A DNA stretch of 62,323 nucleotides, counting the filler, from Aduncisulcus paluster (taxonomy: Eukaryota): NCBI GenBank assembly GCA_024181965.1. It is 4 parts of 4 records of this genome, joined end to end, with 100 filler letters (N's around TTAATTAATTAA, not from the genome) between each part and the next. Parts side by side here need not be neighbours in the genome. Positions count along the whole stretch, not along the records: positions 32,209 to 62,323 come from BQXS01009963.1; 3 more parts are not named here. One strand, written 5' to 3'. Positions 1 to 62,323 of this stretch are shown here, piece after piece (within the stretch, counting starts at the first letter, position 1; every line of letters begins with the position of its first letter). The notes under the pieces were generated by a model. That model made no database searches and had not been told where the DNA came from. It worked only from the letters and a program-made list of their open reading frames with translations. The translations under genes were made by a program, and so were the position numbers.

Positions 1-1249
1 CCTCTTCTTTCTCTCTTTGACGTTTTAATTCAAGCTTTTCTCTCTCTTTTTCCTCTTCAATTGCACGTTTTTTAGCTTCTTCACGGTGTTTTTCATATTC
101 CTTCTCTAATTGCCTCCGGTGTTCTTCTTGTTCGCGCAATATAAGCTGACGACGCTCTTCTTTTCGTTGCACTTCTAATTCTTTCTGTTTTTGAAGCTCT
201 TTCTCCCGTTTCTTCTTCTCTTTTCCTTCCTTGAGCCCTGCAAATACTTCCCATGAGAATCCTGGCGGTGAAGAGGAGGGAAGAGGGGAAGATGGTTCGA
301 TTTCTTGCTCGAAAAACTCCTTCTTACTGCCAACAGAGGGCGCATGTGAGGTCCCAGAGGTTGCTTGATTGGAATTAGGATGAGATATTTCAGAGTCACG
401 TGTTATCCTCGATGGACTAATTGCCCCTTCTTTGGTCTGTTGTACAGATGCATCGGGATGAGTTTTCTGAGAGAGAGAAAGGGTTTGAGAATGCAGAGAA
501 TGAGAGTCATGGGGACCAGGAACTATTCCAACAAAAGAGCTCCATGTACTTTCCGTCATTGAATCCTCTGCTATTGGTCTCTTATGATCTCCGGCAGATT
601 TGGCAGATTCGGCTTCAATGACATGGGAATGTCGAGGATCTGAAGAATATGACATTCGATGCAAAGGATGTTCTATGACTTGTATTTTGGCAGCAAACTT
701 TGGGTGAGGGTTCTCTGATAATAATATTGGTGTTGAAATTGGAGGGAAACAACTGTTTTGGTGATTCGAAAGAGGCTCACTCTTAGGGTCACCATGTGGT
801 GAATAAATTTTTTGAAAGTTTCTTTTTGTGGATTGTAATGTCGAAGGAGAGGAAGGAGAATCCTCTGCCCAACGCACACGAACACTTGAAGATGGAGAGG
901 ATGAAGATTCAATACCAGATAGAAAAATTTTCGATCTAGGATGATGACGTGTTGTAGAAGATAATGAATTGGAATATGCTTGAGATAAATAGGTAGAACG
1001 TGCTGGTTCACGGGGAGATCTGCCGTATAAGCTGGATTTTACAGAAAAGTGAGAAGTAGGAATAGAAGCAACATGTGGTATGTCCCTATTAACTTTTGAT
1101 GATAATAAATGCTCTCTAAAATCGGTTATTTTTTTCGGGGATCGCTGGGAATGTGTTGGAACTGGAGATGGAGGAAGTGGAGGGAGACTTTCGAATTCAA
1201 AATCGCGATTCCCAACTAAATTAATGCTGGTACTATGTGTTGATCTCAT
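1..1249 (-). CDS. Hypothetical protein, 3'-partial (Ser/Pro-rich N-terminus followed by E/K/R-rich coiled coil)
   Basis: Manually translated open frame from ATG at 1249 (MRSTHSTSINLVG...) to the window edge (...ELKRQREKEE) with no stop. Absent from the ORF track because the stop lies outside the window. Confidence 0.75.
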   Translation of the reverse strand, partial: MRSTHSTSINLVGNRDFEFESLPPLPPSPVPTHSQRSPKKITDFREHLLSSKVNRDIPHVASIPTSHFSVKSSLYGRSPREPARSTYLSQAYSNSLSSTTRHHPRSKIFLSGIESSSSPSSSVRVRWAEDSPSSPSTLQSTKRNFQKIYSPHGDPKSEPLSNHQNSCFPPISTPILLSENPHPKFAAKIQVIEHPLHRMSYSSDPRHSHVIEAESAKSAGDHKRPIAEDSMTESTWSSFVGIVPGPHDSHSLHSQTLSLSQKTHPDASVQQTKEGAISPSRITRDSEISHPNSNQATSGTSHAPSVGSKKEFFEQEIEPSSPLPSSSPPGFSWEVFAGLKEGKEKKKREKELQKQKELEVQRKEERRQLILREQEEHRRQLEKEYEKHREEAKKRAIEEEKEREKLELKRQREKEE

Positions 1250-1517
1250 ATCATAGAAAATATTATTTGTTATTCTTTCAGAAACAAGAAATTTTATGAT
1301 TTTTTCGTAAGATTTTAACAACAATGATAATTTTATATTCATTGTGAATTTATTATTGTATAGTTACAATACTTCCCGGGGAATCATTCAAATAAGAAGA
1401 ATTCGTCTTACATTGAGTGTAGGGCAAAATGCAATATAAGATTCTGTTTATCTTCAAAAAAGAAATAAATATGATAAAATTCGACAGAAGACATCGTCTA
1501 GATGTCTACCAAGTTAT

Positions 1518-2025
1518 TTACTGAGCATCAGCAACCTTCCACTGCTTCTTGATCCATTCACTGGCCTTAGACTCAACACCCCATGTCTTAACGACACAAG
1601 AGGAGCAGCGAACCTCACGGGTAGGCTCACCTTCCTCGTCAAGCTTAACAAGACCGGACCAGACACCGAGCTCACGACCAGTGGGAACAGTGTAGAGGGG
1701 GATCTCGTTCTGCTTACAAAGAGCAGTAACAAGTTTCTTGTAACTGTCGTGATCACAGTCCTCAGCAAGGATACAGAGGATAGCTTGACGGGAGTCAAGG
1801 CAGTGAACAACACGACGAAGACCGCAAACAAGACCATCGTTGTACATGGATGTTTTAACAATCTCCTCTAAAGCGGTAGGCTCATCGTATTCCTTGGGGC
1901 CAGTGGCGATTTCTTCTTGAATTTGGACTTCTCTAAAAAAATGTATGGAAAATGAGAAAAAATAAGACGATTAGGCTTAATAGTAATAATTTCAACAATT
2001 CTTAAACATACCCGTCAGCAGACAT
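1518..2025 (-). CDS. RPS12: 40S ribosomal protein S12 (eS12); exons 2025-2012 and 1932-1518, intron 2011-1933 (79 nt)
   Basis: L7Ae-family eS12 motifs DGLVCGLRRVV, LCILAEDCD, YKKLVTALC, ELGVWSGL, VRCSSCVVK. The GTATGT...TAG intron restores an in-frame N-terminus MSADGEVQIQEE. Strong codon bias. Confidence 0.93.
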
Positions 2026-2433
2026 ATTACTGATTTCCTCGATAGCAAGAAAGAGCTGATTTGTTTCTGTCTCAATTTAGCATTGAGAAACAGTTAAATA
2101 TTCTTCTGTCGCTAATTTATCCATTTCAAACAAGAATTTTCATTTATTTTGACAATTAATTATTTTACTTGTAAATATTCTTTGTTTATGCACACAGAAA
2201 AGGTGATGGAAGAAATCAACGCTGTTATGGGCCGAAAAGAAATTTGAATCAAATACCACCTTCAAAAAACGAATCGTATACTAATACTATCTGCCTTTGG
2301 AAAGATGAAAAATATAAAATATCTTGTTCATTTGATGTAAATCGACAAATACTCACGATGTCTATTTTTGGAAGTGGAGTGAGTGGATGATATAAAATGT
2401 GTCCTTGCGCAACGGAATAGTAGCCTATACAGA

Positions 2434-3158
2434 ATGCCCGCCAAGAAATTTGACCCCAATGAGGAGACTATTGGTATGTAATTTTATTTTGTATATTATT
2501 TGCGTTTTCCATTGATTTGTTTGGAACGACGCTTTATAGATATATAGGGAATGAAAATATTTATTTTTTATTGTTAATTCATATTATAATATAGTATACC
2601 TTGTCGTCAAGGGAGGAAAGCCCCCAGCTTCTCAGGTTTTAGCCCCTAAGGTTGGTCGTTTGGGTGTTAACCCCAACGCCATCGCTAAGCAGGTTGCTGC
2701 TGAGACCCAAGGGTGGAAAGGTCTCACTGTTACTGTTGAACTTAAGATCAAATGTCGTAAGGCTACCATGAACGTGGTTCCTTCCACTGCTGGTCTTGTT
2801 ATCTCCCGTATCAAAGAAGGAGCTCGTACTAAGGGTATGTTTTTTTAGATTATATTTAACTTTAGTTGTTTTTGTTGTTTAATTCGTCGTGTTAATTTAT
2901 TTATATTTTTTTTCAAAATGATTATGATTTTTAGACACTCCCCACGCTGGTCCCATCGCCTGGTCCGATGTTGTCGATATTGCTCGTGGTCTCCTTGAGA
3001 AGAACAAGACTCTTTCCAAGGATGTTGCCGCCGCTTGCCGTGAGGTCATTGGTACTGTTCGTTCTGTTGGTGGTCATATCGAATACGAAGGAGAGGCCAT
3101 CAGCTGTGAAGAGATGACCGAGATGATCAAAGACAAGAAGGTTCCCATTGCCGAATAA
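2434..3158 (+). CDS. RPL12: 60S ribosomal protein L12 (uL11); exons 2434-2473, 2595-2834, 2935-3158 (167 aa)
   Basis: Spliced translation MPAKKFDPNEETIVYLVVKGG...LAPKVGRLGVNP...WKGLTVTVELKI...VVPSTAGLVI...EVIGTVRSVG matches eukaryotic uL11. Two GTATGT...TAG introns (121 and 100 nt) keep the frame. Confidence 0.95.
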
Positions 3159-3390
3159 ATATTGATCATATAACTTGAAACCCTATATTTGAAATGTTCT
3201 TGGCAACATTTCAAACTTTGAAATTCAAAGTGAGGATCTTTGTGCTGGAAAAAATAAAAAATTAATGTCATTTTTTAAAGGAAAGCCATTTATTACTTTG
3301 ATTTCAACCTTTGAAAAAAATTATTTCAGGTGTAGTGGAAAATACATCTAACAACAACAAAGAACATAAAATGACGGTAAATAATATTAA

Positions 3391-4476
3391 TTACCATTTA
3401 TCTCCTAATTTTTCACGTATTTCATCAAACATTGGGTGCTTCATAGCATCAATGGTGCAAAGACGCTCATCATGATCGAATAGCAACAATTTCTTCATAA
3501 GATCGAGACTTTGAGGTGTTACTAGGGGTAGAGAGAACGCCTTTCCTCGTGGGGATGACATGGGAGATGAAGCAGATGTACTACTTGGAGATATGATTCG
3601 TGAAGATGGCCTCGGAAGAGGGGCACCTTTTCCGAGATCTTCCCAAACCACAGGTTCCCTTCCAGAAAGTTTCTGAGTAAGTTTTTCTTCGATAGGAATG
3701 TCATATTTTAACAGATAATCAGATAGACTCTTGGATCCGAGATAATCAACGATAAGACCAAGCTGCATGCCAGTATCCTTCCCTTTGAAGAAAGGGTCCC
3801 TTTGGAACATCATACCAACCATAATGCAGCCAACACTCCACATGTCAACGTTATAGGAATAATTTTTATAGCCGACGAGCAACTCTGGAGCCTTGAAATA
3901 TCTAGAAGCGACTCGAACGTTATTCTTTACATCTGGGATATAAAACTCTGCTAATCCAAAGTCAATAATTGTCAATTCTTTTTTGCGTTCATCGATGAGC
4001 AAATTGAGCGGTTTGACATCTCGATGCATTATTCCTTGGCTATGGACATAATTCAATCCCTTAATAAGTTGATAAATATAATAGACAAAATCATCATAGG
4101 ATACTTTCACCATAAAAGTGGGCCAGTCCACAGTAGGAACATATTTGAAAACAAGAGCAATTGATCTCATTCCTTCACATTTTATAATATCCAAAAGGGG
4201 GACAACATGTGGTCCACCTCGTATTAAAGCTAATACTTTTGCTTCTCGTTTAATTCGTTTATCTTTAACAGGTTTCAATGCCTTAATAACAACATATTCC
4301 TCCCTGACACTATCAATTCCAAGAAAGGCATCAGAATATTTTCCTTTCCCTATTCTCCTAACAAGTAAATAACGGGAAGGTGATCGGGTACACAATTCTA
4401 TCTGGTCATATTCTGTGTACAACTTTTCTTTATGGGCGCATACATCTCTATAATATTTTGGATAAGTAATGTTCAT
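3391..4476 (-). CDS. CSNK2A: Casein kinase II catalytic (alpha) subunit
   Basis: GKGKYS, LKPVKDKRIKRE, MHRDVKPLN, GLAEFY, NVRVASRYFKAPELLV, DMWSVGC and PFFKG are CK2alpha signature motifs. Confidence 0.93.
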   Translation of the reverse strand: MNITYPKYYRDVCAHKEKLYTEYDQIELCTRSPSRYLLVRRIGKGKYSDAFLGIDSVREEYVVIKALKPVKDKRIKREAKVLALIRGGPHVVPLLDIIKCEGMRSIALVFKYVPTVDWPTFMVKVSYDDFVYYIYQLIKGLNYVHSQGIMHRDVKPLNLLIDERKKELTIIDFGLAEFYIPDVKNNVRVASRYFKAPELLVGYKNYSYNVDMWSVGCIMVGMMFQRDPFFKGKDTGMQLGLIVDYLGSKSLSDYLLKYDIPIEEKLTQKLSGREPVVWEDLGKGAPLPRPSSRIISPSSTSASSPMSSPRGKAFSLPLVTPQSLDLMKKLLLFDHDERLCTIDAMKHPMFDEIREKLGDKW

Positions 4477-4790
4477 TTCAAATGAATAGCTAAATATTCA
4501 ACAAATATATTATTAAATCAACAAGGGATAGATTATATTTGCTGTACAAAACCCTTTTTTGCGTCAATCATTTTCAAATTGGCCAAATATGATTTATAGT
4601 CATAAAATGGAATTGAAATCGGCTTGATAGATGGTGTATTCTAAAATATATCCATTAAAGATTTCTAAAATTTCTAAAGTAATGAAATATGGAAAATTCG
4701 AAAAAAACGAATGATTTTGCAACCGATACGATTTTTTCCACCTTTTTTTACTGCTATTTCTCTATTCTTTTATTTAATTAATTGTTTAAA

Positions 4791-6695
4791 ATGGACGCAG
4801 GTCAACTTCTAAAGAATGGAAATAGGAAGTTTGCGTTCCTTCAGAGTCGAGAAGATAAATCAACTGATATTGTCCCGAATACGCAGTTTCATGTTTTGGG
4901 TCCTGTTATTCATGATTCGCATCATGTTGTACTCCCTCAAAAATCAAGAAACATATTTATTGACTATTCTAAGCCTGGTGATGAAATATATCAAGGATCT
5001 GTGCTTGGAAATAAGTTAAATCCACAATCTAAACTGGGGTCTACTCAAAAAAGTGTTATTAAAAGGGTTGATGATATTGCAAATGAAGATGTTGCCTTTT
5101 CTGATGTTGTCGATGAAGATCATCATTCTGCATTTGAAAATTATCTTTCAGATGAACTTGTTGGTAAATTAACCGAGTCAGGTTTCTTCAAAACTTTTAT
5201 TCTGATTATTATCATTATCAATGCTATTATGACAGGTGTACAGACCGACGATTCTGTAAATAGATCAATTGGAAGTATTCTTGACCTTTTGGATGTTATC
5301 TTTCTTGTTATATTTACTGTTGAAATTCTTTTAAAGTGGTATCATTCATTTATCGATTTTTGGAAAAGTGGATGGAATTGGTTCGATTTTGTAATTGTTT
5401 TTGTTTCAATTCTTGGATCAAGTATTTCATTTATTTCATCTGCTCGAGTTTTGCGTGTTTTACGTGTTCTCCGTGCTTTCCGATCTCTTCGATCCATCAC
5501 CATTCTCCAGGGACTTCAGATCATTGTTGAGACTGTATTTAAGTCTGTTCCTTCCATGGTGAATGTTCTTTTGATGATTGTTCTTGTTATGTTCATCTTT
5601 TCCATTGTTGGAGTGACTGTTCTTGCTGCAGACATTCCAGAGTACTTTGCGTCCCTTTCTGATGCTTTTTATTCATGTTTTACGCTGCTTACCCAAGATG
5701 GATGGGTGGATATTTATCGACGAACGGAAGAAACCGGGCATAAAACGTTTGGTGGAATTTATTGTTTTTCTTTCATTGTTCTCGGAGCCTTTGTTTTGGC
5801 AAACATTATCGTGGGAGTCACAACCAATCTCCTGTTGAAAGCACATAAGGAAATTAAGATCGCCAAGAAAATGAAATCTCGAAGGCTTCACAGGCAGCAG
5901 AAGCGGACAGGAATGGTGACCAAGACGCAAGGACTTCAGCTTGGGAATGGGATGATATCCACCACACATAAGGATACAATTAGTAGCAGAATTGTCGATG
6001 CTAAAGTGTATGAACGTCAGCGACCCATCTGTGTGCCTCAAATCAAACCATCCGCACAGAGTCTTGAGACGTATCTACTTATCTTAGGGGCTGTTCAGGA
6101 CAATTTGAATGAGTTCTGCCAACTCCATCAGGAACTCCAGGCCATATTTGCTGAGATTGCTGAGATAAATGTTGATCTTGAGCATGCAAATGTGGATGGA
6201 ACACTTGGGATCAGTGATGGTGAGAGTAGCAAGCACGAGGAAGAAGAGGAAACATCAGACACTGCCGATGTTGTCACAGCAATGATTAGACGCGAGAAGA
6301 AGATGAAAGAGAAGCAGTCAAGAGCCATTCAAAGGTACAACGCAGCCAATCGTATCCGTATCAAGAGAGTCATGGACAGTGCAAAGTCCTGGAGTGATAA
6401 GAAGGAGCGTATGAAATACTGGCTTGAAGGGAAGCTATTGGCCAAGTTCTCCCTGCAACCGGGTGCCACTGCTGGGTCAACTATTCTGCCATCCCCAAGG
6501 TCTGCGAAAGATGTTATCGTAACGACAAGGGAAGACAAGAGAAGTCGCAAAGAGAGACTGAAGAGGGAAAAAGAAGAGGAGAAGAGGATAATTATGGAGA
6601 AGAAGAGACAGGATAAAGAAGATAAGAGGAGGAAAGAATTCGAAAGTGGAAGAGGAATTGAAATGGGGGAGATTCGAACAACAGGTTCAAGGTAG
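4791..6695 (+). CDS. CATSPER4: Single-domain 6-TM voltage-gated cation channel, CatSper4-like
   Basis: S2-S3 FWKSGWNWFDF, S4 RVLRVLRVLRAFRSLR, pore TQDGW (5691-5705), S6 FVLANIIVG, and C-terminal helix YLLILGAVQDNLNEF..L..EL..I..EI typical of CatSper3/4. First ATG at 4791. Confidence 0.82.
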   Translation: MDAGQLLKNGNRKFAFLQSREDKSTDIVPNTQFHVLGPVIHDSHHVVLPQKSRNIFIDYSKPGDEIYQGSVLGNKLNPQSKLGSTQKSVIKRVDDIANEDVAFSDVVDEDHHSAFENYLSDELVGKLTESGFFKTFILIIIIINAIMTGVQTDDSVNRSIGSILDLLDVIFLVIFTVEILLKWYHSFIDFWKSGWNWFDFVIVFVSILGSSISFISSARVLRVLRVLRAFRSLRSITILQGLQIIVETVFKSVPSMVNVLLMIVLVMFIFSIVGVTVLAADIPEYFASLSDAFYSCFTLLTQDGWVDIYRRTEETGHKTFGGIYCFSFIVLGAFVLANIIVGVTTNLLLKAHKEIKIAKKMKSRRLHRQQKRTGMVTKTQGLQLGNGMISTTHKDTISSRIVDAKVYERQRPICVPQIKPSAQSLETYLLILGAVQDNLNEFCQLHQELQAIFAEIAEINVDLEHANVDGTLGISDGESSKHEEEEETSDTADVVTAMIRREKKMKEKQSRAIQRYNAANRIRIKRVMDSAKSWSDKKERMKYWLEGKLLAKFSLQPGATAGSTILPSPRSAKDVIVTTREDKRSRKERLKREKEEEKRIIMEKKRQDKEDKRRKEFESGRGIEMGEIRTTGSR

Positions 6696-7579
6696 AAAGT
6701 TTGAATTGTTTCAATTCTATATAAGAGAAAATACTCGTCATACTTCATTGATAATCATATATGTTATAATTCATTCACCTGGTCGAGAATGACACTATAC
6801 TATTTGAAGTTGCAATATTTCATGGTTCTTGTTTCTCGTTCTAAATGCATAACATGGATGGAGTTTATTGTTATTGAAGGAACAGAAAAGATTGAGTGAT
6901 TTGTACTATGATATACTAAATCTTCCCAGGTGACTATTGAAATTGATAAAATTCAATATGATGTGACGAAGTCAATATTTACGATCGGGTTTATTTATTA
7001 TTTACGCTTATTCATGCAGCATATATGATATAGAAAAAAGGAGAAAAAACACTAAACATGACGATCAAACCATTCAAACGGTTACGTTTATATATATTAT
7101 TATTATTATAGCAAGGTACAAAAAAGAGAGAGTGAGAGAGAGTGAGACCACGAGATATTGGACAGGAATTATTAATAATTAAAAAGATATTCATCAATTT
7201 CAAAGAAATTAGATAGAAAATATGTTCCAACCAAGTGTGTCATACAAAATAAATAATATCATATCAAAAAATGAGGGAAAAGATGGGAAGATGTGGTGAG
7301 AAAAACCACGTTGTTGAAGAAAAATTTAGAGAAAAAAAAAAAAAAAACAAAATTACCATTGAAAAATCAACATATGAAGGATTAATACTTGCAGTAAAAA
7401 TCGAATCATTCGAGCAAATAAACAAACAGAGAGTTGCAGTTAAATGGGACATTATAAACTTATTAAATTAAAAGGAAAGAATATAATATCTGCAAATAAT
7501 AAATAAAAAAGTGACAACAACAACAAAAAAAAAAAAAATGGGAAGAATTTTGTAAGAATTATGATCATATATAATGGAA

Positions 7580-10500
7580 TCATAATTGGTATACGTTCAA
7601 ACATTTAATGGCAAATATTTCACCGCCAACATTTCCACTTTTCTTAGTCACTCTCCGACAGGCCTTTTCCCACTCAGATTGACGACCATATGCGGCCAAT
7701 GTCTTGCATAGGGTGCCTCTGATGGAACAAGCAAGGCACTTCATCTCGTGAGTATGTGGGGAACCAGATACAATCGGAGCAGAGTCATAACAACAACAAT
7801 ACGAACCATACGACAATTGGCCTGATTGTTGAGGGTCAGATTGCATTCCTCCAAAATCACGCATGGCTTTTATCGAAGATGAGGAACGATATGTCCGTGA
7901 ATCACGAGTATCCTTACATTTCAACAAAAAGCCAGTGTATGAGTGGGGATCAACATCCCGATCGACAATGCAAGAGGAGCATGTTCCACCGCCTTTCACA
8001 ACACACATGCATCCGTATCGCTGAGCGGTACACAAGAGAACATCAGAGGAGAAAGGAGAGGAATGGAGAGCACTCGAAGAGAGCAGGGAAGAGAAAGGGT
8101 CTCGAATGGTGGCGATTCCTTTGGTCAAAGATCCATCTTTTAAGTGGGAAATGGTTGGAGGTGAAGGCTTTGAGAAGTTCATGAGATGGGAAGAGGAGCA
8201 GAGAGCAGGTGATGAGATTGAGACAGGAGTTGTTCCATCATCTTTCTCAAGCACAATTCCACCATCATACTTCCCTGCTAATCCCGTACCTTGTCCATGT
8301 TCTTGTCCATGTTCTTGTACATGGATGGGACCATCCTCAAAGTGGGGAATAACACGAAAATCAACGTAAGGTGAGAGGGGAGAATATAATCTGCCATCGA
8401 GATGCTTTGAAGTATGTAAAATGTTGGGATAATTCACAAGGGAGGAAAGGGAAGTGGATGCCGATGCAGGGAGATGTAAGAAGATGTCTGCAGCTGAAAA
8501 CAGCAGAGATACCATCATGGCACTAGGGGAACAGAAGAGAACAAGAGATGACGGATATTTCCTTGAAAATGATACAAGTGACACCAAATAGCGAACAAAA
8601 GATTTATATTTCTTTTCTGAAGATAGAATTTGCACGGAGGAATCTTGTTCATGTGCTTTGGAATCGCATAAAGGATGTTCACCGTGTCGATGTTCCAATT
8701 CTTCAAGTAATGTGACATCAATATCATGTAACACAACACAGATCTTCATTGAAAGCACCACAAGAGAAGGAAGACACCCCATGAAGGCTGAGAGGGCATG
8801 TAATGATGTTGGGGCAAAGAGAAGGAGTGGAATACGTGGTCTAGAACTATGTATTTGTACTGATAGTTTCTTACTCTCAATGTGGTGATCAGATTGGAGT
8901 TCCTCAGGGATGATATCGCAAGAAGATCCAGACCTTGAGATAGACTGTGATCGAGAGTGCAGTCCGCTCATATCATTCCCACTGCTCCCAACACAACTAT
9001 CCTGTCCTTTCCCATCGTCTCGAGACGGATCAGAGATGTCCACACTGTTCATGCTAGTGAATGTATTGATTCCCCCTGTTCCAATGGTCTTATTGGGTGA
9101 TGTGGACAAAGAACACGGCGAAGAAGAACAACATCCTTTTGTCCAACCACAGAGTTCCCACACTCTTTGTTTAGAGGCGTTCTTGCCAGCAGTGACATTG
9201 GAGGAGTCGAATCTCCTTGGTAAGTACACGTTGGAGGCAGGATTATCCAAGAGAGGGGTCTGATTGAGACAATACCGACAGCATAATAGAGAGACAAACA
9301 CACTCCATAAATTGATATCGTGACACCTATGAGTAAATATGGAGGCAGTAACTTTAGCGATGGAATTCTGCAAACGAGGATAAGAACAATATATGGGGAA
9401 AGAACACGGGAGAGAACGAGGGGGGGAGCCTCGTATGAATTCCTTAGCTTCAAGNNNNNNNNNNNNNNNNNNNNGTTCCCACACTCTTTGTTTAGAGGCG
9501 TTCTTGCCAGCAGTGACATTGGAGGAGTCGAATCTCCTTGGTAAGTACACGTTGGAGGCAGGATTATCCAAGAGAGGGGTCTGATTGAGACAATACCGAC
9601 AGCATAATAGAGAGACAAACACACTCCATAAATTGATATCGTGACACCTATGAGTAAATATGGAGGCAGTAACTTTAGCGATGGAATTCTGCAAACGAGG
9701 ATAAGAACAATATATGGGGAAAGAACACGGGAGAGAACGAGGGGGGGAGCCTCGTATGAATTCCTTAGCTTCAAGAGTTTGGGATGGAGATGCTACAGGG
9801 GCCACGGGTACAGTTTTCCCACTGCAAGACATAGATGCCCTTCGTGAGGAAGGACAGGAGGATATTAGAGATGATTCCTCAAGAATACTTCCAGTGGACA
9901 AAATGGTAGCCTTGTCAGAGAGGCAATATGAACACTGTTCAACAATAATATCACTGTTTGTGGCACCATCAATTGATCTCGGAGAGTGAGCATTAGGTTT
10001 CTCTCTGCCCATCATTCTCTGCATATCAGTAGGATATGTGACCCACATCCCAGTTGAGGGGGAGATGGAATGTCTTGGTCTGAAGATGACACCATGATCC
10101 TGAACATGAGAAGAAGGGGGAAGGGAACATTCCTCGCGGGTATATTGAGTGTTTTGAAGACTCTTCATAGATATCCCGGGATAGATTCCCTCGTAGGGTG
10201 GGAATGAAACTCCATGGATGCGTCGAGACTTACGAATACTGCGGACGAGACATCTAAAGCCTCGTTTCATCTCAGATATCAATGATCGCAGGTGTGACGA
10301 GATTAAAAGTATTTTTCGACGATTAATTTGCTTAATCTTGGAAATTAAAGCGATATGAGCACCCTCATCCAACATTAAAGGAGGAGATTCCTTATCTTTT
10401 TCCTCATCAAAATCTACACTTTGGTTAGTATCAACGGACAATGCAACCCCGTCCTCAAGTAACGAATCTATTTTTTTGTGTCTATGAGTCCCTTTCTCTT

Positions 10501-11157
10501 CCTGCGTGGCTTCTCTTTGCTCTATTCCTCCTGAACTTTCACTTGTTGGTTCGATGCATGGCTGATGAACGATGTTTCTTCTATTCTTGCGTGTAATTTT
10601 GATCTTTACGTCGCCTCCGCCTTCACGGATGAGAGAACGAACAAAACCAGTTCCGCCGACAAGCACACGATCGCTGCACACACAACCACACTTGAACACG
10701 CTCACGCAGCCATAGAACTCACAGATAGACTGCTCCACGGGCAACGTGAAGAGAGAGTGGGGGAGAGAGACAAGGTCAAGGAAGGAAGGAGGGAAGAGAA
10801 GATAAGAGAAGGAGAGATGAAAGGGGGTGAAGATAAACTTGGGAATAGGGTCAGGGTTCTGTGTCACACTGCCTGTCCCATATGGTGGAAGGGTAGTATG
10901 GTAAGATGGGATTGACTGCTCGGATATAGATCCTTTGGAATCAGAGGGGTGAAAGATGAAGTCCGGAGGTATCTCAGAACCTCGGGTACAAATGGACAAT
11001 GAACTTTGACCACCAAAAGCACCGATTTGATGGAGTTGCTTCAATTCTTCACCCTTTTTCAGTGTGAATGTCGAAGTATCTTGATCTGCTCCAGTAGAGT
11101 GGACTTCTAATCCATATCGTAGAGTCTTATAGATAAGTGGAATGAATCCTCCATCTT
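7580..11157 (-). CDS. Highly divergent GT5 glycogen/starch-synthase-like protein, 5'-partial, probably catalytically degenerate; contains an artefactual 301-bp duplication
   Basis: Frame is open from the linker gap. Ordered motifs resemble GlgA/starch synthase: PDFIFHPSD (PDIIHCHD), FIFTPFHL (VFTIHNL), KCGCVCSDRV (KAGIVYADRV), NPASNVYLPRRFDSSNVTAGKNASK (NPATD..LP.NY..DDLSGKA.CK), SAADIFLHLP (AGADIFLMPS), AQRYGCMCVVKGGGTCSSCIVD...TGFLL (AMRYGTVPVVR.TGGLADTVVD...TGFVF). Confidence 0.68.
9154..9775. repeat. Direct duplication (9154-9454 / 9475-9775) flanking a 20-N gap; probable unmerged contig overlap
   Basis: Apparently identical 301-bp copies on either side of N20 at 9455-9474. Confidence 0.85.
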
Positions 11158-11257
11158 NNNNNNNNNNNNNNNNNNNNNNNNNNNNNNNNNNNNNNNNNNN
11201 NTTAATTAATTAANNNNNNNNNNNNNNNNNNNNNNNNNNNNNNNNNNNNNNNNNNNN
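11158..11257. other. Artificial contig linker N44-TTAATTAATTAA-N44
   Basis: Exactly 100 nt with a palindromic all-frame-stop core. The same structure recurs at 20687 and 32109. Confidence 0.97.
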
Positions 11258-11440
11258 GACTAGATCTCGAAGTTCAACTGCATAATATTTCCTCCATTTT
11301 GGAGCAAGAAAGGGGGATTCTAACACGGCATGATAAAAACATAAATTTCCTGTCGCTTTAGCTTCTTTGAAGCAAAGGTTTATCACACCTTGTTTAATAT
11401 CATGACGATCGAAATAATCTGAAAGAAATAATTCTGTCAT
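11258..11440 (-). CDS. Hypothetical protein, N-terminal fragment running into the linker gap
   Basis: ATG at 11440 after AT-rich upstream DNA; 61 open codons to the gap. No recognisable motif. Confidence 0.35.
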
Positions 11441-11670
11441 TTAATAAAATTATGAATACTATTAATAATTATTGATATAATTACGGTGTTTTCAAAATTG
11501 TCTTAATCTTGTCAACCAATATGGACTCCATCAACATTCTGATGTCAAAATCTTTATTACAGGCAAGCCAATAATATTTAGTTAAATATTTCTTATATAT
11601 TACTCATTCATTATTTTAATTTCTGTATTTATATTATATATTTATCTTTATTTCCCAAGAAAAAAGGAAT

Positions 11671-11743
11671 TTACGAGTAGCCGGGAAACTTTTACATCCA
11701 GCCGGGACCCGGTTCCCGGCTCATCCGGCCCGGCTACTCGTAA
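11671..11743. repeat. GC-rich nested inverted repeat (possible MITE remnant or structured element)
   Basis: Perfect 15-bp arms TTACGAGTAGCCGGG (11671-11685) / CCCGGCTACTCGTAA (11729-11743) enclose an 8-bp inner pair AGCCGGGA (11700-11707) / TCCCGGCT (11714-11721). Confidence 0.8.
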
Positions 11744-11995
11744 TTGTCTGTCAATGTAAGGACATTGTTTCTAGTTTATTCAGGAAAGAGATATTCTGGG
11801 GCAAGTAAATTAATTGAGGAATTATAACATGATAAATACAAACACCGAATACTCAAGGAATTAATTATGGGGTAAAAAAAAGGAAATTCATACTCAGTAT
11901 TAATATAGTGAATAGGCTATTCATAGTATGCAAAAACCTGTGAAAACAACAAAAAACAGAAATATACAAATTTTTCAAAAATTATAATCCATTGT

Positions 11996-13546
11996 TCATC
12001 TGAACAAAACCTTTGTGATGATATTACCGAGTTTTCCAACATGTTTCTCAAAAATTACATGGAAAAGATAGGAAAGAATGAGAAGGGACAAGAGAAGACC
12101 ACTTCTGGAGATGTTGAACCCAACGGGATGTGATAATGACAACCATTCAACTCCAATATCTTCAATCTTTTCAGCTAACCCATTTCTAATCCACCCATAT
12201 TCGTAGAGAGCGGCTTGAATAAGATAGGTGGAATAGGAAATATTTCCGATAAAACGCATGAGGGAACAGCCACCTATTGATAACAGGGAAGTGGGCATCC
12301 CAAAGGGTTTTAAAATGGGCAAAACGATGAGACCGAACAACAGAACACAACTCGAGATAATACGCCCCCAAAAGATATCGAAAAGCCTCCTTGTTCGACT
12401 GTAAGAGCTATCAAAATCAACAGAGAGGAACTCACGAATGACCAAAGAAAGATGAACGAGACCAAGACACACAATGTCATACAAAATGGAAACCATCTTT
12501 GAAAGGACAGGGGAATGAGACAAATAACTCTTCTGGCTTGCAGTGGAAGAGGATTCACTGGACTGGATCTTCTCAGTGACTTCGTTCAAAACTTGGGGAG
12601 ATGGAATTTCCTTCGGTTGCTCGACACGTACTTCTTCCTCTTCCTTTCTTTCTTCCTCTTCCTTTCTTTCTTCTTTTTCAGCATCAATGATTTCCTTTTC
12701 TTGATGGACAATGGGTTCTGGTGTCTTTTTGTTATTCAAAGCATCTTGTTCATACCTATTCACATGACGGATCAATAAACACCACATAACGACACCAAAG
12801 AAGTATCCAAGGAACTTGATTGGTCCAAACGAATAGGATGCTATATGGACATTGATGTTAACAGTGTCAGAATCGGGGAAAAACATATTTGGGGCACGAT
12901 GTTGGTAATTGAAAACAATTACAGGGATTACAAGGGCTAAAAAGAAAAGGGATGACAAAATGATGCCACGAAGTGAATAAATACCACCAAATCGTTTGGT
13001 AATCTTTTGACAGGACCAAAGAATAGGAGGCAAAAAAATGGCACAAACACAATCCGAGGCAACACTCCATGTTATTCCTGGAGGAACGGTGTAAGAGGAA
13101 ACGAAAGCGGGGAGTAAAGTAAAATTCCACCAAATCGAAAGAGGGAAGATATTTCCCCGGTATTTGAACCCAAGAGAAAGAACCCACATTGTTTGGAGAA
13201 GGGTAGGAATAGTAGGAAGCCATAAACGAAGATAACGTTTAATAACGTATTTTAAATAATTCTTAAAAGAAGGTTTCGTGGATAGGAGAGATTTAGCTGC
13301 AAAAAAGCCAACAAGAGCATGAAAGACTGCCATAAAATACCGAATGTTGGTTTTTTTCATCGATAAAGGAAATACTTGAGCGGTTCTTCCGGTATTATAG
13401 ACTTCAGGTAAGGGAAAATCGCCTGAGGGACAGGCATCGGCCATAGTTTGCATGTGAAGGACTGCTATAGCAATAGAAGCAAGGCCTCGAATACCTTGCA
13501 AATAAGAAAAGACTTTTTGCAACCTTTTTGATGAAGAAAAGCCCAT
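11996..13546 (-). CDS. Acyltransferase-3 family (OafA/Oac/NRF-6-like) multi-pass membrane O-acyltransferase
   Basis: LQGIRGLASIAIAVLH, FHALVGFF, KRYLRLW, TWSVASD and FIGNISYSTYLIQ motifs, with many hydrophobic segments. First ATG at 13546. Confidence 0.85.
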   Translation of the reverse strand: MGFSSSKRLQKVFSYLQGIRGLASIAIAVLHMQTMADACPSGDFPLPEVYNTGRTAQVFPLSMKKTNIRYFMAVFHALVGFFAAKSLLSTKPSFKNYLKYVIKRYLRLWLPTIPTLLQTMWVLSLGFKYRGNIFPLSIWWNFTLLPAFVSSYTVPPGITWSVASDCVCAIFLPPILWSCQKITKRFGGIYSLRGIILSSLFFLALVIPVIVFNYQHRAPNMFFPDSDTVNINVHIASYSFGPIKFLGYFFGVVMWCLLIRHVNRYEQDALNNKKTPEPIVHQEKEIIDAEKEERKEEEERKEEEEVRVEQPKEIPSPQVLNEVTEKIQSSESSSTASQKSYLSHSPVLSKMVSILYDIVCLGLVHLSLVIREFLSVDFDSSYSRTRRLFDIFWGRIISSCVLLFGLIVLPILKPFGMPTSLLSIGGCSLMRFIGNISYSTYLIQAALYEYGWIRNGLAEKIEDIGVEWLSLSHPVGFNISRSGLLLSLLILSYLFHVIFEKHVGKLGNIITKVLFR

Positions 13547-13812
13547 TTTTAGGTTTCTACCCAACAAAGCGGGAAGAATTTTAAAATTTTTAAAGCTGAG
13601 AGGAATCGCACTTTTCTAGAACATAATCAAATAAAAATTTCACCTGCTAAATTGATAATGATTTCTATGTTCCAATATCTGGACACTATATCGAAATTAT
13701 GTTTTCGTCTCAAATAACCCCTTTGTTGAAAACTAAGAATATTATCAATATAATATTTTTGATTTATATTCTTTGTTAAATCGTTTTAACTTCTCTACAA
13801 TATTTTTTTCAA

Positions 13813-16425
13813 ATGAATTTGTTAACACCCAACAAAAATGACCATCAAAACGAGAAGGACACAAGAAAAGAGGAGCATGAGACAATATCTTCACTCAGAG
13901 TCGTTTTTATTTGCCCTGAGAAAGAGGTGAAACTTATTGAAACTGTTAAAAAGGTGTCAGATGTAGTTGTTTATCCTCCTGGAAAAGATTCTTCTCTTCC
14001 AGAGAAGTTTGGAATATACATATTTTATGAATCTGTAATTATCCACAAATATTCAGGTCGTAATGCTGTTGAGCGTTTCTCTGTTGAGTTTCCGCAATTC
14101 TCCAAGAGATTTGAGTTGGCTTTCGCTCAGAAGGACATCAATAACAAAATGAGTTCTTCAAGTGCTTGTAAACATCTTTCTGCTTTTGAAAAGTATAAAT
14201 ATACCGATATTTGCAGATATCTTGATCATGATCAGATAGGAAAAGATGATGTTCATGTTCTTGTTTTCCTGCATTCTTCAAACCCTATTGAATCTCATTT
14301 GTTCTGTTCTTTGAGTAGTGATATTTTTCATGCAAGGAAACCGGCATTGGAATGTTATTTTGTTGATCTCGATACGAACCTGTTTGTGAGTTTCCTATCT
14401 CGACATGTCGATACTTCATGCATTCAAATGGTTCGATATTCCCCAAAGAAAGAGCATTTTAAAATCTCTATTCCAATTGATAGCTTTTCTGAGGAATTTA
14501 CCCTTGATGAGTCCGGTGTGTCAGAATTGAAGGCAACACTTGGAATTGTTGATAGAATTCATCAGGCGGAAGAAGAAAGCGAAGAAGAGAGGCGACAAGA
14601 GAAGGAAAGACTTGAAATGGCAAGAAAAGTCGAGGAAGAGCGTCTGAGACTTATGAAGAAAGAGAAGGAAAAGAAATATCAGGAACGTCAAGAAGAAGCT
14701 CGAGTTGCTATGGAACAGCGGAAAAAAGAAGAATTAGAAAGAATAGAGGCTGAGAAAGCTAAGCAAGTTGAGGAGGAAGAAAAGATAAAGATCCCATCAC
14801 AAAATAATCCATCTGCTTCTGTAAATTCGAGTTTATGCCAATCTGACAAAAATTCTTCAGTTAGCTCTCTCCCTATGAAAGATGCTTCTATGAAAGAATC
14901 TGAGGTCCCCATTGTCATTTCTAAACCCCCTCAAGATATCCTTAAACATCAGACACCACAAACTGTCTTTGAGGAAAAGGTCAACAAAAGTCAAGAGGAG
15001 TCGGTTATATTGGATTCGGATAAACATCATGATACTCTGAAAGACGGCAAATCTGTGGATTTGTCTACAGTGGATCAGTTAAAAATGGTTCGTGAGAAGA
15101 TAAATCAACTTGAACGTCTAATGCAGTCTTCATCCATCATTGGAGAGAGCTCATCAAATTCTTTCCAACTGGCGGATCTTTCGTCCAAATTGAGTGCAAA
15201 AATGGAGAAAGAGCTCTCTTCTGTCCTTTCCAAACACAAGACTATTTCTGAATTACTACGATCCAATGAAGAGAGAAAGACTGTGGAGAGTTCTATTTTA
15301 AGCCGTTGTGAGAAACTAGAAGGTGCTATAAAACATCTCGAGGATGCTTTTGAGGTTGAGAAGAAGCGTGACATGGAAGAGAGTTCGGATTTTAGGCTAC
15401 ACTCCGATCTTACCACAAGTGTTGGGGACAGAGTCTCCATTCTTGAGAAACATGTTCAGATTCTATTGATGCGCTCCGACCCTCTCTTTCCAATATCCTC
15501 TTGTCACCGATTACTTGTCGATTCTGTGTCTCGATCCTCCAAAGTATCGTTGCGCTTTAATTGGAAAACTTTCTCCCATCTTCCGGCCTGTCTTGATTAT
15601 GTGACAGGGTTGTATGTCAAGAAATCATCTTCGGGGGCTAAGTTTGCACCAATTCCTCTCTTATCGTCTAATTCTCACATCGACTTGACATTTTCTTCTG
15701 TCTATCAATCGTCCATCGCCTCTCAGGACTGTCAGAATGATTGTGTAATACCTTGTGCACAGTGGGACATGTCTTTGTCTGGATCTTTGAGCTCTCTCCC
15801 CACTCCAACCGTATCATTCCCTCACATTCCACATGAGGCAGACATGTGCCCATTTGCTCCGATTCCGAGTCATTATTCTTCAATCGGATGTTGGAGTGGG
15901 GCCTCAAAGCGTCGTGGAGATTTTGTTACTATCGTTTTCCCTCGGCCAACTGCTATATGTGCTGTTTTGACAGCTGGACGCCCTTCATATGACCAGTGGG
16001 TACGTGCATTTAGCTTATGGTCTTTTGATGGGAGTTCGATGCAATGGAGCCCTCTCAATAGGGCACATGTGTGTGATCAGACTCCTTGTTCATCCCAAGC
16101 ATCTCCTTCTGGCATTAACAACCCAATTCCTGCCAAGAATAGTCAGCTTTCACCCACACTTCGAACTCCAACATCTCTCTATTCAAAATCAAGAAAGGTT
16201 AGCCGGGCTCAGAGTCCTGCTTTTTGCAAGTCTGTCAAACACCGCAAAAGTGTGTCTCAAAGACAAGTTGTGAGGCATCCGGCAATATTCACTGCTAATT
16301 CTGATCGGAACTCACTTGTTTTGAATGTTTTGACAGAACCAGTTGTGGTGCATAAGATTCGAATTAGAGTTGAAGAATATGAGAATTGGCCATCAATGAG
16401 ATTTGAATTATTTGGATGGTATTAA
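13813..16425 (+). CDS. Coiled-coil protein with C-terminal F5/8 type C (discoidin/FA58C) domain
   Basis: 870-aa ORF. C-terminal CWSG...FVTIVFPRPTAICAVLTAGR..YDQWVRAF...FTANSDRNSLV...PVVVHKIRI...SMRFELFG is the FA58C pattern, interrupted by a low-complexity insert. Confidence 0.78.
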   Translation: MNLLTPNKNDHQNEKDTRKEEHETISSLRVVFICPEKEVKLIETVKKVSDVVVYPPGKDSSLPEKFGIYIFYESVIIHKYSGRNAVERFSVEFPQFSKRFELAFAQKDINNKMSSSSACKHLSAFEKYKYTDICRYLDHDQIGKDDVHVLVFLHSSNPIESHLFCSLSSDIFHARKPALECYFVDLDTNLFVSFLSRHVDTSCIQMVRYSPKKEHFKISIPIDSFSEEFTLDESGVSELKATLGIVDRIHQAEEESEEERRQEKERLEMARKVEEERLRLMKKEKEKKYQERQEEARVAMEQRKKEELERIEAEKAKQVEEEEKIKIPSQNNPSASVNSSLCQSDKNSSVSSLPMKDASMKESEVPIVISKPPQDILKHQTPQTVFEEKVNKSQEESVILDSDKHHDTLKDGKSVDLSTVDQLKMVREKINQLERLMQSSSIIGESSSNSFQLADLSSKLSAKMEKELSSVLSKHKTISELLRSNEERKTVESSILSRCEKLEGAIKHLEDAFEVEKKRDMEESSDFRLHSDLTTSVGDRVSILEKHVQILLMRSDPLFPISSCHRLLVDSVSRSSKVSLRFNWKTFSHLPACLDYVTGLYVKKSSSGAKFAPIPLLSSNSHIDLTFSSVYQSSIASQDCQNDCVIPCAQWDMSLSGSLSSLPTPTVSFPHIPHEADMCPFAPIPSHYSSIGCWSGASKRRGDFVTIVFPRPTAICAVLTAGRPSYDQWVRAFSLWSFDGSSMQWSPLNRAHVCDQTPCSSQASPSGINNPIPAKNSQLSPTLRTPTSLYSKSRKVSRAQSPAFCKSVKHRKSVSQRQVVRHPAIFTANSDRNSLVLNVLTEPVVVHKIRIRVEEYENWPSMRFELFGWY

Positions 16426-16682
16426 TATTTTGGTTTGTTTGTTTTAATTTAACGTTAGAACCTTGTAATTAATGTATAGGACGAAGCACCTTAGCCACAA
16501 TGTGGGCTGTCACATGAAAGTGTTATTTGCATTTAGTTCTTTGTGTTTTATTGTTTAAATAAATTATTTTTGATTGGGCATTGTATTTTTTTATCATGAA
16601 TTGCAAATAATGTTCGGATATGAGGCAACCAAAGATGAAAATTTGAATTTCTTGTCTCATGCCCAATCCATTCAATTAAATC

Positions 16683-19600
16683 ATGAGTGAGACTGAAGAT
16701 GTTCTTGAAATCTTATATGAGACTGAGAATAGTACGCAATTGGTCCCTGAATATTTATGTATTAAAGAATGGAACTATTTTGTTGCTAGAGTAATATCCA
16801 AGGATATATTTAAAAATGACAAACAACTTTCTAAATTTATGGAGTATATTTCTCATTATTCAAGTCTTAGAAGTCCCTTTATTTGTCCTCTTTTGGCTGT
16901 GGAACACTCTGTTGGTGAAGATGATGTTATTCTTCAATTTCAAGATCCTGGATGTTCTTTGGCATTATTTATTTCACGTATTCAAGCTAGATCAAGTTAT
17001 TCCGCCCCTAAAACAACAAAACAGGGCGCTCATTTTTCTCCTTTTTTTTCTCTCTCTGATGAAGATGGATCTGATGAATTTGATTCCATTCAATATCAAT
17101 CTGATCCCTCACAGGGAATTTCTATTCATTCTTCAAATCCTGAATCTCACAATCGTAATCTTTCTATATTTCGCTTTTCCAATTCATTTCGCATGTCTCC
17201 TCTTTCTGCAGCACTTGTTTCCCTTTCTATATTGAGAGCCAGTGTTCATCTTGAACATAAACATTCTTGTTTTGAGGCCACAAATATTTTTTTGTCACTT
17301 GATACAACACAGGAAAAAGAAGTTCTTCATTCTTTCTCCCTCGATCCAAATATTGAACTTTGTCTGGGTGACGAACACATGCAAAGGCGGCAAGACATTA
17401 AAGATAAGGATAATTTTCTCTCTAAACTTCAATCTAAGGAAGACCAATCCCAAATGTACTCTCCTTCCACAAGTGTGTCTCCAGATCCTGTTGACCCAGA
17501 GCCTTCATCTCCTTTTTCTTCTCTAATCCATCATTATTCCTCGGCTCTTACGGGATGGTTCCAACTATTTACTCAACCCTCCACTCCGGATTGGCTTCTT
17601 AATAGTGTTCGAAATTCATGGCGTGTTAATGGGGGAAATGTGTCTATCGTTGGCAGTGGACAGCTCTTCGGGGCTGAATCGGTGCCATGTGTGATTCGTG
17701 TGTGCAAGTGTGGAGTTGCCGGAGTAGGTGGATGTGGTGTTGCAGAGAATATCAGTGTTAATGAGTGTTGGAGCATATGTTCATGTTTGTTTTCTCCTCT
17801 CCGTGGTGTTCACGATGGAATCGGAGAATTATTCGCCAAAAGGGCGCAAGATAGGGCTCGAGTTGACCGTGAAGACATGGAAAAACGGAGGGTGCAAAAA
17901 CTTGAAGAAGAGCGAGAATCGAAACGTATTCTTGAACAGGAAAGAGAACGTGAGATGTCATATTCTGACTCACATCTTGGGCAAGAGGATTCATATGATC
18001 CCTCACCCCTTCATGAATCAACAGTCATTGGAGCTGAATATGTGATAGAGCACAATGGAGGGATTCAAGAAGGCGAATTAAGTGAGATAAGTGTGTCCCG
18101 TGATCATGAAGAAGTGTTGGAAAGAGATGGTGGCATTGACCAAGCTTCTTCTCATCCACCCAAAGCGGAGGAACTTGATTCAACAACATCGGTCATTGGC
18201 AAGCTTAATGAACAAGAAAAGATGAAGTCAAAAGACTCCTTTTCTCCCTCTATTATCCCTTCTTTTCTCTTCTCTAAACAAGACACAACACTCTCTCTCT
18301 TCTTTCTTCTCTCTTTTCTGCTCTACCCTTCTGTTTTCTCACTCGAACTCACCCCTATCGACTTGGTTCCGGGATATATTTTGGTGCAGCAGGCTTTGAA
18401 ACGCAAAAAGGAGGAATTTATGAAGCAAGTACGTAATGTTGTGCGTGGGAAGAGTTCAGGACCTGTTCATCAAGGCACAGATAAGGTTTGTTCTATTTTT
18501 GAAATGAGTGATGATCCTCGTAAGCAAGGGAAAAAGAAGAAAAGATCTACTCCTGAATTGACTCCTACAGATTTATACACTGATACTTCTGTTTTCACAT
18601 CGTTATATTTGTCATGTTTGCATGCATTTCCCCCATTTTGTTCACTTGCAGAGCCCCTTTCTCATCATTTCCCATCTCTGGATGATCTTTCTCAAACTTG
18701 TCTCTTTCCCTCTCTCTCTGCGACTTTTTCAGATCCATCTTCAACCGCCCTCTCTCTTCTCTCATCCCTCTCCTCTCTCTCTCTTTCTCTTTCCACCAAG
18801 CTGTCTCCCCTGTGGATGCTCTCATGGATGACAATGTGGGGTGGTGAGACCTGGAGATTAAGGGTTCTTGATGTCATGGCGATGAAAAAGAGGAACGATA
18901 ACGTAAGGATGAAACAAAGGATGAGAGAGAGGGAGATTCGAAGGGATAAGGAGAGAAGAGCAAGCATTTTGGGGGATGATGGGGTGAGTGGGGTGCGAAG
19001 AAAGAAAGGCATCCTAAAACCTATTGTAGATCATCGAATAGCTTCTCTTTTGTCTATTCCAACTCGACTTGAGGTTGGAACTATTCGCACTGGATCCAGA
19101 CTAGCTTCATCGAGTACAAAGCACATTGATCAAACAAGACAACCTTCTTATACCTCAATTATACTCGATTCTCTCCCAAAACAAACCTTGGTTCTTTCAG
19201 ATTCTCTTGTGGAACTATTTTCTCAAAAAAAATTTCCTCTTCACATGTTTTCAGTTCGCACCTTCTCCTATTCATCATCATTGACAAGACCTATGGTTCT
19301 CAGTTTATTAAGTGCATGGCAACGGATAGCCAGAAACAAAGAGAAGGTCCCTCTTGCTTCACGATGTATGAGAACAATGTCACATGCGTCCTTATCCCGA
19401 AGCCATTCTCGTGCCCCTTCTCAATCCCGTTCTATATCAAGATCACAGTCAATCACTCGTTCCGATGCACCGAGCAAGGATGTTGAGGAAGGATCTTCAT
19501 TTGACGATGCGACAGATGATCGGTTTGTCACCCACGATGGATTTATTGAACGTGTGGATTATCGAGGTAAGAAACACGAAGAGGATGCACATCGAACAAT

Positions 19601-20686
19601 GGATTCCCTTGATGCCATGAAAAGATCGATCGTTGATGATGAAGAGGAAGAAGATCATTTGCTTCAGATCGAGCGGTATCGTCAACATGTTGAAGCTTAT
19701 TTCACATCTCCCCATGGTTCTCCATCGCCTCATAGATTTGCCCATTCCACATATCCATCCTCTGTATCGCTTGCTGCTGATATTGCAATGCTTGAGGAGC
19801 TTTCAAATAGTGACTCCGATCAAATGGGATCTTTGAGAGGAATGGGGGTTGAAAAGTCCAAACATGACAATGGCCTTCATGAAGGATCAACGATTGCAAT
19901 ATCTGATACTGGGTCGGACAATGCATGTGGCATTAGACGATTATTTGCATTTTGTCAATGTTGTAACGGTTCAAAACCCCAAGCAAGGCAAGATTGGACT
20001 ATTTCTCACTCTCTTCCACTTATTTCCACCCTAAATATAGCTCTTTCTCACAAACTTCTTTCGTCCAAGCCTCTTTCGGTTTTGAAGCCCATTATTCGGC
20101 CTGCCTTACAACCAATGAAAATTAAGGGTAAACTTGACATTCCCAAGCTTAGTTTTCTTCTAAACTCGATTTCTTCAATTTCAAAGCTGATGTATATCCT
20201 GGCCCGAATTCCTCCACCGTGCTATCTTACTTCTCTGGACTTCCTACGTTTTCCTCAACCTTTGCTGTTCCTCTCTTCTTCATCTTCACTCTTTTTTTTC
20301 TATGTATCTCTTTTATTCCTTCCCAAGACATCCTTTTCCACCCTGGCATGTTCTCTTGCGGCCGCTATATTTTCTCCTCGCGAATTTGACACGAGCGTAA
20401 CGAATTTATTCTGGAGAGAAGAGATTAGATTTAGAGAGGAACACCGTGATCCTGTTCGTTTGAAAGGAAAAGATATTCTTGGAGTTATTCCAAAGATTCA
20501 ATCGTGTCCGAGCTCTTCTGACAAAGTTTCTCCTTCTTTCCATCCATTATTAGCTTTTTCTCAAGATCTACCTCCAATCTCTGGACTCTCAGTCACTTCA
20601 TCGTCTTCACAGCCCCATGTAACCTTCTCTGCAAAGAAATCTGTGTCTTTAAAGTCTGTTTTCGGTTCAAACACCACAGTTGAGTG
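16683..20686 (+). CDS. Large hypothetical protein, 3'-partial; N-terminus weakly resembles a degenerate protein-kinase N-lobe
   Basis: More than 1330 codons open to the linker gap. The segment FVARVISK..F.N...L..F..YI..YSSLRSPFICPL...VILQFQDPGCSL is spaced like kinase subdomains II-V, but no catalytic motifs are present. Confidence 0.7.
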
Positions 20687-20786
20687 NNNNNNNNNNNNNN
20701 NNNNNNNNNNNNNNNNNNNNNNNNNNNNNNTTAATTAATTAANNNNNNNNNNNNNNNNNNNNNNNNNNNNNNNNNNNNNNNNNNNN
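20687..20786. other. Artificial contig linker N44-TTAATTAATTAA-N44
   Basis: Same 100-nt structure as at 11158. Confidence 0.97.
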
Positions 20787-21447
20787 CAACTAATCGCGTT
20801 TATACAAATCATAATAAATGGATATATGGACATCATGTTGACAACTTAGGGAGTAATGGAAGTTGTAGCGACTATCGGAAGTTCTGGAAGGTTATATACT
20901 AATATCGAGAAATCTCTTCTTGGAAAACACACCCAATGCAATCATTTTACATAGTTATGGTTAGTAGCATAAAACATTCGGACATGGGAGGTCGGGAATG
21001 GGTCCAAAATGAAATGAAATGGATCGACCATTTTTGTTTTTCGATTTTGTCTCCTTTCGTTCTTTCCTGGACACACAAAGACCGTTTATTTTATTGTATG
21101 TCAATTATATCCCGGCCATTTGACCAATCCTCTGTCGTATTCACCATTGAGAACATCAAAACGACCGAGTCATTGGCAATATGGGTCGCCGCGACGTTTC
21201 TTGTATTATCATATCTTTGAACATTATCTTACCATATATTTTCCACCATTTCTTTACCCATTTTCGTCCCCATCAACCTTATTTATTTTGGTTATTTTGG
21301 TTATTTTGGTCGATTCATCGATTCATCAATTTCGTCTGTTTCTTTATTGTTTGTCGTGTTTTCCATGTTTTCTGTGTGATCTTTTTTTAAAAAAAGAATT
21401 TGTAGATCAGCTATTAATATTCCCCCCATCCCTTTTGTCACGCTACA

Positions 21448-21737
21448 ATGAGTTCACCTTCAGAAAGTCCAGATGTATGTGTCCATATTTCCTTCTTATA
21501 GCTTATGATTTTATTATTATTATTATTTTGTACTGACCTCATTTCTGCTTTTGATAATTTCCACTGTATTAGATTGAAATCATTGTCCCAGAGTTCATTA
21601 GTGAGGGAGAACTTGCGTCTATCCCAATTCCTCGAGATGACCCCACTATTGTCAGTCCAGACATCAGAACCACCAAGGGAATCAATACAACAGGAGGTAG
21701 ACGAGGTGATGGATTCGATGTCAGTCCTCGAATTTAA
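21448..21737 (+). CDS. Putative 63-aa microprotein; exons 21448-21474 and 21573-21737, intron 21475-21572 (98 nt)
   Basis: GTATGT donor, TACTGAC branch-like motif (21531-21537) and first downstream AG at 21571-21572. The phase-0 join gives MSSPSESPDIEIIVPEFISEGELASIPIPRDDPTIVSPDIRTTKGINTTGGRRGDGFDVSPRI*. Confidence 0.55.
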
Positions 21738-21974
21738 TTGACTTCTCAATCTCAGAAATGACCAGTGTTGTTTGAAGCATTGTTCATTGATAGAAATGTG
21801 TAAATTCAGTGGCAATATTAGTCTTATGGTTATATAACTTATCTATTTATTAATGTGTTTCAATATCTATTCTATGATTTAAATCAACCAAGATGGTGAA
21901 AGAACCTATAAAAATTCAAACATATTTGAATCAAACGTAAAGATCGAAAATTTAACAAGATAAATTTAACATAT

Positions 21975-23369
21975 TTATTTTATTTTCTCACTTTCACATT
22001 TCCTCTTTGGCATTTCTTCCTGTATTGCCATTTCCCATCCCTCATTCAATGCTTTACCAACTAGAGCTACAGCCTGGTTTGTTGTGATTACTTTGCAACT
22101 TTTAATAGAAATATACTTAAGGAGAGGAAAACTTGCAGTTTCCATGTGAAAAGCCGATGCCTTGTTATGGCAGACCATTTTATATCGATTATGATCAACA
22201 AGTCCGCCTATAATATATATTTCATCTCTCAATTCTGAGGAAAGCAAAGAAAAGGGAAGAAAAGAAGAGCAAGAGGAAGAAGAATCTTTCTTGGTATGCG
22301 ATGTCTTGACAAAGGATTCATGAATAATATCACTATCTGCCGAAAAATAAATAAACTTTGAAGCCTTTTCATAAAGAATAGAAAGAGGAGAAAATAGTAT
22401 GGTCTTATACATTGACGGCGAATGATCTTTATAACCTTGGATAAGTTGTGTTCTAATAATAGATTGTTGTGAGAAAGATGAATCTCCTGATATAGATCCA
22501 GAAGAGATAACATCCTCAGATGCAATTATTTTCCCTTCTTTTTCTATCTTCTTTTTTGTTGATCTTTTTTTCTTTGTTACAGCTTTCTTTTGCATATTAT
22601 CACAGATAGCTTTGACACAAACATCAATTTCATCTGAGGTGTTTCCGAATGATTCCCAGACCCAGTGGCAAGCCCATGAAGAGACTCCAATCTTATCAAG
22701 ACGTCTACAGAGGTTAGGCATGCAATATAACCCAGTTACACACATAGTTACGGGATGGAAATCAGGGATTGGATGAGAAAGTAAGTATTTTTGTGCGAAT
22801 AAACTACATCGATCACATTCGGAAAGAGTTGTCGACTTATCCTCTCCTTTTTTTTCTCCTTCTTCAATAGATGGTTTGAATTGATGTGAAACAGTATTCG
22901 ATACCATGGAATCATCGATCGATTCTTTTTCAGTAGATTCAACTGTTTGATATTTTTCATACCAAGAAACAAATTCCTTCACATATTGATCCAAATTGGA
23001 CTCATTCTGTTTTTTTAGGGATCCATATGCCTGTAATAGTTGAGAAACTAGACTTTTTTCCTCAGTGGGAGTCATCAAACCGGGGAAGGCAACATCAATC
23101 ACAATTGGACGAGCATTAGACATAACTTCACGGCATATATATCTCATTGCAACCCTATAAATAACTGCCAATTTCTTTCTATGACGTCTTTCAGCATATA
23201 ATTTTTCCCTTTCACTCTCTGAAAGCTCAGCTTCCTCAATATCCCTCTGTTTTCTAAATTCAGCTTTGGCCTCACGTTTTTTATCTTTCATGGCTCTTCT
23301 AACTTCTTTCCATGTTTTAGGCTGTTCAATTTTAGGTAATTCAGCAGATGACACAGGAGCTTTTTCCAT
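21975..23369 (-). CDS. TRM10: tRNA m1G9/m1A9 methyltransferase Trm10 (SPOUT)
   Basis: IVID..F..LMT..E.KSL..QL..AYG, IYFSADS, IYIIGGLVDHNRYK, TASFPL, KVITTNQ and W..AI...MPKRK. First ATG at 23369. Confidence 0.9.
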   Translation of the reverse strand: MEKAPVSSAELPKIEQPKTWKEVRRAMKDKKREAKAEFRKQRDIEEAELSESEREKLYAERRHRKKLAVIYRVAMRYICREVMSNARPIVIDVAFPGLMTPTEEKSLVSQLLQAYGSLKKQNESNLDQYVKEFVSWYEKYQTVESTEKESIDDSMVSNTVSHQFKPSIEEGEKKGEDKSTTLSECDRCSLFAQKYLLSHPIPDFHPVTMCVTGLYCMPNLCRRLDKIGVSSWACHWVWESFGNTSDEIDVCVKAICDNMQKKAVTKKKRSTKKKIEKEGKIIASEDVISSGSISGDSSFSQQSIIRTQLIQGYKDHSPSMYKTILFSPLSILYEKASKFIYFSADSDIIHESFVKTSHTKKDSSSSCSSFLPFSLLSSELRDEIYIIGGLVDHNRYKMVCHNKASAFHMETASFPLLKYISIKSCKVITTNQAVALVGKALNEGWEMAIQEEMPKRKCESEKIK

Positions 23370-23659
23370 CTTGGCTAACAATTGAGGTAAAGACAAAATA
23401 AAACAATATTATTATATAACAATAGTTTTTTTGAAAAAGTCTGTTGTATTCAGGTGTCTTTTTACCGATGATGACCCAAAACAGAGAAGAAGAAAATTAC
23501 ACATCTTTCTTTATTCATGAGAAGCTAAATTCATTATATAATGAATTTAAAATGCTCTACCAATGAAATTTTAAGATAGAAATCAGAACAATACTAAATA
23601 AATTAGGCTATATAGCCAAATTGATTTTATTCGCGAAATTAACAAAAGAAATCAAATTT

Positions 23660-25345
23660 CTAGCGATATTTTTTTTGTTTTTTCTTATTTTTAGGGCGAG
23701 CTATACAACATAGTATTATTAATGCAATTGGAAATCCAACGGAGATTAATATGATGATCCAAATCAACGACTCTCTTGAATAATACGATTGAACATTCAT
23801 AGTAGCCGAAACGATAATGTCTTCATCAAGACTGGCCTCTTTCCCATCAAATATCTCGATTAATATCTGTGAGCAAGAAGGATCGATGTCTTCATAATCA
23901 ACACCATCAGCGAGCTGAGAAGCAACGTCAGGCCAATACAATACCGTCGGAAACCGCACAACCGGTGTAATTGAATCGACACTAAAAATAGGAATTTCTC
24001 CGCCAAGAGGCAGAGTATCGAGGAAAGCTGATATCGTCATATTTTTAGATATCAGCATTGTATGGGCGATAAACTCATTGAGATAATCAACTCCGTCAAT
24101 AGTCGTAATACCCCCGGTTTCAGTGGTGTCCATAATATCTACTATTCTCGTTGTGGGACCTAACGTGTCAATGCCATCATAAAATCCACGAAAGGCCATG
24201 GCACCACTTTGACAATGAATACTAGCACTCCCCTCAATAAGGCTGCAATGACTGTTTAAGTGCTCATGTGCAGACAAATACAATACTCGAGCTCCTTCTC
24301 TAATACCAACTGCCTCATTGATGAGATCTATCACTGGCATAGGTTGGGGAGTTGCATCGCCCAGCTGCTCAACGAAAAACCCGCCAAATCGTTCAATTAC
24401 ATTATCATCATAAAATATTTCTTGTGGAGAGTTGTGGAAAGTGATGATCTTGGGAACAAAAGCTGGAACTTCATGTGATTCTAATACTTCGGTTAACCAT
24501 TCAATTTGAGCATTTTCTATACACCCCACATTTCCATCATAATTAAGATCTGGGTCAATTATATCTTCTTCTTCTTCAGAACCAGAGGATGCAATCAACT
24601 CTTCTGCACGTTGACATGGATGCATAAAGCCTCGATGAGAGTCCAGCACAAATACAACGGCCATAATGGTGCCAGAACTATTTCTCAAGATCAAAAATGA
24701 GTCAGAAATGGACGAAGTGTCGGCAAAAAGAATGGACGGTTTGCTATAATGATACGTGTTCGACATGAGTTTTTTCTGGAGATTGGTTGCATTGTAGTCT
24801 TCATCGCCCCAGCTAATAACGAAAGGAAGATTATGATTTAGCATCAAATCTCCAAATAGTTCAGAGATTTCAGTCAATTGAGCATCTGAGCAAGATGTAT
24901 CAGCAGAGACAAAATCACCGAGATGAATGAGTAAATCGGGAGCAGTACGCTCACAATACGAATTGAGAAAATTAATTATTGATGTGTTTCTTTCAGTGCC
25001 AATCTTACATAGAAATTTGGTGTCAGGCACAACTAATATGCGGAAATAATCCCGTTTTGGTTTGGCTGTAACTATTTCTTTACAGTCACAGGGGGTGGAG
25101 AAAAGAATACAAATAAGAATAATGCCAAAGTAAATGGTAAACTTTGAAAAAAACTTATGTCGAAAATAACTCAGTTTTGAATAGCTATGGGGGGATTTGG
25201 AAGATTTATCTTTTGAAGTAGTTTTGTGCTTTTGGTATTTTGAAACATTGTTTGGAGAAATTAGGAAAATATTGGGCTTATGATCAGGGTATATGCTTGT
25301 ACACTTAACAAGGGGAGGTTCACTCGAAAATGGGAGAAATTTCAT
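23660..25345 (-). CDS. Membrane-anchored calcineurin-like metallophosphoesterase (Dcr2/PAP-like), partly degenerate
   Basis: FRILVVPDTKF, PDLLIHLGDFV, ISWGDED, ITFHNSP and LSAHEHLN occur in the five-motif order. N-terminal hydrophobic segment; C-terminal TM helix followed by a basic tail. Confidence 0.75.
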   Translation of the reverse strand: MKFLPFSSEPPLVKCTSIYPDHKPNIFLISPNNVSKYQKHKTTSKDKSSKSPHSYSKLSYFRHKFFSKFTIYFGIILICILFSTPCDCKEIVTAKPKRDYFRILVVPDTKFLCKIGTERNTSIINFLNSYCERTAPDLLIHLGDFVSADTSCSDAQLTEISELFGDLMLNHNLPFVISWGDEDYNATNLQKKLMSNTYHYSKPSILFADTSSISDSFLILRNSSGTIMAVVFVLDSHRGFMHPCQRAEELIASSGSEEEEDIIDPDLNYDGNVGCIENAQIEWLTEVLESHEVPAFVPKIITFHNSPQEIFYDDNVIERFGGFFVEQLGDATPQPMPVIDLINEAVGIREGARVLYLSAHEHLNSHCSLIEGSASIHCQSGAMAFRGFYDGIDTLGPTTRIVDIMDTTETGGITTIDGVDYLNEFIAHTMLISKNMTISAFLDTLPLGGEIPIFSVDSITPVVRFPTVLYWPDVASQLADGVDYEDIDPSCSQILIEIFDGKEASLDEDIIVSATMNVQSYYSRESLIWIIILISVGFPIALIILCCIARPKNKKKQKKYR

Positions 25346-25628
25346 ATAAAAGCTTATTTATATGCGAATATATCGGTTGCTAAAAGATTGATTATTTGTG
25401 GTAGCGTCAAAATGAATAGAAAATTTAATTATGCTTCAATTCAATGAAAAAATAATTATTATTATAGATTTTTGAGTTTAATTGCCCAATTAAGATAAAA
25501 TACAAATTCATATACATTGTATTATTATCCAAGCGCTCTATTTGTTGATTTTGTTTTTTTGTGATATTTAAAGATTATTGAGTTAAATATTTTCCGAATT
25601 CAATTTTACCTATAATATTTAAAATCAA

Positions 25629-28600
25629 ATGTCAACTGTTCTGGATAATCAAACCAAGAATTATATCACATATCTATTGTTAAAGTCTCAGAGCTCAAAA
25701 GCAAATGCTAAGCTATCTCAAATACAACATTTAATATTACAAGCATATGAAGGGATTATTTCCGAAGATGTATTTAAGAATTTACATGCTGCTGCTGTAA
25801 ATTTAAGACTGGCGTTGAAAAAACACTCAAGAGTTGAGCGAAGAGCTTTTATTCAAGATCAGGAAGCAAAAGCTGCTAAAATGGAGCCAATGGTTGCGAA
25901 AAAACTAGGTGTAGGTGTGTCTGCTCACAAGAGTGATTCATGGCGTCTTCCATCCCCAACTATTCCAAAACCCCCTCAACAGCATATCCCTCCAGGTGGT
26001 TCTATTCCTCAGAATCCACCTCAATCACAAGGCGGAGTCAATCCGCTGGCATATAAAAGGCCTATGATGCCCTCTCGTCCAATCCCTTCATCTCTGTATA
26101 CTGGAGGTGATTCTACCACTCAATTTTCCCCGTCAACCTCAAAACCCACTCAGATATTAACTACCCAAGCTTCTAGTAGAGATTCTCAATCCGCCAAACT
26201 TAATGCTCTGTCATCCTTCCTTGAAACTCCTATTCGACCACCTCCATCGCCACAACAATCAGATATTCATTCCATTCCTGCCCCTCCTGTCATTAGTGAT
26301 ACGTCTGCTTTTGGTGGCTCTCGTGGGTCGTTCTCAACCATTAATCCCATTGATCCTCTGAGTCTTCAGATGAACCAACATCTCCGACCCTCTGTTAACG
26401 TTGATGCCGATATTGATCACATTCATCAAAAGGCCGAAATACTTCCCCCCACGTTGACACATACCAAACAACACCCTATCACTTCTTCTTCCTCTTCTTC
26501 CTCTTCTTCCTCTTCTTCCTCTTCTTCTGTGACAAAATATCCTGTATTTTCTCTTGTTTCTCTCATGAAACATCCACAGCTTCCAGATTGGATTCTCCCA
26601 TCGCTGGAGCAGTTCCAAAGGCATGTTGAAGAACTAAAACATGAATTGGACTCACAGAAACAATATACTATCGAGATATCAGAAGATAAGAACGCCTTGG
26701 TCCTTGATTTAAATGAAACCATTGAAGAACTCAAAAGAAAACATTCTGAAAGTATGATAAAACTGAAATCGAGACATACACAGCTTCTTGACGATATTAA
26801 ACGCTCTTCTCACTCTTCTTCCGTGACTTTACACACACAGGTGCAGAATTTACAAGCGGATTTAGCCAGACAAACCAAGACAATCGATCTACTCAAGAAA
26901 CAGCTTGTTAGTGTGAAGAATTCTGAGAAAGCCCTTCGTACAACTCAAAGGTCGGCCCTTTCTGCTGCAAAAAGAGGGAAAGAACAGGCCCAGGAATTGA
27001 AGAAAGTATCTGATGAGTTGTATGAAGCCAAAAGAGAGATACAGCGGTTGAGAAGTGTTATCAGAGGTCGAAGAATGAGCATTGGTCAATCGTCTATGCT
27101 TATGCACTCCACAACTGCTGCTCCAACCAGCTCTACTATGATCCCCAACCCACCTTCAAATTCAGGTCATGTTAGTGTAGTGCAGCATAGTACAGGGCCA
27201 GTCAGAGAGAGGGATCAAATCTCCACAAAACAACATGACGAATCCATGGAAGTTGGTATGTTTGACACGACTCACCCTTACTCACACAATACTTCTACCG
27301 TACAACCACATCCTCCTGCACAACACCATGAACAACACCAGCGTGGATATGAACAACAATTGCAATCCACGGCACTCAGTAGCCTTGTAGAGTCCCATAC
27401 TCTTTTCTCTCATCTTCCTTTACCTCTCTCATTGACATGCCTCTTTATTTATCCATGCACTGATGTTGATCGTTTGTCAGAACACACTATTGCCTTGAAG
27501 GAAAGAAGTGGGAACATTCGACGTGTTGCTTGTGGTCGTGTAATTGCCGCCATTCCACCATCTCCTCGCTCAGCTTCAAAAGGAATCATTAGTAGCTCTG
27601 CACCAGGGTCAAGTAGAGGCTCTGAAGATAGAAAGGGGAAGGATCATGGTATTAATAGTAATGATAATGGTGATGATATTGATAATGATATTGATACAAA
27701 GCATGAAGGTATTGGAATTGGTCTTGATCTTGATGCTAGTACAACTCTTGCTTCAGCGTCATCTCGTGTGGTCGGTGATTCTTCACCCGTTACAGCTTCA
27801 TCTTCTTCTTATGAGGATTCAGAATCACACAAACATGCTATTACTTCATCGGAATATGAAATCAGTGTGGATATATCTGAAACTGGTTTTGTTCCGCTTT
27901 TGGATGCAGTGTGGAATCAAGCACAACGCAGTGCTATAGTGATTGAAGGCGAAGGTCGTGAAACAGCCATGCTTGATCTTTTCTCCCAATGTTCATGCAT
28001 GTTGGTCGATCGTAGATACTCTCAAGAAAAACGAGCAACAGAATCATCAAATATGCAAGAAGTGGAACAAGAAGAAGTAGAACAAGAAGAAATGGAAGGG
28101 AAGAAGAAAGGAAAAGAAGAGATAAAGGAAGGAAAAATATCAGGAGAGAGAGAAGGAGAGGAAGAGAGAGAAGGAGAAGCAATGGATTCTATAAATAGAG
28201 ATGAGAAAGAAGAAGAAAGTGATGATGATGGTGCTTCCTCTATCTTCTCAGAATCTGATGATGAACAGAGACAAAGGATTCTGTATGGAAGGACTATTCC
28301 TTCTGCTTCTGTTCCAAAGCAACATCAAGAGATCTCTCACCAGAAACAATACTCTTCCCCTGCTTTTCCATCTTCTCCCTCTCCTTCCCTTGCTGGTATG
28401 ACATATGTCCCACCACAGATCCTTGTATCCGCCATTGCTATCAGAGGCACTGTCGGAGTTGATCTCATTGCCCCTGCCAATTCACTCTCTCTGCCTGTCC
28501 ATCCAGCATCTTCGAGTGTAAAGAATCCCCTGACATCAATGGGAGCAACTCAAGTATCGATTCGAGACAAGGATGACTGTACCAAAGTATGTCAATTCAT

Positions 28601-28943
28601 TAAGTCCAGGATAGAAGTTTATGCTTTCTCACATGGGTTATTAACACACTCTGTCATTCTAATGTGTGACGTACTGTTTGCTCACAAGCATGGGAGATTG
28701 GCATTTGTTATTCCTTCTTCCGGGGATATCGTCGCTTCTTCACTCCATGATATGCTTCTAGCTGTGGCTGGTGGGGAGCTCTGCCCACCCGTGAGGAGGA
28801 GCAGAGTGACTTTACTGCTTCAAGATTGTTTCACAGGATCAGATGTTGGAGGTTGTGGGCTGTTGAGTTTGGTTAGATGTGCTCGAGATGTTTGTGTGGC
28901 TGAACGTGTCTTTTTGGCGAGGAAGGCATTAACAATGGTCTAA
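25629..28943 (+). CDS. Coiled-coil protein with C-terminal degenerate kinesin motor-homology domain (kinesin-14-like architecture)
   Basis: Central coiled coil. C-terminal VPLLDAVWN, ILVSAIAIRG...DLI, THSVIL, GRLAFV and SLHDMLLAV....PPVRRSRVTLLLQDCFTG echo kinesin PLV..VLDG, VSYLEIYNE..DLL, SHAVF, GKLNLV and L..VI.AL....VPYRNSKLTRLLQDSLGG. Confidence 0.65.
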   Translation: MSTVLDNQTKNYITYLLLKSQSSKANAKLSQIQHLILQAYEGIISEDVFKNLHAAAVNLRLALKKHSRVERRAFIQDQEAKAAKMEPMVAKKLGVGVSAHKSDSWRLPSPTIPKPPQQHIPPGGSIPQNPPQSQGGVNPLAYKRPMMPSRPIPSSLYTGGDSTTQFSPSTSKPTQILTTQASSRDSQSAKLNALSSFLETPIRPPPSPQQSDIHSIPAPPVISDTSAFGGSRGSFSTINPIDPLSLQMNQHLRPSVNVDADIDHIHQKAEILPPTLTHTKQHPITSSSSSSSSSSSSSSSVTKYPVFSLVSLMKHPQLPDWILPSLEQFQRHVEELKHELDSQKQYTIEISEDKNALVLDLNETIEELKRKHSESMIKLKSRHTQLLDDIKRSSHSSSVTLHTQVQNLQADLARQTKTIDLLKKQLVSVKNSEKALRTTQRSALSAAKRGKEQAQELKKVSDELYEAKREIQRLRSVIRGRRMSIGQSSMLMHSTTAAPTSSTMIPNPPSNSGHVSVVQHSTGPVRERDQISTKQHDESMEVGMFDTTHPYSHNTSTVQPHPPAQHHEQHQRGYEQQLQSTALSSLVESHTLFSHLPLPLSLTCLFIYPCTDVDRLSEHTIALKERSGNIRRVACGRVIAAIPPSPRSASKGIISSSAPGSSRGSEDRKGKDHGINSNDNGDDIDNDIDTKHEGIGIGLDLDASTTLASASSRVVGDSSPVTASSSSYEDSESHKHAITSSEYEISVDISETGFVPLLDAVWNQAQRSAIVIEGEGRETAMLDLFSQCSCMLVDRRYSQEKRATESSNMQEVEQEEVEQEEMEGKKKGKEEIKEGKISGEREGEEEREGEAMDSINRDEKEEESDDDGASSIFSESDDEQRQRILYGRTIPSASVPKQHQEISHQKQYSSPAFPSSPSPSLAGMTYVPPQILVSAIAIRGTVGVDLIAPANSLSLPVHPASSSVKNPLTSMGATQVSIRDKDDCTKVCQFIKSRIEVYAFSHGLLTHSVILMCDVLFAHKHGRLAFVIPSSGDIVASSLHDMLLAVAGGELCPPVRRSRVTLLLQDCFTGSDVGGCGLLSLVRCARDVCVAERVFLARKALTMV

Positions 28944-29236
28944 TTCATAATTTATTGTAACTAACTAAGAAAATATAATTTAAAATAAACCTTATTGTTT
29001 TGTGGTTGAAGGATTTTATTTTTTTTTTTTACTTTTCATGAATTGCTTCCAATTGATTAGTTTTTTATTGCGCAAATTTATTTATTTTGATATTAATGAA
29101 CAAAAATACCATTAGAATTAATATAGCTCGCTCATATCATGAAGGGAAATAGTTTCGTTGTTTTCTTGTATCCTATCAATTATTCGAGCATTAATATTGA
29201 TTGATTTTTAATTTAAATCTGCGAATAATATAAAAT

Positions 29237-30814
29237 ATGCAAAAAGAAAAAGATATTGCTGAAGATATTGGCGGTTTGACAATTCCAGAAGATTCTCAGG
29301 AAAAAATGAATCCAAAAGAGCAAAAGTCGTCCCTCCAAGAGTCTTTTGCGAAGTTTCTCAAAAATAGAAGAGCATATATCAAAAGTAGAAGTGGAACCAA
29401 GAAAAAGGGGAAAGGAAGAAGTTTTCAAGAAAAATGTCTTATTAGGACAAAATTTATTGAAAAGGCTCTTTTTTATATCGGTATTCCATATGGCAAGAGG
29501 TTTCTTACAAAAGAATCGCCCAAATATTTCTCCCCCATTTTTCTCGACTGTTGTGGTTTAGTTCGAAAATGTATGAGGGATTTGCAAGGTGATTTCGGAT
29601 TTTTAATTGGACCATGGAATCAATGTTACCAATATGATATTACTAAACCGTGCAAACCGCCCAATTATGATAAATTTGCCGATAGTTTAATCATGACATC
29701 AGATGAAATCCCTTCTTTAAACCAAATAGTTTGGAAAGCTAAGGCAATAGAGAAACTGGAAAAAGATAAAAAAGAGGAAGAAAAGAAAGAAATCCCTGCT
29801 GAACCCATAGGAACATCAACAGAAATCAAAGCTACTACTCAATCTTCAACAACAACATTTCAAGATGTTTCAACCGATATTAAAGTCACAGAGGAACATT
29901 CAATCAAAGAAACGAAAGAGATAATCCAACCTTTATCAGTGGTAACAGCTGAAACTATCAGTGTTGCTGGAACCACTCCTTCTTCAACTGCCTCTACTCC
30001 TGTCGAATCTAAGAAGAAAAGAATCGATTATTCACAAGTATCTCGTGATCTTCTCCCTGGAGATCTTATATTTTACAGTGGCAGATACAAGAAGAAACCA
30101 GGAAAACGTGGAAAGAAGCGCCAACGTCATGACATGGTTCATGTTGAAATATATATTGGAAATGACATTGGCATCCTTGAATTGTATAAAAATGCTGGAA
30201 GATCAGAGGAAGAAGCATTGAAATTCATTTCTGAGCTCAAGACTAAAACATATTGGAGTGCAGACAAGCTGAAAAAACATGATTTCCCATGTGTCCTCCA
30301 TAAATATCCAAAAGAAGTCTGTTCTGTTACTTCTGTTGATTACAAAAGCCATAAATCTAATCCGTCTCAAGGAACTCATGCACACTCGCTTGAGTCATCG
30401 TTTGATGAGTCATCCATTTATTCTCAATATGATGTCTGTGTTGGATGTGAGGAAGAGAGACGTGCATGGCTTGAGTATAGACCAGAACATGTGTATTCTC
30501 GCTTCAATTACGAGGGTTGTGTTGAGCGATGTATTGGATCAAGATGGAGTAAGAGTGTCATTTCTGTTATGCCCACTTTTAGATTTTTTGCAGCTGGATG
30601 GAAGCTTGAACAGTTGCATTTCAGAAGTATTGATCGCTGGTTGAATGGTTTATCCCATTCTCTTTGTTCTGAACATGAATGGAAACTGAAAATCGATGAG
30701 CTGGGAGAGAAAGAGAAGAAGAAAAGTATCTTCTTTGTGGATGAAGAAGAGAGAGATGATGATGAATGCCTTTCAGCTGGTGAAGAAGAAGAGATATCAG
30801 ACCAAGTCGACTAA
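29237..30814 (+). CDS. NlpC/P60-like papain-fold protein
   Basis: FIEKALFYIGIPYG, LDCCGLVR (catalytic Cys), LLPGDLIFY and HVEIYIG (catalytic His) occur in canonical order with long inserts. Confidence 0.8.
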   Translation: MQKEKDIAEDIGGLTIPEDSQEKMNPKEQKSSLQESFAKFLKNRRAYIKSRSGTKKKGKGRSFQEKCLIRTKFIEKALFYIGIPYGKRFLTKESPKYFSPIFLDCCGLVRKCMRDLQGDFGFLIGPWNQCYQYDITKPCKPPNYDKFADSLIMTSDEIPSLNQIVWKAKAIEKLEKDKKEEEKKEIPAEPIGTSTEIKATTQSSTTTFQDVSTDIKVTEEHSIKETKEIIQPLSVVTAETISVAGTTPSSTASTPVESKKKRIDYSQVSRDLLPGDLIFYSGRYKKKPGKRGKKRQRHDMVHVEIYIGNDIGILELYKNAGRSEEEALKFISELKTKTYWSADKLKKHDFPCVLHKYPKEVCSVTSVDYKSHKSNPSQGTHAHSLESSFDESSIYSQYDVCVGCEEERRAWLEYRPEHVYSRFNYEGCVERCIGSRWSKSVISVMPTFRFFAAGWKLEQLHFRSIDRWLNGLSHSLCSEHEWKLKIDELGEKEKKKSIFFVDEEERDDDECLSAGEEEEISDQVD

Positions 30815-31780
30815 TAAGCTAATCGGTGGCTCACGTCGGATGTGAATCGAATGGTGTAATAATAATAAGTTCACCATTGTACTACAATTTAGTAAATGAA
30901 AACATACTTTATTTCGACTAGAAACGTCTTCGTAACACAATCGAAAAACAAGACAAAAATCAATATCTATCAAACTTTCACGCACACCAACCACAAATCC
31001 CTTCACTCGATAAGTCGACAATGTCTGCACAAGGACAAACAGCACAAAAGTGGCAAGAGGAGTAACAACAAGACGCCAGTCATGGATGGACAACAATTGA
31101 GCCATGAACACAACAATATCGATCACAACTATCCATCTATAAAAGTAATATGATTGTTTGATCAATCAAGCATAGAAAAATGAAAGCAAAGAAACCAGAA
31201 GTATAGCTCCTATCAATAAGTTTATGAGAGAAATAAAACGATCTTCACGGTTATTTTGGCATTTTATACTGACCAGGAATATGAGGGAGGTCAAAAGAGC
31301 AGGTGGAGAACGGGTATTTCAGGTTTTATGATTATCCATATTTCCCCTATCTTTTGCATGTCTACCAAGAAGTCCACAACATTCACATATTAAATCCATA
31401 ACTTATCATCATATAATAAAACTTTACAATGCAATATGTGAACAAAACTCGGGACTTAGGAAACGATTTTGTGTCAGGAGTGGAATGACAAGACTGGTAT
31501 CCAATATATGTTAGAAAGAAACCATTTATATTTTTTAATCGATATATTCTGTCGTTAGTTAGATATTAACTTCTTGTCAATCCATAATCACCCTGTTTTA
31601 TTCACTGGTTCTCTCGCTGTTTAGATCTTTCAAGAATATGAAAGGGGCCAAATTTACTGTTTCAAATAAAATCAATTTCCATTTTCAAGCAATCAGAATT
31701 GCTTACACTGCTCCCCCAAGATTTTCATTCCATTCACAACGAATCGATTTATAGGGAATTCAGTTGAAATTCAATATAAA

Positions 31781-31891
31781 TTAAGTTGTAAAATATCTTG
31801 AATTACAGGAAAATAAAGGAGTGGTTACAAGTTTATTTCAGTTGTAAAAAATAGTATTTTAAGTTGTTAAAAACTATATTTTACAACTTAA
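31781..31891. repeat. 16-bp inverted repeat with internal AGTTGT(A/T)AAA motifs
   Basis: TTAAGTTGTAAAATAT (31781-31796) / ATATTTTACAACTTAA (31876-31891). Related motif copies near 31840 and 31862. Confidence 0.6.
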
Positions 31892-32108
31892 AATTAAAAA
31901 TACGTTTTAATGGGTATCTAATAAATTTTATTGTCTTATTTTCTTAAATTTAATGTTGAAATGCTATTTAATGCATTCTACGAGCAGGAAAAAGAAAAAT
32001 AAAATGACTGAAACAGATTTGCCTTTATTTTACTATAAAAATTTCTTAAATAATGAAAAATGAAAAATAAAAACAAAAAAAATGAAAAATCGTTGGAGTC
32101 CCCCCCTT

Positions 32109-32208
32109 NNNNNNNNNNNNNNNNNNNNNNNNNNNNNNNNNNNNNNNNNNNNTTAATTAATTAANNNNNNNNNNNNNNNNNNNNNNNNNNNNNNNNNNNN
32201 NNNNNNNN
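32109..32208. other. Artificial contig linker N44-TTAATTAATTAA-N44
   Basis: Same 100-nt structure as at 11158. Confidence 0.97.
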
Positions 32209-32612
32209 AGGTCATTGGTGTGTCCGAGAAGGACAGAGAGGTCAAGGAGAGTGACGAGATGCGTGAGAGAGAAGAGAGAAGAGAGAGAGAGGAGAGGAGA
32301 GAGAGAGAGTATCGGAAACTTCACTTGCCGACTTCTACAACTTCCTCGAGATATGGTTATCCTTTCTCTTCCTTATCTGGATTCACTCTATCCTCTCCCG
32401 CCAAGTCCAATCAATCTGCTCACAGAATGTCCTTCTCCAGTAAGGACGATAGGAACAAGGAGATTGATGTAAGTAGTGTGGGGGAAAGTGAAGTGATGGA
32501 GGGGATGTTACGTGTTCCGGCACACACTCTCAGGCTCAGTGGTATGGCTTCTGGGGCCCTATTTGGAAACCGAGAAAGTGTTACTGCTCACTCTTCCTCA
32601 CCCAAAAAGTGA
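32209..32612 (+). CDS. C-terminal fragment of a hypothetical protein (5'-partial)
   Basis: Frame open from the gap (VIGVSEKDREV...EERRERE...SSSPKK*), followed by AT-rich 3' DNA. Confidence 0.6.
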
Positions 32613-32915
32613 TTTTATTTTTATCTTTTTTTGGAAATGATTAAAAAATATCTACTTTTTCAGCAATAGTGTCGACTATCAAATATTGTAGTACCTATAT
32701 ACTACCTACACTTTGATGAAAAAATGATTTTGAATGATGGTTGTTGACCGGAAGTATCGCGAGATCATCCTTGTGCAGTATCTCTTGTTTTTCTTGTATT
32801 TTGAAAATAGGACAGATATTAATTGTCGTAAATAAATCTTTTGAATGAATTATTTTTGTTATATTTGATTTTTTTTGTTGATATTCAACTTTTCTTTCAA
32901 ATTTAGTTTTTTGTC

Positions 32916-34775
32916 ATGAGCGAACAATCATCCGTTTACCATTGGAAAGCCCAGCAATCTTTACTCGATGAAGCAAGAGAAGATGCCATGAAAGCTATGG
33001 AAAACCGCTTACATTCCGTTCAAGAACAAACATCTTTATTGAAGAAGAAATACGACTCAGCTTTATCAACAATAATTAAACATGAACGCAAAATAGTTGA
33101 ATTAAATGAAATAATAGAATCTCAAAAGTCTAGAATAAGTATTTCTGAAGAAGAACACAATTCATCTATTTCGATTGAACAAGCCAAAAATCAACAATTA
33201 GTTTCAAAAATAGAGTCATTACGGAAAATGCTAGATGATTTAATGTCGGCACAAAAAGATAAGCCCAAAAAAGTTGAAAAGGATCCCCTGGAAGGTGAAA
33301 TTGGATCTCTAGAAACTAATGAGGAATCTGAAGATTTTCAAGTCTCTGAAGATAAAGAGGATGAAGATAAAGATCTTCCCACATTGATCTCAAAACAGAT
33401 GCATCTTGATATTGTAAAACAAAGAGAGCAAGAAATTGATGCATTGAAAGCTAAGCTTAGTGAAGAGCGTGCCAATTTTGAGGCCAAACTTTCGTCATAT
33501 GTCCCCATTTCAAAGATGCATTCCATGGAGAAATCCCATGGAAATCGCATGAATGCCATGGCCTCTGAAATGTCATCTCTGCATATGAATGTATCGCATT
33601 TAAGAGACGCTCTCAGGCGATCTAGGGAGGCTATATCTGCTTTAACAGAAAAGAATAAGCTCATGAGTACTTCGGCATCGACCAGCAAGGAACATGCCAA
33701 ACAGAGTGATCGTCACACCATGTATATCATGAATGAGCTTGGGAAGGCAAAATCACAGGTATCAATGGCTGAACAGAGGGCTGAAACTCTTGCTCAGAAT
33801 GAGGCACAACTGAAGGCAGCGTTGGCTGCTTCCAAATCTGCTTTGACTGATCTTGAGAAAAAATATTCTGAACAAGCCTCTGGAAGTATGATCTTTGTGA
33901 GTGCTTCCAAAAGGTTAGGTGAACGTGTGAGCGACCTTGAACGTGAGGTCGAGCAATTGAGGAAAGAGAAACTATTAATGAGAGATGCCATCGAGAAGAA
34001 TGAAGCTATGTGCAGGAAAAAAGACAGAGACCATCATGAACAGCTTCTGTCACTCTCTCAGAAAAGTGTTCGGCGAGTGGCTGAAGTCAGAAATGGTAAA
34101 TTTTCCTCAAAAGATCGGTCTGGAGAAACCAATGGAGATGAGCTGTTGGCCGAGGATCTGCTTGATTCTCCATCTCCAACCGATGTTACTTCTTCCCTCG
34201 TCAAAACAGGTGCTATTCTTGTTAAAATCGAACATTTATTAAGTATTGGATATGGCGATACCACCATCATTAGTCCACACATTGATATGTTATTGACACT
34301 CAATTCGTCGCATTCAACGTTTTTCTACGAACTTACATCATCAATCAAAAGGCTTAAGGAACAGAATTGTTCACTTGAGGAGAAAGTAATGCAAAAGGAT
34401 ATTTCTCTGAGTGAAATGGAGGAGAAATACGCCAAAGTCAGGGAAGATCTCACAAAGTCAGAGAGAAGAGCAGAGATTATGATGCTTGGAGCTTGTGATT
34501 CTCAGCGTGAACTGATTCTTGGCGCTTCCAGAGCCTCATCCTCATCAATCCTCCCCCTTGACCGGAAAGAGCATGATACTCCTCGTTTAGTGCCAAGGAG
34601 TGTGCATCATGAAGGTCTAATGAAAGATATGGAAAAATATTCATCTCATATAAAAGTTCAGAGGTCCCACCATCATTCTAAAGCATATTCTGAACTATAC
34701 GACTCAAAAACTACCTCATCTTATGTTCCAACGCCAGGGAAAAGTCCTCAAGCTATGAGAAAGGATAACAAATAG
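32916..34775 (+). CDS. Long coiled-coil hypothetical protein
   Basis: 619-aa ATG-initiated ORF, heptad-rich E/K/L/S composition. Confidence 0.8.
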   Translation: MSEQSSVYHWKAQQSLLDEAREDAMKAMENRLHSVQEQTSLLKKKYDSALSTIIKHERKIVELNEIIESQKSRISISEEEHNSSISIEQAKNQQLVSKIESLRKMLDDLMSAQKDKPKKVEKDPLEGEIGSLETNEESEDFQVSEDKEDEDKDLPTLISKQMHLDIVKQREQEIDALKAKLSEERANFEAKLSSYVPISKMHSMEKSHGNRMNAMASEMSSLHMNVSHLRDALRRSREAISALTEKNKLMSTSASTSKEHAKQSDRHTMYIMNELGKAKSQVSMAEQRAETLAQNEAQLKAALAASKSALTDLEKKYSEQASGSMIFVSASKRLGERVSDLEREVEQLRKEKLLMRDAIEKNEAMCRKKDRDHHEQLLSLSQKSVRRVAEVRNGKFSSKDRSGETNGDELLAEDLLDSPSPTDVTSSLVKTGAILVKIEHLLSIGYGDTTIISPHIDMLLTLNSSHSTFFYELTSSIKRLKEQNCSLEEKVMQKDISLSEMEEKYAKVREDLTKSERRAEIMMLGACDSQRELILGASRASSSSILPLDRKEHDTPRLVPRSVHHEGLMKDMEKYSSHIKVQRSHHHSKAYSELYDSKTTSSYVPTPGKSPQAMRKDNK

Positions 34776-35092
34776 TTTTTAGAATATTAAAGTGAATTTA
34801 GTTAATTTGTATTATAATTTGTGTTGAATATGGACACATTAGCCTTTGTCTTGTAACTATTTTAATCATTGCTTAGTAAATTTAATGCTTTTTTTTGATT
34901 CGTATCGAAAGTTTCGAAAACTTCAAGTTTTCGCCGCGAAAATTTCGCGCTCAGCTAACTCCAGGCTGTGAAATGAAGTAAAAGTAATTTTGTCAATATT
35001 TTCATAATAAAACTTATTTTTAAACATTTTTTGTTGTTAATTACTTGAAACCCAGCCATTATTTGAAGTTTTCGTTTTGGGGGATAACTATA

Positions 35093-36385
35093 ATGGGGGG
35101 AAAGAATAGTACACCCTTCATTAATGAAGAAATTAATCCAATTCCCCTTGTTACATGTTGTGATTCATTTGAAACCACTCGTTCAACTCCTTCAGTAACA
35201 AGTGATTGTTCTGATAGTTCATTAGCAGTTACGAGTTCATATTGTAAAAATCCTTCAAGTTTATACTTCTTATCAACATTATCTCACATTTATCAGAGAG
35301 GAACTATTGGTACTGGTGGTCTTGGCGAAACTTGCATTGTTCATGTTGATGGTATTGAAAATCCCTGTGTGTTTAAGAAATTGATCAAGCGAGGAAGTTC
35401 TAAGGTAATTGATCTTTCTAAAGTGAGTTTTTTCTTGATGGTCGAACTTTATTCCAATCCCTCGTGTTTACATCGGATTCCCCGACCTCTATTCTTTTTT
35501 AACAATTGTTCTGAGCAGGTTGATGGTGTTTTAGGATACATTACAGAATTTTGTGAAGGAGGAAATATTCAAGATTTTGTTAAATATTGGTGTATTGAAA
35601 ATGTGGTTTTTCTGAAACCATTGATGGAAGAGGATGAAGAAGAAGATTCTGATATTCTTGATTCATCTGATGATGAAGATTCCCTTGATTCTCTTTCATT
35701 AAATCCTCTTAAAGTCTGTTCGTTATGTGTTGGTATGATTGAATGTCTTGATGATATTTTGATTGCCAAACCACAGTTCATTCATAGAAATATCAAACCA
35801 GAGAACTTTCTTGTTCGGATTGATCATGAATCTCGGGCGTGTGATATTGTTCTTGATGGGATTGGATTAGATTCCCTCCAAGAAGCTGTTGCATTATCAC
35901 CAGAATCTGAAAGCTATTTCCCTTTTACTGAAAGTGATAATCCTCTTGATCGACTGAGTTTATACACAACTCAGTCTTGGTATTATTATGCTCCAGAGGC
36001 CTTTGATGGTGTTTTTTCACAATCGAGTGATGCTTATTCTCTTGGAATGGCCATGTTATCTATCTTCCTGCAAAAGGTTCCTTATTGTGGACATCCCATT
36101 TTAATGCGGAGCTCTCGTCCTAGTGATTTCAAATATGTTATTGAACATGGAATGGGTCCAAAAATAGATCATTTTCCGATATTCAAGTCCCTTGAAACAA
36201 TGGAAGATGGAAAGTATTTATCTGTATATCAATGCTTTAAAGGAATATTTAGGGAGTTTCTTAACGTTAAACCAAGTGCGAGACTATCCATTCGCGATGC
36301 AAGAGAGAGGGTTCAAAGTATCAAAGATTTGTTGCCTGTGTTGGGTGAGGGTTGGAAGTTTTTTCGACCATCTGAGCTCAAGTAG
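35093..36385 (+). CDS. Protein kinase-like protein, probable pseudokinase, with N-myristoylation motif
   Basis: IGTGGLGE (Gly loop), VFKK, EFCEGG, IHRNIKPENFLV (HRD>HRN), LDGIG in place of DFG, YAPE, SDAYSLG, PSARL. First ATG gives MGGKNS. Confidence 0.85.
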   Translation: MGGKNSTPFINEEINPIPLVTCCDSFETTRSTPSVTSDCSDSSLAVTSSYCKNPSSLYFLSTLSHIYQRGTIGTGGLGETCIVHVDGIENPCVFKKLIKRGSSKVIDLSKVSFFLMVELYSNPSCLHRIPRPLFFFNNCSEQVDGVLGYITEFCEGGNIQDFVKYWCIENVVFLKPLMEEDEEEDSDILDSSDDEDSLDSLSLNPLKVCSLCVGMIECLDDILIAKPQFIHRNIKPENFLVRIDHESRACDIVLDGIGLDSLQEAVALSPESESYFPFTESDNPLDRLSLYTTQSWYYYAPEAFDGVFSQSSDAYSLGMAMLSIFLQKVPYCGHPILMRSSRPSDFKYVIEHGMGPKIDHFPIFKSLETMEDGKYLSVYQCFKGIFREFLNVKPSARLSIRDARERVQSIKDLLPVLGEGWKFFRPSELK

Positions 36386-37137
36386 ACGTATGTTTGAGAG
36401 AGGAGGGATTATTGTTTCAAAAATATATCTTCCTTTTGCTGAATTTTTGATGAATAAAGTTGATTTTCTTGATCTATCCGTGAATCTTGAAGATTTTGTG
36501 AAAAGGATCAACTTGATCAAGGTGTTGGTTGTAAGGAAGTGATAAAACATCACTATAATGCCAGAGAAATATTTTCTCTTGAAACCTCTTTCAGAATTCA
36601 AAACAATACCATTCAATTTAAGGAGAATATGTCCACATGACAATTTATTTATTGATGGAATGAATTTGATCGATAAAGTTCATACATCCGATATTCTGGT
36701 TAATTGCTCCCCAAATATAAGATAACAAAACATAAAATGCAGTATTAAAATACTACACTCGAGAAAAGATTGCAAAGAGAGAAATATCCTAACAAGAAGG
36801 ATGATAATAGTGAAATATGAGCTGAAAAACATTCCAAAACAATAATAAAAGGGACATTTAGATGAAATATGATGATTTAAAGAACCCCAAATCTATTTTT
36901 AGATTCTCTATTTTTAGAATTCCTATCACTGTTTTTTCAGCAAATGAAATATTTTGCTTGTACAATGCAAATATAGCATGAAAGAAGTTAAAATATCTAC
37001 GTTTTGTCGGTAATTTGAACAAAATGTCGATTCACAAATAACAAAAATTTCGCAAAACAAAAAATAAGCAAATGTTAACAAAAATTATATCAATAAATAA
37101 GGACACATTAAAGAATCCTTGGCGTTTTTCGATTGAA

Positions 37138-38306
37138 TTATTCGGATAATATCTCTGTTTTCTTGTTCTTTTTAATGCGAAGAATCAATCGAGGACAATT
37201 CAACGGAACAGTTACAAACAAAGACATCAAAGAAAATATGGCAAGATACTCAAGTACTGCAACAACGTCCCAATATGAATCATATGTAAAGAATATGTTT
37301 GCTTTATAAATGATTGTGACAATAATGAAAATTCCGACCATAATTATTGGGGCCAGAAGAAAGCCTTTTCGCCATGAATAAAGCTTAGAAAAATATTTTC
37401 TTTTTGCAAAAATATCATGAGGAAGCGTATTTGATTCATTTGAAACCGAAGATGCTTCGTCTACGACTTCAAATCTTTCAAGCATAATTTCCTGAGAAGC
37501 ACCAGATGGCAAAGGATATAGCAGCTGTAACCTTTTTTTGGTGTCATAAACAAAGTAGAAAGATGCAGATAGGNNNNNNNNNNNNNNNNNNNNCAATATG
37601 AATCATATGTAAAGAATATGTTTGCTTTATAAATGATTGTGACAATAATGAAAATTCCGACCATAATTATTGGGGCCAGAAGAAAGCCTTTTCGCCATGA
37701 ATAAAGCTTAGAAAAATATTTTCTTTTTGCAAAAATATCATGAGGAAGCGTATTTGATTCATTTGAAACCGAAGATGCTTCGTCTACGACTTCAAATCTT
37801 TCAAGCATAATTTCCTGAGAAGCACCAGATGGCAAAGGATATAGCAGCTGTAACCTTTTTTTGGTGTCATAAACAAAGTAGAAAGATGCAGATAGGCTTG
37901 TAATTGCAAAAAACAGAACTGACATATTATGGAGAGAAGGATAACCAAAGTAATATAATACACCAAGACACATCAAAAATACCATACAAGCAAAAAATAA
38001 ACCAACTAAAAGTCGAAATATCGAATGAGATTTGATAATACCCTTGTCAACCGAGTCAAAAAGAACCATTACAGATGGTGCAATAATACAAGAGCTTACC
38101 ATTGAAATCCCGACGGAAAATATAGATATACTTATAGGGAATTCCGGATAGGCTGTTTCACTGAGTGTAAACAACTCCCATGTGCGTTCAGGATTCAAAT
38201 CATTATAAAACCAAGAATTAAGGAGTAGTATACATATAAATAACACAAATATAATAATATATGTGCTTTGAATGTATTTAACAGATAAAATAATTTGTTT
38301 TGTCAT
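37138..38306 (-). CDS. Multi-pass membrane protein (about 281 aa after removing the artefactual duplication 37271-37573 / 37594-37896)
   Basis: Two ORF-track pieces overlap by a 303-bp repeat around N20. Removing 323 nt gives one 846-nt frame with about 6 hydrophobic segments. Confidence 0.75.
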
Positions 38307-38500
38307 TCTATAGCGATGATGACAAAAAATCAAGATATTCTTGCATCACAAATATTATTTATCCCCATTATAATTTAAATTATCATTAAACATCATTTAG
38401 TTATAATTTACACCATCTATTTGATTTCTATTCAATTTTTTCTCTCATATTTCGTCACAATCTAGATATCTGTTGATATCTACCTTGAATTGTATTACAA

Positions 38501-41500
38501 ATGTCACAAAATAATCATATATTATGTAAAGCTATTGAAGATCGAATGACAGATCTGCAACAGAAACAGAAACTCTTTGCAGAAGAAAGAAGACGGTTAG
38601 AGCTTGTTTTACAAAATTCTACATCTGTTCAACGAGCTAAAATGGCTGCAAAACGTCGCTACAAGAAGTCAGGTGAGCTTACTCCATTTACTATGTCACT
38701 TCCTCCTGTTCTACCTAAGAAACCAATTCCATCACGGGGAAAGAAAAAAAGGGAGTTGCAAAAGAATGTGGTAAAATCAGACTTGTCAATATTTAAAACT
38801 AAATCGTCCATGTCTGGGCCTAAAACCACAGCTATTGATGAACCCGAACCTGAATCTGTCGTTCAGATCCGTCGCCATGATATCGTCAATGGTCGAGTGA
38901 ATTTCATATGTCCACGGTCGACTGTATGTGCTCCTCAGCGTCCTCGTGATATTTCATCGGTAGTTGATCGGATAAGGTTGGATGGTTCAGGATTTTCTCC
39001 ACCCCCAGTGAGTGATCCTGCTCCTATTCTCCATCTTGAGGATCATTTCGACTTTGTTCGAGAGTTTGTGAAAGATAGCGCACACTTAAAATCACTTGCT
39101 TCAAAACTTACGATGCGAATGCGAACCTTCTATCTCCACCAGAGATTATTGGCCGAGTTTAATCATCGAGTGATTTCACATTATGAATATATGCAAAAAC
39201 AGCAAAAACTGACAAAAAATCCAACAACCCGGAAAGAATTGAAGGCAGCTCGTCCAGATATTGAGAGACTATGGTCCTCCCGTCTTTTGTATCTTGGAGA
39301 AGATCGCATGTGCACTCCCATAAAACAACTTCTGGGCGTTGTCCTTCCTCGACAGTGTACTTATAATATGTATGGTTCAATCCCCAAGCATCCCAATTCG
39401 GTATATAAATCAACAATAACGAAAGCTGATTCCATATCAATTAAAGCCACCGTCTCAATGTCCACACTTCGAGCTCTCTCAAAAACCCAAGGCAACGGCA
39501 TTGAACTTTCATCGTTTGATCATAGCCACCGTTCAGCCTCGTCTACCTCATTTTTTTCTCAGACTATTCGAAGGACCACTCCAAGTAGGTTGAAATCCTC
39601 TTCAATTCTTAGTACATACCGTGAAAATAATTCTAAGATCCCAGTTCTTCCTTTCCTTCGTTCCAAAACCATATCTGAAAGAGAGAAAAGTGGTACTTAT
39701 TCTTCCCAACCTTTTGGAGGAAATGGAACGTCGAAGACTAAACAACAACCAAGCTTTGGACCATCATTCCGTTCAAAATCGTCCCTAGCTTCTTCTTTCC
39801 GCCATCAAGATGGTCTTGAGCTTAAGATGGCAGATTTGGCTGTTCCAAGAAAAGCACAAGATGATACTCAGATAACCCCAAGGTCGAAATACCCTTCAGC
39901 AGCCGCTAGAGCCGTTTCTATAACGAATGAGTCATTTCGTATTGGTATGACACATCCTAGTGTGCCCAAGATATCAGTCTCGAGTGTCCACAAGACGAAG
40001 TATCCTGAGGTTGACACAGGGTCAGATAGTACTAACCCTGATAAGACTAAAGCTACTGGTCATACCCCGAAGACTTCACTATCATCCCTCACTTCCCCGG
40101 CATTCAATTCAAATATCAGAGTACAGATGGTTGCCGTGTCAATAATCGAACGCTGGTGGAAGCAAGAAATGGATCTAAGGATGGAAGAAATGGGATCTCC
40201 CGCTAGTGTTCCACCGATGTCAACTCTTGGGTCCTGTCTTCTCCCATTGCTCCCACACACACGCACAGAGCTCATTGTTAGAAGGTCCTTCAATCCAGCA
40301 CGGGGTAGAGATGTGTCTACAGCTACAAAATGCATGTGTGAAGGACGCAAAGCACGAATACAGTACAGTATGCCAACAAAACCACAAGGGAAAAGTGTTT
40401 CCGCATTCTCGCGCTCTCTTGGGGTCAACATGGAGCAAAAAGATCTTAGAATTGATGATTTAACTAGAAGATCTCCTTCTGTTTCACAAGATAAATATAG
40501 ACTTGAGAAAGAAGAAGAAATTGAAGCTTCTCTCGTCCCTCCCTCAGCTTCACATTTACAGAGCAATTTGTTCAATACCGTTGTATCTCCTTCCATTTCC
40601 CAGCCTACCTTTGTCACAGAATCTCCTTCCAAAGAGCCCCCACCAACCTCATCCCCTCTTCTTTCTCATGCACATTCATCACATGTGGGTGTTGACAAAA
40701 AGATAGCGTCTATCTTGAATGTTTCTCATATCAAACACCGTTCCCCCAAAAAGAAATATTTCCACCCTTCCTTCCATCACATATGCAGTGCTCAATTTTC
40801 ATGGATGCTCATGGATTTCCAAAGAGGATTGCTACAAGCGAAGACAGTTATGCCAGGTACCGATAAACTTGAATCACGCTCCTCTGTGTCCGGTATTGCC
40901 GGTGACTTGTCCTCATCACGAGCTTCCAGTCGAAGTGCAAACTCTGGTCGTCTCAATTCATCCAGAACTGACAGTACTGCTCCTGTCCCTGCCCTTCAAT
41001 TCACCAATAGATCATCTTCAGAGTTCGAAGGCACCCTTGTACACACAGCTCGAGTTGTTAAATCCCATGCCATGGCTCGCCGGAAAGGAGATCCTTCCAT
41101 CCCACGTTCTTCACGATCACGCTCTAGACATCGTAAACTCCAACGTAAATCGCTCTCAAATACCCCTCGTAGTCCCAGTATTAACCCCTATGTTCGACAT
41201 TTACCTAGGTGTCACAAGTACTTGTGGAGACCCTGTCCAATCGTATTTGCTCCTCAGATGAAGGAATTGAGCATCATTTTCGGTGGATTTTGGTGTGCTT
41301 TCAAAGCAATTGAAGCTCTCAAAGAGAAGAAAGGAAAGTTGTCACAGGCTGTGGAAGCTGCTCTCGAACTCCAGATTGCCGAAGCCGAAGCAGGGCAACG
41401 AGAGTGGTCAGGTTGTTATCAGCCGTGGAAAGAATACTCAGCCGTTGTCTTTCCCCTTTCATTTCAAGGTTATTCATACTCAGGAAGCTCGAAAGAGAAA

Positions 41501-41686
41501 AAGCATGACTATCGAAAATTGTTATACCAGCTTCAGAAGGATATGATCTTGAACGCAAAAAAAGAAGAAATGGAAAAACATGTGTCTCGTGCAAAACATA
41601 CAAGTATGTCACACTATTTGGCTGCCATCAGACACCGTAGAGATGCCAAACTTGTTCAACAGTTGCTTAAAGAACAGGAATTTTAG
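38501..41686 (+). CDS. Hypothetical basic Ser/Arg-rich protein
   Basis: 1061-aa ATG-initiated ORF. One IQ-like segment (AVSIIERWWK); no other recognisable domain. Confidence 0.8.
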   Translation: MSQNNHILCKAIEDRMTDLQQKQKLFAEERRRLELVLQNSTSVQRAKMAAKRRYKKSGELTPFTMSLPPVLPKKPIPSRGKKKRELQKNVVKSDLSIFKTKSSMSGPKTTAIDEPEPESVVQIRRHDIVNGRVNFICPRSTVCAPQRPRDISSVVDRIRLDGSGFSPPPVSDPAPILHLEDHFDFVREFVKDSAHLKSLASKLTMRMRTFYLHQRLLAEFNHRVISHYEYMQKQQKLTKNPTTRKELKAARPDIERLWSSRLLYLGEDRMCTPIKQLLGVVLPRQCTYNMYGSIPKHPNSVYKSTITKADSISIKATVSMSTLRALSKTQGNGIELSSFDHSHRSASSTSFFSQTIRRTTPSRLKSSSILSTYRENNSKIPVLPFLRSKTISEREKSGTYSSQPFGGNGTSKTKQQPSFGPSFRSKSSLASSFRHQDGLELKMADLAVPRKAQDDTQITPRSKYPSAAARAVSITNESFRIGMTHPSVPKISVSSVHKTKYPEVDTGSDSTNPDKTKATGHTPKTSLSSLTSPAFNSNIRVQMVAVSIIERWWKQEMDLRMEEMGSPASVPPMSTLGSCLLPLLPHTRTELIVRRSFNPARGRDVSTATKCMCEGRKARIQYSMPTKPQGKSVSAFSRSLGVNMEQKDLRIDDLTRRSPSVSQDKYRLEKEEEIEASLVPPSASHLQSNLFNTVVSPSISQPTFVTESPSKEPPPTSSPLLSHAHSSHVGVDKKIASILNVSHIKHRSPKKKYFHPSFHHICSAQFSWMLMDFQRGLLQAKTVMPGTDKLESRSSVSGIAGDLSSSRASSRSANSGRLNSSRTDSTAPVPALQFTNRSSSEFEGTLVHTARVVKSHAMARRKGDPSIPRSSRSRSRHRKLQRKSLSNTPRSPSINPYVRHLPRCHKYLWRPCPIVFAPQMKELSIIFGGFWCAFKAIEALKEKKGKLSQAVEAALELQIAEAEAGQREWSGCYQPWKEYSAVVFPLSFQGYSYSGSSKEKKHDYRKLLYQLQKDMILNAKKEEMEKHVSRAKHTSMSHYLAAIRHRRDAKLVQQLLKEQEF

Positions 41687-41827
41687 ATATTTTAGATATT
41701 CTATTTTTAGATATTCTATTTTTATTATTATTTGGAAACAACAGGAAAAGATCACAGTTACTCTTTCCGTCACAGTGAATGAATCATATTCATTGAACAA
41801 TAAAAGGTATTTGAATTAGATTAATAA

Positions 41828-44800
41828 TTATTTCAGCTCCTCGAAGGCACCCTCAAGATGTCTACGCAGAGTCTTAAGACCCGCTTTCAGCTCATCATCA
41901 TCAATGAGTTGTTCAATGCACTTGTTAAGTTGGAATGCCATAGAAATAAGGTTGCTGTGATCCCTTCTTTTTGCCGCACTCTCACGAACCATAAAGTCCT
42001 TTTCATCGAGTTTAAGCCCAATGGAAACAACAACGAATGCAGAAATGAGCGAGAATACACGATATACACTCTCGGAAGCCGTGTCACGAACGCCACTCTT
42101 TGCCAAGCTCTGCAAACGACGGATAGAAGCCTTCACTCCACTCTCCACACCACGGGTAACAGAGCAACCACACACATACACACACCCGCGAAGAATTCCC
42201 TCGAGAATATTATAAAGAGGGATCAACCTCCGTTCAGAATCACGCACACGGCGAATGACATTATGAATCCTCCTTCCACACTCTCCATATTTTGTGATAC
42301 TGTCCTCCTTGGATTCCTGGAGAACGTACTTATCACATTCACTAATGATGTAATCAACAGGGAGTAAGTGGGTAAACATAAGAGTTTTGGAAGACGATTG
42401 AGGCAAGTGGAGCACAAGGTAAGGATAGAACTGGTCAAACAGACGGTACATGAAGAAGAGCACATCCTCAACAGCATCACAACATGGGATAGTATCCATT
42501 TTATGTTCAATGTACATGCGCCACGAGGAACGAATCAGTTTTAGTTTCTCAGATCTATTCTGGGCATCGGAGAGAAGTTCTTCTTCCGAGATAGTTTTGT
42601 ACTTCTTTGTTCTCATCTGATCTTCCTCCATATCTTCGCCTAAATGAGTGAGCATCATCAACGCAGAGGCATCAAATCCGTCAGTCGTGGATGCAAGGGA
42701 ATGAGCAGTTCCGGAAGGTTCCAACATTCGAGTGATTGCAGAGGAACCACCATCCCTCATACAAGAGTTGATAAATGCCCCGTCAACCATTCCACAGACA
42801 AAGACGCATGCGAGAAGATGCTCGTATTCGAGTGTTCTATAACAGATATCAGCCAGGAAGGAAGGGGGCAGTGGAAGTTTGTTAAGAAGAAGCAGCAGCG
42901 AAGATGACATAAATATAGAAGCATTCATCTTGCAGAATAAATCATGTTGAACCTCAGCACAAGCACTTACGTTGTACATATGAACACGAAGCTTACGCAT
43001 CTCGTCAGACTCGGTCTCTACACAACTTCCAACCGTAATAGAAGTCCCCATTCCAACACGATGCACGTGGGAAGACATACGTAATGTCGATGACAACCGG
43101 GATGTTTTCTCATCATACACAGCCCACTCTCTCTCACCATACTCAAGCATGTACTGGACAAGTTGAAGGAGAATATAACGTTGCTCAATAGAAGATGGGA
43201 TGCAAGCACCGGCAACAATGTTCGCACTAGCAAGATTACGACGGATTTGTTGAAGAGAACCCTTGAATGGCTCATCTGAGGAGTAGTCGGCACTAATGAC
43301 CACTCTTTCACTTTCATTTCCGTGTTTTGTTTGCTTCGTTTTCTTCCCATGACAACATTCTTCCTCCTCCTCCTCATCTTTTGCACTCAAATCAGCATCA
43401 CCCCCCCCGAATCCAATGTCTTCTTCCTCTTCCTCTACATCTTCGAGAGACATTCCGAACCAATCCAACAAATATGTTAAGATAGAAATGTCACATTCAG
43501 TGAAAAAGGTGCTAACACTGTTCTCAATAGCATTGTTGACAGCTCTTTCTGTCTCTAATTCGATCTCCTCAGTATGTTTCTGTGTCAATAGAGGGGAAGA
43601 GAAGGATTTTCCTTGCACAACATTGTCTGATACGCTGAGACCATTCAACAGAGAGTGACCACATAGTTCCACACACAAGCTAGCCTGACTTTCCTCTTCT
43701 TTGCCCCATATGCACTTCAAGAGAAGCTCCAAACTCTCCTTGAAACGCCCAGATCGCCAGAGACATACACACAAAGTGAATAAGGAGCAAGCAGAAGATA
43801 CAGTCTCTGGGAATGAGCTCAACAAAGCCGAAGAAGAGATGTTAGAGAGGTAAATATCGTGGGCAAGATACTCGGCGACGGAAGAATGGGTCATGAGTCC
43901 CTCGCAGATACCCAATAGACACTCCTCCTCAATCCCACATTCAACAAGGGCAAGATGGTGGAATGGACATTCAGATGAACACAACGAAGCAGCGAACAGA
44001 GCCTTAATCTCTCCAACGCCAGACTGATGCTTCCTTTCCATCAAAGACGGATGTCTCATTAACATATATCCAATAACGGACACAACACCAGGGCGAGAGA
44101 AATACTGCGTAAGAAAGGGAGCTGGAGTATCATCTCCTTCTCCCTCTTCCTCGACTTCATTTTTACCCAAAGAAGATCCGGAAAAACGAGAGGCTGGCTC
44201 AAATATAGCAGTTCGAAGCTCATCGTGAAAATCACTAACAGAGGGTGAGGAAACAGAGGGCGATGAATGAGAGGAATGAGAAGAAGACGAAAATAGATCG
44301 GTTGTGGAAGGTTTCTGTGACTTCTTGGGAGAAAGAGACAAATTAACACTTTCTGATTGAGCCTTAGAAATATCTTTTTCGACAGCCAATCCTTCATTTT
44401 TCAGCACATCGAGAGCAATCTTGATAGCAAAATGAACTAACAATTCCCACTGTCCACTCTTCTTCTTCATAGACACATCTTCTGAGGCAGCGAGAGGAGA
44501 TTCACTGTGCCTCCGTTTGTCAGTCCCCTCTTCCCCTTCTCCGTGATCTTCATCCTCAGACTCAGAATGCAAAGAACTAAGGAATTCCTCCTCTTTCTTC
44601 CTCTCCTTGGCTTCGTTTTCCCTAGAAGTCTTCTCAGAAATTATGACATTCAAAGCCTGGTGCAACAGAACAGAGCAACCAAGACTGCATATCCTGGCAT
44701 CTCTCAGGGCCCGGTGCGAGTATCCAAACACCGCAGCCTTCTCAAAGTCATAGACAAGCGAGATAATCAGTGGGAGCAGACAAGGAAGAGACATCATCGG

Positions 44801-47800
44801 AGGGACATAACCCCGGAGAGCGCCTCGAGATGGTTCCTCCTCTTCTTCATCTTCATCACCAGTTCCCTCTTTGTGCAGATGTGGCAGAGATTCGGGGATA
44901 CAGAGAGTCTCAAGGAGAGATATAACCTCCTCAATGTCCTGTTCTCTTTTATAACGCAGATTTGTAGCACATCTAAAGAGAGATATGACGGTCATGAGCT
45001 CTGAGGGGAATAGGAAGCATGAGTCTGCACTTCGATGGAGGTGAGAACGAAGAGATATCATGTCACGTACAGCNNNNNNNNNNNNNNNNNNNNAATCAGT
45101 GGGAGCAGACAAGGAAGAGACATCATCGGAGGGACATAACCCCGGAGAGCGCCTCGAGATGGTTCCTCCTCTTCTTCATCTTCATCACCAGTTCCCTCTT
45201 TGTGCAGATGTGGCAGAGATTCGGGGATACAGAGAGTCTCAAGGAGAGATATAACCTCCTCAATGTCCTGTTCTCTTTTATAACGCAGATTTGTAGCACA
45301 TCTAAAGAGAGATATGACGGTCATGAGCTCTGAGGGGAATAGGAAGCATGAGTCTGCACTTCGATGGAGGTGAGAACGAAGAGATATCATGTCACGTACA
45401 GCTTCTTCAACATATTTCGAACATAAGACCATAGTAGACGGAAGGGTCGGCATCTCGAGAGACACAGTGGAACAGGCACATATGGTTTCCTTAATCATAG
45501 AGTCGAACATCATCGGGGCAACTTCACTGAGACCATAGTCAATAAGAGACATATGCCGAATGATCCTTCCTTTCCCCTCATCGGGATCAGTAACCATAAC
45601 AGAACGTCCATAGAGGATGTACCACATAACATCATGTCCAGATACCATAATCCCCTGATGAGCAACCGGAAGACCGGCTGTGGCCGACACACCATCAATC
45701 AGGTTGTGAACAAGACCATGTGTGACGAAGCACTTGGCAATACGTTGTAGCAAGTGACATAGAGCGAGGAGGGACAAGTGGGTGAGAGGACGAGGATATA
45801 TAGGTTTGAAGGCAGACTCGGAACCAAAGGAAGAGGGGGAAGATGCAGTCATCGAAGTCACAGAAGAAGCAAATGGGAACCCAAACTCAGACAAAAAGGC
45901 CAATATGTTACACAGACGACTTGAAATAACATTAGAATCACCCAACTCAAGGGATTCTACCACCGGTATATCAAGGAGAGACAACAAATCACGGACGACA
46001 GCGCAGGAAGCGTCGATAACATAAGTCTCGCTGGAAAGATTCAAATAATGGCATACCTGATCGGTGACATGACCATACAGAGTCGATGAACTAGAGATTG
46101 GCATGGCATATGCATATTTGGAGTCAATAGTGGAGGATAGACGACCAGAGAGTGACATATGACCGAAAACACGGACAATAAACTCAAGGGCTGAAGCGTA
46201 TGATGCTCTGAGATGACCTTTTGAGGAAGTTCTTTGGATATGTTTCCCAGATCCCCCAGACCTCACAGACTCAGCTCCAGTGATACTATACTGTCCAGAC
46301 TCTGTGTACGATTGCGAGTGTTCCTCTGAGAAGTCGTGATCCTTCGAGATACTGTCACCAGAGTCCCTGTCGAAGCTTTCGTGCTCACTCATTCCAATGG
46401 CATCATATGAGGAACTTCTGTGAATATGACTTTCACTACTCTTTCTTCCTTTTCCAAATGGACCCATCATGTACCTTTCGACAGCAATAGGTCTCTCCAT
46501 GATCCACCACAAGAGTTCCTCACAGCATGTCCGTGGTCCCCACACATTACACACGAAGATACAGAGACGCAGCATCGAAGGAGGGAGTAAAGAAGTCAAG
46601 GAAGCAGTGGAACTAGAGCTGCCAGAGCCAGTGGAGGCACGAGAAGTGCCAGAAGGAGACAGTAAGGGAGGCAAAAGAGCAGCGGAAGGAGAGTGTGGGT
46701 CACACAGAGCTTCTACACTCAAGTATTTGTCACACAAGTCAAGGGAAAGATACTTATAACTGGAAGAATCATCACAAGGGCTCTTACGGAGTTCTTTGGG
46801 CCGCTTAAAGTCACCGTGGCGACCACGCCGTCCATTCCAGACGTAACTAAACAGGACCCTAGGTTGACATGAGGTGAATACATGAATGCGAGAAGATACA
46901 ATACATGCTATCCTGGCCGGATGAGTGCTCCCAAAGAAATTATTGGAGGTTTCCGAGATGGAGAAAGGAAGGAAGAGGGAGGGTTTTGATGAAGATAGAG
47001 GTTTGACGTGGACTTCTTCAACGNNNNNNNNNNNNNNNNNNNNCCATTCCAGACGTAACTAAACAGGACCCTAGGTTGACATGAGGTGAATACATGAATG
47101 CGAGAAGATACAATACATGCTATCCTGGCCGGATGAGTGCTCCCAAAGAAATTATTGGAGGTTTCCGAGATGGAGAAAGGAAGGAAGAGGGAGGGTTTTG
47201 ATGAAGATAGAGGTTTGACGTGGACTTCTTCAACGAAAGGTGGCAGTTCACCAGAGTCACCGTCAACTGTGATCATATCTTCCTTCAATTTATCCTTCTC
47301 ACCAACCATTCCAACCCTACTCCTTATAAAGGCTTCTCCAGGACGATCTACCACTTCCTCTTCCTCCTCTTCCTCCTCCTCCGATGATTCGGAACGATCA
47401 GAATCGAGATCTTTCCTCTCCCGACAAGTTGATCCTCTTTTCCTCCGTATAGATAGCACATTGAATTCCTTCAAAACAAGGTAGTCTGAGGAGACACACA
47501 TGAACACGGTGTCTCTAGAGCAACACACATCGTGTACAGTGAATTGAAAGGGAGGAAGAAGGGCAGGAAGGGTGACACAACCACATGGGCTGGGCCAAAC
47601 AGGCACATGAGAAGGAGGGAAGGTTGTTGTTGGATATAACAGAGAAGTTGAGGGTCGAAAAAGACCAGAGGAATAACAACCTTCCAAAGGATTTGCATGA
47701 AGTATTTGATCAGGGTTCTTAAACCGGAGAGTGAGAGGAATCCTTGTACCGTCAGTGAGAACACACATTCCTACGATAGTCCCGTATAAATGTGGGATGG

Positions 47801-49229
47801 AACAGGGATAAAAGAATGCCGGAACAGGGATTGGAGTATGAACTAACTCTTTTTCAAGTTTAGCGAGTTCAGCAGGATCACCCTCAACCTCCTCGAGCAT
47901 AATCTTCTTGATATCATCCACACTAAATTCCTTCACCTCTTTGCCACCTTCCATTGGTCGCTCCAGGGCCAAACTGCCGGCGAAACACAGGCTTTCTCCG
48001 GTGTGGACGAACAAACGAGTGACTTTCGCTTTGCATCCATCTGGAGCATCGGCGGGAGGGTAGAATGAAGAGACAGGATTGCTGTTATAGTGGTAACAGG
48101 CAAGCATCGATGGAGACTTCGAGAATACCCAAATAAGCCGGTTAACAGAATCACAATAGACTTTACGACCATCACTGCGACGAAAAGCTGCCGAGAGATG
48201 TCTTTGCAGGAATAAACGATCAACAAAGCGAATATGGCCATCACAAACTTTTCGAATAACTTTTTTGTTCAAATAATTAAGAATTCCACGAACTATTCGG
48301 TCGAGTAATCCGAGAGCCTTGGCTTCCTTATATGATTCAAAATCTCTCTCTTTAATAATAGAAATCACTTCAGAAGCACTCAAGGTACCGTGAACTTCCT
48401 TCATTGATTCGGAAACCATGCGTAAAAAGCCATAAGATGTTTGTCCGGTGAATGGTGGGAATGTCTTCCCATCAATTAAACTTGGAGTTTTTAGATGCTC
48501 AAAATGGTTAATCCAAGCAAGTTCAACATCAATAAGATACAATAAACTCCCAGAATCATTTGTTGTCGCGAATACAATAGAATCCATAGTAGCAAATGAG
48601 GAGACCACAACAGGAGACTTCACAGATATGGAATGTTCTTCCGCAATCATTTGTGAAATAGGTTGCCCTTCAGATTTGTTTGCAGGAATGAAATGAATGG
48701 ACGAAGAAGTTGCGACAACTATCACATACCGGTAATCAGTTTTAAAATATGACAAAAACAATTTTCTAATTCGTTTAGATGCTTCTACAATTGTACATTG
48801 AGTAATAATATCTTGGCAGCCTCCATAAAGGACAAAAGAAGAATCTCTTCTATTATGGGGGAATAAGGCAAGTTGAGTATCAAAAGAGAACCATAAACAC
48901 TCTAATTTTGGTAAAGAACCAGCATATGCTTTTAACTGAACGTTTGAAAGGTATCCCGAGAGTGCAGCTGGAATTGGTTGTGAATCATCAATGGTTTCCA
49001 AAACTGTGTGGTTGAATTCATATTGTTGTTTGAAAATCACCCCTGGGGTTTTAGGATAACTATTATTATCAAGACTAAGTAGCTTAGAAAGAGGAATAGA
49101 TTCATTCTTATCTCCGAATTCTTTCAATAGATGTTCGGCAACAATTTTAGTCCCTTCAACATCCTTTTCAGGTGGTAACGGATGACTTAGTTCATGTAAT
49201 AATTCTTTAAGATTTCTTCTATCCGACAT
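41828..49229 (-). CDS. NUP155: Nucleoporin Nup155/Nup170 homolog (about 2286 aa once two gap-flanking duplications are collapsed)
   Basis: N-terminal IPAALSGYL...AYAGSLPKLECLWFSFDTQLALF...FVLYGGCQDIITQCTIV...YVIVVATSSSIHFI resembles the start of the Nup155 beta-propeller. 7402-329-212=6861 nt, a single frame joining ORFs 46908-49229, 45058-46737 and 41828-45112. Confidence 0.72.
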
Positions 49230-49389
49230 TACTGCGAAAAGCCTAGTCTTGCATCTAAACGCTGCTATTCACCTGCAATAGCTCAAATTTATTAATGCAC
49301 ATTCTCAACAATATCAATTTCATAAAATGAAACCATTTAATAAATTTATTCTAAAAAAGAAGGTGACGAATGCAACAATTTTCGTTGAA

Positions 49390-50148
49390 TCACTTCTTAA
49401 ATGCTGAAAGAGCCCGTAAATCAAGCATAATAGCATTGGAACTTTGATAATATCCAACATCATCCTGATAATCCCTTATATCGCTCTTTGTGAATGGTAT
49501 TTCGTGCGAAACACTTTCATAATATCTAATCGCTTCTTCTATAAGGATATCCCGCATTTCATTATATTCTTTTTCGTATTCAACTTCTGTTTTATCTTCT
49601 ACCCTTCTTTCAGATAAGTATTCTTTCACATCTGTTCCGTGAAGTTCACCTTTCTCTTTCATTCCAGAAAACATTTGAGGAAGCCCTGGTGCCGCCGCTG
49701 TACCACCCATTCTCTGCATCATACCTGCCTTATGACCCATGGTTCCGGCTGAATGATCCTCCAATCTTTTGCGAACATGATCATCCCTACCCCCGCCACC
49801 ACGTTCATCTCTATATTTTTCACGCATTCTTTCATCATGATCAACAGTGGCATCAATATCAAAAATTGGTTCAGACGTGTTCTTGGTGAAAAAGATGGTT
49901 TGATTTGGAGCTGGTATGAGTTTTGCAAGTATTTTAGACCCTTCTTCAACAACTCCCGTAAGAACAGGATGTTTTAAATCTGTTTTATATAAAATTAAGT
50001 CATAAAATCCATCTCCAAGCCCCAATTTCTCTGCTATGGCTTCCTTGAGCTCAGCCAAAGATAGTGACTTCCTTCCATATTTTAATATAATTTCTTGATT
50101 GGGTTTTGACTCTATCCATGATGTTTGTCTAAAGGATATTTTCCCCAT
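49390..50148 (-). CDS. DWNN (ubiquitin-like) domain protein, RBBP6/Mpe1-like N-terminus
   Basis: MGKISFRQTS...SLSLAELKEAIAEKLGLG...DLILY...VEEGSKILAKLIPA follows the DWNN pattern. First plausible ATG at 50148. No zinc knuckle or RING. Confidence 0.62.
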   Translation of the reverse strand: MGKISFRQTSWIESKPNQEIILKYGRKSLSLAELKEAIAEKLGLGDGFYDLILYKTDLKHPVLTGVVEEGSKILAKLIPAPNQTIFFTKNTSEPIFDIDATVDHDERMREKYRDERGGGGRDDHVRKRLEDHSAGTMGHKAGMMQRMGGTAAAPGLPQMFSGMKEKGELHGTDVKEYLSERRVEDKTEVEYEKEYNEMRDILIEEAIRYYESVSHEIPFTKSDIRDYQDDVGYYQSSNAIMLDLRALSAFKK

Positions 50149-50289
50149 TAGCGCCCAAACTTGGATTTTTATTATATAGCAGTTATGCATCCATCCCATT
50201 TAATATGATCCGTATTATTCAAAATAATATCATATTTATTTAAGATTTATGAGAATATACTGGTTGAAACATGTTTGGTTTGGATTACA

Positions 50290-50726
50290 CACATTCCCCC
50301 CGTCACGGAGCTGGCAAAACGGTTTTGCCTCTAAGCTGATTTCTGAGGCTAAAACAAGATGTGGTCCAGATGTGGAAATAGTTCTATGCATTGGTGATGC
50401 ATCTTTTTCCGCGAGTGGAAGGGGACACTCGTCAAGTCATGGGGTATCAACTTCCTTATCAATTTGTTTGATCATGTTTTTGTTCCCGAATTCCGTACAT
50501 CTAAACTTTCTTTTTGCTGTCATTCAAATACCAGCAGTGTATTCGGAATACAGTATTCCACGAAGGAAAGCTCATGCCACGTCTCAGACAATGCACAAAA
50601 TGCCACAGGATATGCAATAGAGATATCAATGCTGCACTAAACATTGCTTTCCTCGAAAAATTTGTGGCTACATCTTCTTGGGAGGAAAGACCAGTTCAGT
50701 TTAAAAGAGAAACAAGGAAAGAGTAA
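50290..50726 (+). pseudogene. Fanzor1/TnpB-family RNA-guided nuclease remnant (C-terminal RuvC-II, zinc finger, RuvC-III), 5'-truncated, two frameshifts
   Basis: Three successive frames give ...IVLCIGDASFSASGRGHSSSHG / INFLINLFDHVFVPEFRTSKLSFCCHS / ...RLRQCTKCHRICNRDINAALNIAFL......ERPVQFKRE*. The 5' boundary is approximate. Confidence 0.85.
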
Positions 50727-51401
50727 TCTATGCTTTTTATGTTTTTATGTTTTTATTTGTATTTTTAATTTCTTTTGGTTCTTTTTTATCTTTGACTCTT
50801 CTGTTTTTCTGTTGCATTTCTGGATGTTTTTCTATCAGAATCATCCTGGTTTTTACTTTTATTTCTTCCTCTATTTTGGTTTTTTCTATGAAGCATTTAC
50901 TTTTCACCTCCTATGTTATGACTTTCGAGCTGTAATATTTGGCGGAGCTGTGCGTTTTATACTGTCTCTTCTTATAAAGCACAATTGAAAATAAATATCC
51001 TTTTGGGTTTTTGCATAAAATACAATTTCTAAGGCTGCTCTTGAAAGCAATATTATTGCAGTATCGAATTTGCCTCACCTCCACACCTGCTTTTGTCACT
51101 TCTTGAGAGTATTATTCAAGGATATTTTTATAAAAACCTCTATTTTTAATACCAAATTGCCTTTTTGACAGCAATAGATGAAAAAACAAGATAATCATAA
51201 TGAGATTAGTGAAGTGATTTCACAGCCCTCATTATTTCTTAAAAAGAAAGGGAGCGATGATATCTCTCTCTTGAAATCTCAAATATCTGAGTTAAAGGAA
51301 CAAATTTTAAAATTATTATTTACCCTTTTTTTAATCTTGTCACCCCTTGCGAAATTATTATTATGAATCTATTTTCCATTTCTCTCTGATTATATGATAG
51401 A

Positions 51402-54400
51402 ATGTCAAACAAAATATATTCATTGAGGAAGTTTTATCTACTTCTACGAGATAATTTCTATTCCTATGGATTAGATAGTAGATTTTTGTATGTATGCATT
51501 TTGTGCCTATTTTTCGAATATTTTGACCGATTTTCATATGTATATTGTAGATTTACTGATCTTTTATGATGATTGTATCATCTTTCAGAATGTATTCTTC
51601 AATTATTCCTCTTTTTCTATTTGGTGTCATATATGGAATATCCCTTGGATATTCTTCGAATATTAGTGAATCATCAAACTTTTACTACATTTCTACCTTC
51701 TATTTTTTCTGTCTTTCTTTATGCTCCCTCACCCATACAAAAGCTGAGCTCTCTGATCGTTCCACCGATTATTATTCATCATATATTGTCAAAAACAATG
51801 TATTTATTTTCTATTTATGCCGAATATTATCTTCATTTGTTTTCACCGTCCCTTGTTTGTTGTTCTTCATCATCACAACTCTCGGTGCCCTTAGTTCCAT
51901 TTCAATAGTCCATCGATTGACTCTTTCCTTCATCATATTATGCTCACATCTGTCATCTTTTATAATATATTGTTCATTATCACTAATAATTGTTAGGAGA
52001 TTAGCTAGAAACCATTCCAAAGCTTTAAATATTACTTCCCACCAGTTCCATCTTTTCTTCAGCAATGGCGAGAAATTCAAGCTGGATTCTTTCTCATTTT
52101 TGCTCGTTATTCTTGTTTTCTCCATGTGGATCATTGTGTCTCAGTGCACTGTGGATTGGTTAGACATTGCTTACATTCCTGCTTCGATATGTATTCTTCA
52201 ATTATTCCTCTTTTTCTATTTGGTGTCATATATGGAATATCCCTTGGATATTCTTCGAATATTAGTGAATCATCAAACTTTTACTACATTTCTACCTTCT
52301 ATTTTTTCTGTCTTTCTTTATGCTCCCTCACCCATACAAAAGCTGAGCTCTCTGATCGTTCCACCGATTATTATTCATCATATATTGTCAAAAACAATGT
52401 ATTTATTTTCTATTTATGCCGAATATTATCTTCATTTGTTTTCACCGTCCCTTGTTTGTTGTTCTTCATCATCACAACTCTCGGTGCCCTTAGTTCCATT
52501 TCAATAGTCCATCGATTGACTCTTTCCTTCATCATATTATGCTCACATCTGTCATCTTTTATAATATATTGTTCATTATCACTAATAATTGTTAGGAGAT
52601 TAGCTAGAAACCATTCCAAAGCTTTAAATATTACTTCCCACCAGTTCCATCTTTTCTTCAGCAATGGCGAGAAATTCAAGCTGGATTCTTTCTCATTTTT
52701 GCTCGTTATTCTTGTTTTCTCCATGTGGATCATTGTGTCTCAGTGCACTGTGGATTGGTTAGACATTGCTTACATTCCTGCTTCGATATGTATTCTTCTG
52801 TCGATTATATTCCCACCTATCCTGCTATCTTCTGCATTAAAATACATATTATCCTCACAATATGCCACAGATACGTGGATATTGTTCCGGCATGCAGATG
52901 TTGTGTCATTGTCTCCATCGCTTGTGTGTTTTTGGTCTGTTTTGGGCTTCATTTTATCTGTTATATGGTTCGTTGTTGCATGTAAAAGGGCAAAGAAGTT
53001 AAAATCTTCTAAAGATACCACTCTTAAAATTGGTAAGAATTGGAAGCAAATTCTACATCAGAAAGAAGATGTGCTTCATCGTCGTCTTGATAAATATGAA
53101 AAATATCTTCATAAGGCTGTTCAAATCAATACAAAGAAGAAAACAATGGACTCCCCATCACTTTTGCTGCCAAGTTTCTCCTATGCTTCAAGCAATCCGT
53201 ACTCTCCAATCGACCTTCTTCTCTATCTAAAGCGTATCATTATCATCCTTGACAATCTAAAAATGTCTGAATCCGTGCGATCAGAGTCATATATGGAAGC
53301 GTACCAACTATCAATTAAGATGAAAGAGGCTCTGGGGGTGTACAGCTCTGTCTTCATGAAGGATAAACCAGCATTCGAAGTTGGTGTGGATTCTGAACCA
53401 GCTCATGATAATCAACAAGAAGAAGGATCAATGGTTCAACAAAGACCAATGCCATCAAACATTACCCCTTTCCTTGGGTTTCCATATGATATTCCCATCT
53501 CAGCTGTATCACGAGTCATTTCATTCTTTGAATCCCTTGTTCATGGCATGAGCGATGAAAGTTTGATTGTTGTGGGCTTTCCTGCTTCTTTTCTTGGATC
53601 TCTCCTCCTTCCTTCCTCGAGTGAAAAAATGAATGCCATGTGTCCGCATATCTGTGGCTCCATTATGGATATTTCAATCAGAAGACCTCCAAGATTCAAC
53701 TTTACTTTGATGAGTAATCGGATCTTTAGATCTTTCTTTAACACTTCGATTCTAACTCAAGCTAGGCTGCTGGAAAGAAGAGGAATGGGTTGTGCAGAAG
53801 AATCCTCAAAATTAGTGAAAATGAGGAAGAAAGATCCCCATTCTAAAATAAGTTCCTCAAAAATTCACATTTCCAAAGAAAAAACAAAGAAAAAGAAGCA
53901 AACAGGTCTTGGCCTTTTCTCGAGAGGTAAGGAATCACCGATAAATTTACATTTTGTCACAGATAATATCCCGAAAGAACAAGAACCATTGCCTTCCTCG
54001 GGATCAGATTTGTTAACAATCAAGAGTATGATTAGTGACAAGGTGAAATTGAAGGAAAAACAAATGTTGGTCCAAAAAGCAAAAACATTGAAAAAAATCA
54101 GGAAAAAAGAAGACCAATTAAAGAAACAAAAGTCTGAAATGTCGATTATATTCCCACCTATNNNNNNNNNNNNNNNNNNNNCTAAAATAAGTTCCTCAAA
54201 AATTCACATTTCCAAAGAAAAAACAAAGAAAAAGAAGCAAACAGGTCTTGGCCTTTTCTCGAGAGGTAAGGAATCACCGATAAATTTACATTTTGTCACA
54301 GATAATATCCCGAAAGAACAAGAACCATTGCCTTCCTCGGGATCAGATTTGTTCACAATCAAGAGTATGATTAGTGACAAGGTGAAATTGAAGGAAAAAC

Positions 54401-56154
54401 AAATGTTGGTCCAAAAAGCAAAAACATTGAAAAAAATCAGGAAAAAAGAAGACCAATTAAAGAAACAAAAGTCTGAAATTAATATGACATCAGTCAAACA
54501 ACCATCCCCATCTTCCTCTGTGTCTTCCACGTCTTCTGTTTCCTCTACAAGTAGCAGTGATATGCCTCCATTCCCATCATTCGTCTCACATCTCAGTGTT
54601 TTCCCCTCCATTTTACTTGTTCGTCGCGGAAGGATAACCTGTTTCATGTGTATGGATTCCTATAGTGCTGCCAATATCCTCTATATGTTCTCACACCAGG
54701 GTATCGATGGTTCCGAAACGAGACGCAAGGCAGCCGTATCCATGTTCATAACGAGTGTACACGATTCTGATGTTCAATTAAGCAAGAATAAGAGATCTCA
54801 CAAGAAAGTCAAAGCAGCGAGGAAGAATTTATTTTCTTTTGTCAGAGATGAAACGTTATCATCATATTCAACGTTGTTTCAGGACGTAACGATATTACCT
54901 TTCGAAACCTACACAAAATATACATTTCCTGTTGTTATTGCGGGTTTCCATCCCCACACCACTCCACAATTGACATTATTCCATAATATGGTGTTTTACT
55001 TGGAATTCTTTGGGTTTTCAAGGAAAAAACCAAGCGAATATGATAAAAGGGGTGTGACAACTGCTGAAAAATTCGACAGTTTAAAAGAACGAAAGAGAAA
55101 AGCCAAGCAAGCAATTTTGTCAATCGAGAAGTTGTCTTCGATTGCATCCACCAGTGTGAATGCAAGATCAGTTGTGGCAAACATCCTTTTACATTTTTCC
55201 TTCGAAATATATGCGTACTTACCTATTCATTTTGTTCCAGATCACATTGTAAGGATGTGTATCGCATTGTGTTTGTTGGTTTCCGATCGTGAAATGATCG
55301 TACTTGATCTTCCCTTGTTGGGGCTGAACGATATGCTCCGTAAAAAGTTCCTTAGAGTGTGTGTTTTTCTTCAGGAGTTACAAACTCTTCCTTATTTCCT
55401 GAGTACATCGTTTGATTCAACTTCTACATTAAAATTACTACGTAAACTTAAAGAAATAGTTTCCATTGTGGATTCTCGATTGTCTGATGACACAAAGAAG
55501 TTTTCAACCCCTCAACAAGTTATTGATATTCTCATTTCACATGAAGATTTTCTTTTATTCGCATGTCTTATCCAAAGATCTTTACTTTGTGCACCTTATC
55601 AATTGAAGAAAACAATAATATTTGTCGGAACAATGAAAGATGATTTTGGGGGAATAGCGGATGAGTATTTTGTTGTAAAACAGAATGTCATTGTCGCAGC
55701 AGGTCCTATTTCCAAGATTAAACAACTTAAATATATAATTTCGATTGATTTTGGAATATATCCCGAAAGAATTCAAAAGGGGGATAATATTCAAGATATC
55801 ATTTTTAAAGCATTTAAAAGGCTCAAAGAACACATTCCAAAAGTAATTATGGAATCATACCGCAATCAAACATTGCAGTTGTCCCTTCCCGTTCATGAAG
55901 ATGAGATTTTATTAGTTCTTGTGAATATTCTCGACTCTGAACGAAAAAAAGACCAGAGAGAAGTTAAAGAATACGTTAGAGGTGGTCCATCAAGTGTTAC
56001 AAGAGAAGAAGGCGATGCGACAAGGATTCATGAGAGAGATATTGAGGCTGGCTTCGATCGAGAATCAAATCGAATTACCTCTGGAAAGAAATGGTTCATT
56101 AGGAAATATAGCATCGATTTGCAGTCAAGATTTCCCATATTTAACTCAAAATAA
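51402..56154 (+). CDS. ABCA-like half transporter with degenerate NBD; exon 1 51402-51487, intron 51488-51588, exon 2 interrupted by duplications (about 1237 aa corrected)
   Basis: GTATGT...TACTGAT...CAG phase-2 intron joins in frame. Multi-TM N-terminus. NBD-like blocks VRRGRITCFMC, LTLFHNMVFYLEFFG, RMCIALCLLVSDREMIVLDLPLLGLNDMLRKKF and KTIIFVGTMKDD...ADEYFVV....IVAAGPISKIK. Confidence 0.7.
51590..52798. repeat. 599-bp tandem duplication without N gap, bounded by 11-bp microhomology ATGTATTCTTC
   Basis: 51590-52199 matches 52189-52798. It causes a frameshift between ORFs 51566-52507 and 52126-56154. Confidence 0.9.
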
Positions 56155-56211
56155 ATATAAACCAGTCAACTACAAAATGTAATTCATATCCAGTGTATCT
56201 TTTTGACTCAA

Positions 56212-59200
56212 CTATTTCAAATGAGGATTCTTAGGTGAACCTAAAAGAAGGCTTCTAAAGTGTCCACCCTCTTTCTTCTTCAGTTCCTCAGGAGTTCCGA
56301 TCTCAACGATCTGTCCAGCTTCCATAACAACAATCTTATCATAGTTCATGACCGTTTCAAGTCGATGAGCAACGGTTATCACAGTCCCCCTCGAATATCT
56401 TGATAATATGCACTTTTGTATCCATTCATCACTTGATCTATCAATTGAACTTGTGGCTTCATCCATCAATAAGAGAGTAGGAGGTCGCAGAAGAGCACGA
56501 CAAAGACACAGAAGTTGTTTCTGCCCAACTGACAAATTAGATCCACCTTCCATGATAGAAACCTGTAAAATGCATGAAATATCATCAATAAAGTTCTGAG
56601 AAGCAGAGGAATGTTCACCAGAAAACACTTTATCAGCCTTTTCGACAAGATCACATTCGGAAAATCTAACCTTAATAATATCAGCGCCAATACTATCCGA
56701 TTCTTGGAGAGATTCTCTCTTATAAATTTTATACAATGGGATAAAAAGACCCGTTTCGTAAATAACTTTGAGCATCTCACTATTTGAAGGAGTCCCAAGT
56801 GACGATTCTTCATGTGCAAATAATAGATTGTCCATAACGGTTCCTGCGAACAATAATGGATCTTGAGGAATATATACGATTCTATGTCTTAATGTGTGAA
56901 CACCCAATGAATGTATATCAATGCCATCGATAAGAATAGACCCTTGAGCAGCATCTTCACAGCATTCCCGATCAAGTTCGATCAATCTAAGAATTGAGAG
57001 GAGAAGAGAACTCTTTCCACTGCCTGTTCGACCAACGATACCTACTTTTTCCCCTCCAGTGATATGGAAATTAATATCTCTCAGAACCAAAGGAAGAGAT
57101 GGACGATATCGCATGTAAACATTGAAAAACGTCACAAAAGGAGATTCAGAAGGCCATTTAATAAGACATTCAGAATGTATAGGTTCAATAGCAACTTTCA
57201 CCATTTCAGTTTGGTCATATGGGGAATCAATCTCTGGTTTTCTGCTAGTTGCATGCTTTGGAGGGGCTGCTATCAATCGAATATCACTTTCTAATTGAAA
57301 CGATGCCTCTTTTAACGTTTCTAAAGAGTACTCTCTAACTCTTTCAACTGCATTCAACCCAACTTCTACTTCAATGAACCTCCTAACAATCCAACTCAGA
57401 GCGAGTGTAATATTCATTGAGTAACTCATCAATAACGAAGCGATGGATATAGAGATCCTTGAAGAATTAAGAATGAGGAGAATACTTGCCACAGTACACT
57501 GAATGATGGCTGAAAGGGTTTCTAGACGAAATGATGACCATCTGTTCATCTGTATCAGAACGTTGTAAGCTCGATTATTATTATTGATGTATTTTTGAAA
57601 AGTTTTGAAAAACATTCTTTCTCGGCCGAATGCACGTATTGTTTGAAGTCCATCCAAAACTTCGACCACAAGAGATGATAAAGGTCCGGATGTAACAGAC
57701 TCCCATCTCTTCACTTCCCTTTGAGTTCGCCGGAATCGAACAAGAATAATGGCATAAAATATTGAAATTGGAACAACGACTAACAAAAACCAAGGCAAGA
57801 ATATACATATTAATATCAACACTCCAAACACCTGAGTGAAAGAAGAAAGACATTCGAACACAACTTTAACCAATTTTGAATCAATAACGTTCATATCCTT
57901 TGAAAATCTGGCAGATATCCGACCAATGGGAGTCACATGGAAAAATGTTATCACAGTCTTTAGAATAGAGTCAACAAGAGTAGAATGTAAGGATCTAGAA
58001 ACATTGTATGAGAAAATGACAATGAATACAGCCTTTAACAGTGAAATGACTATTACAATTCCACATACTACCAGAAAAATAGATAAAAATGTTGTGTTTG
58101 TATTTACACTACTTTCAACACTATCACTCCAATCGCTTATTACTAAGTCTTGAAAGATCATCCCAACCCTTTGAGATATTAAAAGAACAATTACAATGAT
58201 AAACAATGCAACATACCCACTCGATAAAAATAGTTGAACAACTTCCCACTTAATATTTCCAGTCTTCTTTTGCTCTCGAAACTCATTTGATTGATGTTGG
58301 AAATCCTCTGATTCTGTATGCGAATAATCGTCATCCTTGGAAAAGCTAGTTTCAGACTGACTATCACCATATTCCCCACTCTCTGCCACCTCATGATCAT
58401 GTTTTTCAATACATATAGGAGACTCAATGTACCCATCCTCTCCTTGGATCTTGATAATCGATTGAAGTTGATGATATTCCTCCCAATATTCGCTCATAGA
58501 TTCATCTCTAGCTCCATCATGCATATCAATCTCTGCTATCTGCCTATCTTGCTCATCTGAATCACCACCAAAACTATCTACATGATCACGCTTTTCAATT
58601 TCTGATTTAAGGACTAGAGAAGATAAGATACTCTCACTTTCTTCACAATTAACGCCATCATAAATACATTCACCTTTCTTCATAACAATCAAACGGTCGA
58701 AGAATGATCGAAATTGAAGCTGATGAGTTGTCAGAATCAACAAACAAGAGGAAGCAAGTAACACAGGAAGGGGTTTATCTCTGATATCCTTAGATACAGA
58801 TAATACCGGATAATCCAAGGCTGGTTTCCATCCCCTATTCATAACAATGCGAGATACAAGTCTTTGAGCCACATGCATATCCACAGCACTCAAGGGATCA
58901 TCAAGGAGAAGGATATTGGCCTTATTGTAGATGGCACGAGCCAAAGATATCCTTGCCTTCTGACCTCCACTGAGAGTATGGCCTTTCTCTCCAATGATTG
59001 ATTCATCTCCGTGTGAAAACTGTTGTAAATCAGGAACAAGGCAGCACGTCACAAGTGTATGAAGGTAACGATCTTTCTCAAATTCATTCCCAAATACAAT
59101 GTTATTCCTTATTGTGTCATTAAAAATGAAGGGAGACTGAATAGCTAGAGATATCCGTGCGTTTGGTGATATTTGAACACCGGGCAGATGGGACATTGTC

Positions 59201-60972
59201 CTATTTGATGAAATGCCACAACATTTTGTTTCCATATCTCCCAATATCAATGAGAGAAGACTACTTTTCCCACTCCCTACTGATCCGATTACACAAACCG
59301 ATTCACCAAAATAGAATCTCATTCGAAGGTTCCGAAGAATAACCTTATCAGAGGAATCATCTCGAGATACCTCTTCTGAAATATCAGATTTATCGAAAGA
59401 ATCCTTTTCTACTTCTTCGTGTGATTTGTGGAATGATTCATGAAAACAACATTGGGAATCAGAAGCTGGAGATGAATCATTTGAAAGGAATTTCGATATG
59501 ATATCTTGATCTTTATATGAGTCTAAGGACCAAAATCCATCGACTCCTTGTGCAGATAACTCCAATGATACAGTATTATCTAAAACATCCTCCTCGCCAT
59601 CTTCCTTCTTTTCTTCTTTCTCTTCTGCTATTTCTTCTTTATGAACACTTCCCAACTGAATAGCAATAGATTTTGATGAGCTTTTACCTTTCTCTGACAA
59701 TCCACTCGTTTTGACAATCTCCAAATAATTCTTACTTGGCATGAAGCCTTCAATATCAACCATTTCTACACTTTGAGAACAACAAGATGTAGAAATATCC
59801 TCTTTAAACAATGAATCCTCAGTAATATTTTCATCAAGATCAGTCAAAAATACTCTAATACGATTCAACGCAGCTTTCCCTTCAACTGCTGTTGTGGCTA
59901 ACGTGGAGATGAATTGGATTGGAAAATATAAAATTCCAAACATAGTAATAGTTGCGAATGTATCTTCGGGCGTGAGACTTGAATTATTCGTCAATGCAAC
60001 AAGAGAGAAAGTTACACAACTCACACATGTTGGAAGGATATCATTGAAAAAGACTTGAAGTTGTTTCAAAAAGTTAATCCCCAAAAGATGTAACATTTGA
60101 CTATGTCTTGAATTCTTTATCCTTTGAGAGAATTGAAGCTCCATCCCACAAGCTTTCACAAGGTTAATTGCAGAAATGGCCTCATTCACTGTACGAACTC
60201 GTTCATCATTCAGTCGGAGTTGTTTCTGAATGCGAGCAGAAATGCATCCAGTAATAATTGTTTGGATGGGGATAAACAGAATTACCAAACCAACGCCAGC
60301 AAAACCAGCATACCCCACGAAATAGAATAAAATGCCCAGACCAAGAATAATGTGGATTGGAAGAGTTATAAAATGAATAGCGCATTGAGCAAACATTTCA
60401 ATACACTTAACATCATTGAAAATAATATTTGTTAGCAAACCAGAATTGAGATTTTGATGAATTTTATCTGGAATTCTCAAAACTTTCGAAAATATCATCT
60501 GTGAAAAAATTGTTCTAATGGCCATTCCGCCCTGAACCGTTGTTTTTAGAAAATATTGCATGCAAATTGATTGGATGAAAGGCGAGAAAAATATAATAAA
60601 ACATAAGAAAAAACTTAGGAGTATTTCCTTGATTGATGTCGATGTTTCCAGCATATTCATCATAGACACAACAAATCCAATTGAAAATGCGGCAAAAAAT
60701 ACAAGGAAGTCATGAATAAATTTCATAATGCCAGCTTTAATGTACATAGCCTTAAAAGGCTTCAAAATGGGAAATAATGAGGGAATATTATTTAAATTAT
60801 AATATGAACGAGATTTAAAGAGGGATTGTGCATCTAGAAAATGCATAAAAGGTTGTAATTGATGAAATTCAAGGGGTTGGCGATAAGCTGATCTTATCAT
60901 TGGGGAAAGGTATGAAAAAGAGAGATAAGATAATATATTTGCATTTTCTTCCGGTATATCATCCAAAAGCAT
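56212..60972 (-). CDS. ABCC/MRP-family full ABC transporter (TMD-NBD-TMD-NBD)
   Basis: NBD1 GSVGSGKSS, LSGGQKARISLARA, LLDDPLSAVD. TMD2 FFHVTPIGRISARFSKD. NBD2 GRTGSGKSS, LSVGQKQLLCL, LMDEATSSID, VAHRL. First ATG at 60972. Confidence 0.95.
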   Translation of the reverse strand: MLLDDIPEENANILSYLSFSYLSPMIRSAYRQPLEFHQLQPFMHFLDAQSLFKSRSYYNLNNIPSLFPILKPFKAMYIKAGIMKFIHDFLVFFAAFSIGFVVSMMNMLETSTSIKEILLSFFLCFIIFFSPFIQSICMQYFLKTTVQGGMAIRTIFSQMIFSKVLRIPDKIHQNLNSGLLTNIIFNDVKCIEMFAQCAIHFITLPIHIILGLGILFYFVGYAGFAGVGLVILFIPIQTIITGCISARIQKQLRLNDERVRTVNEAISAINLVKACGMELQFSQRIKNSRHSQMLHLLGINFLKQLQVFFNDILPTCVSCVTFSLVALTNNSSLTPEDTFATITMFGILYFPIQFISTLATTAVEGKAALNRIRVFLTDLDENITEDSLFKEDISTSCCSQSVEMVDIEGFMPSKNYLEIVKTSGLSEKGKSSSKSIAIQLGSVHKEEIAEEKEEKKEDGEEDVLDNTVSLELSAQGVDGFWSLDSYKDQDIISKFLSNDSSPASDSQCCFHESFHKSHEEVEKDSFDKSDISEEVSRDDSSDKVILRNLRMRFYFGESVCVIGSVGSGKSSLLSLILGDMETKCCGISSNRTMSHLPGVQISPNARISLAIQSPFIFNDTIRNNIVFGNEFEKDRYLHTLVTCCLVPDLQQFSHGDESIIGEKGHTLSGGQKARISLARAIYNKANILLLDDPLSAVDMHVAQRLVSRIVMNRGWKPALDYPVLSVSKDIRDKPLPVLLASSCLLILTTHQLQFRSFFDRLIVMKKGECIYDGVNCEESESILSSLVLKSEIEKRDHVDSFGGDSDEQDRQIAEIDMHDGARDESMSEYWEEYHQLQSIIKIQGEDGYIESPICIEKHDHEVAESGEYGDSQSETSFSKDDDYSHTESEDFQHQSNEFREQKKTGNIKWEVVQLFLSSGYVALFIIVIVLLISQRVGMIFQDLVISDWSDSVESSVNTNTTFLSIFLVVCGIVIVISLLKAVFIVIFSYNVSRSLHSTLVDSILKTVITFFHVTPIGRISARFSKDMNVIDSKLVKVVFECLSSFTQVFGVLILICIFLPWFLLVVVPISIFYAIILVRFRRTQREVKRWESVTSGPLSSLVVEVLDGLQTIRAFGRERMFFKTFQKYINNNNRAYNVLIQMNRWSSFRLETLSAIIQCTVASILLILNSSRISISIASLLMSYSMNITLALSWIVRRFIEVEVGLNAVERVREYSLETLKEASFQLESDIRLIAAPPKHATSRKPEIDSPYDQTEMVKVAIEPIHSECLIKWPSESPFVTFFNVYMRYRPSLPLVLRDINFHITGGEKVGIVGRTGSGKSSLLLSILRLIELDRECCEDAAQGSILIDGIDIHSLGVHTLRHRIVYIPQDPLLFAGTVMDNLLFAHEESSLGTPSNSEMLKVIYETGLFIPLYKIYKRESLQESDSIGADIIKVRFSECDLVEKADKVFSGEHSSASQNFIDDISCILQVSIMEGGSNLSVGQKQLLCLCRALLRPPTLLLMDEATSSIDRSSDEWIQKCILSRYSRGTVITVAHRLETVMNYDKIVVMEAGQIVEIGTPEELKKKEGGHFRSLLLGSPKNPHLK

Positions 60973-61109
60973 GACAGAAAATTCTGCAAAGAGAAAAATA
61001 GCTAAAATAGTCTTGTTGTTATTCAAATTCCCCAAAATAATTTTATTTCGTCAGAGCATACAATGAAATCATAATAGTAGATATTTTTAATTTTCTCGTA
61101 TTGTGATTG

Positions 61110-61370
61110 GATCAGTTATCGGCCACGGCCTGTAAGCACCGGCGAAAAAGATTTTAGTATCACTGATACTAAAGACTGGCAGTCTTCTTGTGTCTCGATA
61201 TAGAAACTTCAAATACAGCATTGGAATCCTCTTTTGATGATCACGGGATCCTTGAAGAGTGTCAGAGTCTTGACTGTTTTATAGATATCTATTTTGATTA
61301 TCGATGTGCAGCATGGAGATGCACCAAGGTTTACTAATATGCAATTAGTAACTGATATGAACCTGAGCAG
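61110..61370. ncRNA. Candidate structured non-coding element (cluster of hairpins/dyads), identity unknown
   Basis: Relatively GC-rich intergenic island with at least five short inverted repeats and no long ORF. Confidence 0.25.
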
Positions 61371-61433
61371 ATTGGAATTAATTAATGAATGTTTTTATGA
61401 TGTTTTAAAAACCAATTTATATTTATAAAATGA

Positions 61434-62323
61434 CTATCCCTCATCGGCCCTTTCTTGTGCTCTCTTTGCTCGCCAATCCACAATGGCTCCAAGGCTACTT
61501 CGTTTTGAGAACTTCCCGTGTAAGTGGGCATTGCTAAACAAGGGAGAGAACATGGAGTGGGGAAGGTCAGTCTGAAGAGCAGGAGGAAATGGATATGGAT
61601 GTTCATTTAAGGCAGCATGAGCAGGTTTCTTGGAACTTCCATCGATAAAATTGAGAGTGTGGGACTCGAGGGCAAATGAAGTCAATGAACAGAATAAATA
61701 TTGATGTAATGATGATGGAGGTGCAGACAGAGGATATGGTTGAATAGGATGCGAGGAGGATGAAGCATTGGGCGAGAATATGGACTCTGGACCGCCACCA
61801 ACTAATAACATTTCCTCTTCATCATCGTCAATCCTTCCATTGATCTTCTGAATAATACTATGCCATGTACGCTCACACACGCCAGCGCTGACCCTCCTTT
61901 TCCCTGTCTGAGCACCAGTACTCAGAGAATGACGGTATCCCTCTCTCGAAGAATGGAATGAGGAGCCAGGTTCCTTAATAGCAGAAGGAGGATGGACTTT
62001 ATCAGGAGCTCCAACAGTTGTTCCACTAACAAATTCATACACTTCTCCGTTCTTTTCACGAACCCTCCACACAATACCTTCCCCAAGAATAGCCGTCGCG
62101 GCAACCTTAAGAGCTTCCATCCCCGTTTTCTTGAGGATAGAGAAAGGAATCACTTTGTTATTTTTAAGACAACGTTTAGTGTGGGCACTGTCTCGAGTGC
62201 TTAAATACTTATATAGACCGCTCTTGATATACTTCTTGGGCCTTGTAGATGATGTTGACACAGAGAACTGGACAGTACCTGGCTGACTCTGAAAGGATGT
62301 CAAACCTTGGGACCCATTGCTGC
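61434..62323 (-). CDS. Hypothetical protein, C-terminal part (5'-partial)
   Basis: Frame open from the window edge to the stop at 61434 (about 295 codons). Confidence 0.7.
   Translation of the reverse strand, partial: SNGSQGLTSFQSQPGTVQFSVSTSSTRPKKYIKSGLYKYLSTRDSAHTKRCLKNNKVIPFSILKKTGMEALKVAATAILGEGIVWRVREKNGEVYEFVSGTTVGAPDKVHPPSAIKEPGSSFHSSREGYRHSLSTGAQTGKRRVSAGVCERTWHSIIQKINGRIDDDEEEMLLVGGGPESIFSPNASSSSHPIQPYPLSAPPSSLHQYLFCSLTSFALESHTLNFIDGSSKKPAHAALNEHPYPFPPALQTDLPHSMFSPLFSNAHLHGKFSKRSSLGAIVDWRAKRAQERADEG

Follow-up and report, generated by a model that had tools for sequence, protein, structure and literature searches.

A putative CatSper4 channel subunit encoded in the genome of a metamonad-related protist

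CatSper channels and their relatives

The calcium channel by which animal sperm tails are steered has four pore subunits, CatSper4 being one of them, and the single-domain channels of the bacterial and EukCat types are homotetramers with Glu-based filters. One published account separates EukCats phylogenetically from CatSpers. For metamonads, a 2021 paper on Carpediemonas reports CatSper alpha, beta, gamma and delta in that organism, proposes a role for CatSper in a cryptic sexual cycle, and gives CatSper as absent from all other metamonads, with a sampling that took in Trichomonas, Monocercomonoides, Kipferlia, Spironucleus, Trepomonas and Giardia. Our literature searches on CatSper and Metamonada found only this Carpediemonas work and an apusomonad paper, and those on CatSper and Paratrimastix found none. 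In addition, Paratrimastix has proteins that their sources name CatSper3 and CatSper4, and Aduncisulcus one that its source names CatSper2-like. Published papers or public annotations already cover the CatSper family, its spread beyond animals and its occurrence in metamonads.

The protein described here (P0001) can be set beside four kinds of known channels. Mouse CatSper4 (7eeb_D, from the CatSpermasome structure; also 9ubw_D) likewise consists of a single six-transmembrane (6-TM) repeat, with ca. 30% identity over 243 aligned columns and a TM-score of 0.78 normalized to the target, although our protein is longer (634 amino acids, with a K/E/R-rich tail) and comes from a protist rather than from sperm. 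The nearest named relatives are Carpediemonas membranifera CatSper4 (P0002; 45% identity, E = 1e-104) and a putative CatSper4 of Paratrimastix pyriformis (P0098; 48% identity over matched stretches). Both are collinear with P0001 from the N-terminal motif to a C-terminal ER..W..GK motif and have the post-S6 helix described below, but at about 40 to 48% identity P0001 represents a different lineage, and P0098 carries a 23-residue insert following the pore helices. The CatSper2 and CatSper3 families (e.g., P0057 from Aduncisulcus and P0261 from Paratrimastix), which are the presumed partners of a subunit of this type, share the single repeat and a T-x-D-x-W filter, but form separate, well-supported clades with 26 to 30% identity to P0001. 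Finally, the bacterial voltage-gated sodium channels (NavAb, NaChBac) and the EukCats have the same 6-TM fold and a four-subunit pore, NavAb being structurally close.

The gene and its protein

The gene was found in a window of 62 kb (the whole stretch of DNA analyzed), a scaffold interrupted by 11 N runs. It is a single unbroken frame of 634 codons plus a stop (6693-6695), and since the stop-to-stop frame starts at 4782, an in-frame stop lies just 5' of the ATG at 4791. It sits in a gap-free stretch of 4,619 bases covered by one DNA contig at a depth of 1262.9, the same as that of its neighbors. Genes for eS12, uL11 and a kinase lie next to it, and a long frame nearby contains a duplicated block flanking an N run on both sides. 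When the 425 six-frame stop-to-stop frames of at least 50 amino acids in the window were searched with a CatSper4-like alignment profile (hmmsearch), this frame scored 337 bits and no other was reported at E ≤ 10, a CatSper4 likeness far beyond chance.

The coordinates given by the first-pass annotation proved exact, as did its description of a single 6-TM domain. Pfam Ion_trans matches once (aa 132-347, E = 1.7e-43) and the CatSper4-like core profile also finds one domain (aa 100-348). With S1, S2, S3, S5 and S6 visible as hydrophobic segments and S1 to S6 delimited by hydropathy together with the helices of the AlphaFold2 (AF2) model, the architecture is that of a single-repeat channel and not of a two- or four-repeat one. 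The features along the gene are collected in Table 1, where A1 is an alignment of 33 CatSper4-like proteins and A2 a full-length alignment of eight sequences.

Table 1. Features of the CatSper4-like gene, in window positions
Feature	Residues (aa)	Positions	Strand	Basis
Putative CatSper4-orthologue gene, complete, intronless	1-634	4791..6695	+	ORF list; translation; X2 contigs without joint; sole CatSper4-profile match of the window
N-terminal cytoplasmic region	1-101	4791..5093	+	Short motif P49...R53..F56 common to protist CatSper4 orthologues
Pre-S1 CatSper4 signature, AFSDVVDEDHHSAFENYLSDELVG	102-125	5094..5165	+	A1, A2; predicted helical from ~aa 110
Voltage-sensor domain, S1-S4	131-237	5181..5501	+	Pfam Ion_trans; hydropathy; AF2 helices; invariant columns
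S4 gating charges R219, R222, R225, R228, R231, R234		5445..5492	+	Six Arg, one every third position
Pore domain (S5, pore helices, S6)	245-348	5523..5834	+	Ion_trans; hydropathy; AF2; A2; conserved S6 Asn N338
Selectivity filter TQDGW	301-305	5691..5705	+	Motif position; D303, G304, W305 invariant in A2
Basic extension after S6, then a poorly conserved linker	349-421	5835..6053	+	K/R-rich composition; AF2; A2
Conserved amphipathic post-S6 helix	422-468	6054..6194	+	AF2 helix; A1 consensus; A2 invariants
K/E/R-rich C-terminal tail	469-634	6195..6692	+	Composition; A2

Conservation is not confined to the channel core. In the N-terminal region P49, R53 and F56 are invariant in 8/8 sequences of A2, and the region before S1 keeps the consensus 'F.DIVD.DD' and 'S..L.G' across the 33 proteins of A1, with F103, V107, D108, D110, Y118 and G125 invariant in A2; helix 11-30 of the AF2 model corresponds here to aa 110-129. 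The voltage sensor has conserved acidic and aromatic residues in S2 (D168, F175, E178) and S3 (D199), and the prediction is most confident in the pore domain (block pLDDT of 93 to 96).

The Arg-rich S4 with about six regularly spaced arginines that had been noticed at first sight was borne out, with six from R219 to R234. In a profile-registered alignment, R or K occupies all six positions in 28 of 36 CatSper4-clade rows, whereas the three shark CatSper4 rows of our set have four arginines and the bacterial rows (9/9) have four charges at the six scored positions. TQDGW also turned out to be, as proposed, the CatSper4 form of the filter: it is found in 25/36 CatSper4-clade rows (P0002 among them; P0098 has SQDGW) and in none of the 30 CatSper2 and CatSper3 rows (0/15 in each), which have TLDQW or TFD[HQ]W and T[AV]DGW, respectively. 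Five chytrid orthologues inside the CatSper4 clade have TQIGW, without the Asp, so that a four-Asp filter cannot be assumed for every lineage of the clade.

In the AF2 model the S6 helix continues to about aa 372 and is followed by a linker of low pLDDT, a region whose R364, L366 and Q410 do not vary in A2. Beyond it, the stretch ETYLLILGAVQDNLNEF...EIAEIN, already annotated as a post-S6 helix, is indeed a single long helix in the prediction (aa 422-468, residues 323-369 of the model; block pLDDT of ca. 70 to 80) and is conserved in the CatSper4 family, the consensus 'ENY.L.L.A.E.NL.EY..L...L..I..EV...N' being common to animal, chytrid and protist CatSper4 in A1 and Y428, E441, F442 and N460 being invariant in A2. 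Direct reading of the sequence gives a hydrophobic 3-4 spacing, and the helix is a candidate coiled-coil assembly element; it has no counterpart for comparison in the solved mouse chain, because the latter covers 242 residues. The tail includes two short motifs common to protist orthologues in A2, D493-V-V-T-A-M and ER..W.EGK. Altogether, every family-invariant residue of A1 and A2 is present in the intact frame.

The gene is also covered in a sequencing run with RNA-like behavior (X2). Two contigs of this run, at 4429-6490 and 6522-7317, match the gene with 0 differences and no splice joint inside the frame, while 4398-4428 and 6491-6521 are the stretches between X2 contigs without cover. X2 was treated as RNA because the neighboring uL11 gene shows a GT..AG joint in it that is absent from the DNA run X1, because it has a loose end of poly(A), and because its depths range between 15.8 and 479,403. 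Its assignment to RNA is by behavior only, and the same sample, possibly the source of the window itself, gave rise to both X1 and X2. The X2 contig depth of the gene was of the same order as that of the neighboring kinase gene, contig depth being a poor gauge of expression.

Orthology and alternative readings

To place the protein we used a tree of 98 channel-repeat rows over 241 columns (IQ-TREE, LG+C20; supports are given as bootstrap/SH-aLRT), the rows being hand-picked from 323 stored proteins, with most four-domain matches omitted and three kept. The Mesostigma protein P0049 was left out because its domain is incomplete, and CatSper1 is represented by a single unnamed protein (x290, i.e., P0290). 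P0001 falls in a clade of 36 rows (100/99) that holds all 12 of the source-named CatSper4 rows, those of animals included; a quick tree gave the same set an SH-aLRT of 98. Members of the clade come from metamonads, the glaucophyte Gloeochaete, the streptophyte alga Mesostigma, fungi and animals. Its sister, at 98/91, is the CatSper2 clade (15 rows, 100/100), while the CatSper3 clade (15 rows plus two unnamed rows, 100/98) is joined by the CatSper1-like P0290 at 90/74. All CatSpers form one group (99/92), and the 12 four-domain repeats lie outside it. Two further proteins, P0289 and P0291, were considered as CatSper1 and rejected, as they match CatSper3 weakly (86 bits) and form a long branch beside it.

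Profile and similarity searches give the same picture. The CatSper4-like core profile scores P0001, Carpediemonas and Paratrimastix at 337, 335 and 314 bits, against 133 for CatSper2 (P0057), 154 for CatSper3 (P0053) and 147 for a bacterial channel (P0054). Further matches named CatSper4 come from a chytrid, cnidarians, an echinoderm, amphioxus and sharks, with other chytrid matches generically named, and the next family begins at an E value of ca. 1e-33 to 1e-22. No CatSper1-3 appeared among the best 150 representative matches, which are CatSper4-like single-repeat proteins and four-domain channels (whose four repeats sum). Against solved structures, mouse CatSper4 (7eeb_D) was the best single-repeat chain (146 bits, E = 1.3e-41), the other single-repeat chains listed reaching at most 113.6 bits (NavAb-type, ca. 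113); mouse CatSper1-3 were not among the best 60 structure rows, all of at least 111.3 bits. The same search sent the relatives P0057, P0053 and P0290 to CatSper2, CatSper3 and CatSper1, respectively. Judging from these sequence comparisons, P0001 is almost certainly a CatSper4 orthologue, as the first-pass annotation had proposed. Its view of the host as metamonad-like is likewise in keeping with the nearest named relatives, Carpediemonas and Paratrimastix, although the tree does not settle the branching order of the three inside the clade, and the placement of the host is therefore one of nearest-neighbor distances only. The eS12 and uL11 genes next to it, compared with solved ribosomes, had flat scores that carried no taxonomic signal.

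A grouping with bacterial Nav or EukCat channels, the outcome named beforehand as speaking against CatSper4, was not what we found. The protein could be read as a single-domain channel of one of these types that acquired a CatSper-like T-x-D-x-W filter by convergence, considering that bacterial channels are detectable homologues (E of ca. 1e-22) and that NavAb chains come just behind CatSper4 in the fold search. In the latter, the AF2 model (mean pLDDT of 76.7) had 7eeb_D as its top Foldseek match, but with an E value of 2.8e-10 versus 3.7e-10 for NavAb, so close that the fold does not discriminate. The tree does: P0001 is nested within CatSper4, eight of the nine bacterial rows are on the outgroup side in the careful tree and the ninth (Bac_Pirellulaceae) does not fall among the CatSpers in the quick tree. 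Moreover, the bacterial filters are of the Glu type (TLESW in 7/9, the others TTEDW or TLEDW), the profile separates P0001 from the bacterial channel by 337 to 147 bits, and its cytoplasmic motifs are common to CatSper4 only. Convergence is thus strongly disfavored and deserves hardly any weight, with the comparison to EukCats being indirect, as the set and the tree contain no EukCat-named sequence. The idea of a nonfunctional relic or a contaminant gene instead of a working host gene, to which the N runs of the scaffold and the duplicated block in the neighboring frame lend some color, is very improbable too, given an intact frame with all family-invariant residues, a gap-free DNA contig at the depth of its neighbors and cover by RNA-like contigs.

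A different matter is whether a CatSper4 orthologue here still has its partners. The window contains no second Ion_trans gene; its 22 long ORFs have no match to the Pfam CatSper auxiliary families at E = 1e-5, nor do 13 of these 22 at E = 0.5. This absence of partners from 62 kb of genome would suit an orphan CatSper4-derived channel, the sole subunit or one of fewer than four alpha types kept, that forms a homotetramer or a reduced heteromer, possibly outside the flagellum, and with its six-Arg S4 and complete filter P0001 could in principle form a homomeric voltage-gated channel. Against it stand the further subunits of other metamonads (alpha, beta, delta and gamma in Carpediemonas, CatSper3 with CatSper4 in Paratrimastix, the CatSper2-like protein in Aduncisulcus) and the fact that cytoplasmic motifs specific to CatSper4, the post-S6 helix among them, are retained at invariant positions, as ongoing assembly with the same partners would predict. 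We consider the orphan channel unlikely, and a CatSper1-4 heteromer in this organism probable.

Proposed function and significance

Our overall explanation, to which we assign a probability of roughly 70%, is that the gene encodes a metamonad-related CatSper4 orthologue, a single-repeat 6-TM subunit of the voltage-gated cation-channel type that would belong to a heteromeric flagellar Ca2+ channel. From the solved mouse complex and the conservation of the family we infer its partners, Ca2+ selectivity, flagellar location and physiological role. P0001 would take one of the four nonequivalent positions in a CatSper1-2-3-4 heterotetramer, with D303 of the filter contributing one carboxylate to a Ca2+-selecting ring of four Asp, and the post-S6 amphipathic helix would help to assemble the subunits at the cytoplasmic face. 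The voltage sensor looks intact, its six-Arg S4 presumably being matched by the countercharges D168, E178 and D199 and the aromatic F175. Even so, steep voltage gating does not follow from six S4 arginines alone; one paper calls mammalian CatSpers 'weakly voltage-gated'. Ca2+ entering through such a complex could change the flagellar waveform, and control of the flagellum by Ca2+ through this channel seems somewhat better than an even bet.

The gene is a solid and fairly ordinary addition that opens no new kind of system. The first-pass annotation saw in it an extension of CatSper to another deep lineage, a claim that is not supported in that form: novelty is weaker because the Carpediemonas CatSpers were published in 2021 and source names mark CatSpers in two further metamonads, Paratrimastix and Aduncisulcus. 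What the window does is to place a CatSper gene beyond the two Carpediemonas species of that paper, in agreement with these annotations; should the host belong to one of the six other genera in which the paper found no CatSper, the window would instead contradict it. It provides one more well-supported data point for a four-subunit CatSper that is older than animals and fungi and has persisted in anaerobic metamonad flagellates. Furthermore, with six S4 arginines where the shark CatSper4 proteins of our set have four, P0001 is a candidate for the study of changed voltage sensing in CatSper.

A broader reading, which we offer tentatively and regard as rather less than an even chance, is that CatSper is an ancestral flagellar Ca2+ channel of eukaryotes, not specific to sperm or gametes in origin, and that a free-living metamonad transcribes it in its ordinary cells in culture. 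The RNA-like contig cover, together with clade members in metamonads, a glaucophyte, a streptophyte alga, fungi and animals, is compatible with this reading. If it were true, a six-Arg and possibly more strongly voltage-gated CatSper would switch the flagellar waveform during feeding or avoidance, a role reaching beyond a cryptic sexual cycle.

Layout of the candidate channel

The predicted channel protein (P0001) begins at the first ATG past an in-frame stop, the stop-to-stop frame opening at 4782. Hydrophobic segments S1, S2, S3, S5 and S6 were found by a hydropathy scan, and the S4 arginines lie at residues 219, 222, 225, 228, 231 and 234. An AlphaFold2 model of residues 100 to 480, with a 33-sequence alignment as input, had a mean pLDDT of 76.7 (93 to 96 in pore-domain blocks) and contained a pre-S1 helix, S1 to S4, the S4-S5 linker, S5, two pore helices and a long S6, as well as a separate long helix past S6 (residues 422 to 468). 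The six-transmembrane domain, Arg-rich S4, TQDGW filter and post-S6 helix described in the first-pass annotation were all found in place. When a CatSper4-like core profile was compared to the window, the P0001 frame scored 337 bits, and no other frame matched among 425 six-frame ORFs of at least 50 aa (E of 10 or better).

Features located in the window and in P0001
Feature	Position	Strand	Remark
P0001 frame	4791-6695	+	single open frame, 634 codons
Ion_trans domain	P0001 aa 132-347		Pfam, one match, E 1.7e-43
Pore motif TQDGW	P0001 aa 301-305		
eS12 ribosomal protein gene	1518-1970	-	113 bits to solved 40S S12 chains
uL11 (RPL12) gene	2555-3173	+	100-nt GT..AG intron 2834-2933, joints in run X2 only
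Protein kinase	3391-4476	-	read from sequence as casein-kinase-2-alpha-like
Acyltransferase	11996-13546	-	
ABC transporter	56212-60972	-	

Assignment to CatSper4

Four independent lines identify P0001 as a CatSper4: homology, solved structures, phylogeny and motifs outside the membrane. By source name, its top named match was the CatSper4 of Carpediemonas membranifera (45% identity, E of 1e-104), followed by named CatSper4 proteins of a chytrid, cnidarians, sea urchin, amphioxus and sharks down to an E of about 1e-42; several other chytrid matches carry generic names. Past a gap came two-repeat channels, bacterial "ion transporters" (about 1e-22) and a CatSper2-like protein (2.7e-21). The two-repeat channels among these weaker matches (P0050 to P0052, P0059 and P0179) are 600 to 950 aa long, and TQENW plus TGEDW is an example of their filters; in a quick tree both repeats of P0050 grouped with those of four-domain channels, the first close to the domain I/III rows and the second with domain IV.

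Four-domain Nav and Cav chains head the list of solved structures because their four repeats add up. The best single-repeat chain was mouse CatSper4 (7eeb_D, 146 bits), NavAb-type chains scored about 113 bits, and mouse CatSper1 to CatSper3 were absent from the best 60 rows, every one of which had at least 111.3 bits. This test gives sensible answers on three controls, P0057 matching CatSper2 (179 bits; CatSper3, 79; CatSper1, 70), P0053 CatSper3 (144 bits) and P0290 CatSper1 (149 bits). A Foldseek search with the predicted model placed 7eeb_D first (E of 2.8e-10) and NavAb next (3.7e-10), which is consistent with CatSper4 yet does not discriminate between the two.

The maximum-likelihood tree (IQ-TREE, LG+C20 PMSF, 241 columns, 1,000 ultrafast bootstraps plus SH-aLRT, supports given in that order) used the channel repeat excised from 98 proteins or repeats: 36 CatSper4-like (12 source-named), 15 CatSper2, 15 CatSper3, 1 CatSper1-like, 9 bacterial, 12 repeats of three four-domain channels, 4 of two two-domain channels and 6 unplaced single-repeat proteins. 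The 36 CatSper4-like rows, P0001 and 12/12 named CatSper4 among them, formed a clade with no other member (100/99), with the CatSper2 clade (100/100) as its sister (98/91). The CatSper3 clade plus two unnamed rows was supported at 100/98, and all CatSpers formed one group (99/92). Outside it lay eight of the nine bacterial rows (the outgroup) and 12/12 four-domain repeats, while the ninth, Bac_Pirellulaceae, fell outside in the quick tree, which was concordant (CatSper4 clade SH-aLRT of 98). Grouping with BacNav or EukCat channels, the first half of the refutation test proposed in the first-pass annotation, is rejected, for EukCat indirectly, in a set without EukCat-named sequences. Within the CatSper4 clade the tree gave no firm branching order among P0001, Carpediemonas and Paratrimastix.

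Alignments of the CatSper4 family showed a common pre-S1 motif (F103, V107, D108, D110, Y118 and G125), a Q-x-P motif and an amphipathic helix with the consensus ENY.L.L.A.E.NL.EY..L...L..I..EV...N, in which Y428, E441, F442 and N460 are invariant across the 8 closest orthologues. A D-x-L-S motif after this helix is kept from sharks through chytrids to protists, and P0001 and its protist orthologues have two more motifs in common, one N-terminal (P...R.IF) and one C-terminal (ER..W..GK).

Pore, voltage sensor and post-S6 helix

The first-pass annotation gave TQDGW as the CatSper4 form of the filter, and this holds in the present set: TQDGW occurs in 25/36 CatSper4-clade rows, 0/15 CatSper2 rows (TLDQW, TFDQW, TFDHW and similar) and 0/15 CatSper3 rows (TADGW, TVDGW and similar). 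In five chytrid sequences of the CatSper4 clade (P0007, P0010, P0035, P0036 and related rows) the filter reads TQIGW, with Ile in place of the Asp, and therefore at most three carboxylates would be possible in their CatSper pore. Homology with the solved mouse complex, together with what is established about CatSper, would place P0001 at one of four distinct sites round a single pore, where D303 would complete a four-Asp ring, since the CatSper2, CatSper3 and CatSper1-like clades in the set likewise retain the Asp.

The voltage sensor looks intact, with six S4 Arg and conserved S2/S3 residues. D168, F175 and E178 in S2 and D199 in S3 are invariant in the family alignments, and by analogy with NavAb-type channels we assign them to the charge-transfer centre. 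Six S4 Arg (R/K scored) are usual in the CatSper4 clade (28/36 rows), whereas the three shark CatSper4 proteins have four. Six Arg are no proof of strong voltage dependence, because mammalian CatSpers have been described as weakly voltage-gated. The hydrophobic residues of the post-S6 helix follow a 3-4 spacing (L432, V435, L439, F442, L445/H446, L449, F453 and I456) and are accompanied by the invariant Asn at 460. This is a coiled-coil pattern, and we infer that the helix helps the subunits to assemble; with its 242 residues, the mouse CatSper4 chain of the solved structure gives no comparison for it.

Transcription, genomic setting and distribution

Two public runs from one sample, which may be the window's own source, contain the P0001 stretch. 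Run X1 behaves as DNA, one 9,991-base contig spanning 2500-7118 at a depth of 1262.9. Run X2 behaves as RNA in three ways. In the adjoining ribosomal-protein gene, 13 of its contigs leave out 2834-2933 through a GT..AG joint that is absent from X1; one loose end, at 3173, is poly(A); and depth spans 15.8 to 479,403. The label "RNA" is the tool's guess, and the contigs give neither transcript ends nor levels. Over the P0001 gene, X2 has contigs at 4429-6490 (depth 228.6) and 6522-7317 (depth 368), with zero differences and no joint in the frame, which fits an intronless and transcribed gene. The organism has canonical spliceosomal introns, as in uL11, whereas the channel gene has none. Contig depth peaked at uL11 (about 4-5 x 10^5), and the loose ends at 2588-2594 imply that this gene has another exon upstream.

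Many long window frames had no Pfam match. Among them, intronless frames of 870 to 1351 aa at 13813-20738, 25629-28943, 38501-46575 and 52189-56154 had none even at E 0.5, and these are putatively large lineage-specific proteins. As a scaffold, the window contains 11 N runs; in the long frame at 7580-11044 (minus strand) a block of about 100 aa stands on both sides of the one at 9455-9474, and this is probably a duplication made in assembly at a scaffold join rather than a true repeat. Neither a second channel gene (CatSper4 profile, six-frame ORFs) nor a CatSper auxiliary family (Pfam on long ORFs) was found in the window, whose contents are neutral on a complete CatSper complex, neither for nor against.

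CatSper4 as a kind, and CatSper in metamonads, are already known. Cai et al. 2014 is said to be an earlier CatSper survey. The 2021 paper on Carpediemonas lists Trichomonas, Monocercomonoides, Kipferlia, Spironucleus, Trepomonas and Giardia in its Table 1 and suggests a sexual-cycle role for CatSper; its supplementary tables may carry per-species subunit calls bearing on the novelty of P0001. A later CatSper paper searched the genomes of Thecamonas, Allomyces and Aurantiochytrium. In public records, Paratrimastix pyriformis has the source names "putative CatSper3" and "putative CatSper4", and Aduncisulcus paluster has a "CatSper2 like protein". Our literature search found nothing on CatSper in Paratrimastix and no discussion of the Paratrimastix or Aduncisulcus annotations, and for CatSper in Metamonada just an apusomonad study besides the Carpediemonas work. 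P0001 comes from another lineage than the Carpediemonas and Paratrimastix CatSper4 orthologues, since these are about 40 to 48% identical to it.

Further CatSper4-clade sources were Allomyces, Gonapodya, the glaucophyte Gloeochaete and an unclassified eukaryote, with a partial one from Mesostigma; among these are P0111 and P0329 (Gloeochaete wittrockiana), P0049 (Mesostigma viride) and P0100 (Eukaryota sp. GEM-RC1). One protein labelled "Rmarinus" (P0244) fell in the CatSper3 clade. By these placements, CatSper4- and CatSper3-clade proteins in Archaeplastida-side flagellates and an unclassified eukaryote make the distribution wider than "opisthokonts plus a few protists."

Follow-up and report, generated by a model that had tools for sequence, protein, structure and literature searches.

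A truncated, frameshifted Fanzor1-type nuclease remnant in an intergenic spacer of a gene-dense eukaryotic scaffold

The locus, its reading frames and its frameshifts

The window, that is, the whole stretch of 62,323 nucleotides that we analysed, is a eukaryotic scaffold rich in AT (38.6% GC) and dense in genes, and it contains N runs. The remnant described here occupies positions 50330-50726 on the plus strand, inside a spacer of about 1 kb that separates two host genes. The left host gene lies on the minus strand with its ATG at about 50148, plus-strand ORFs lie on the other side of the spacer, and the first aligned codon of the remnant lies only about 180 bp from the start of this neighbouring gene. 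The features of the locus, with positions in a Fanzor1 profile described below, are as follows.

50149-50329, no strand: AT-rich upstream spacer, from the start of the left host gene to the first profile-aligned codon
50330-50411, plus strand: frame A piece, a helix and the RuvC-II strand region (SKLISEAKTRCGPDVEIVLCIGD..), Fanzor1 profile 514-536
50396-50444, plus strand: region of the first -1 shift, from frame A into frame B, best placed at about 50404-50412, at or after a five-T run
50413-50523, plus strand: frame B piece, KSWGINFLINLF.. and then the alternative Glu in EFRTSK, Fanzor1 profile 563-595
50523-50591, plus strand: region of the second -1 shift, from frame B into frame C, a variable linker between the halves of the zinc finger
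50592-50726, plus strand: frame C piece with the second CxxC, RuvC-III, the tail and a stop, Fanzor1 profile 607-654 of 656
50727-51177, no strand: T-rich downstream spacer, the expected site of a guide RNA or right end, none of which is recognisable

An earlier note on this DNA, made from the sequence alone, had quoted three peptides as parts of one hidden nuclease. All three were found at the places it gave, on the plus strand and in three collinear frames: frame A (50228-50620) includes ..VEIVLCIGD.., frame B (50398-50640) includes ..FDHVFVPEFRTSKLSFCCHS.. and frame C (50505-50726) includes ..RQCTKCHRICNRDINAALNI...ERPVQFKRETRKE, followed by a stop. The Gly at 50393-50395 in frame A and the Glu at 50488-50490 in frame B also stand where the note had placed them. 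This Gly occupies the canonical RuvC-II Glu position and aligns with the invariant G546 of alignment A1, which holds 18 of the 19 Fanzor1 proteins used below. Frame B has a KG.G..L-like block ahead of the alternative catalytic Glu, which aligns with the invariant E582 of A1, six residues before the S/C position of the zinc finger. In the first zinc-finger pair, decay has left SxxC (Ser 50509-50511, Cys 50518-50520), where relatives have an invariant Cys at both positions (C589 and C592 of A1), and a complete CxxC...CxxC finger is absent. The second CxxC is intact, reads CTKC (Cys 50592-50594 and 50601-50603) and is followed at CTKC-x6-D spacing by the superfamily's RuvC-III motif, NRDINAALNI, with its Asp at 50622-50624. 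The C-terminal tail, ERPVQF, begins at 50685 and the stop codon lies at 50724-50726. Among the 98,318 translated residues of the window, EFRTS and RD.NAA.N appear only once each, 34 codons apart and on one strand. The preserved part amounts to about 140 residues, the last fifth, corresponding to about 140 of the roughly 656 profile positions.

The frames are joined by two -1 shifts. The earlier note had put the first in the GGGG run at 50441-50444, which is probably not its site: when ten relatives were aligned in a frameshift-aware manner, five of the six spanning alignments placed the shift at 50410-50413. Profile scores did not discriminate between the two placements (45.0 versus 44.8 bits). 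The second shift fell anywhere from 50541 to 50616 depending on the relative, and frame C is required by the Cys at 50592-50594. An intron was also considered at the first shift; the only nearby GT..AG candidates measure 7 and 22 nt, and neither has the needed phase.

The gene is truncated as well. The 510 N-terminal positions of the 656-position Fanzor1 profile had no match upstream or elsewhere among the 2368 six-frame pieces of the window, and by the same comparison (next piece at E 0.64) RuvC-I, which reads DPG in Fanzors, and the WED and REC parts are absent from the whole window. The 5' truncation point lies within 50149-50329. The locus thus holds no intact ORF, being interrupted by two -1 frameshifts and truncated at its 5' end, and it is unable to make a nuclease because the upstream part is lost, the frame is broken twice and a Cys of the first zinc pair has become Ser. 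Decay is nevertheless incomplete, since the frames used are free of stop codons and the GC content of the remnant (41.9%) is similar to that of local coding DNA, as against 27.7% (50149-50289) and 30.2% in the flanks. Its composition is still short of that of the flanking spacers.

We found this sequence unchanged in contigs of two runs, X1 and X2, which belong to one sample that may be the assembly's own source and so are not biologically independent. A 3592-nt contig of run X1 spans 49900-50945 with no differences or gaps, at a depth of 1272 that equals that of neighbouring contigs, and runs on into the left host gene. From run X2, a 671-nt contig spans 50275-50945 with no differences. Both frameshifts, the two 1-nt indels that the earlier note had proposed to check in raw reads, are unchanged in the contigs of both runs. 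Because the same sequence is present in both, an error of the assembly consensus or a chimeric join is excluded, and the note's own refuting case of a chimeric or contaminant insertion is argued against by these identical contigs, joined as they are to a host gene. Run X2 is only guessed to be RNA; it leaves 50146-50268 uncovered, and neither its contig nor this gap was counted as evidence of expression.

Short pieces of the locus recur in other contigs of the same sample. Positions 50324-50367 (44 nt, in the remnant) recur with 2 mismatches (42 of 44 bases) in a 757-nt contig, 50891-50945 (55 nt, in the downstream spacer) with 1 mismatch in a 3038-nt contig, and a 2210-nt contig repeats about 185 nt at 50916-51100 with roughly 92% identity. 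Such pieces may be additional fragments, or else a dispersed repeat.

Intact Fanzor1 elements encode the guide (omega) RNA at their own 3' end. The nuclease binds this RNA and cuts guide-matched DNA with a single RuvC site made of the RuvC-I Asp, the relocated Glu before the zinc finger and the RuvC-III Asp. No guide-RNA structure stood out 3' of the remnant: the fold of 50640-50950 had z = +0.99, and 81 of 100 shuffles folded as well. Rfam gave no match in the downstream spacer and no tRNA or Rfam family across the window. The locus has no convincing inverted repeats, only weak short ones, and there was no transposase among 51 short ORFs taken from the spacers, that of the remnant included. 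Searches with blastn and tblastn found no second copy in the 62-kb window.

Relatives and profile comparisons

Frame C alone is recognisable in curated libraries. It matched Pfam PF07282 (Cas12f1-like TNB) at E 1.7e-5, its 25.3 bits falling one bit short of the curated cut-off of 26.3, and PHROG 506 'transposase' with E 4e-5. In NCBIfam, all four matches were to C-terminal ends, namely those of guided_TnpB (356-387 of 389), IS607_TnpB, IS200_TnpB and Cas12f2. The three independent libraries therefore agree in pointing to the C-terminal model positions of the TnpB superfamily. Frames A and B, taken singly, had no match in Pfam, NCBIfam, PHROGs or PDB, and the best PDB match of frame C was a weak one to the TnpB-like 'Transposase' 8hr5 (E 0.53). 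Single-sequence comparisons yielded no relatives: phmmer with frames B and C alone recovered none of the solved Fanzor1 proteins, word-based homologue searches with frames C and B gave no match, and when frame C was compared exhaustively with 1.84 billion representatives by phmmer, the two proteins found at E <= 1e-3 were both tandem-repeat artefacts. Judging by the protein searches run, no close relative of the remnant appears to be known.

Relatives were then sought in the viral contig collection with degenerate DNA patterns back-translated from motifs of the window. The EFRTSKxCxxC pattern retrieved 118 viral stretches, with giant-virus MAG names in 46 of 80 among the matches listed, and the corresponding ORFs were mostly 600-700 aa long. 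None of the 118 viral ORFs was flagged by a regular expression for the full E-x6-CxxC...CxxC...D motif, since most of them lack the second CxxC. The DINAALNI pattern found mostly phage TnpBs in viral contigs, and NRDINAALNI a single stretch, again a phage TnpB. A locus search based on frame C confirmed none of three pattern matches in viral contigs and four of 122 in metagenome contigs; these four, three ordinary TnpBs and one 207-aa mini TnpB-like ORF, included none close to the remnant.

From 19 non-redundant viral or giant-virus proteins we built a local HMM of 656 positions, the Fanzor1 profile, and ran it with filters off against the 2368 six-frame pieces of the window. The only significant pieces were frames C (E 3.5e-6, free of circularity) and B (E 2.8e-5, partly circular because the relatives had been fetched with a pattern derived from frame B), the next best piece having E 0.64. 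The Parasitella Fanzor1, which lies outside the pattern selection, carries the same EFRTS letters. Frame A alone was not significant (-1.7 bits, E 74); its support comes from the collinear alignment to profile positions 514-536 and from its Gly, which falls on the one that is invariant in the family. When the frames were read through with an X at each break, the remnant aligned as one domain to positions 514-654 of 656 with 45.0 bits (E 5e-13 for 2368 pieces), so that the stitched peptide passes the profile check that the earlier note had proposed.

The proteins behind this profile are Fanzor1. When compared with solved structures, alignment A1 matched the Fanzor1 of Parasitella (7e-90), Spizellomyces (7e-87) and Guillardia (1.5e-49), and neither a TnpB nor a Fanzor2. 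The remnant itself is about 30% identical to viral Fanzor1. The central claim of the earlier note, a Fanzor1-type remnant spread over three frames without RuvC-I and the N-terminal lobes, is thus supported by the 45-bit match and by the agreement of the source proteins with solved Fanzor1.

Rearranged active sites are not confined to Fanzor1, and we compared the remnant with a second alignment, A2, of phage TnpBs that share the Gly and alternative Glu. Against the 19-sequence rearranged-TnpB profile, the read-through scored 15.5 bits over 29 residues, compared with 45 bits over 130 residues for Fanzor1. It reached 34.9 bits against a phage TnpB profile selected on the window's own DINAALNI motif, a profile that we set aside as circular for that motif. 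The A2 profile matched ISDra2 TnpB, mimivirus L79 (Fanzor2) and Cas12f and no Fanzor1; since A1 matches only solved Fanzor1 and A2 matches none, the two profiles separate the groups. The excess of the Fanzor1 score holds over the two groups scored, TnpB and rearranged TnpB.

We placed the remnant in a maximum-likelihood tree built from 62 C-terminal segments, where it joined the 19 Fanzor1 sequences (98/87) and lay outside their own clade (98/94), on a long branch (2.25) for which the tool warns of long-branch joins. All scripted Fanzor1 in the comparison sets come from giant-virus or other viral contigs, and the tree includes neither cellular Fanzor1 nor Fanzor2.

The C-terminus offers further signs. 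A terminal RPxx(x)F/Y motif is present in 16 of 19 Fanzor1 sequences, in none of 19 rearranged TnpBs and in none of 26 TnpBs, and the RPxxF tail is also visible in the alignments to Spizellomyces and Parasitella Fanzor1. The KG.G..L block before the Glu matches Fanzor1 only. The six residues between the second CxxC and the RuvC-III Asp, on the other hand, are more TnpB-like than the spacing in most of the viral Fanzor1 retrieved.

Fanzors are reported to carry Gly or Pro at the canonical RuvC-II Glu and an alternative Glu about 45 residues on (PMC10530073), six residues ahead of the zinc finger (PMC10711439), and a site with Gly and alternative Glu is also found in a subset of TnpBs and in Fanzor2 (PMC10530073, PMC10711439). 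The remnant has the rearranged site of Fanzors (Gly 50393-50395 and Glu 50488-50490), a site common to some TnpBs. The earlier note had taken this arrangement as typical of Fanzor1; the arrangement stands, its specificity does not, as both papers extend it to a TnpB subset and to Fanzors generally (PMC10530073, PMC10711439). Because it is not specific, the assignment to Fanzor1 is based on how the profiles score, where the tree places the remnant and the presence of the RPxxF tail. The hallmark of Fanzor1 named in PMC10711439, a REC2 pair of kinked helices together with REC1 insertions, would lie in the REC1/REC2-coding part, which is absent from the locus.

The closest known system is Fanzor1, a group of eukaryotic and giant-virus TnpB homologues with solved examples from Spizellomyces punctatus (Fz1, 8gkh), Parasitella parasitica (Fz1, 9cf0) and Guillardia theta (Fz1, 9cer). 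The remnant shares with these proteins the order and letters of the C-terminal module: Gly stands where RuvC-II once had its Glu, a KG.G..L block is present, the relocated Glu belongs to an E(F/Y)(R/K)TS motif and precedes the zinc finger by six residues, RuvC-III reads NRD.NA..N, and the chain ends in an RPxxF(S/K)R tail. Unlike them, it consists of the last fifth or so, broken by two frameshifts, with SxxC as its first Cys pair and a shorter gap from the second CxxC to RuvC-III, and it lacks the RuvC-I DPG, WED, REC and a recognisable guide RNA or inverted repeats. TnpB2/pro-Fanzor and Fanzor2 (mimivirus L79, 9b0l) resemble it in the Gly at RuvC-II, the alternative Glu, CxxC-x6-D and D.NAA.NI; they differ in having neither the RPxxF tail (0 of 19) nor the KG.G..L block, and only 29 residues align (15.5 bits).

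A parallel exists in Spizellomyces punctatus, for which PMC10432273 describes 42 loci with full-length (19) or partial Fz genes, beside ghost loci that encode no protein. The same source already describes partial Fanzor copies as common in host genomes (PMC10432273). The remnant resembles these partial loci, as described there, in being a truncated, non-coding copy of a Fanzor gene in host DNA (PMC10432273), and differs from them in being single in 62 kb and in having no recognisable ends.

Origin and standing of the remnant

We consider it very probable that a pseudogene lies here between host genes, in which the 3'-terminal fifth of a Fanzor1-type nuclease gene remains, about 140 codons out of about 650. 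A Fanzor1-bearing mobile element, or viral DNA carrying one, would once have inserted here, and most of the inserted element would later have been deleted. What survives in this copy is half a zinc finger together with two catalytic residues, the relocated Glu and the RuvC-III Asp; with WED, REC and RuvC-I lost from it, it is a dead relic and not a working system.

Whether the element arrived as a cellular transposon or in viral DNA is not settled by the data, because the relatives fetched are all viral. That the remnant is an endogenised fragment of giant-virus DNA and never belonged to a cellular transposon seems to us unlikely, even though every Fanzor1 relative retrieved by pattern is viral, giant-virus MAGs make up 46 of 80 among the matches listed, and PMC10432273 reports Fanzor1 from viruses of eukaryotes, especially giant viruses. 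The viral picture was forced by sampling, as viral and metagenome collections were what was scanned; moreover, the remnant lies outside the clade of all 19 viral sequences (98/94) instead of being nested in it, its identity to them is only about 30%, and no other virus-like gene was found when 74 ORF translations (23 ORFs of at least 62 aa and 51 short spacer ORFs) were compared with Pfam. Less probable still is that a Fanzor2, or a TnpB of prokaryotes or phages with a rearranged site, was the source, acquired by horizontal transfer or from an associated bacterium. The Gly and alternative Glu do occur in a TnpB subset and Fanzor2, according to PMC10530073 and PMC10711439, and in the A2 phage TnpBs, TnpB typically shows the CxxC-x6-D spacing and the DINAALNI letters, and the comparison sets contain no Fanzor2 sequence. 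However, the rearranged-TnpB profile accounts for 29 residues and 15.5 bits where Fanzor1 accounts for 130 residues and 45 bits, the RPxxF tail and KG.G..L block match Fanzor1 only, and the tree puts the remnant with Fanzor1 (98/87). The profiles can also tell the groups apart, given that A2 finds L79 and ISDra2 TnpB and no Fanzor1.

We regard it as very improbable that the locus is alive, either because the frameshifts are read errors or are bypassed, giving a short C-terminal protein, or because it serves as a ghost guide-RNA locus for a Fanzor1 encoded elsewhere. Such a view could draw on the stop-free frames and coding-like GC, on the recurrence of 50324-50367, 50891-50945 and 50916-51100 in other contigs of the sample, and on the ghost loci (guide RNA, no Fanzor gene) described for Spizellomyces in PMC10432273. 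Against it, the contigs of the two runs agree on both shifts, the first shift has no intron whose size and phase would fit, and the frame-restored ORF starts no earlier than 50228, still without RuvC-I, WED and REC. The downstream fold (z +0.99) is no better than shuffles, inverted repeats are missing, and no relative of frame C is on record as a possible intact partner. Chance resemblance in AT-rich spacer DNA has a negligible probability in our view: the motifs are individually short and frame A alone is not significant, but two adjacent, collinear pieces are the sole significant matches among 2368, independent curated libraries give the same superfamily at the same C-terminal model positions, and EFRTS and RD.NAA.N, unique in the window, lie 34 codons apart on the same strand.

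The preferred reading, a Fanzor1-type pseudogene, fits what is reported of the family. Fanzor1 is described in PMC10432273 as widespread in fungi and present also in protists, arthropods, plants and giant viruses. With this range and the partial copies of Spizellomyces as described there, Fanzor1 debris is to be expected in a protist-like genome (PMC10432273). We found nothing relevant in the literature on Fanzor in Apicomplexa or Alveolata, and the host group may already appear in the supplementary host tables of the published Fanzor studies. An improbable and bolder picture would make the host a compact-genome eukaryote without sequenced close relatives, in line with the orphan 881-aa ORF described below, and the remnant the first Fanzor1 trace of its lineage. 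At its boldest it would have intact copies elsewhere and the fragment as a ghost guide-RNA locus able to program them, short pieces of which do recur in other contigs of the sample.

The finding is an ordinary one, a dead and newly found addition to the known Fanzor1 family. The remnant records the past entry of a Fanzor1-bearing element and adds a host data point for the spread of eukaryotic RNA-guided nucleases. By itself an inactive relic, it is a concrete probe for intact copies in the full assembly, and its interest grows only if the host lineage has no known Fanzors and intact, guide-bearing copies turn up.

Further observations in the window and in retrieved sequences

Two sets of TnpB-like proteins emerged among the retrieved sequences. 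The IMG/VR loci L006, L010, L015 and many others belong to a large family of near-identical 431-aa phage TnpB-like proteins, mostly from one metagenome, which read E-E-S-Y-T-S-K-C before RuvC-III and lack the cysteine pairs of the zinc finger. The 207-aa mini TnpB-like ORF (L316:530-1150, plus strand) lies on a metagenome contig of 26% GC and has RuvC-I-like, Glu-before-Cys and RuvC-III motifs in under half the usual length.

Several other features of the window concern its genes. A Pfam domain was found in 7 of the 22 scanned ORFs of at least 200 aa, and an 881-aa ORF (13780-16425, plus strand) had only itself as homologue among 7999 scored candidates in 5.8 billion proteins; this orphan and the Pfam rate point to a lineage with very divergent proteins. 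The conserved proteins CK2 alpha, eS12 and uL11, compared with PDB, had no decisive nearest group. On the minus strand at 41828-49268, three overlapping long ORFs (1115, 666 and 786 aa) are parted only by the 20-N runs at 45074-45093 and 47024-47043 and probably belong to a single very large gene that the scaffold gaps interrupt. Pfam gave no match in the 1115-aa and 786-aa ends and none at E <= 1e-5 in the 666-aa middle.

Sequence duplications were also present. Positions 51590-52199 and 52189-52798 form a perfect 610-bp direct duplication (100% identity, period 599) in ORFs starting at 51560 and 52009; it arose by tandem duplication in recent time, or else the assembly has introduced it as an artefact. 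A 339-bp tandem repeat (53842-54479, 1.9 copies, 93% match) lies in a 1381-aa ORF and spans the N run at 54162-54181, both sides of this scaffold gap carrying duplicated sequence. The gene for ribosomal uL11 (L12), on the plus strand, is divided between two frames at 2555-2845 and 2928-3155 and adjoins the eS12 gene (1521-1970) on the opposite, minus strand. The division of uL11 implies a short intron, so that the genome would be intron-poor and not intron-free.
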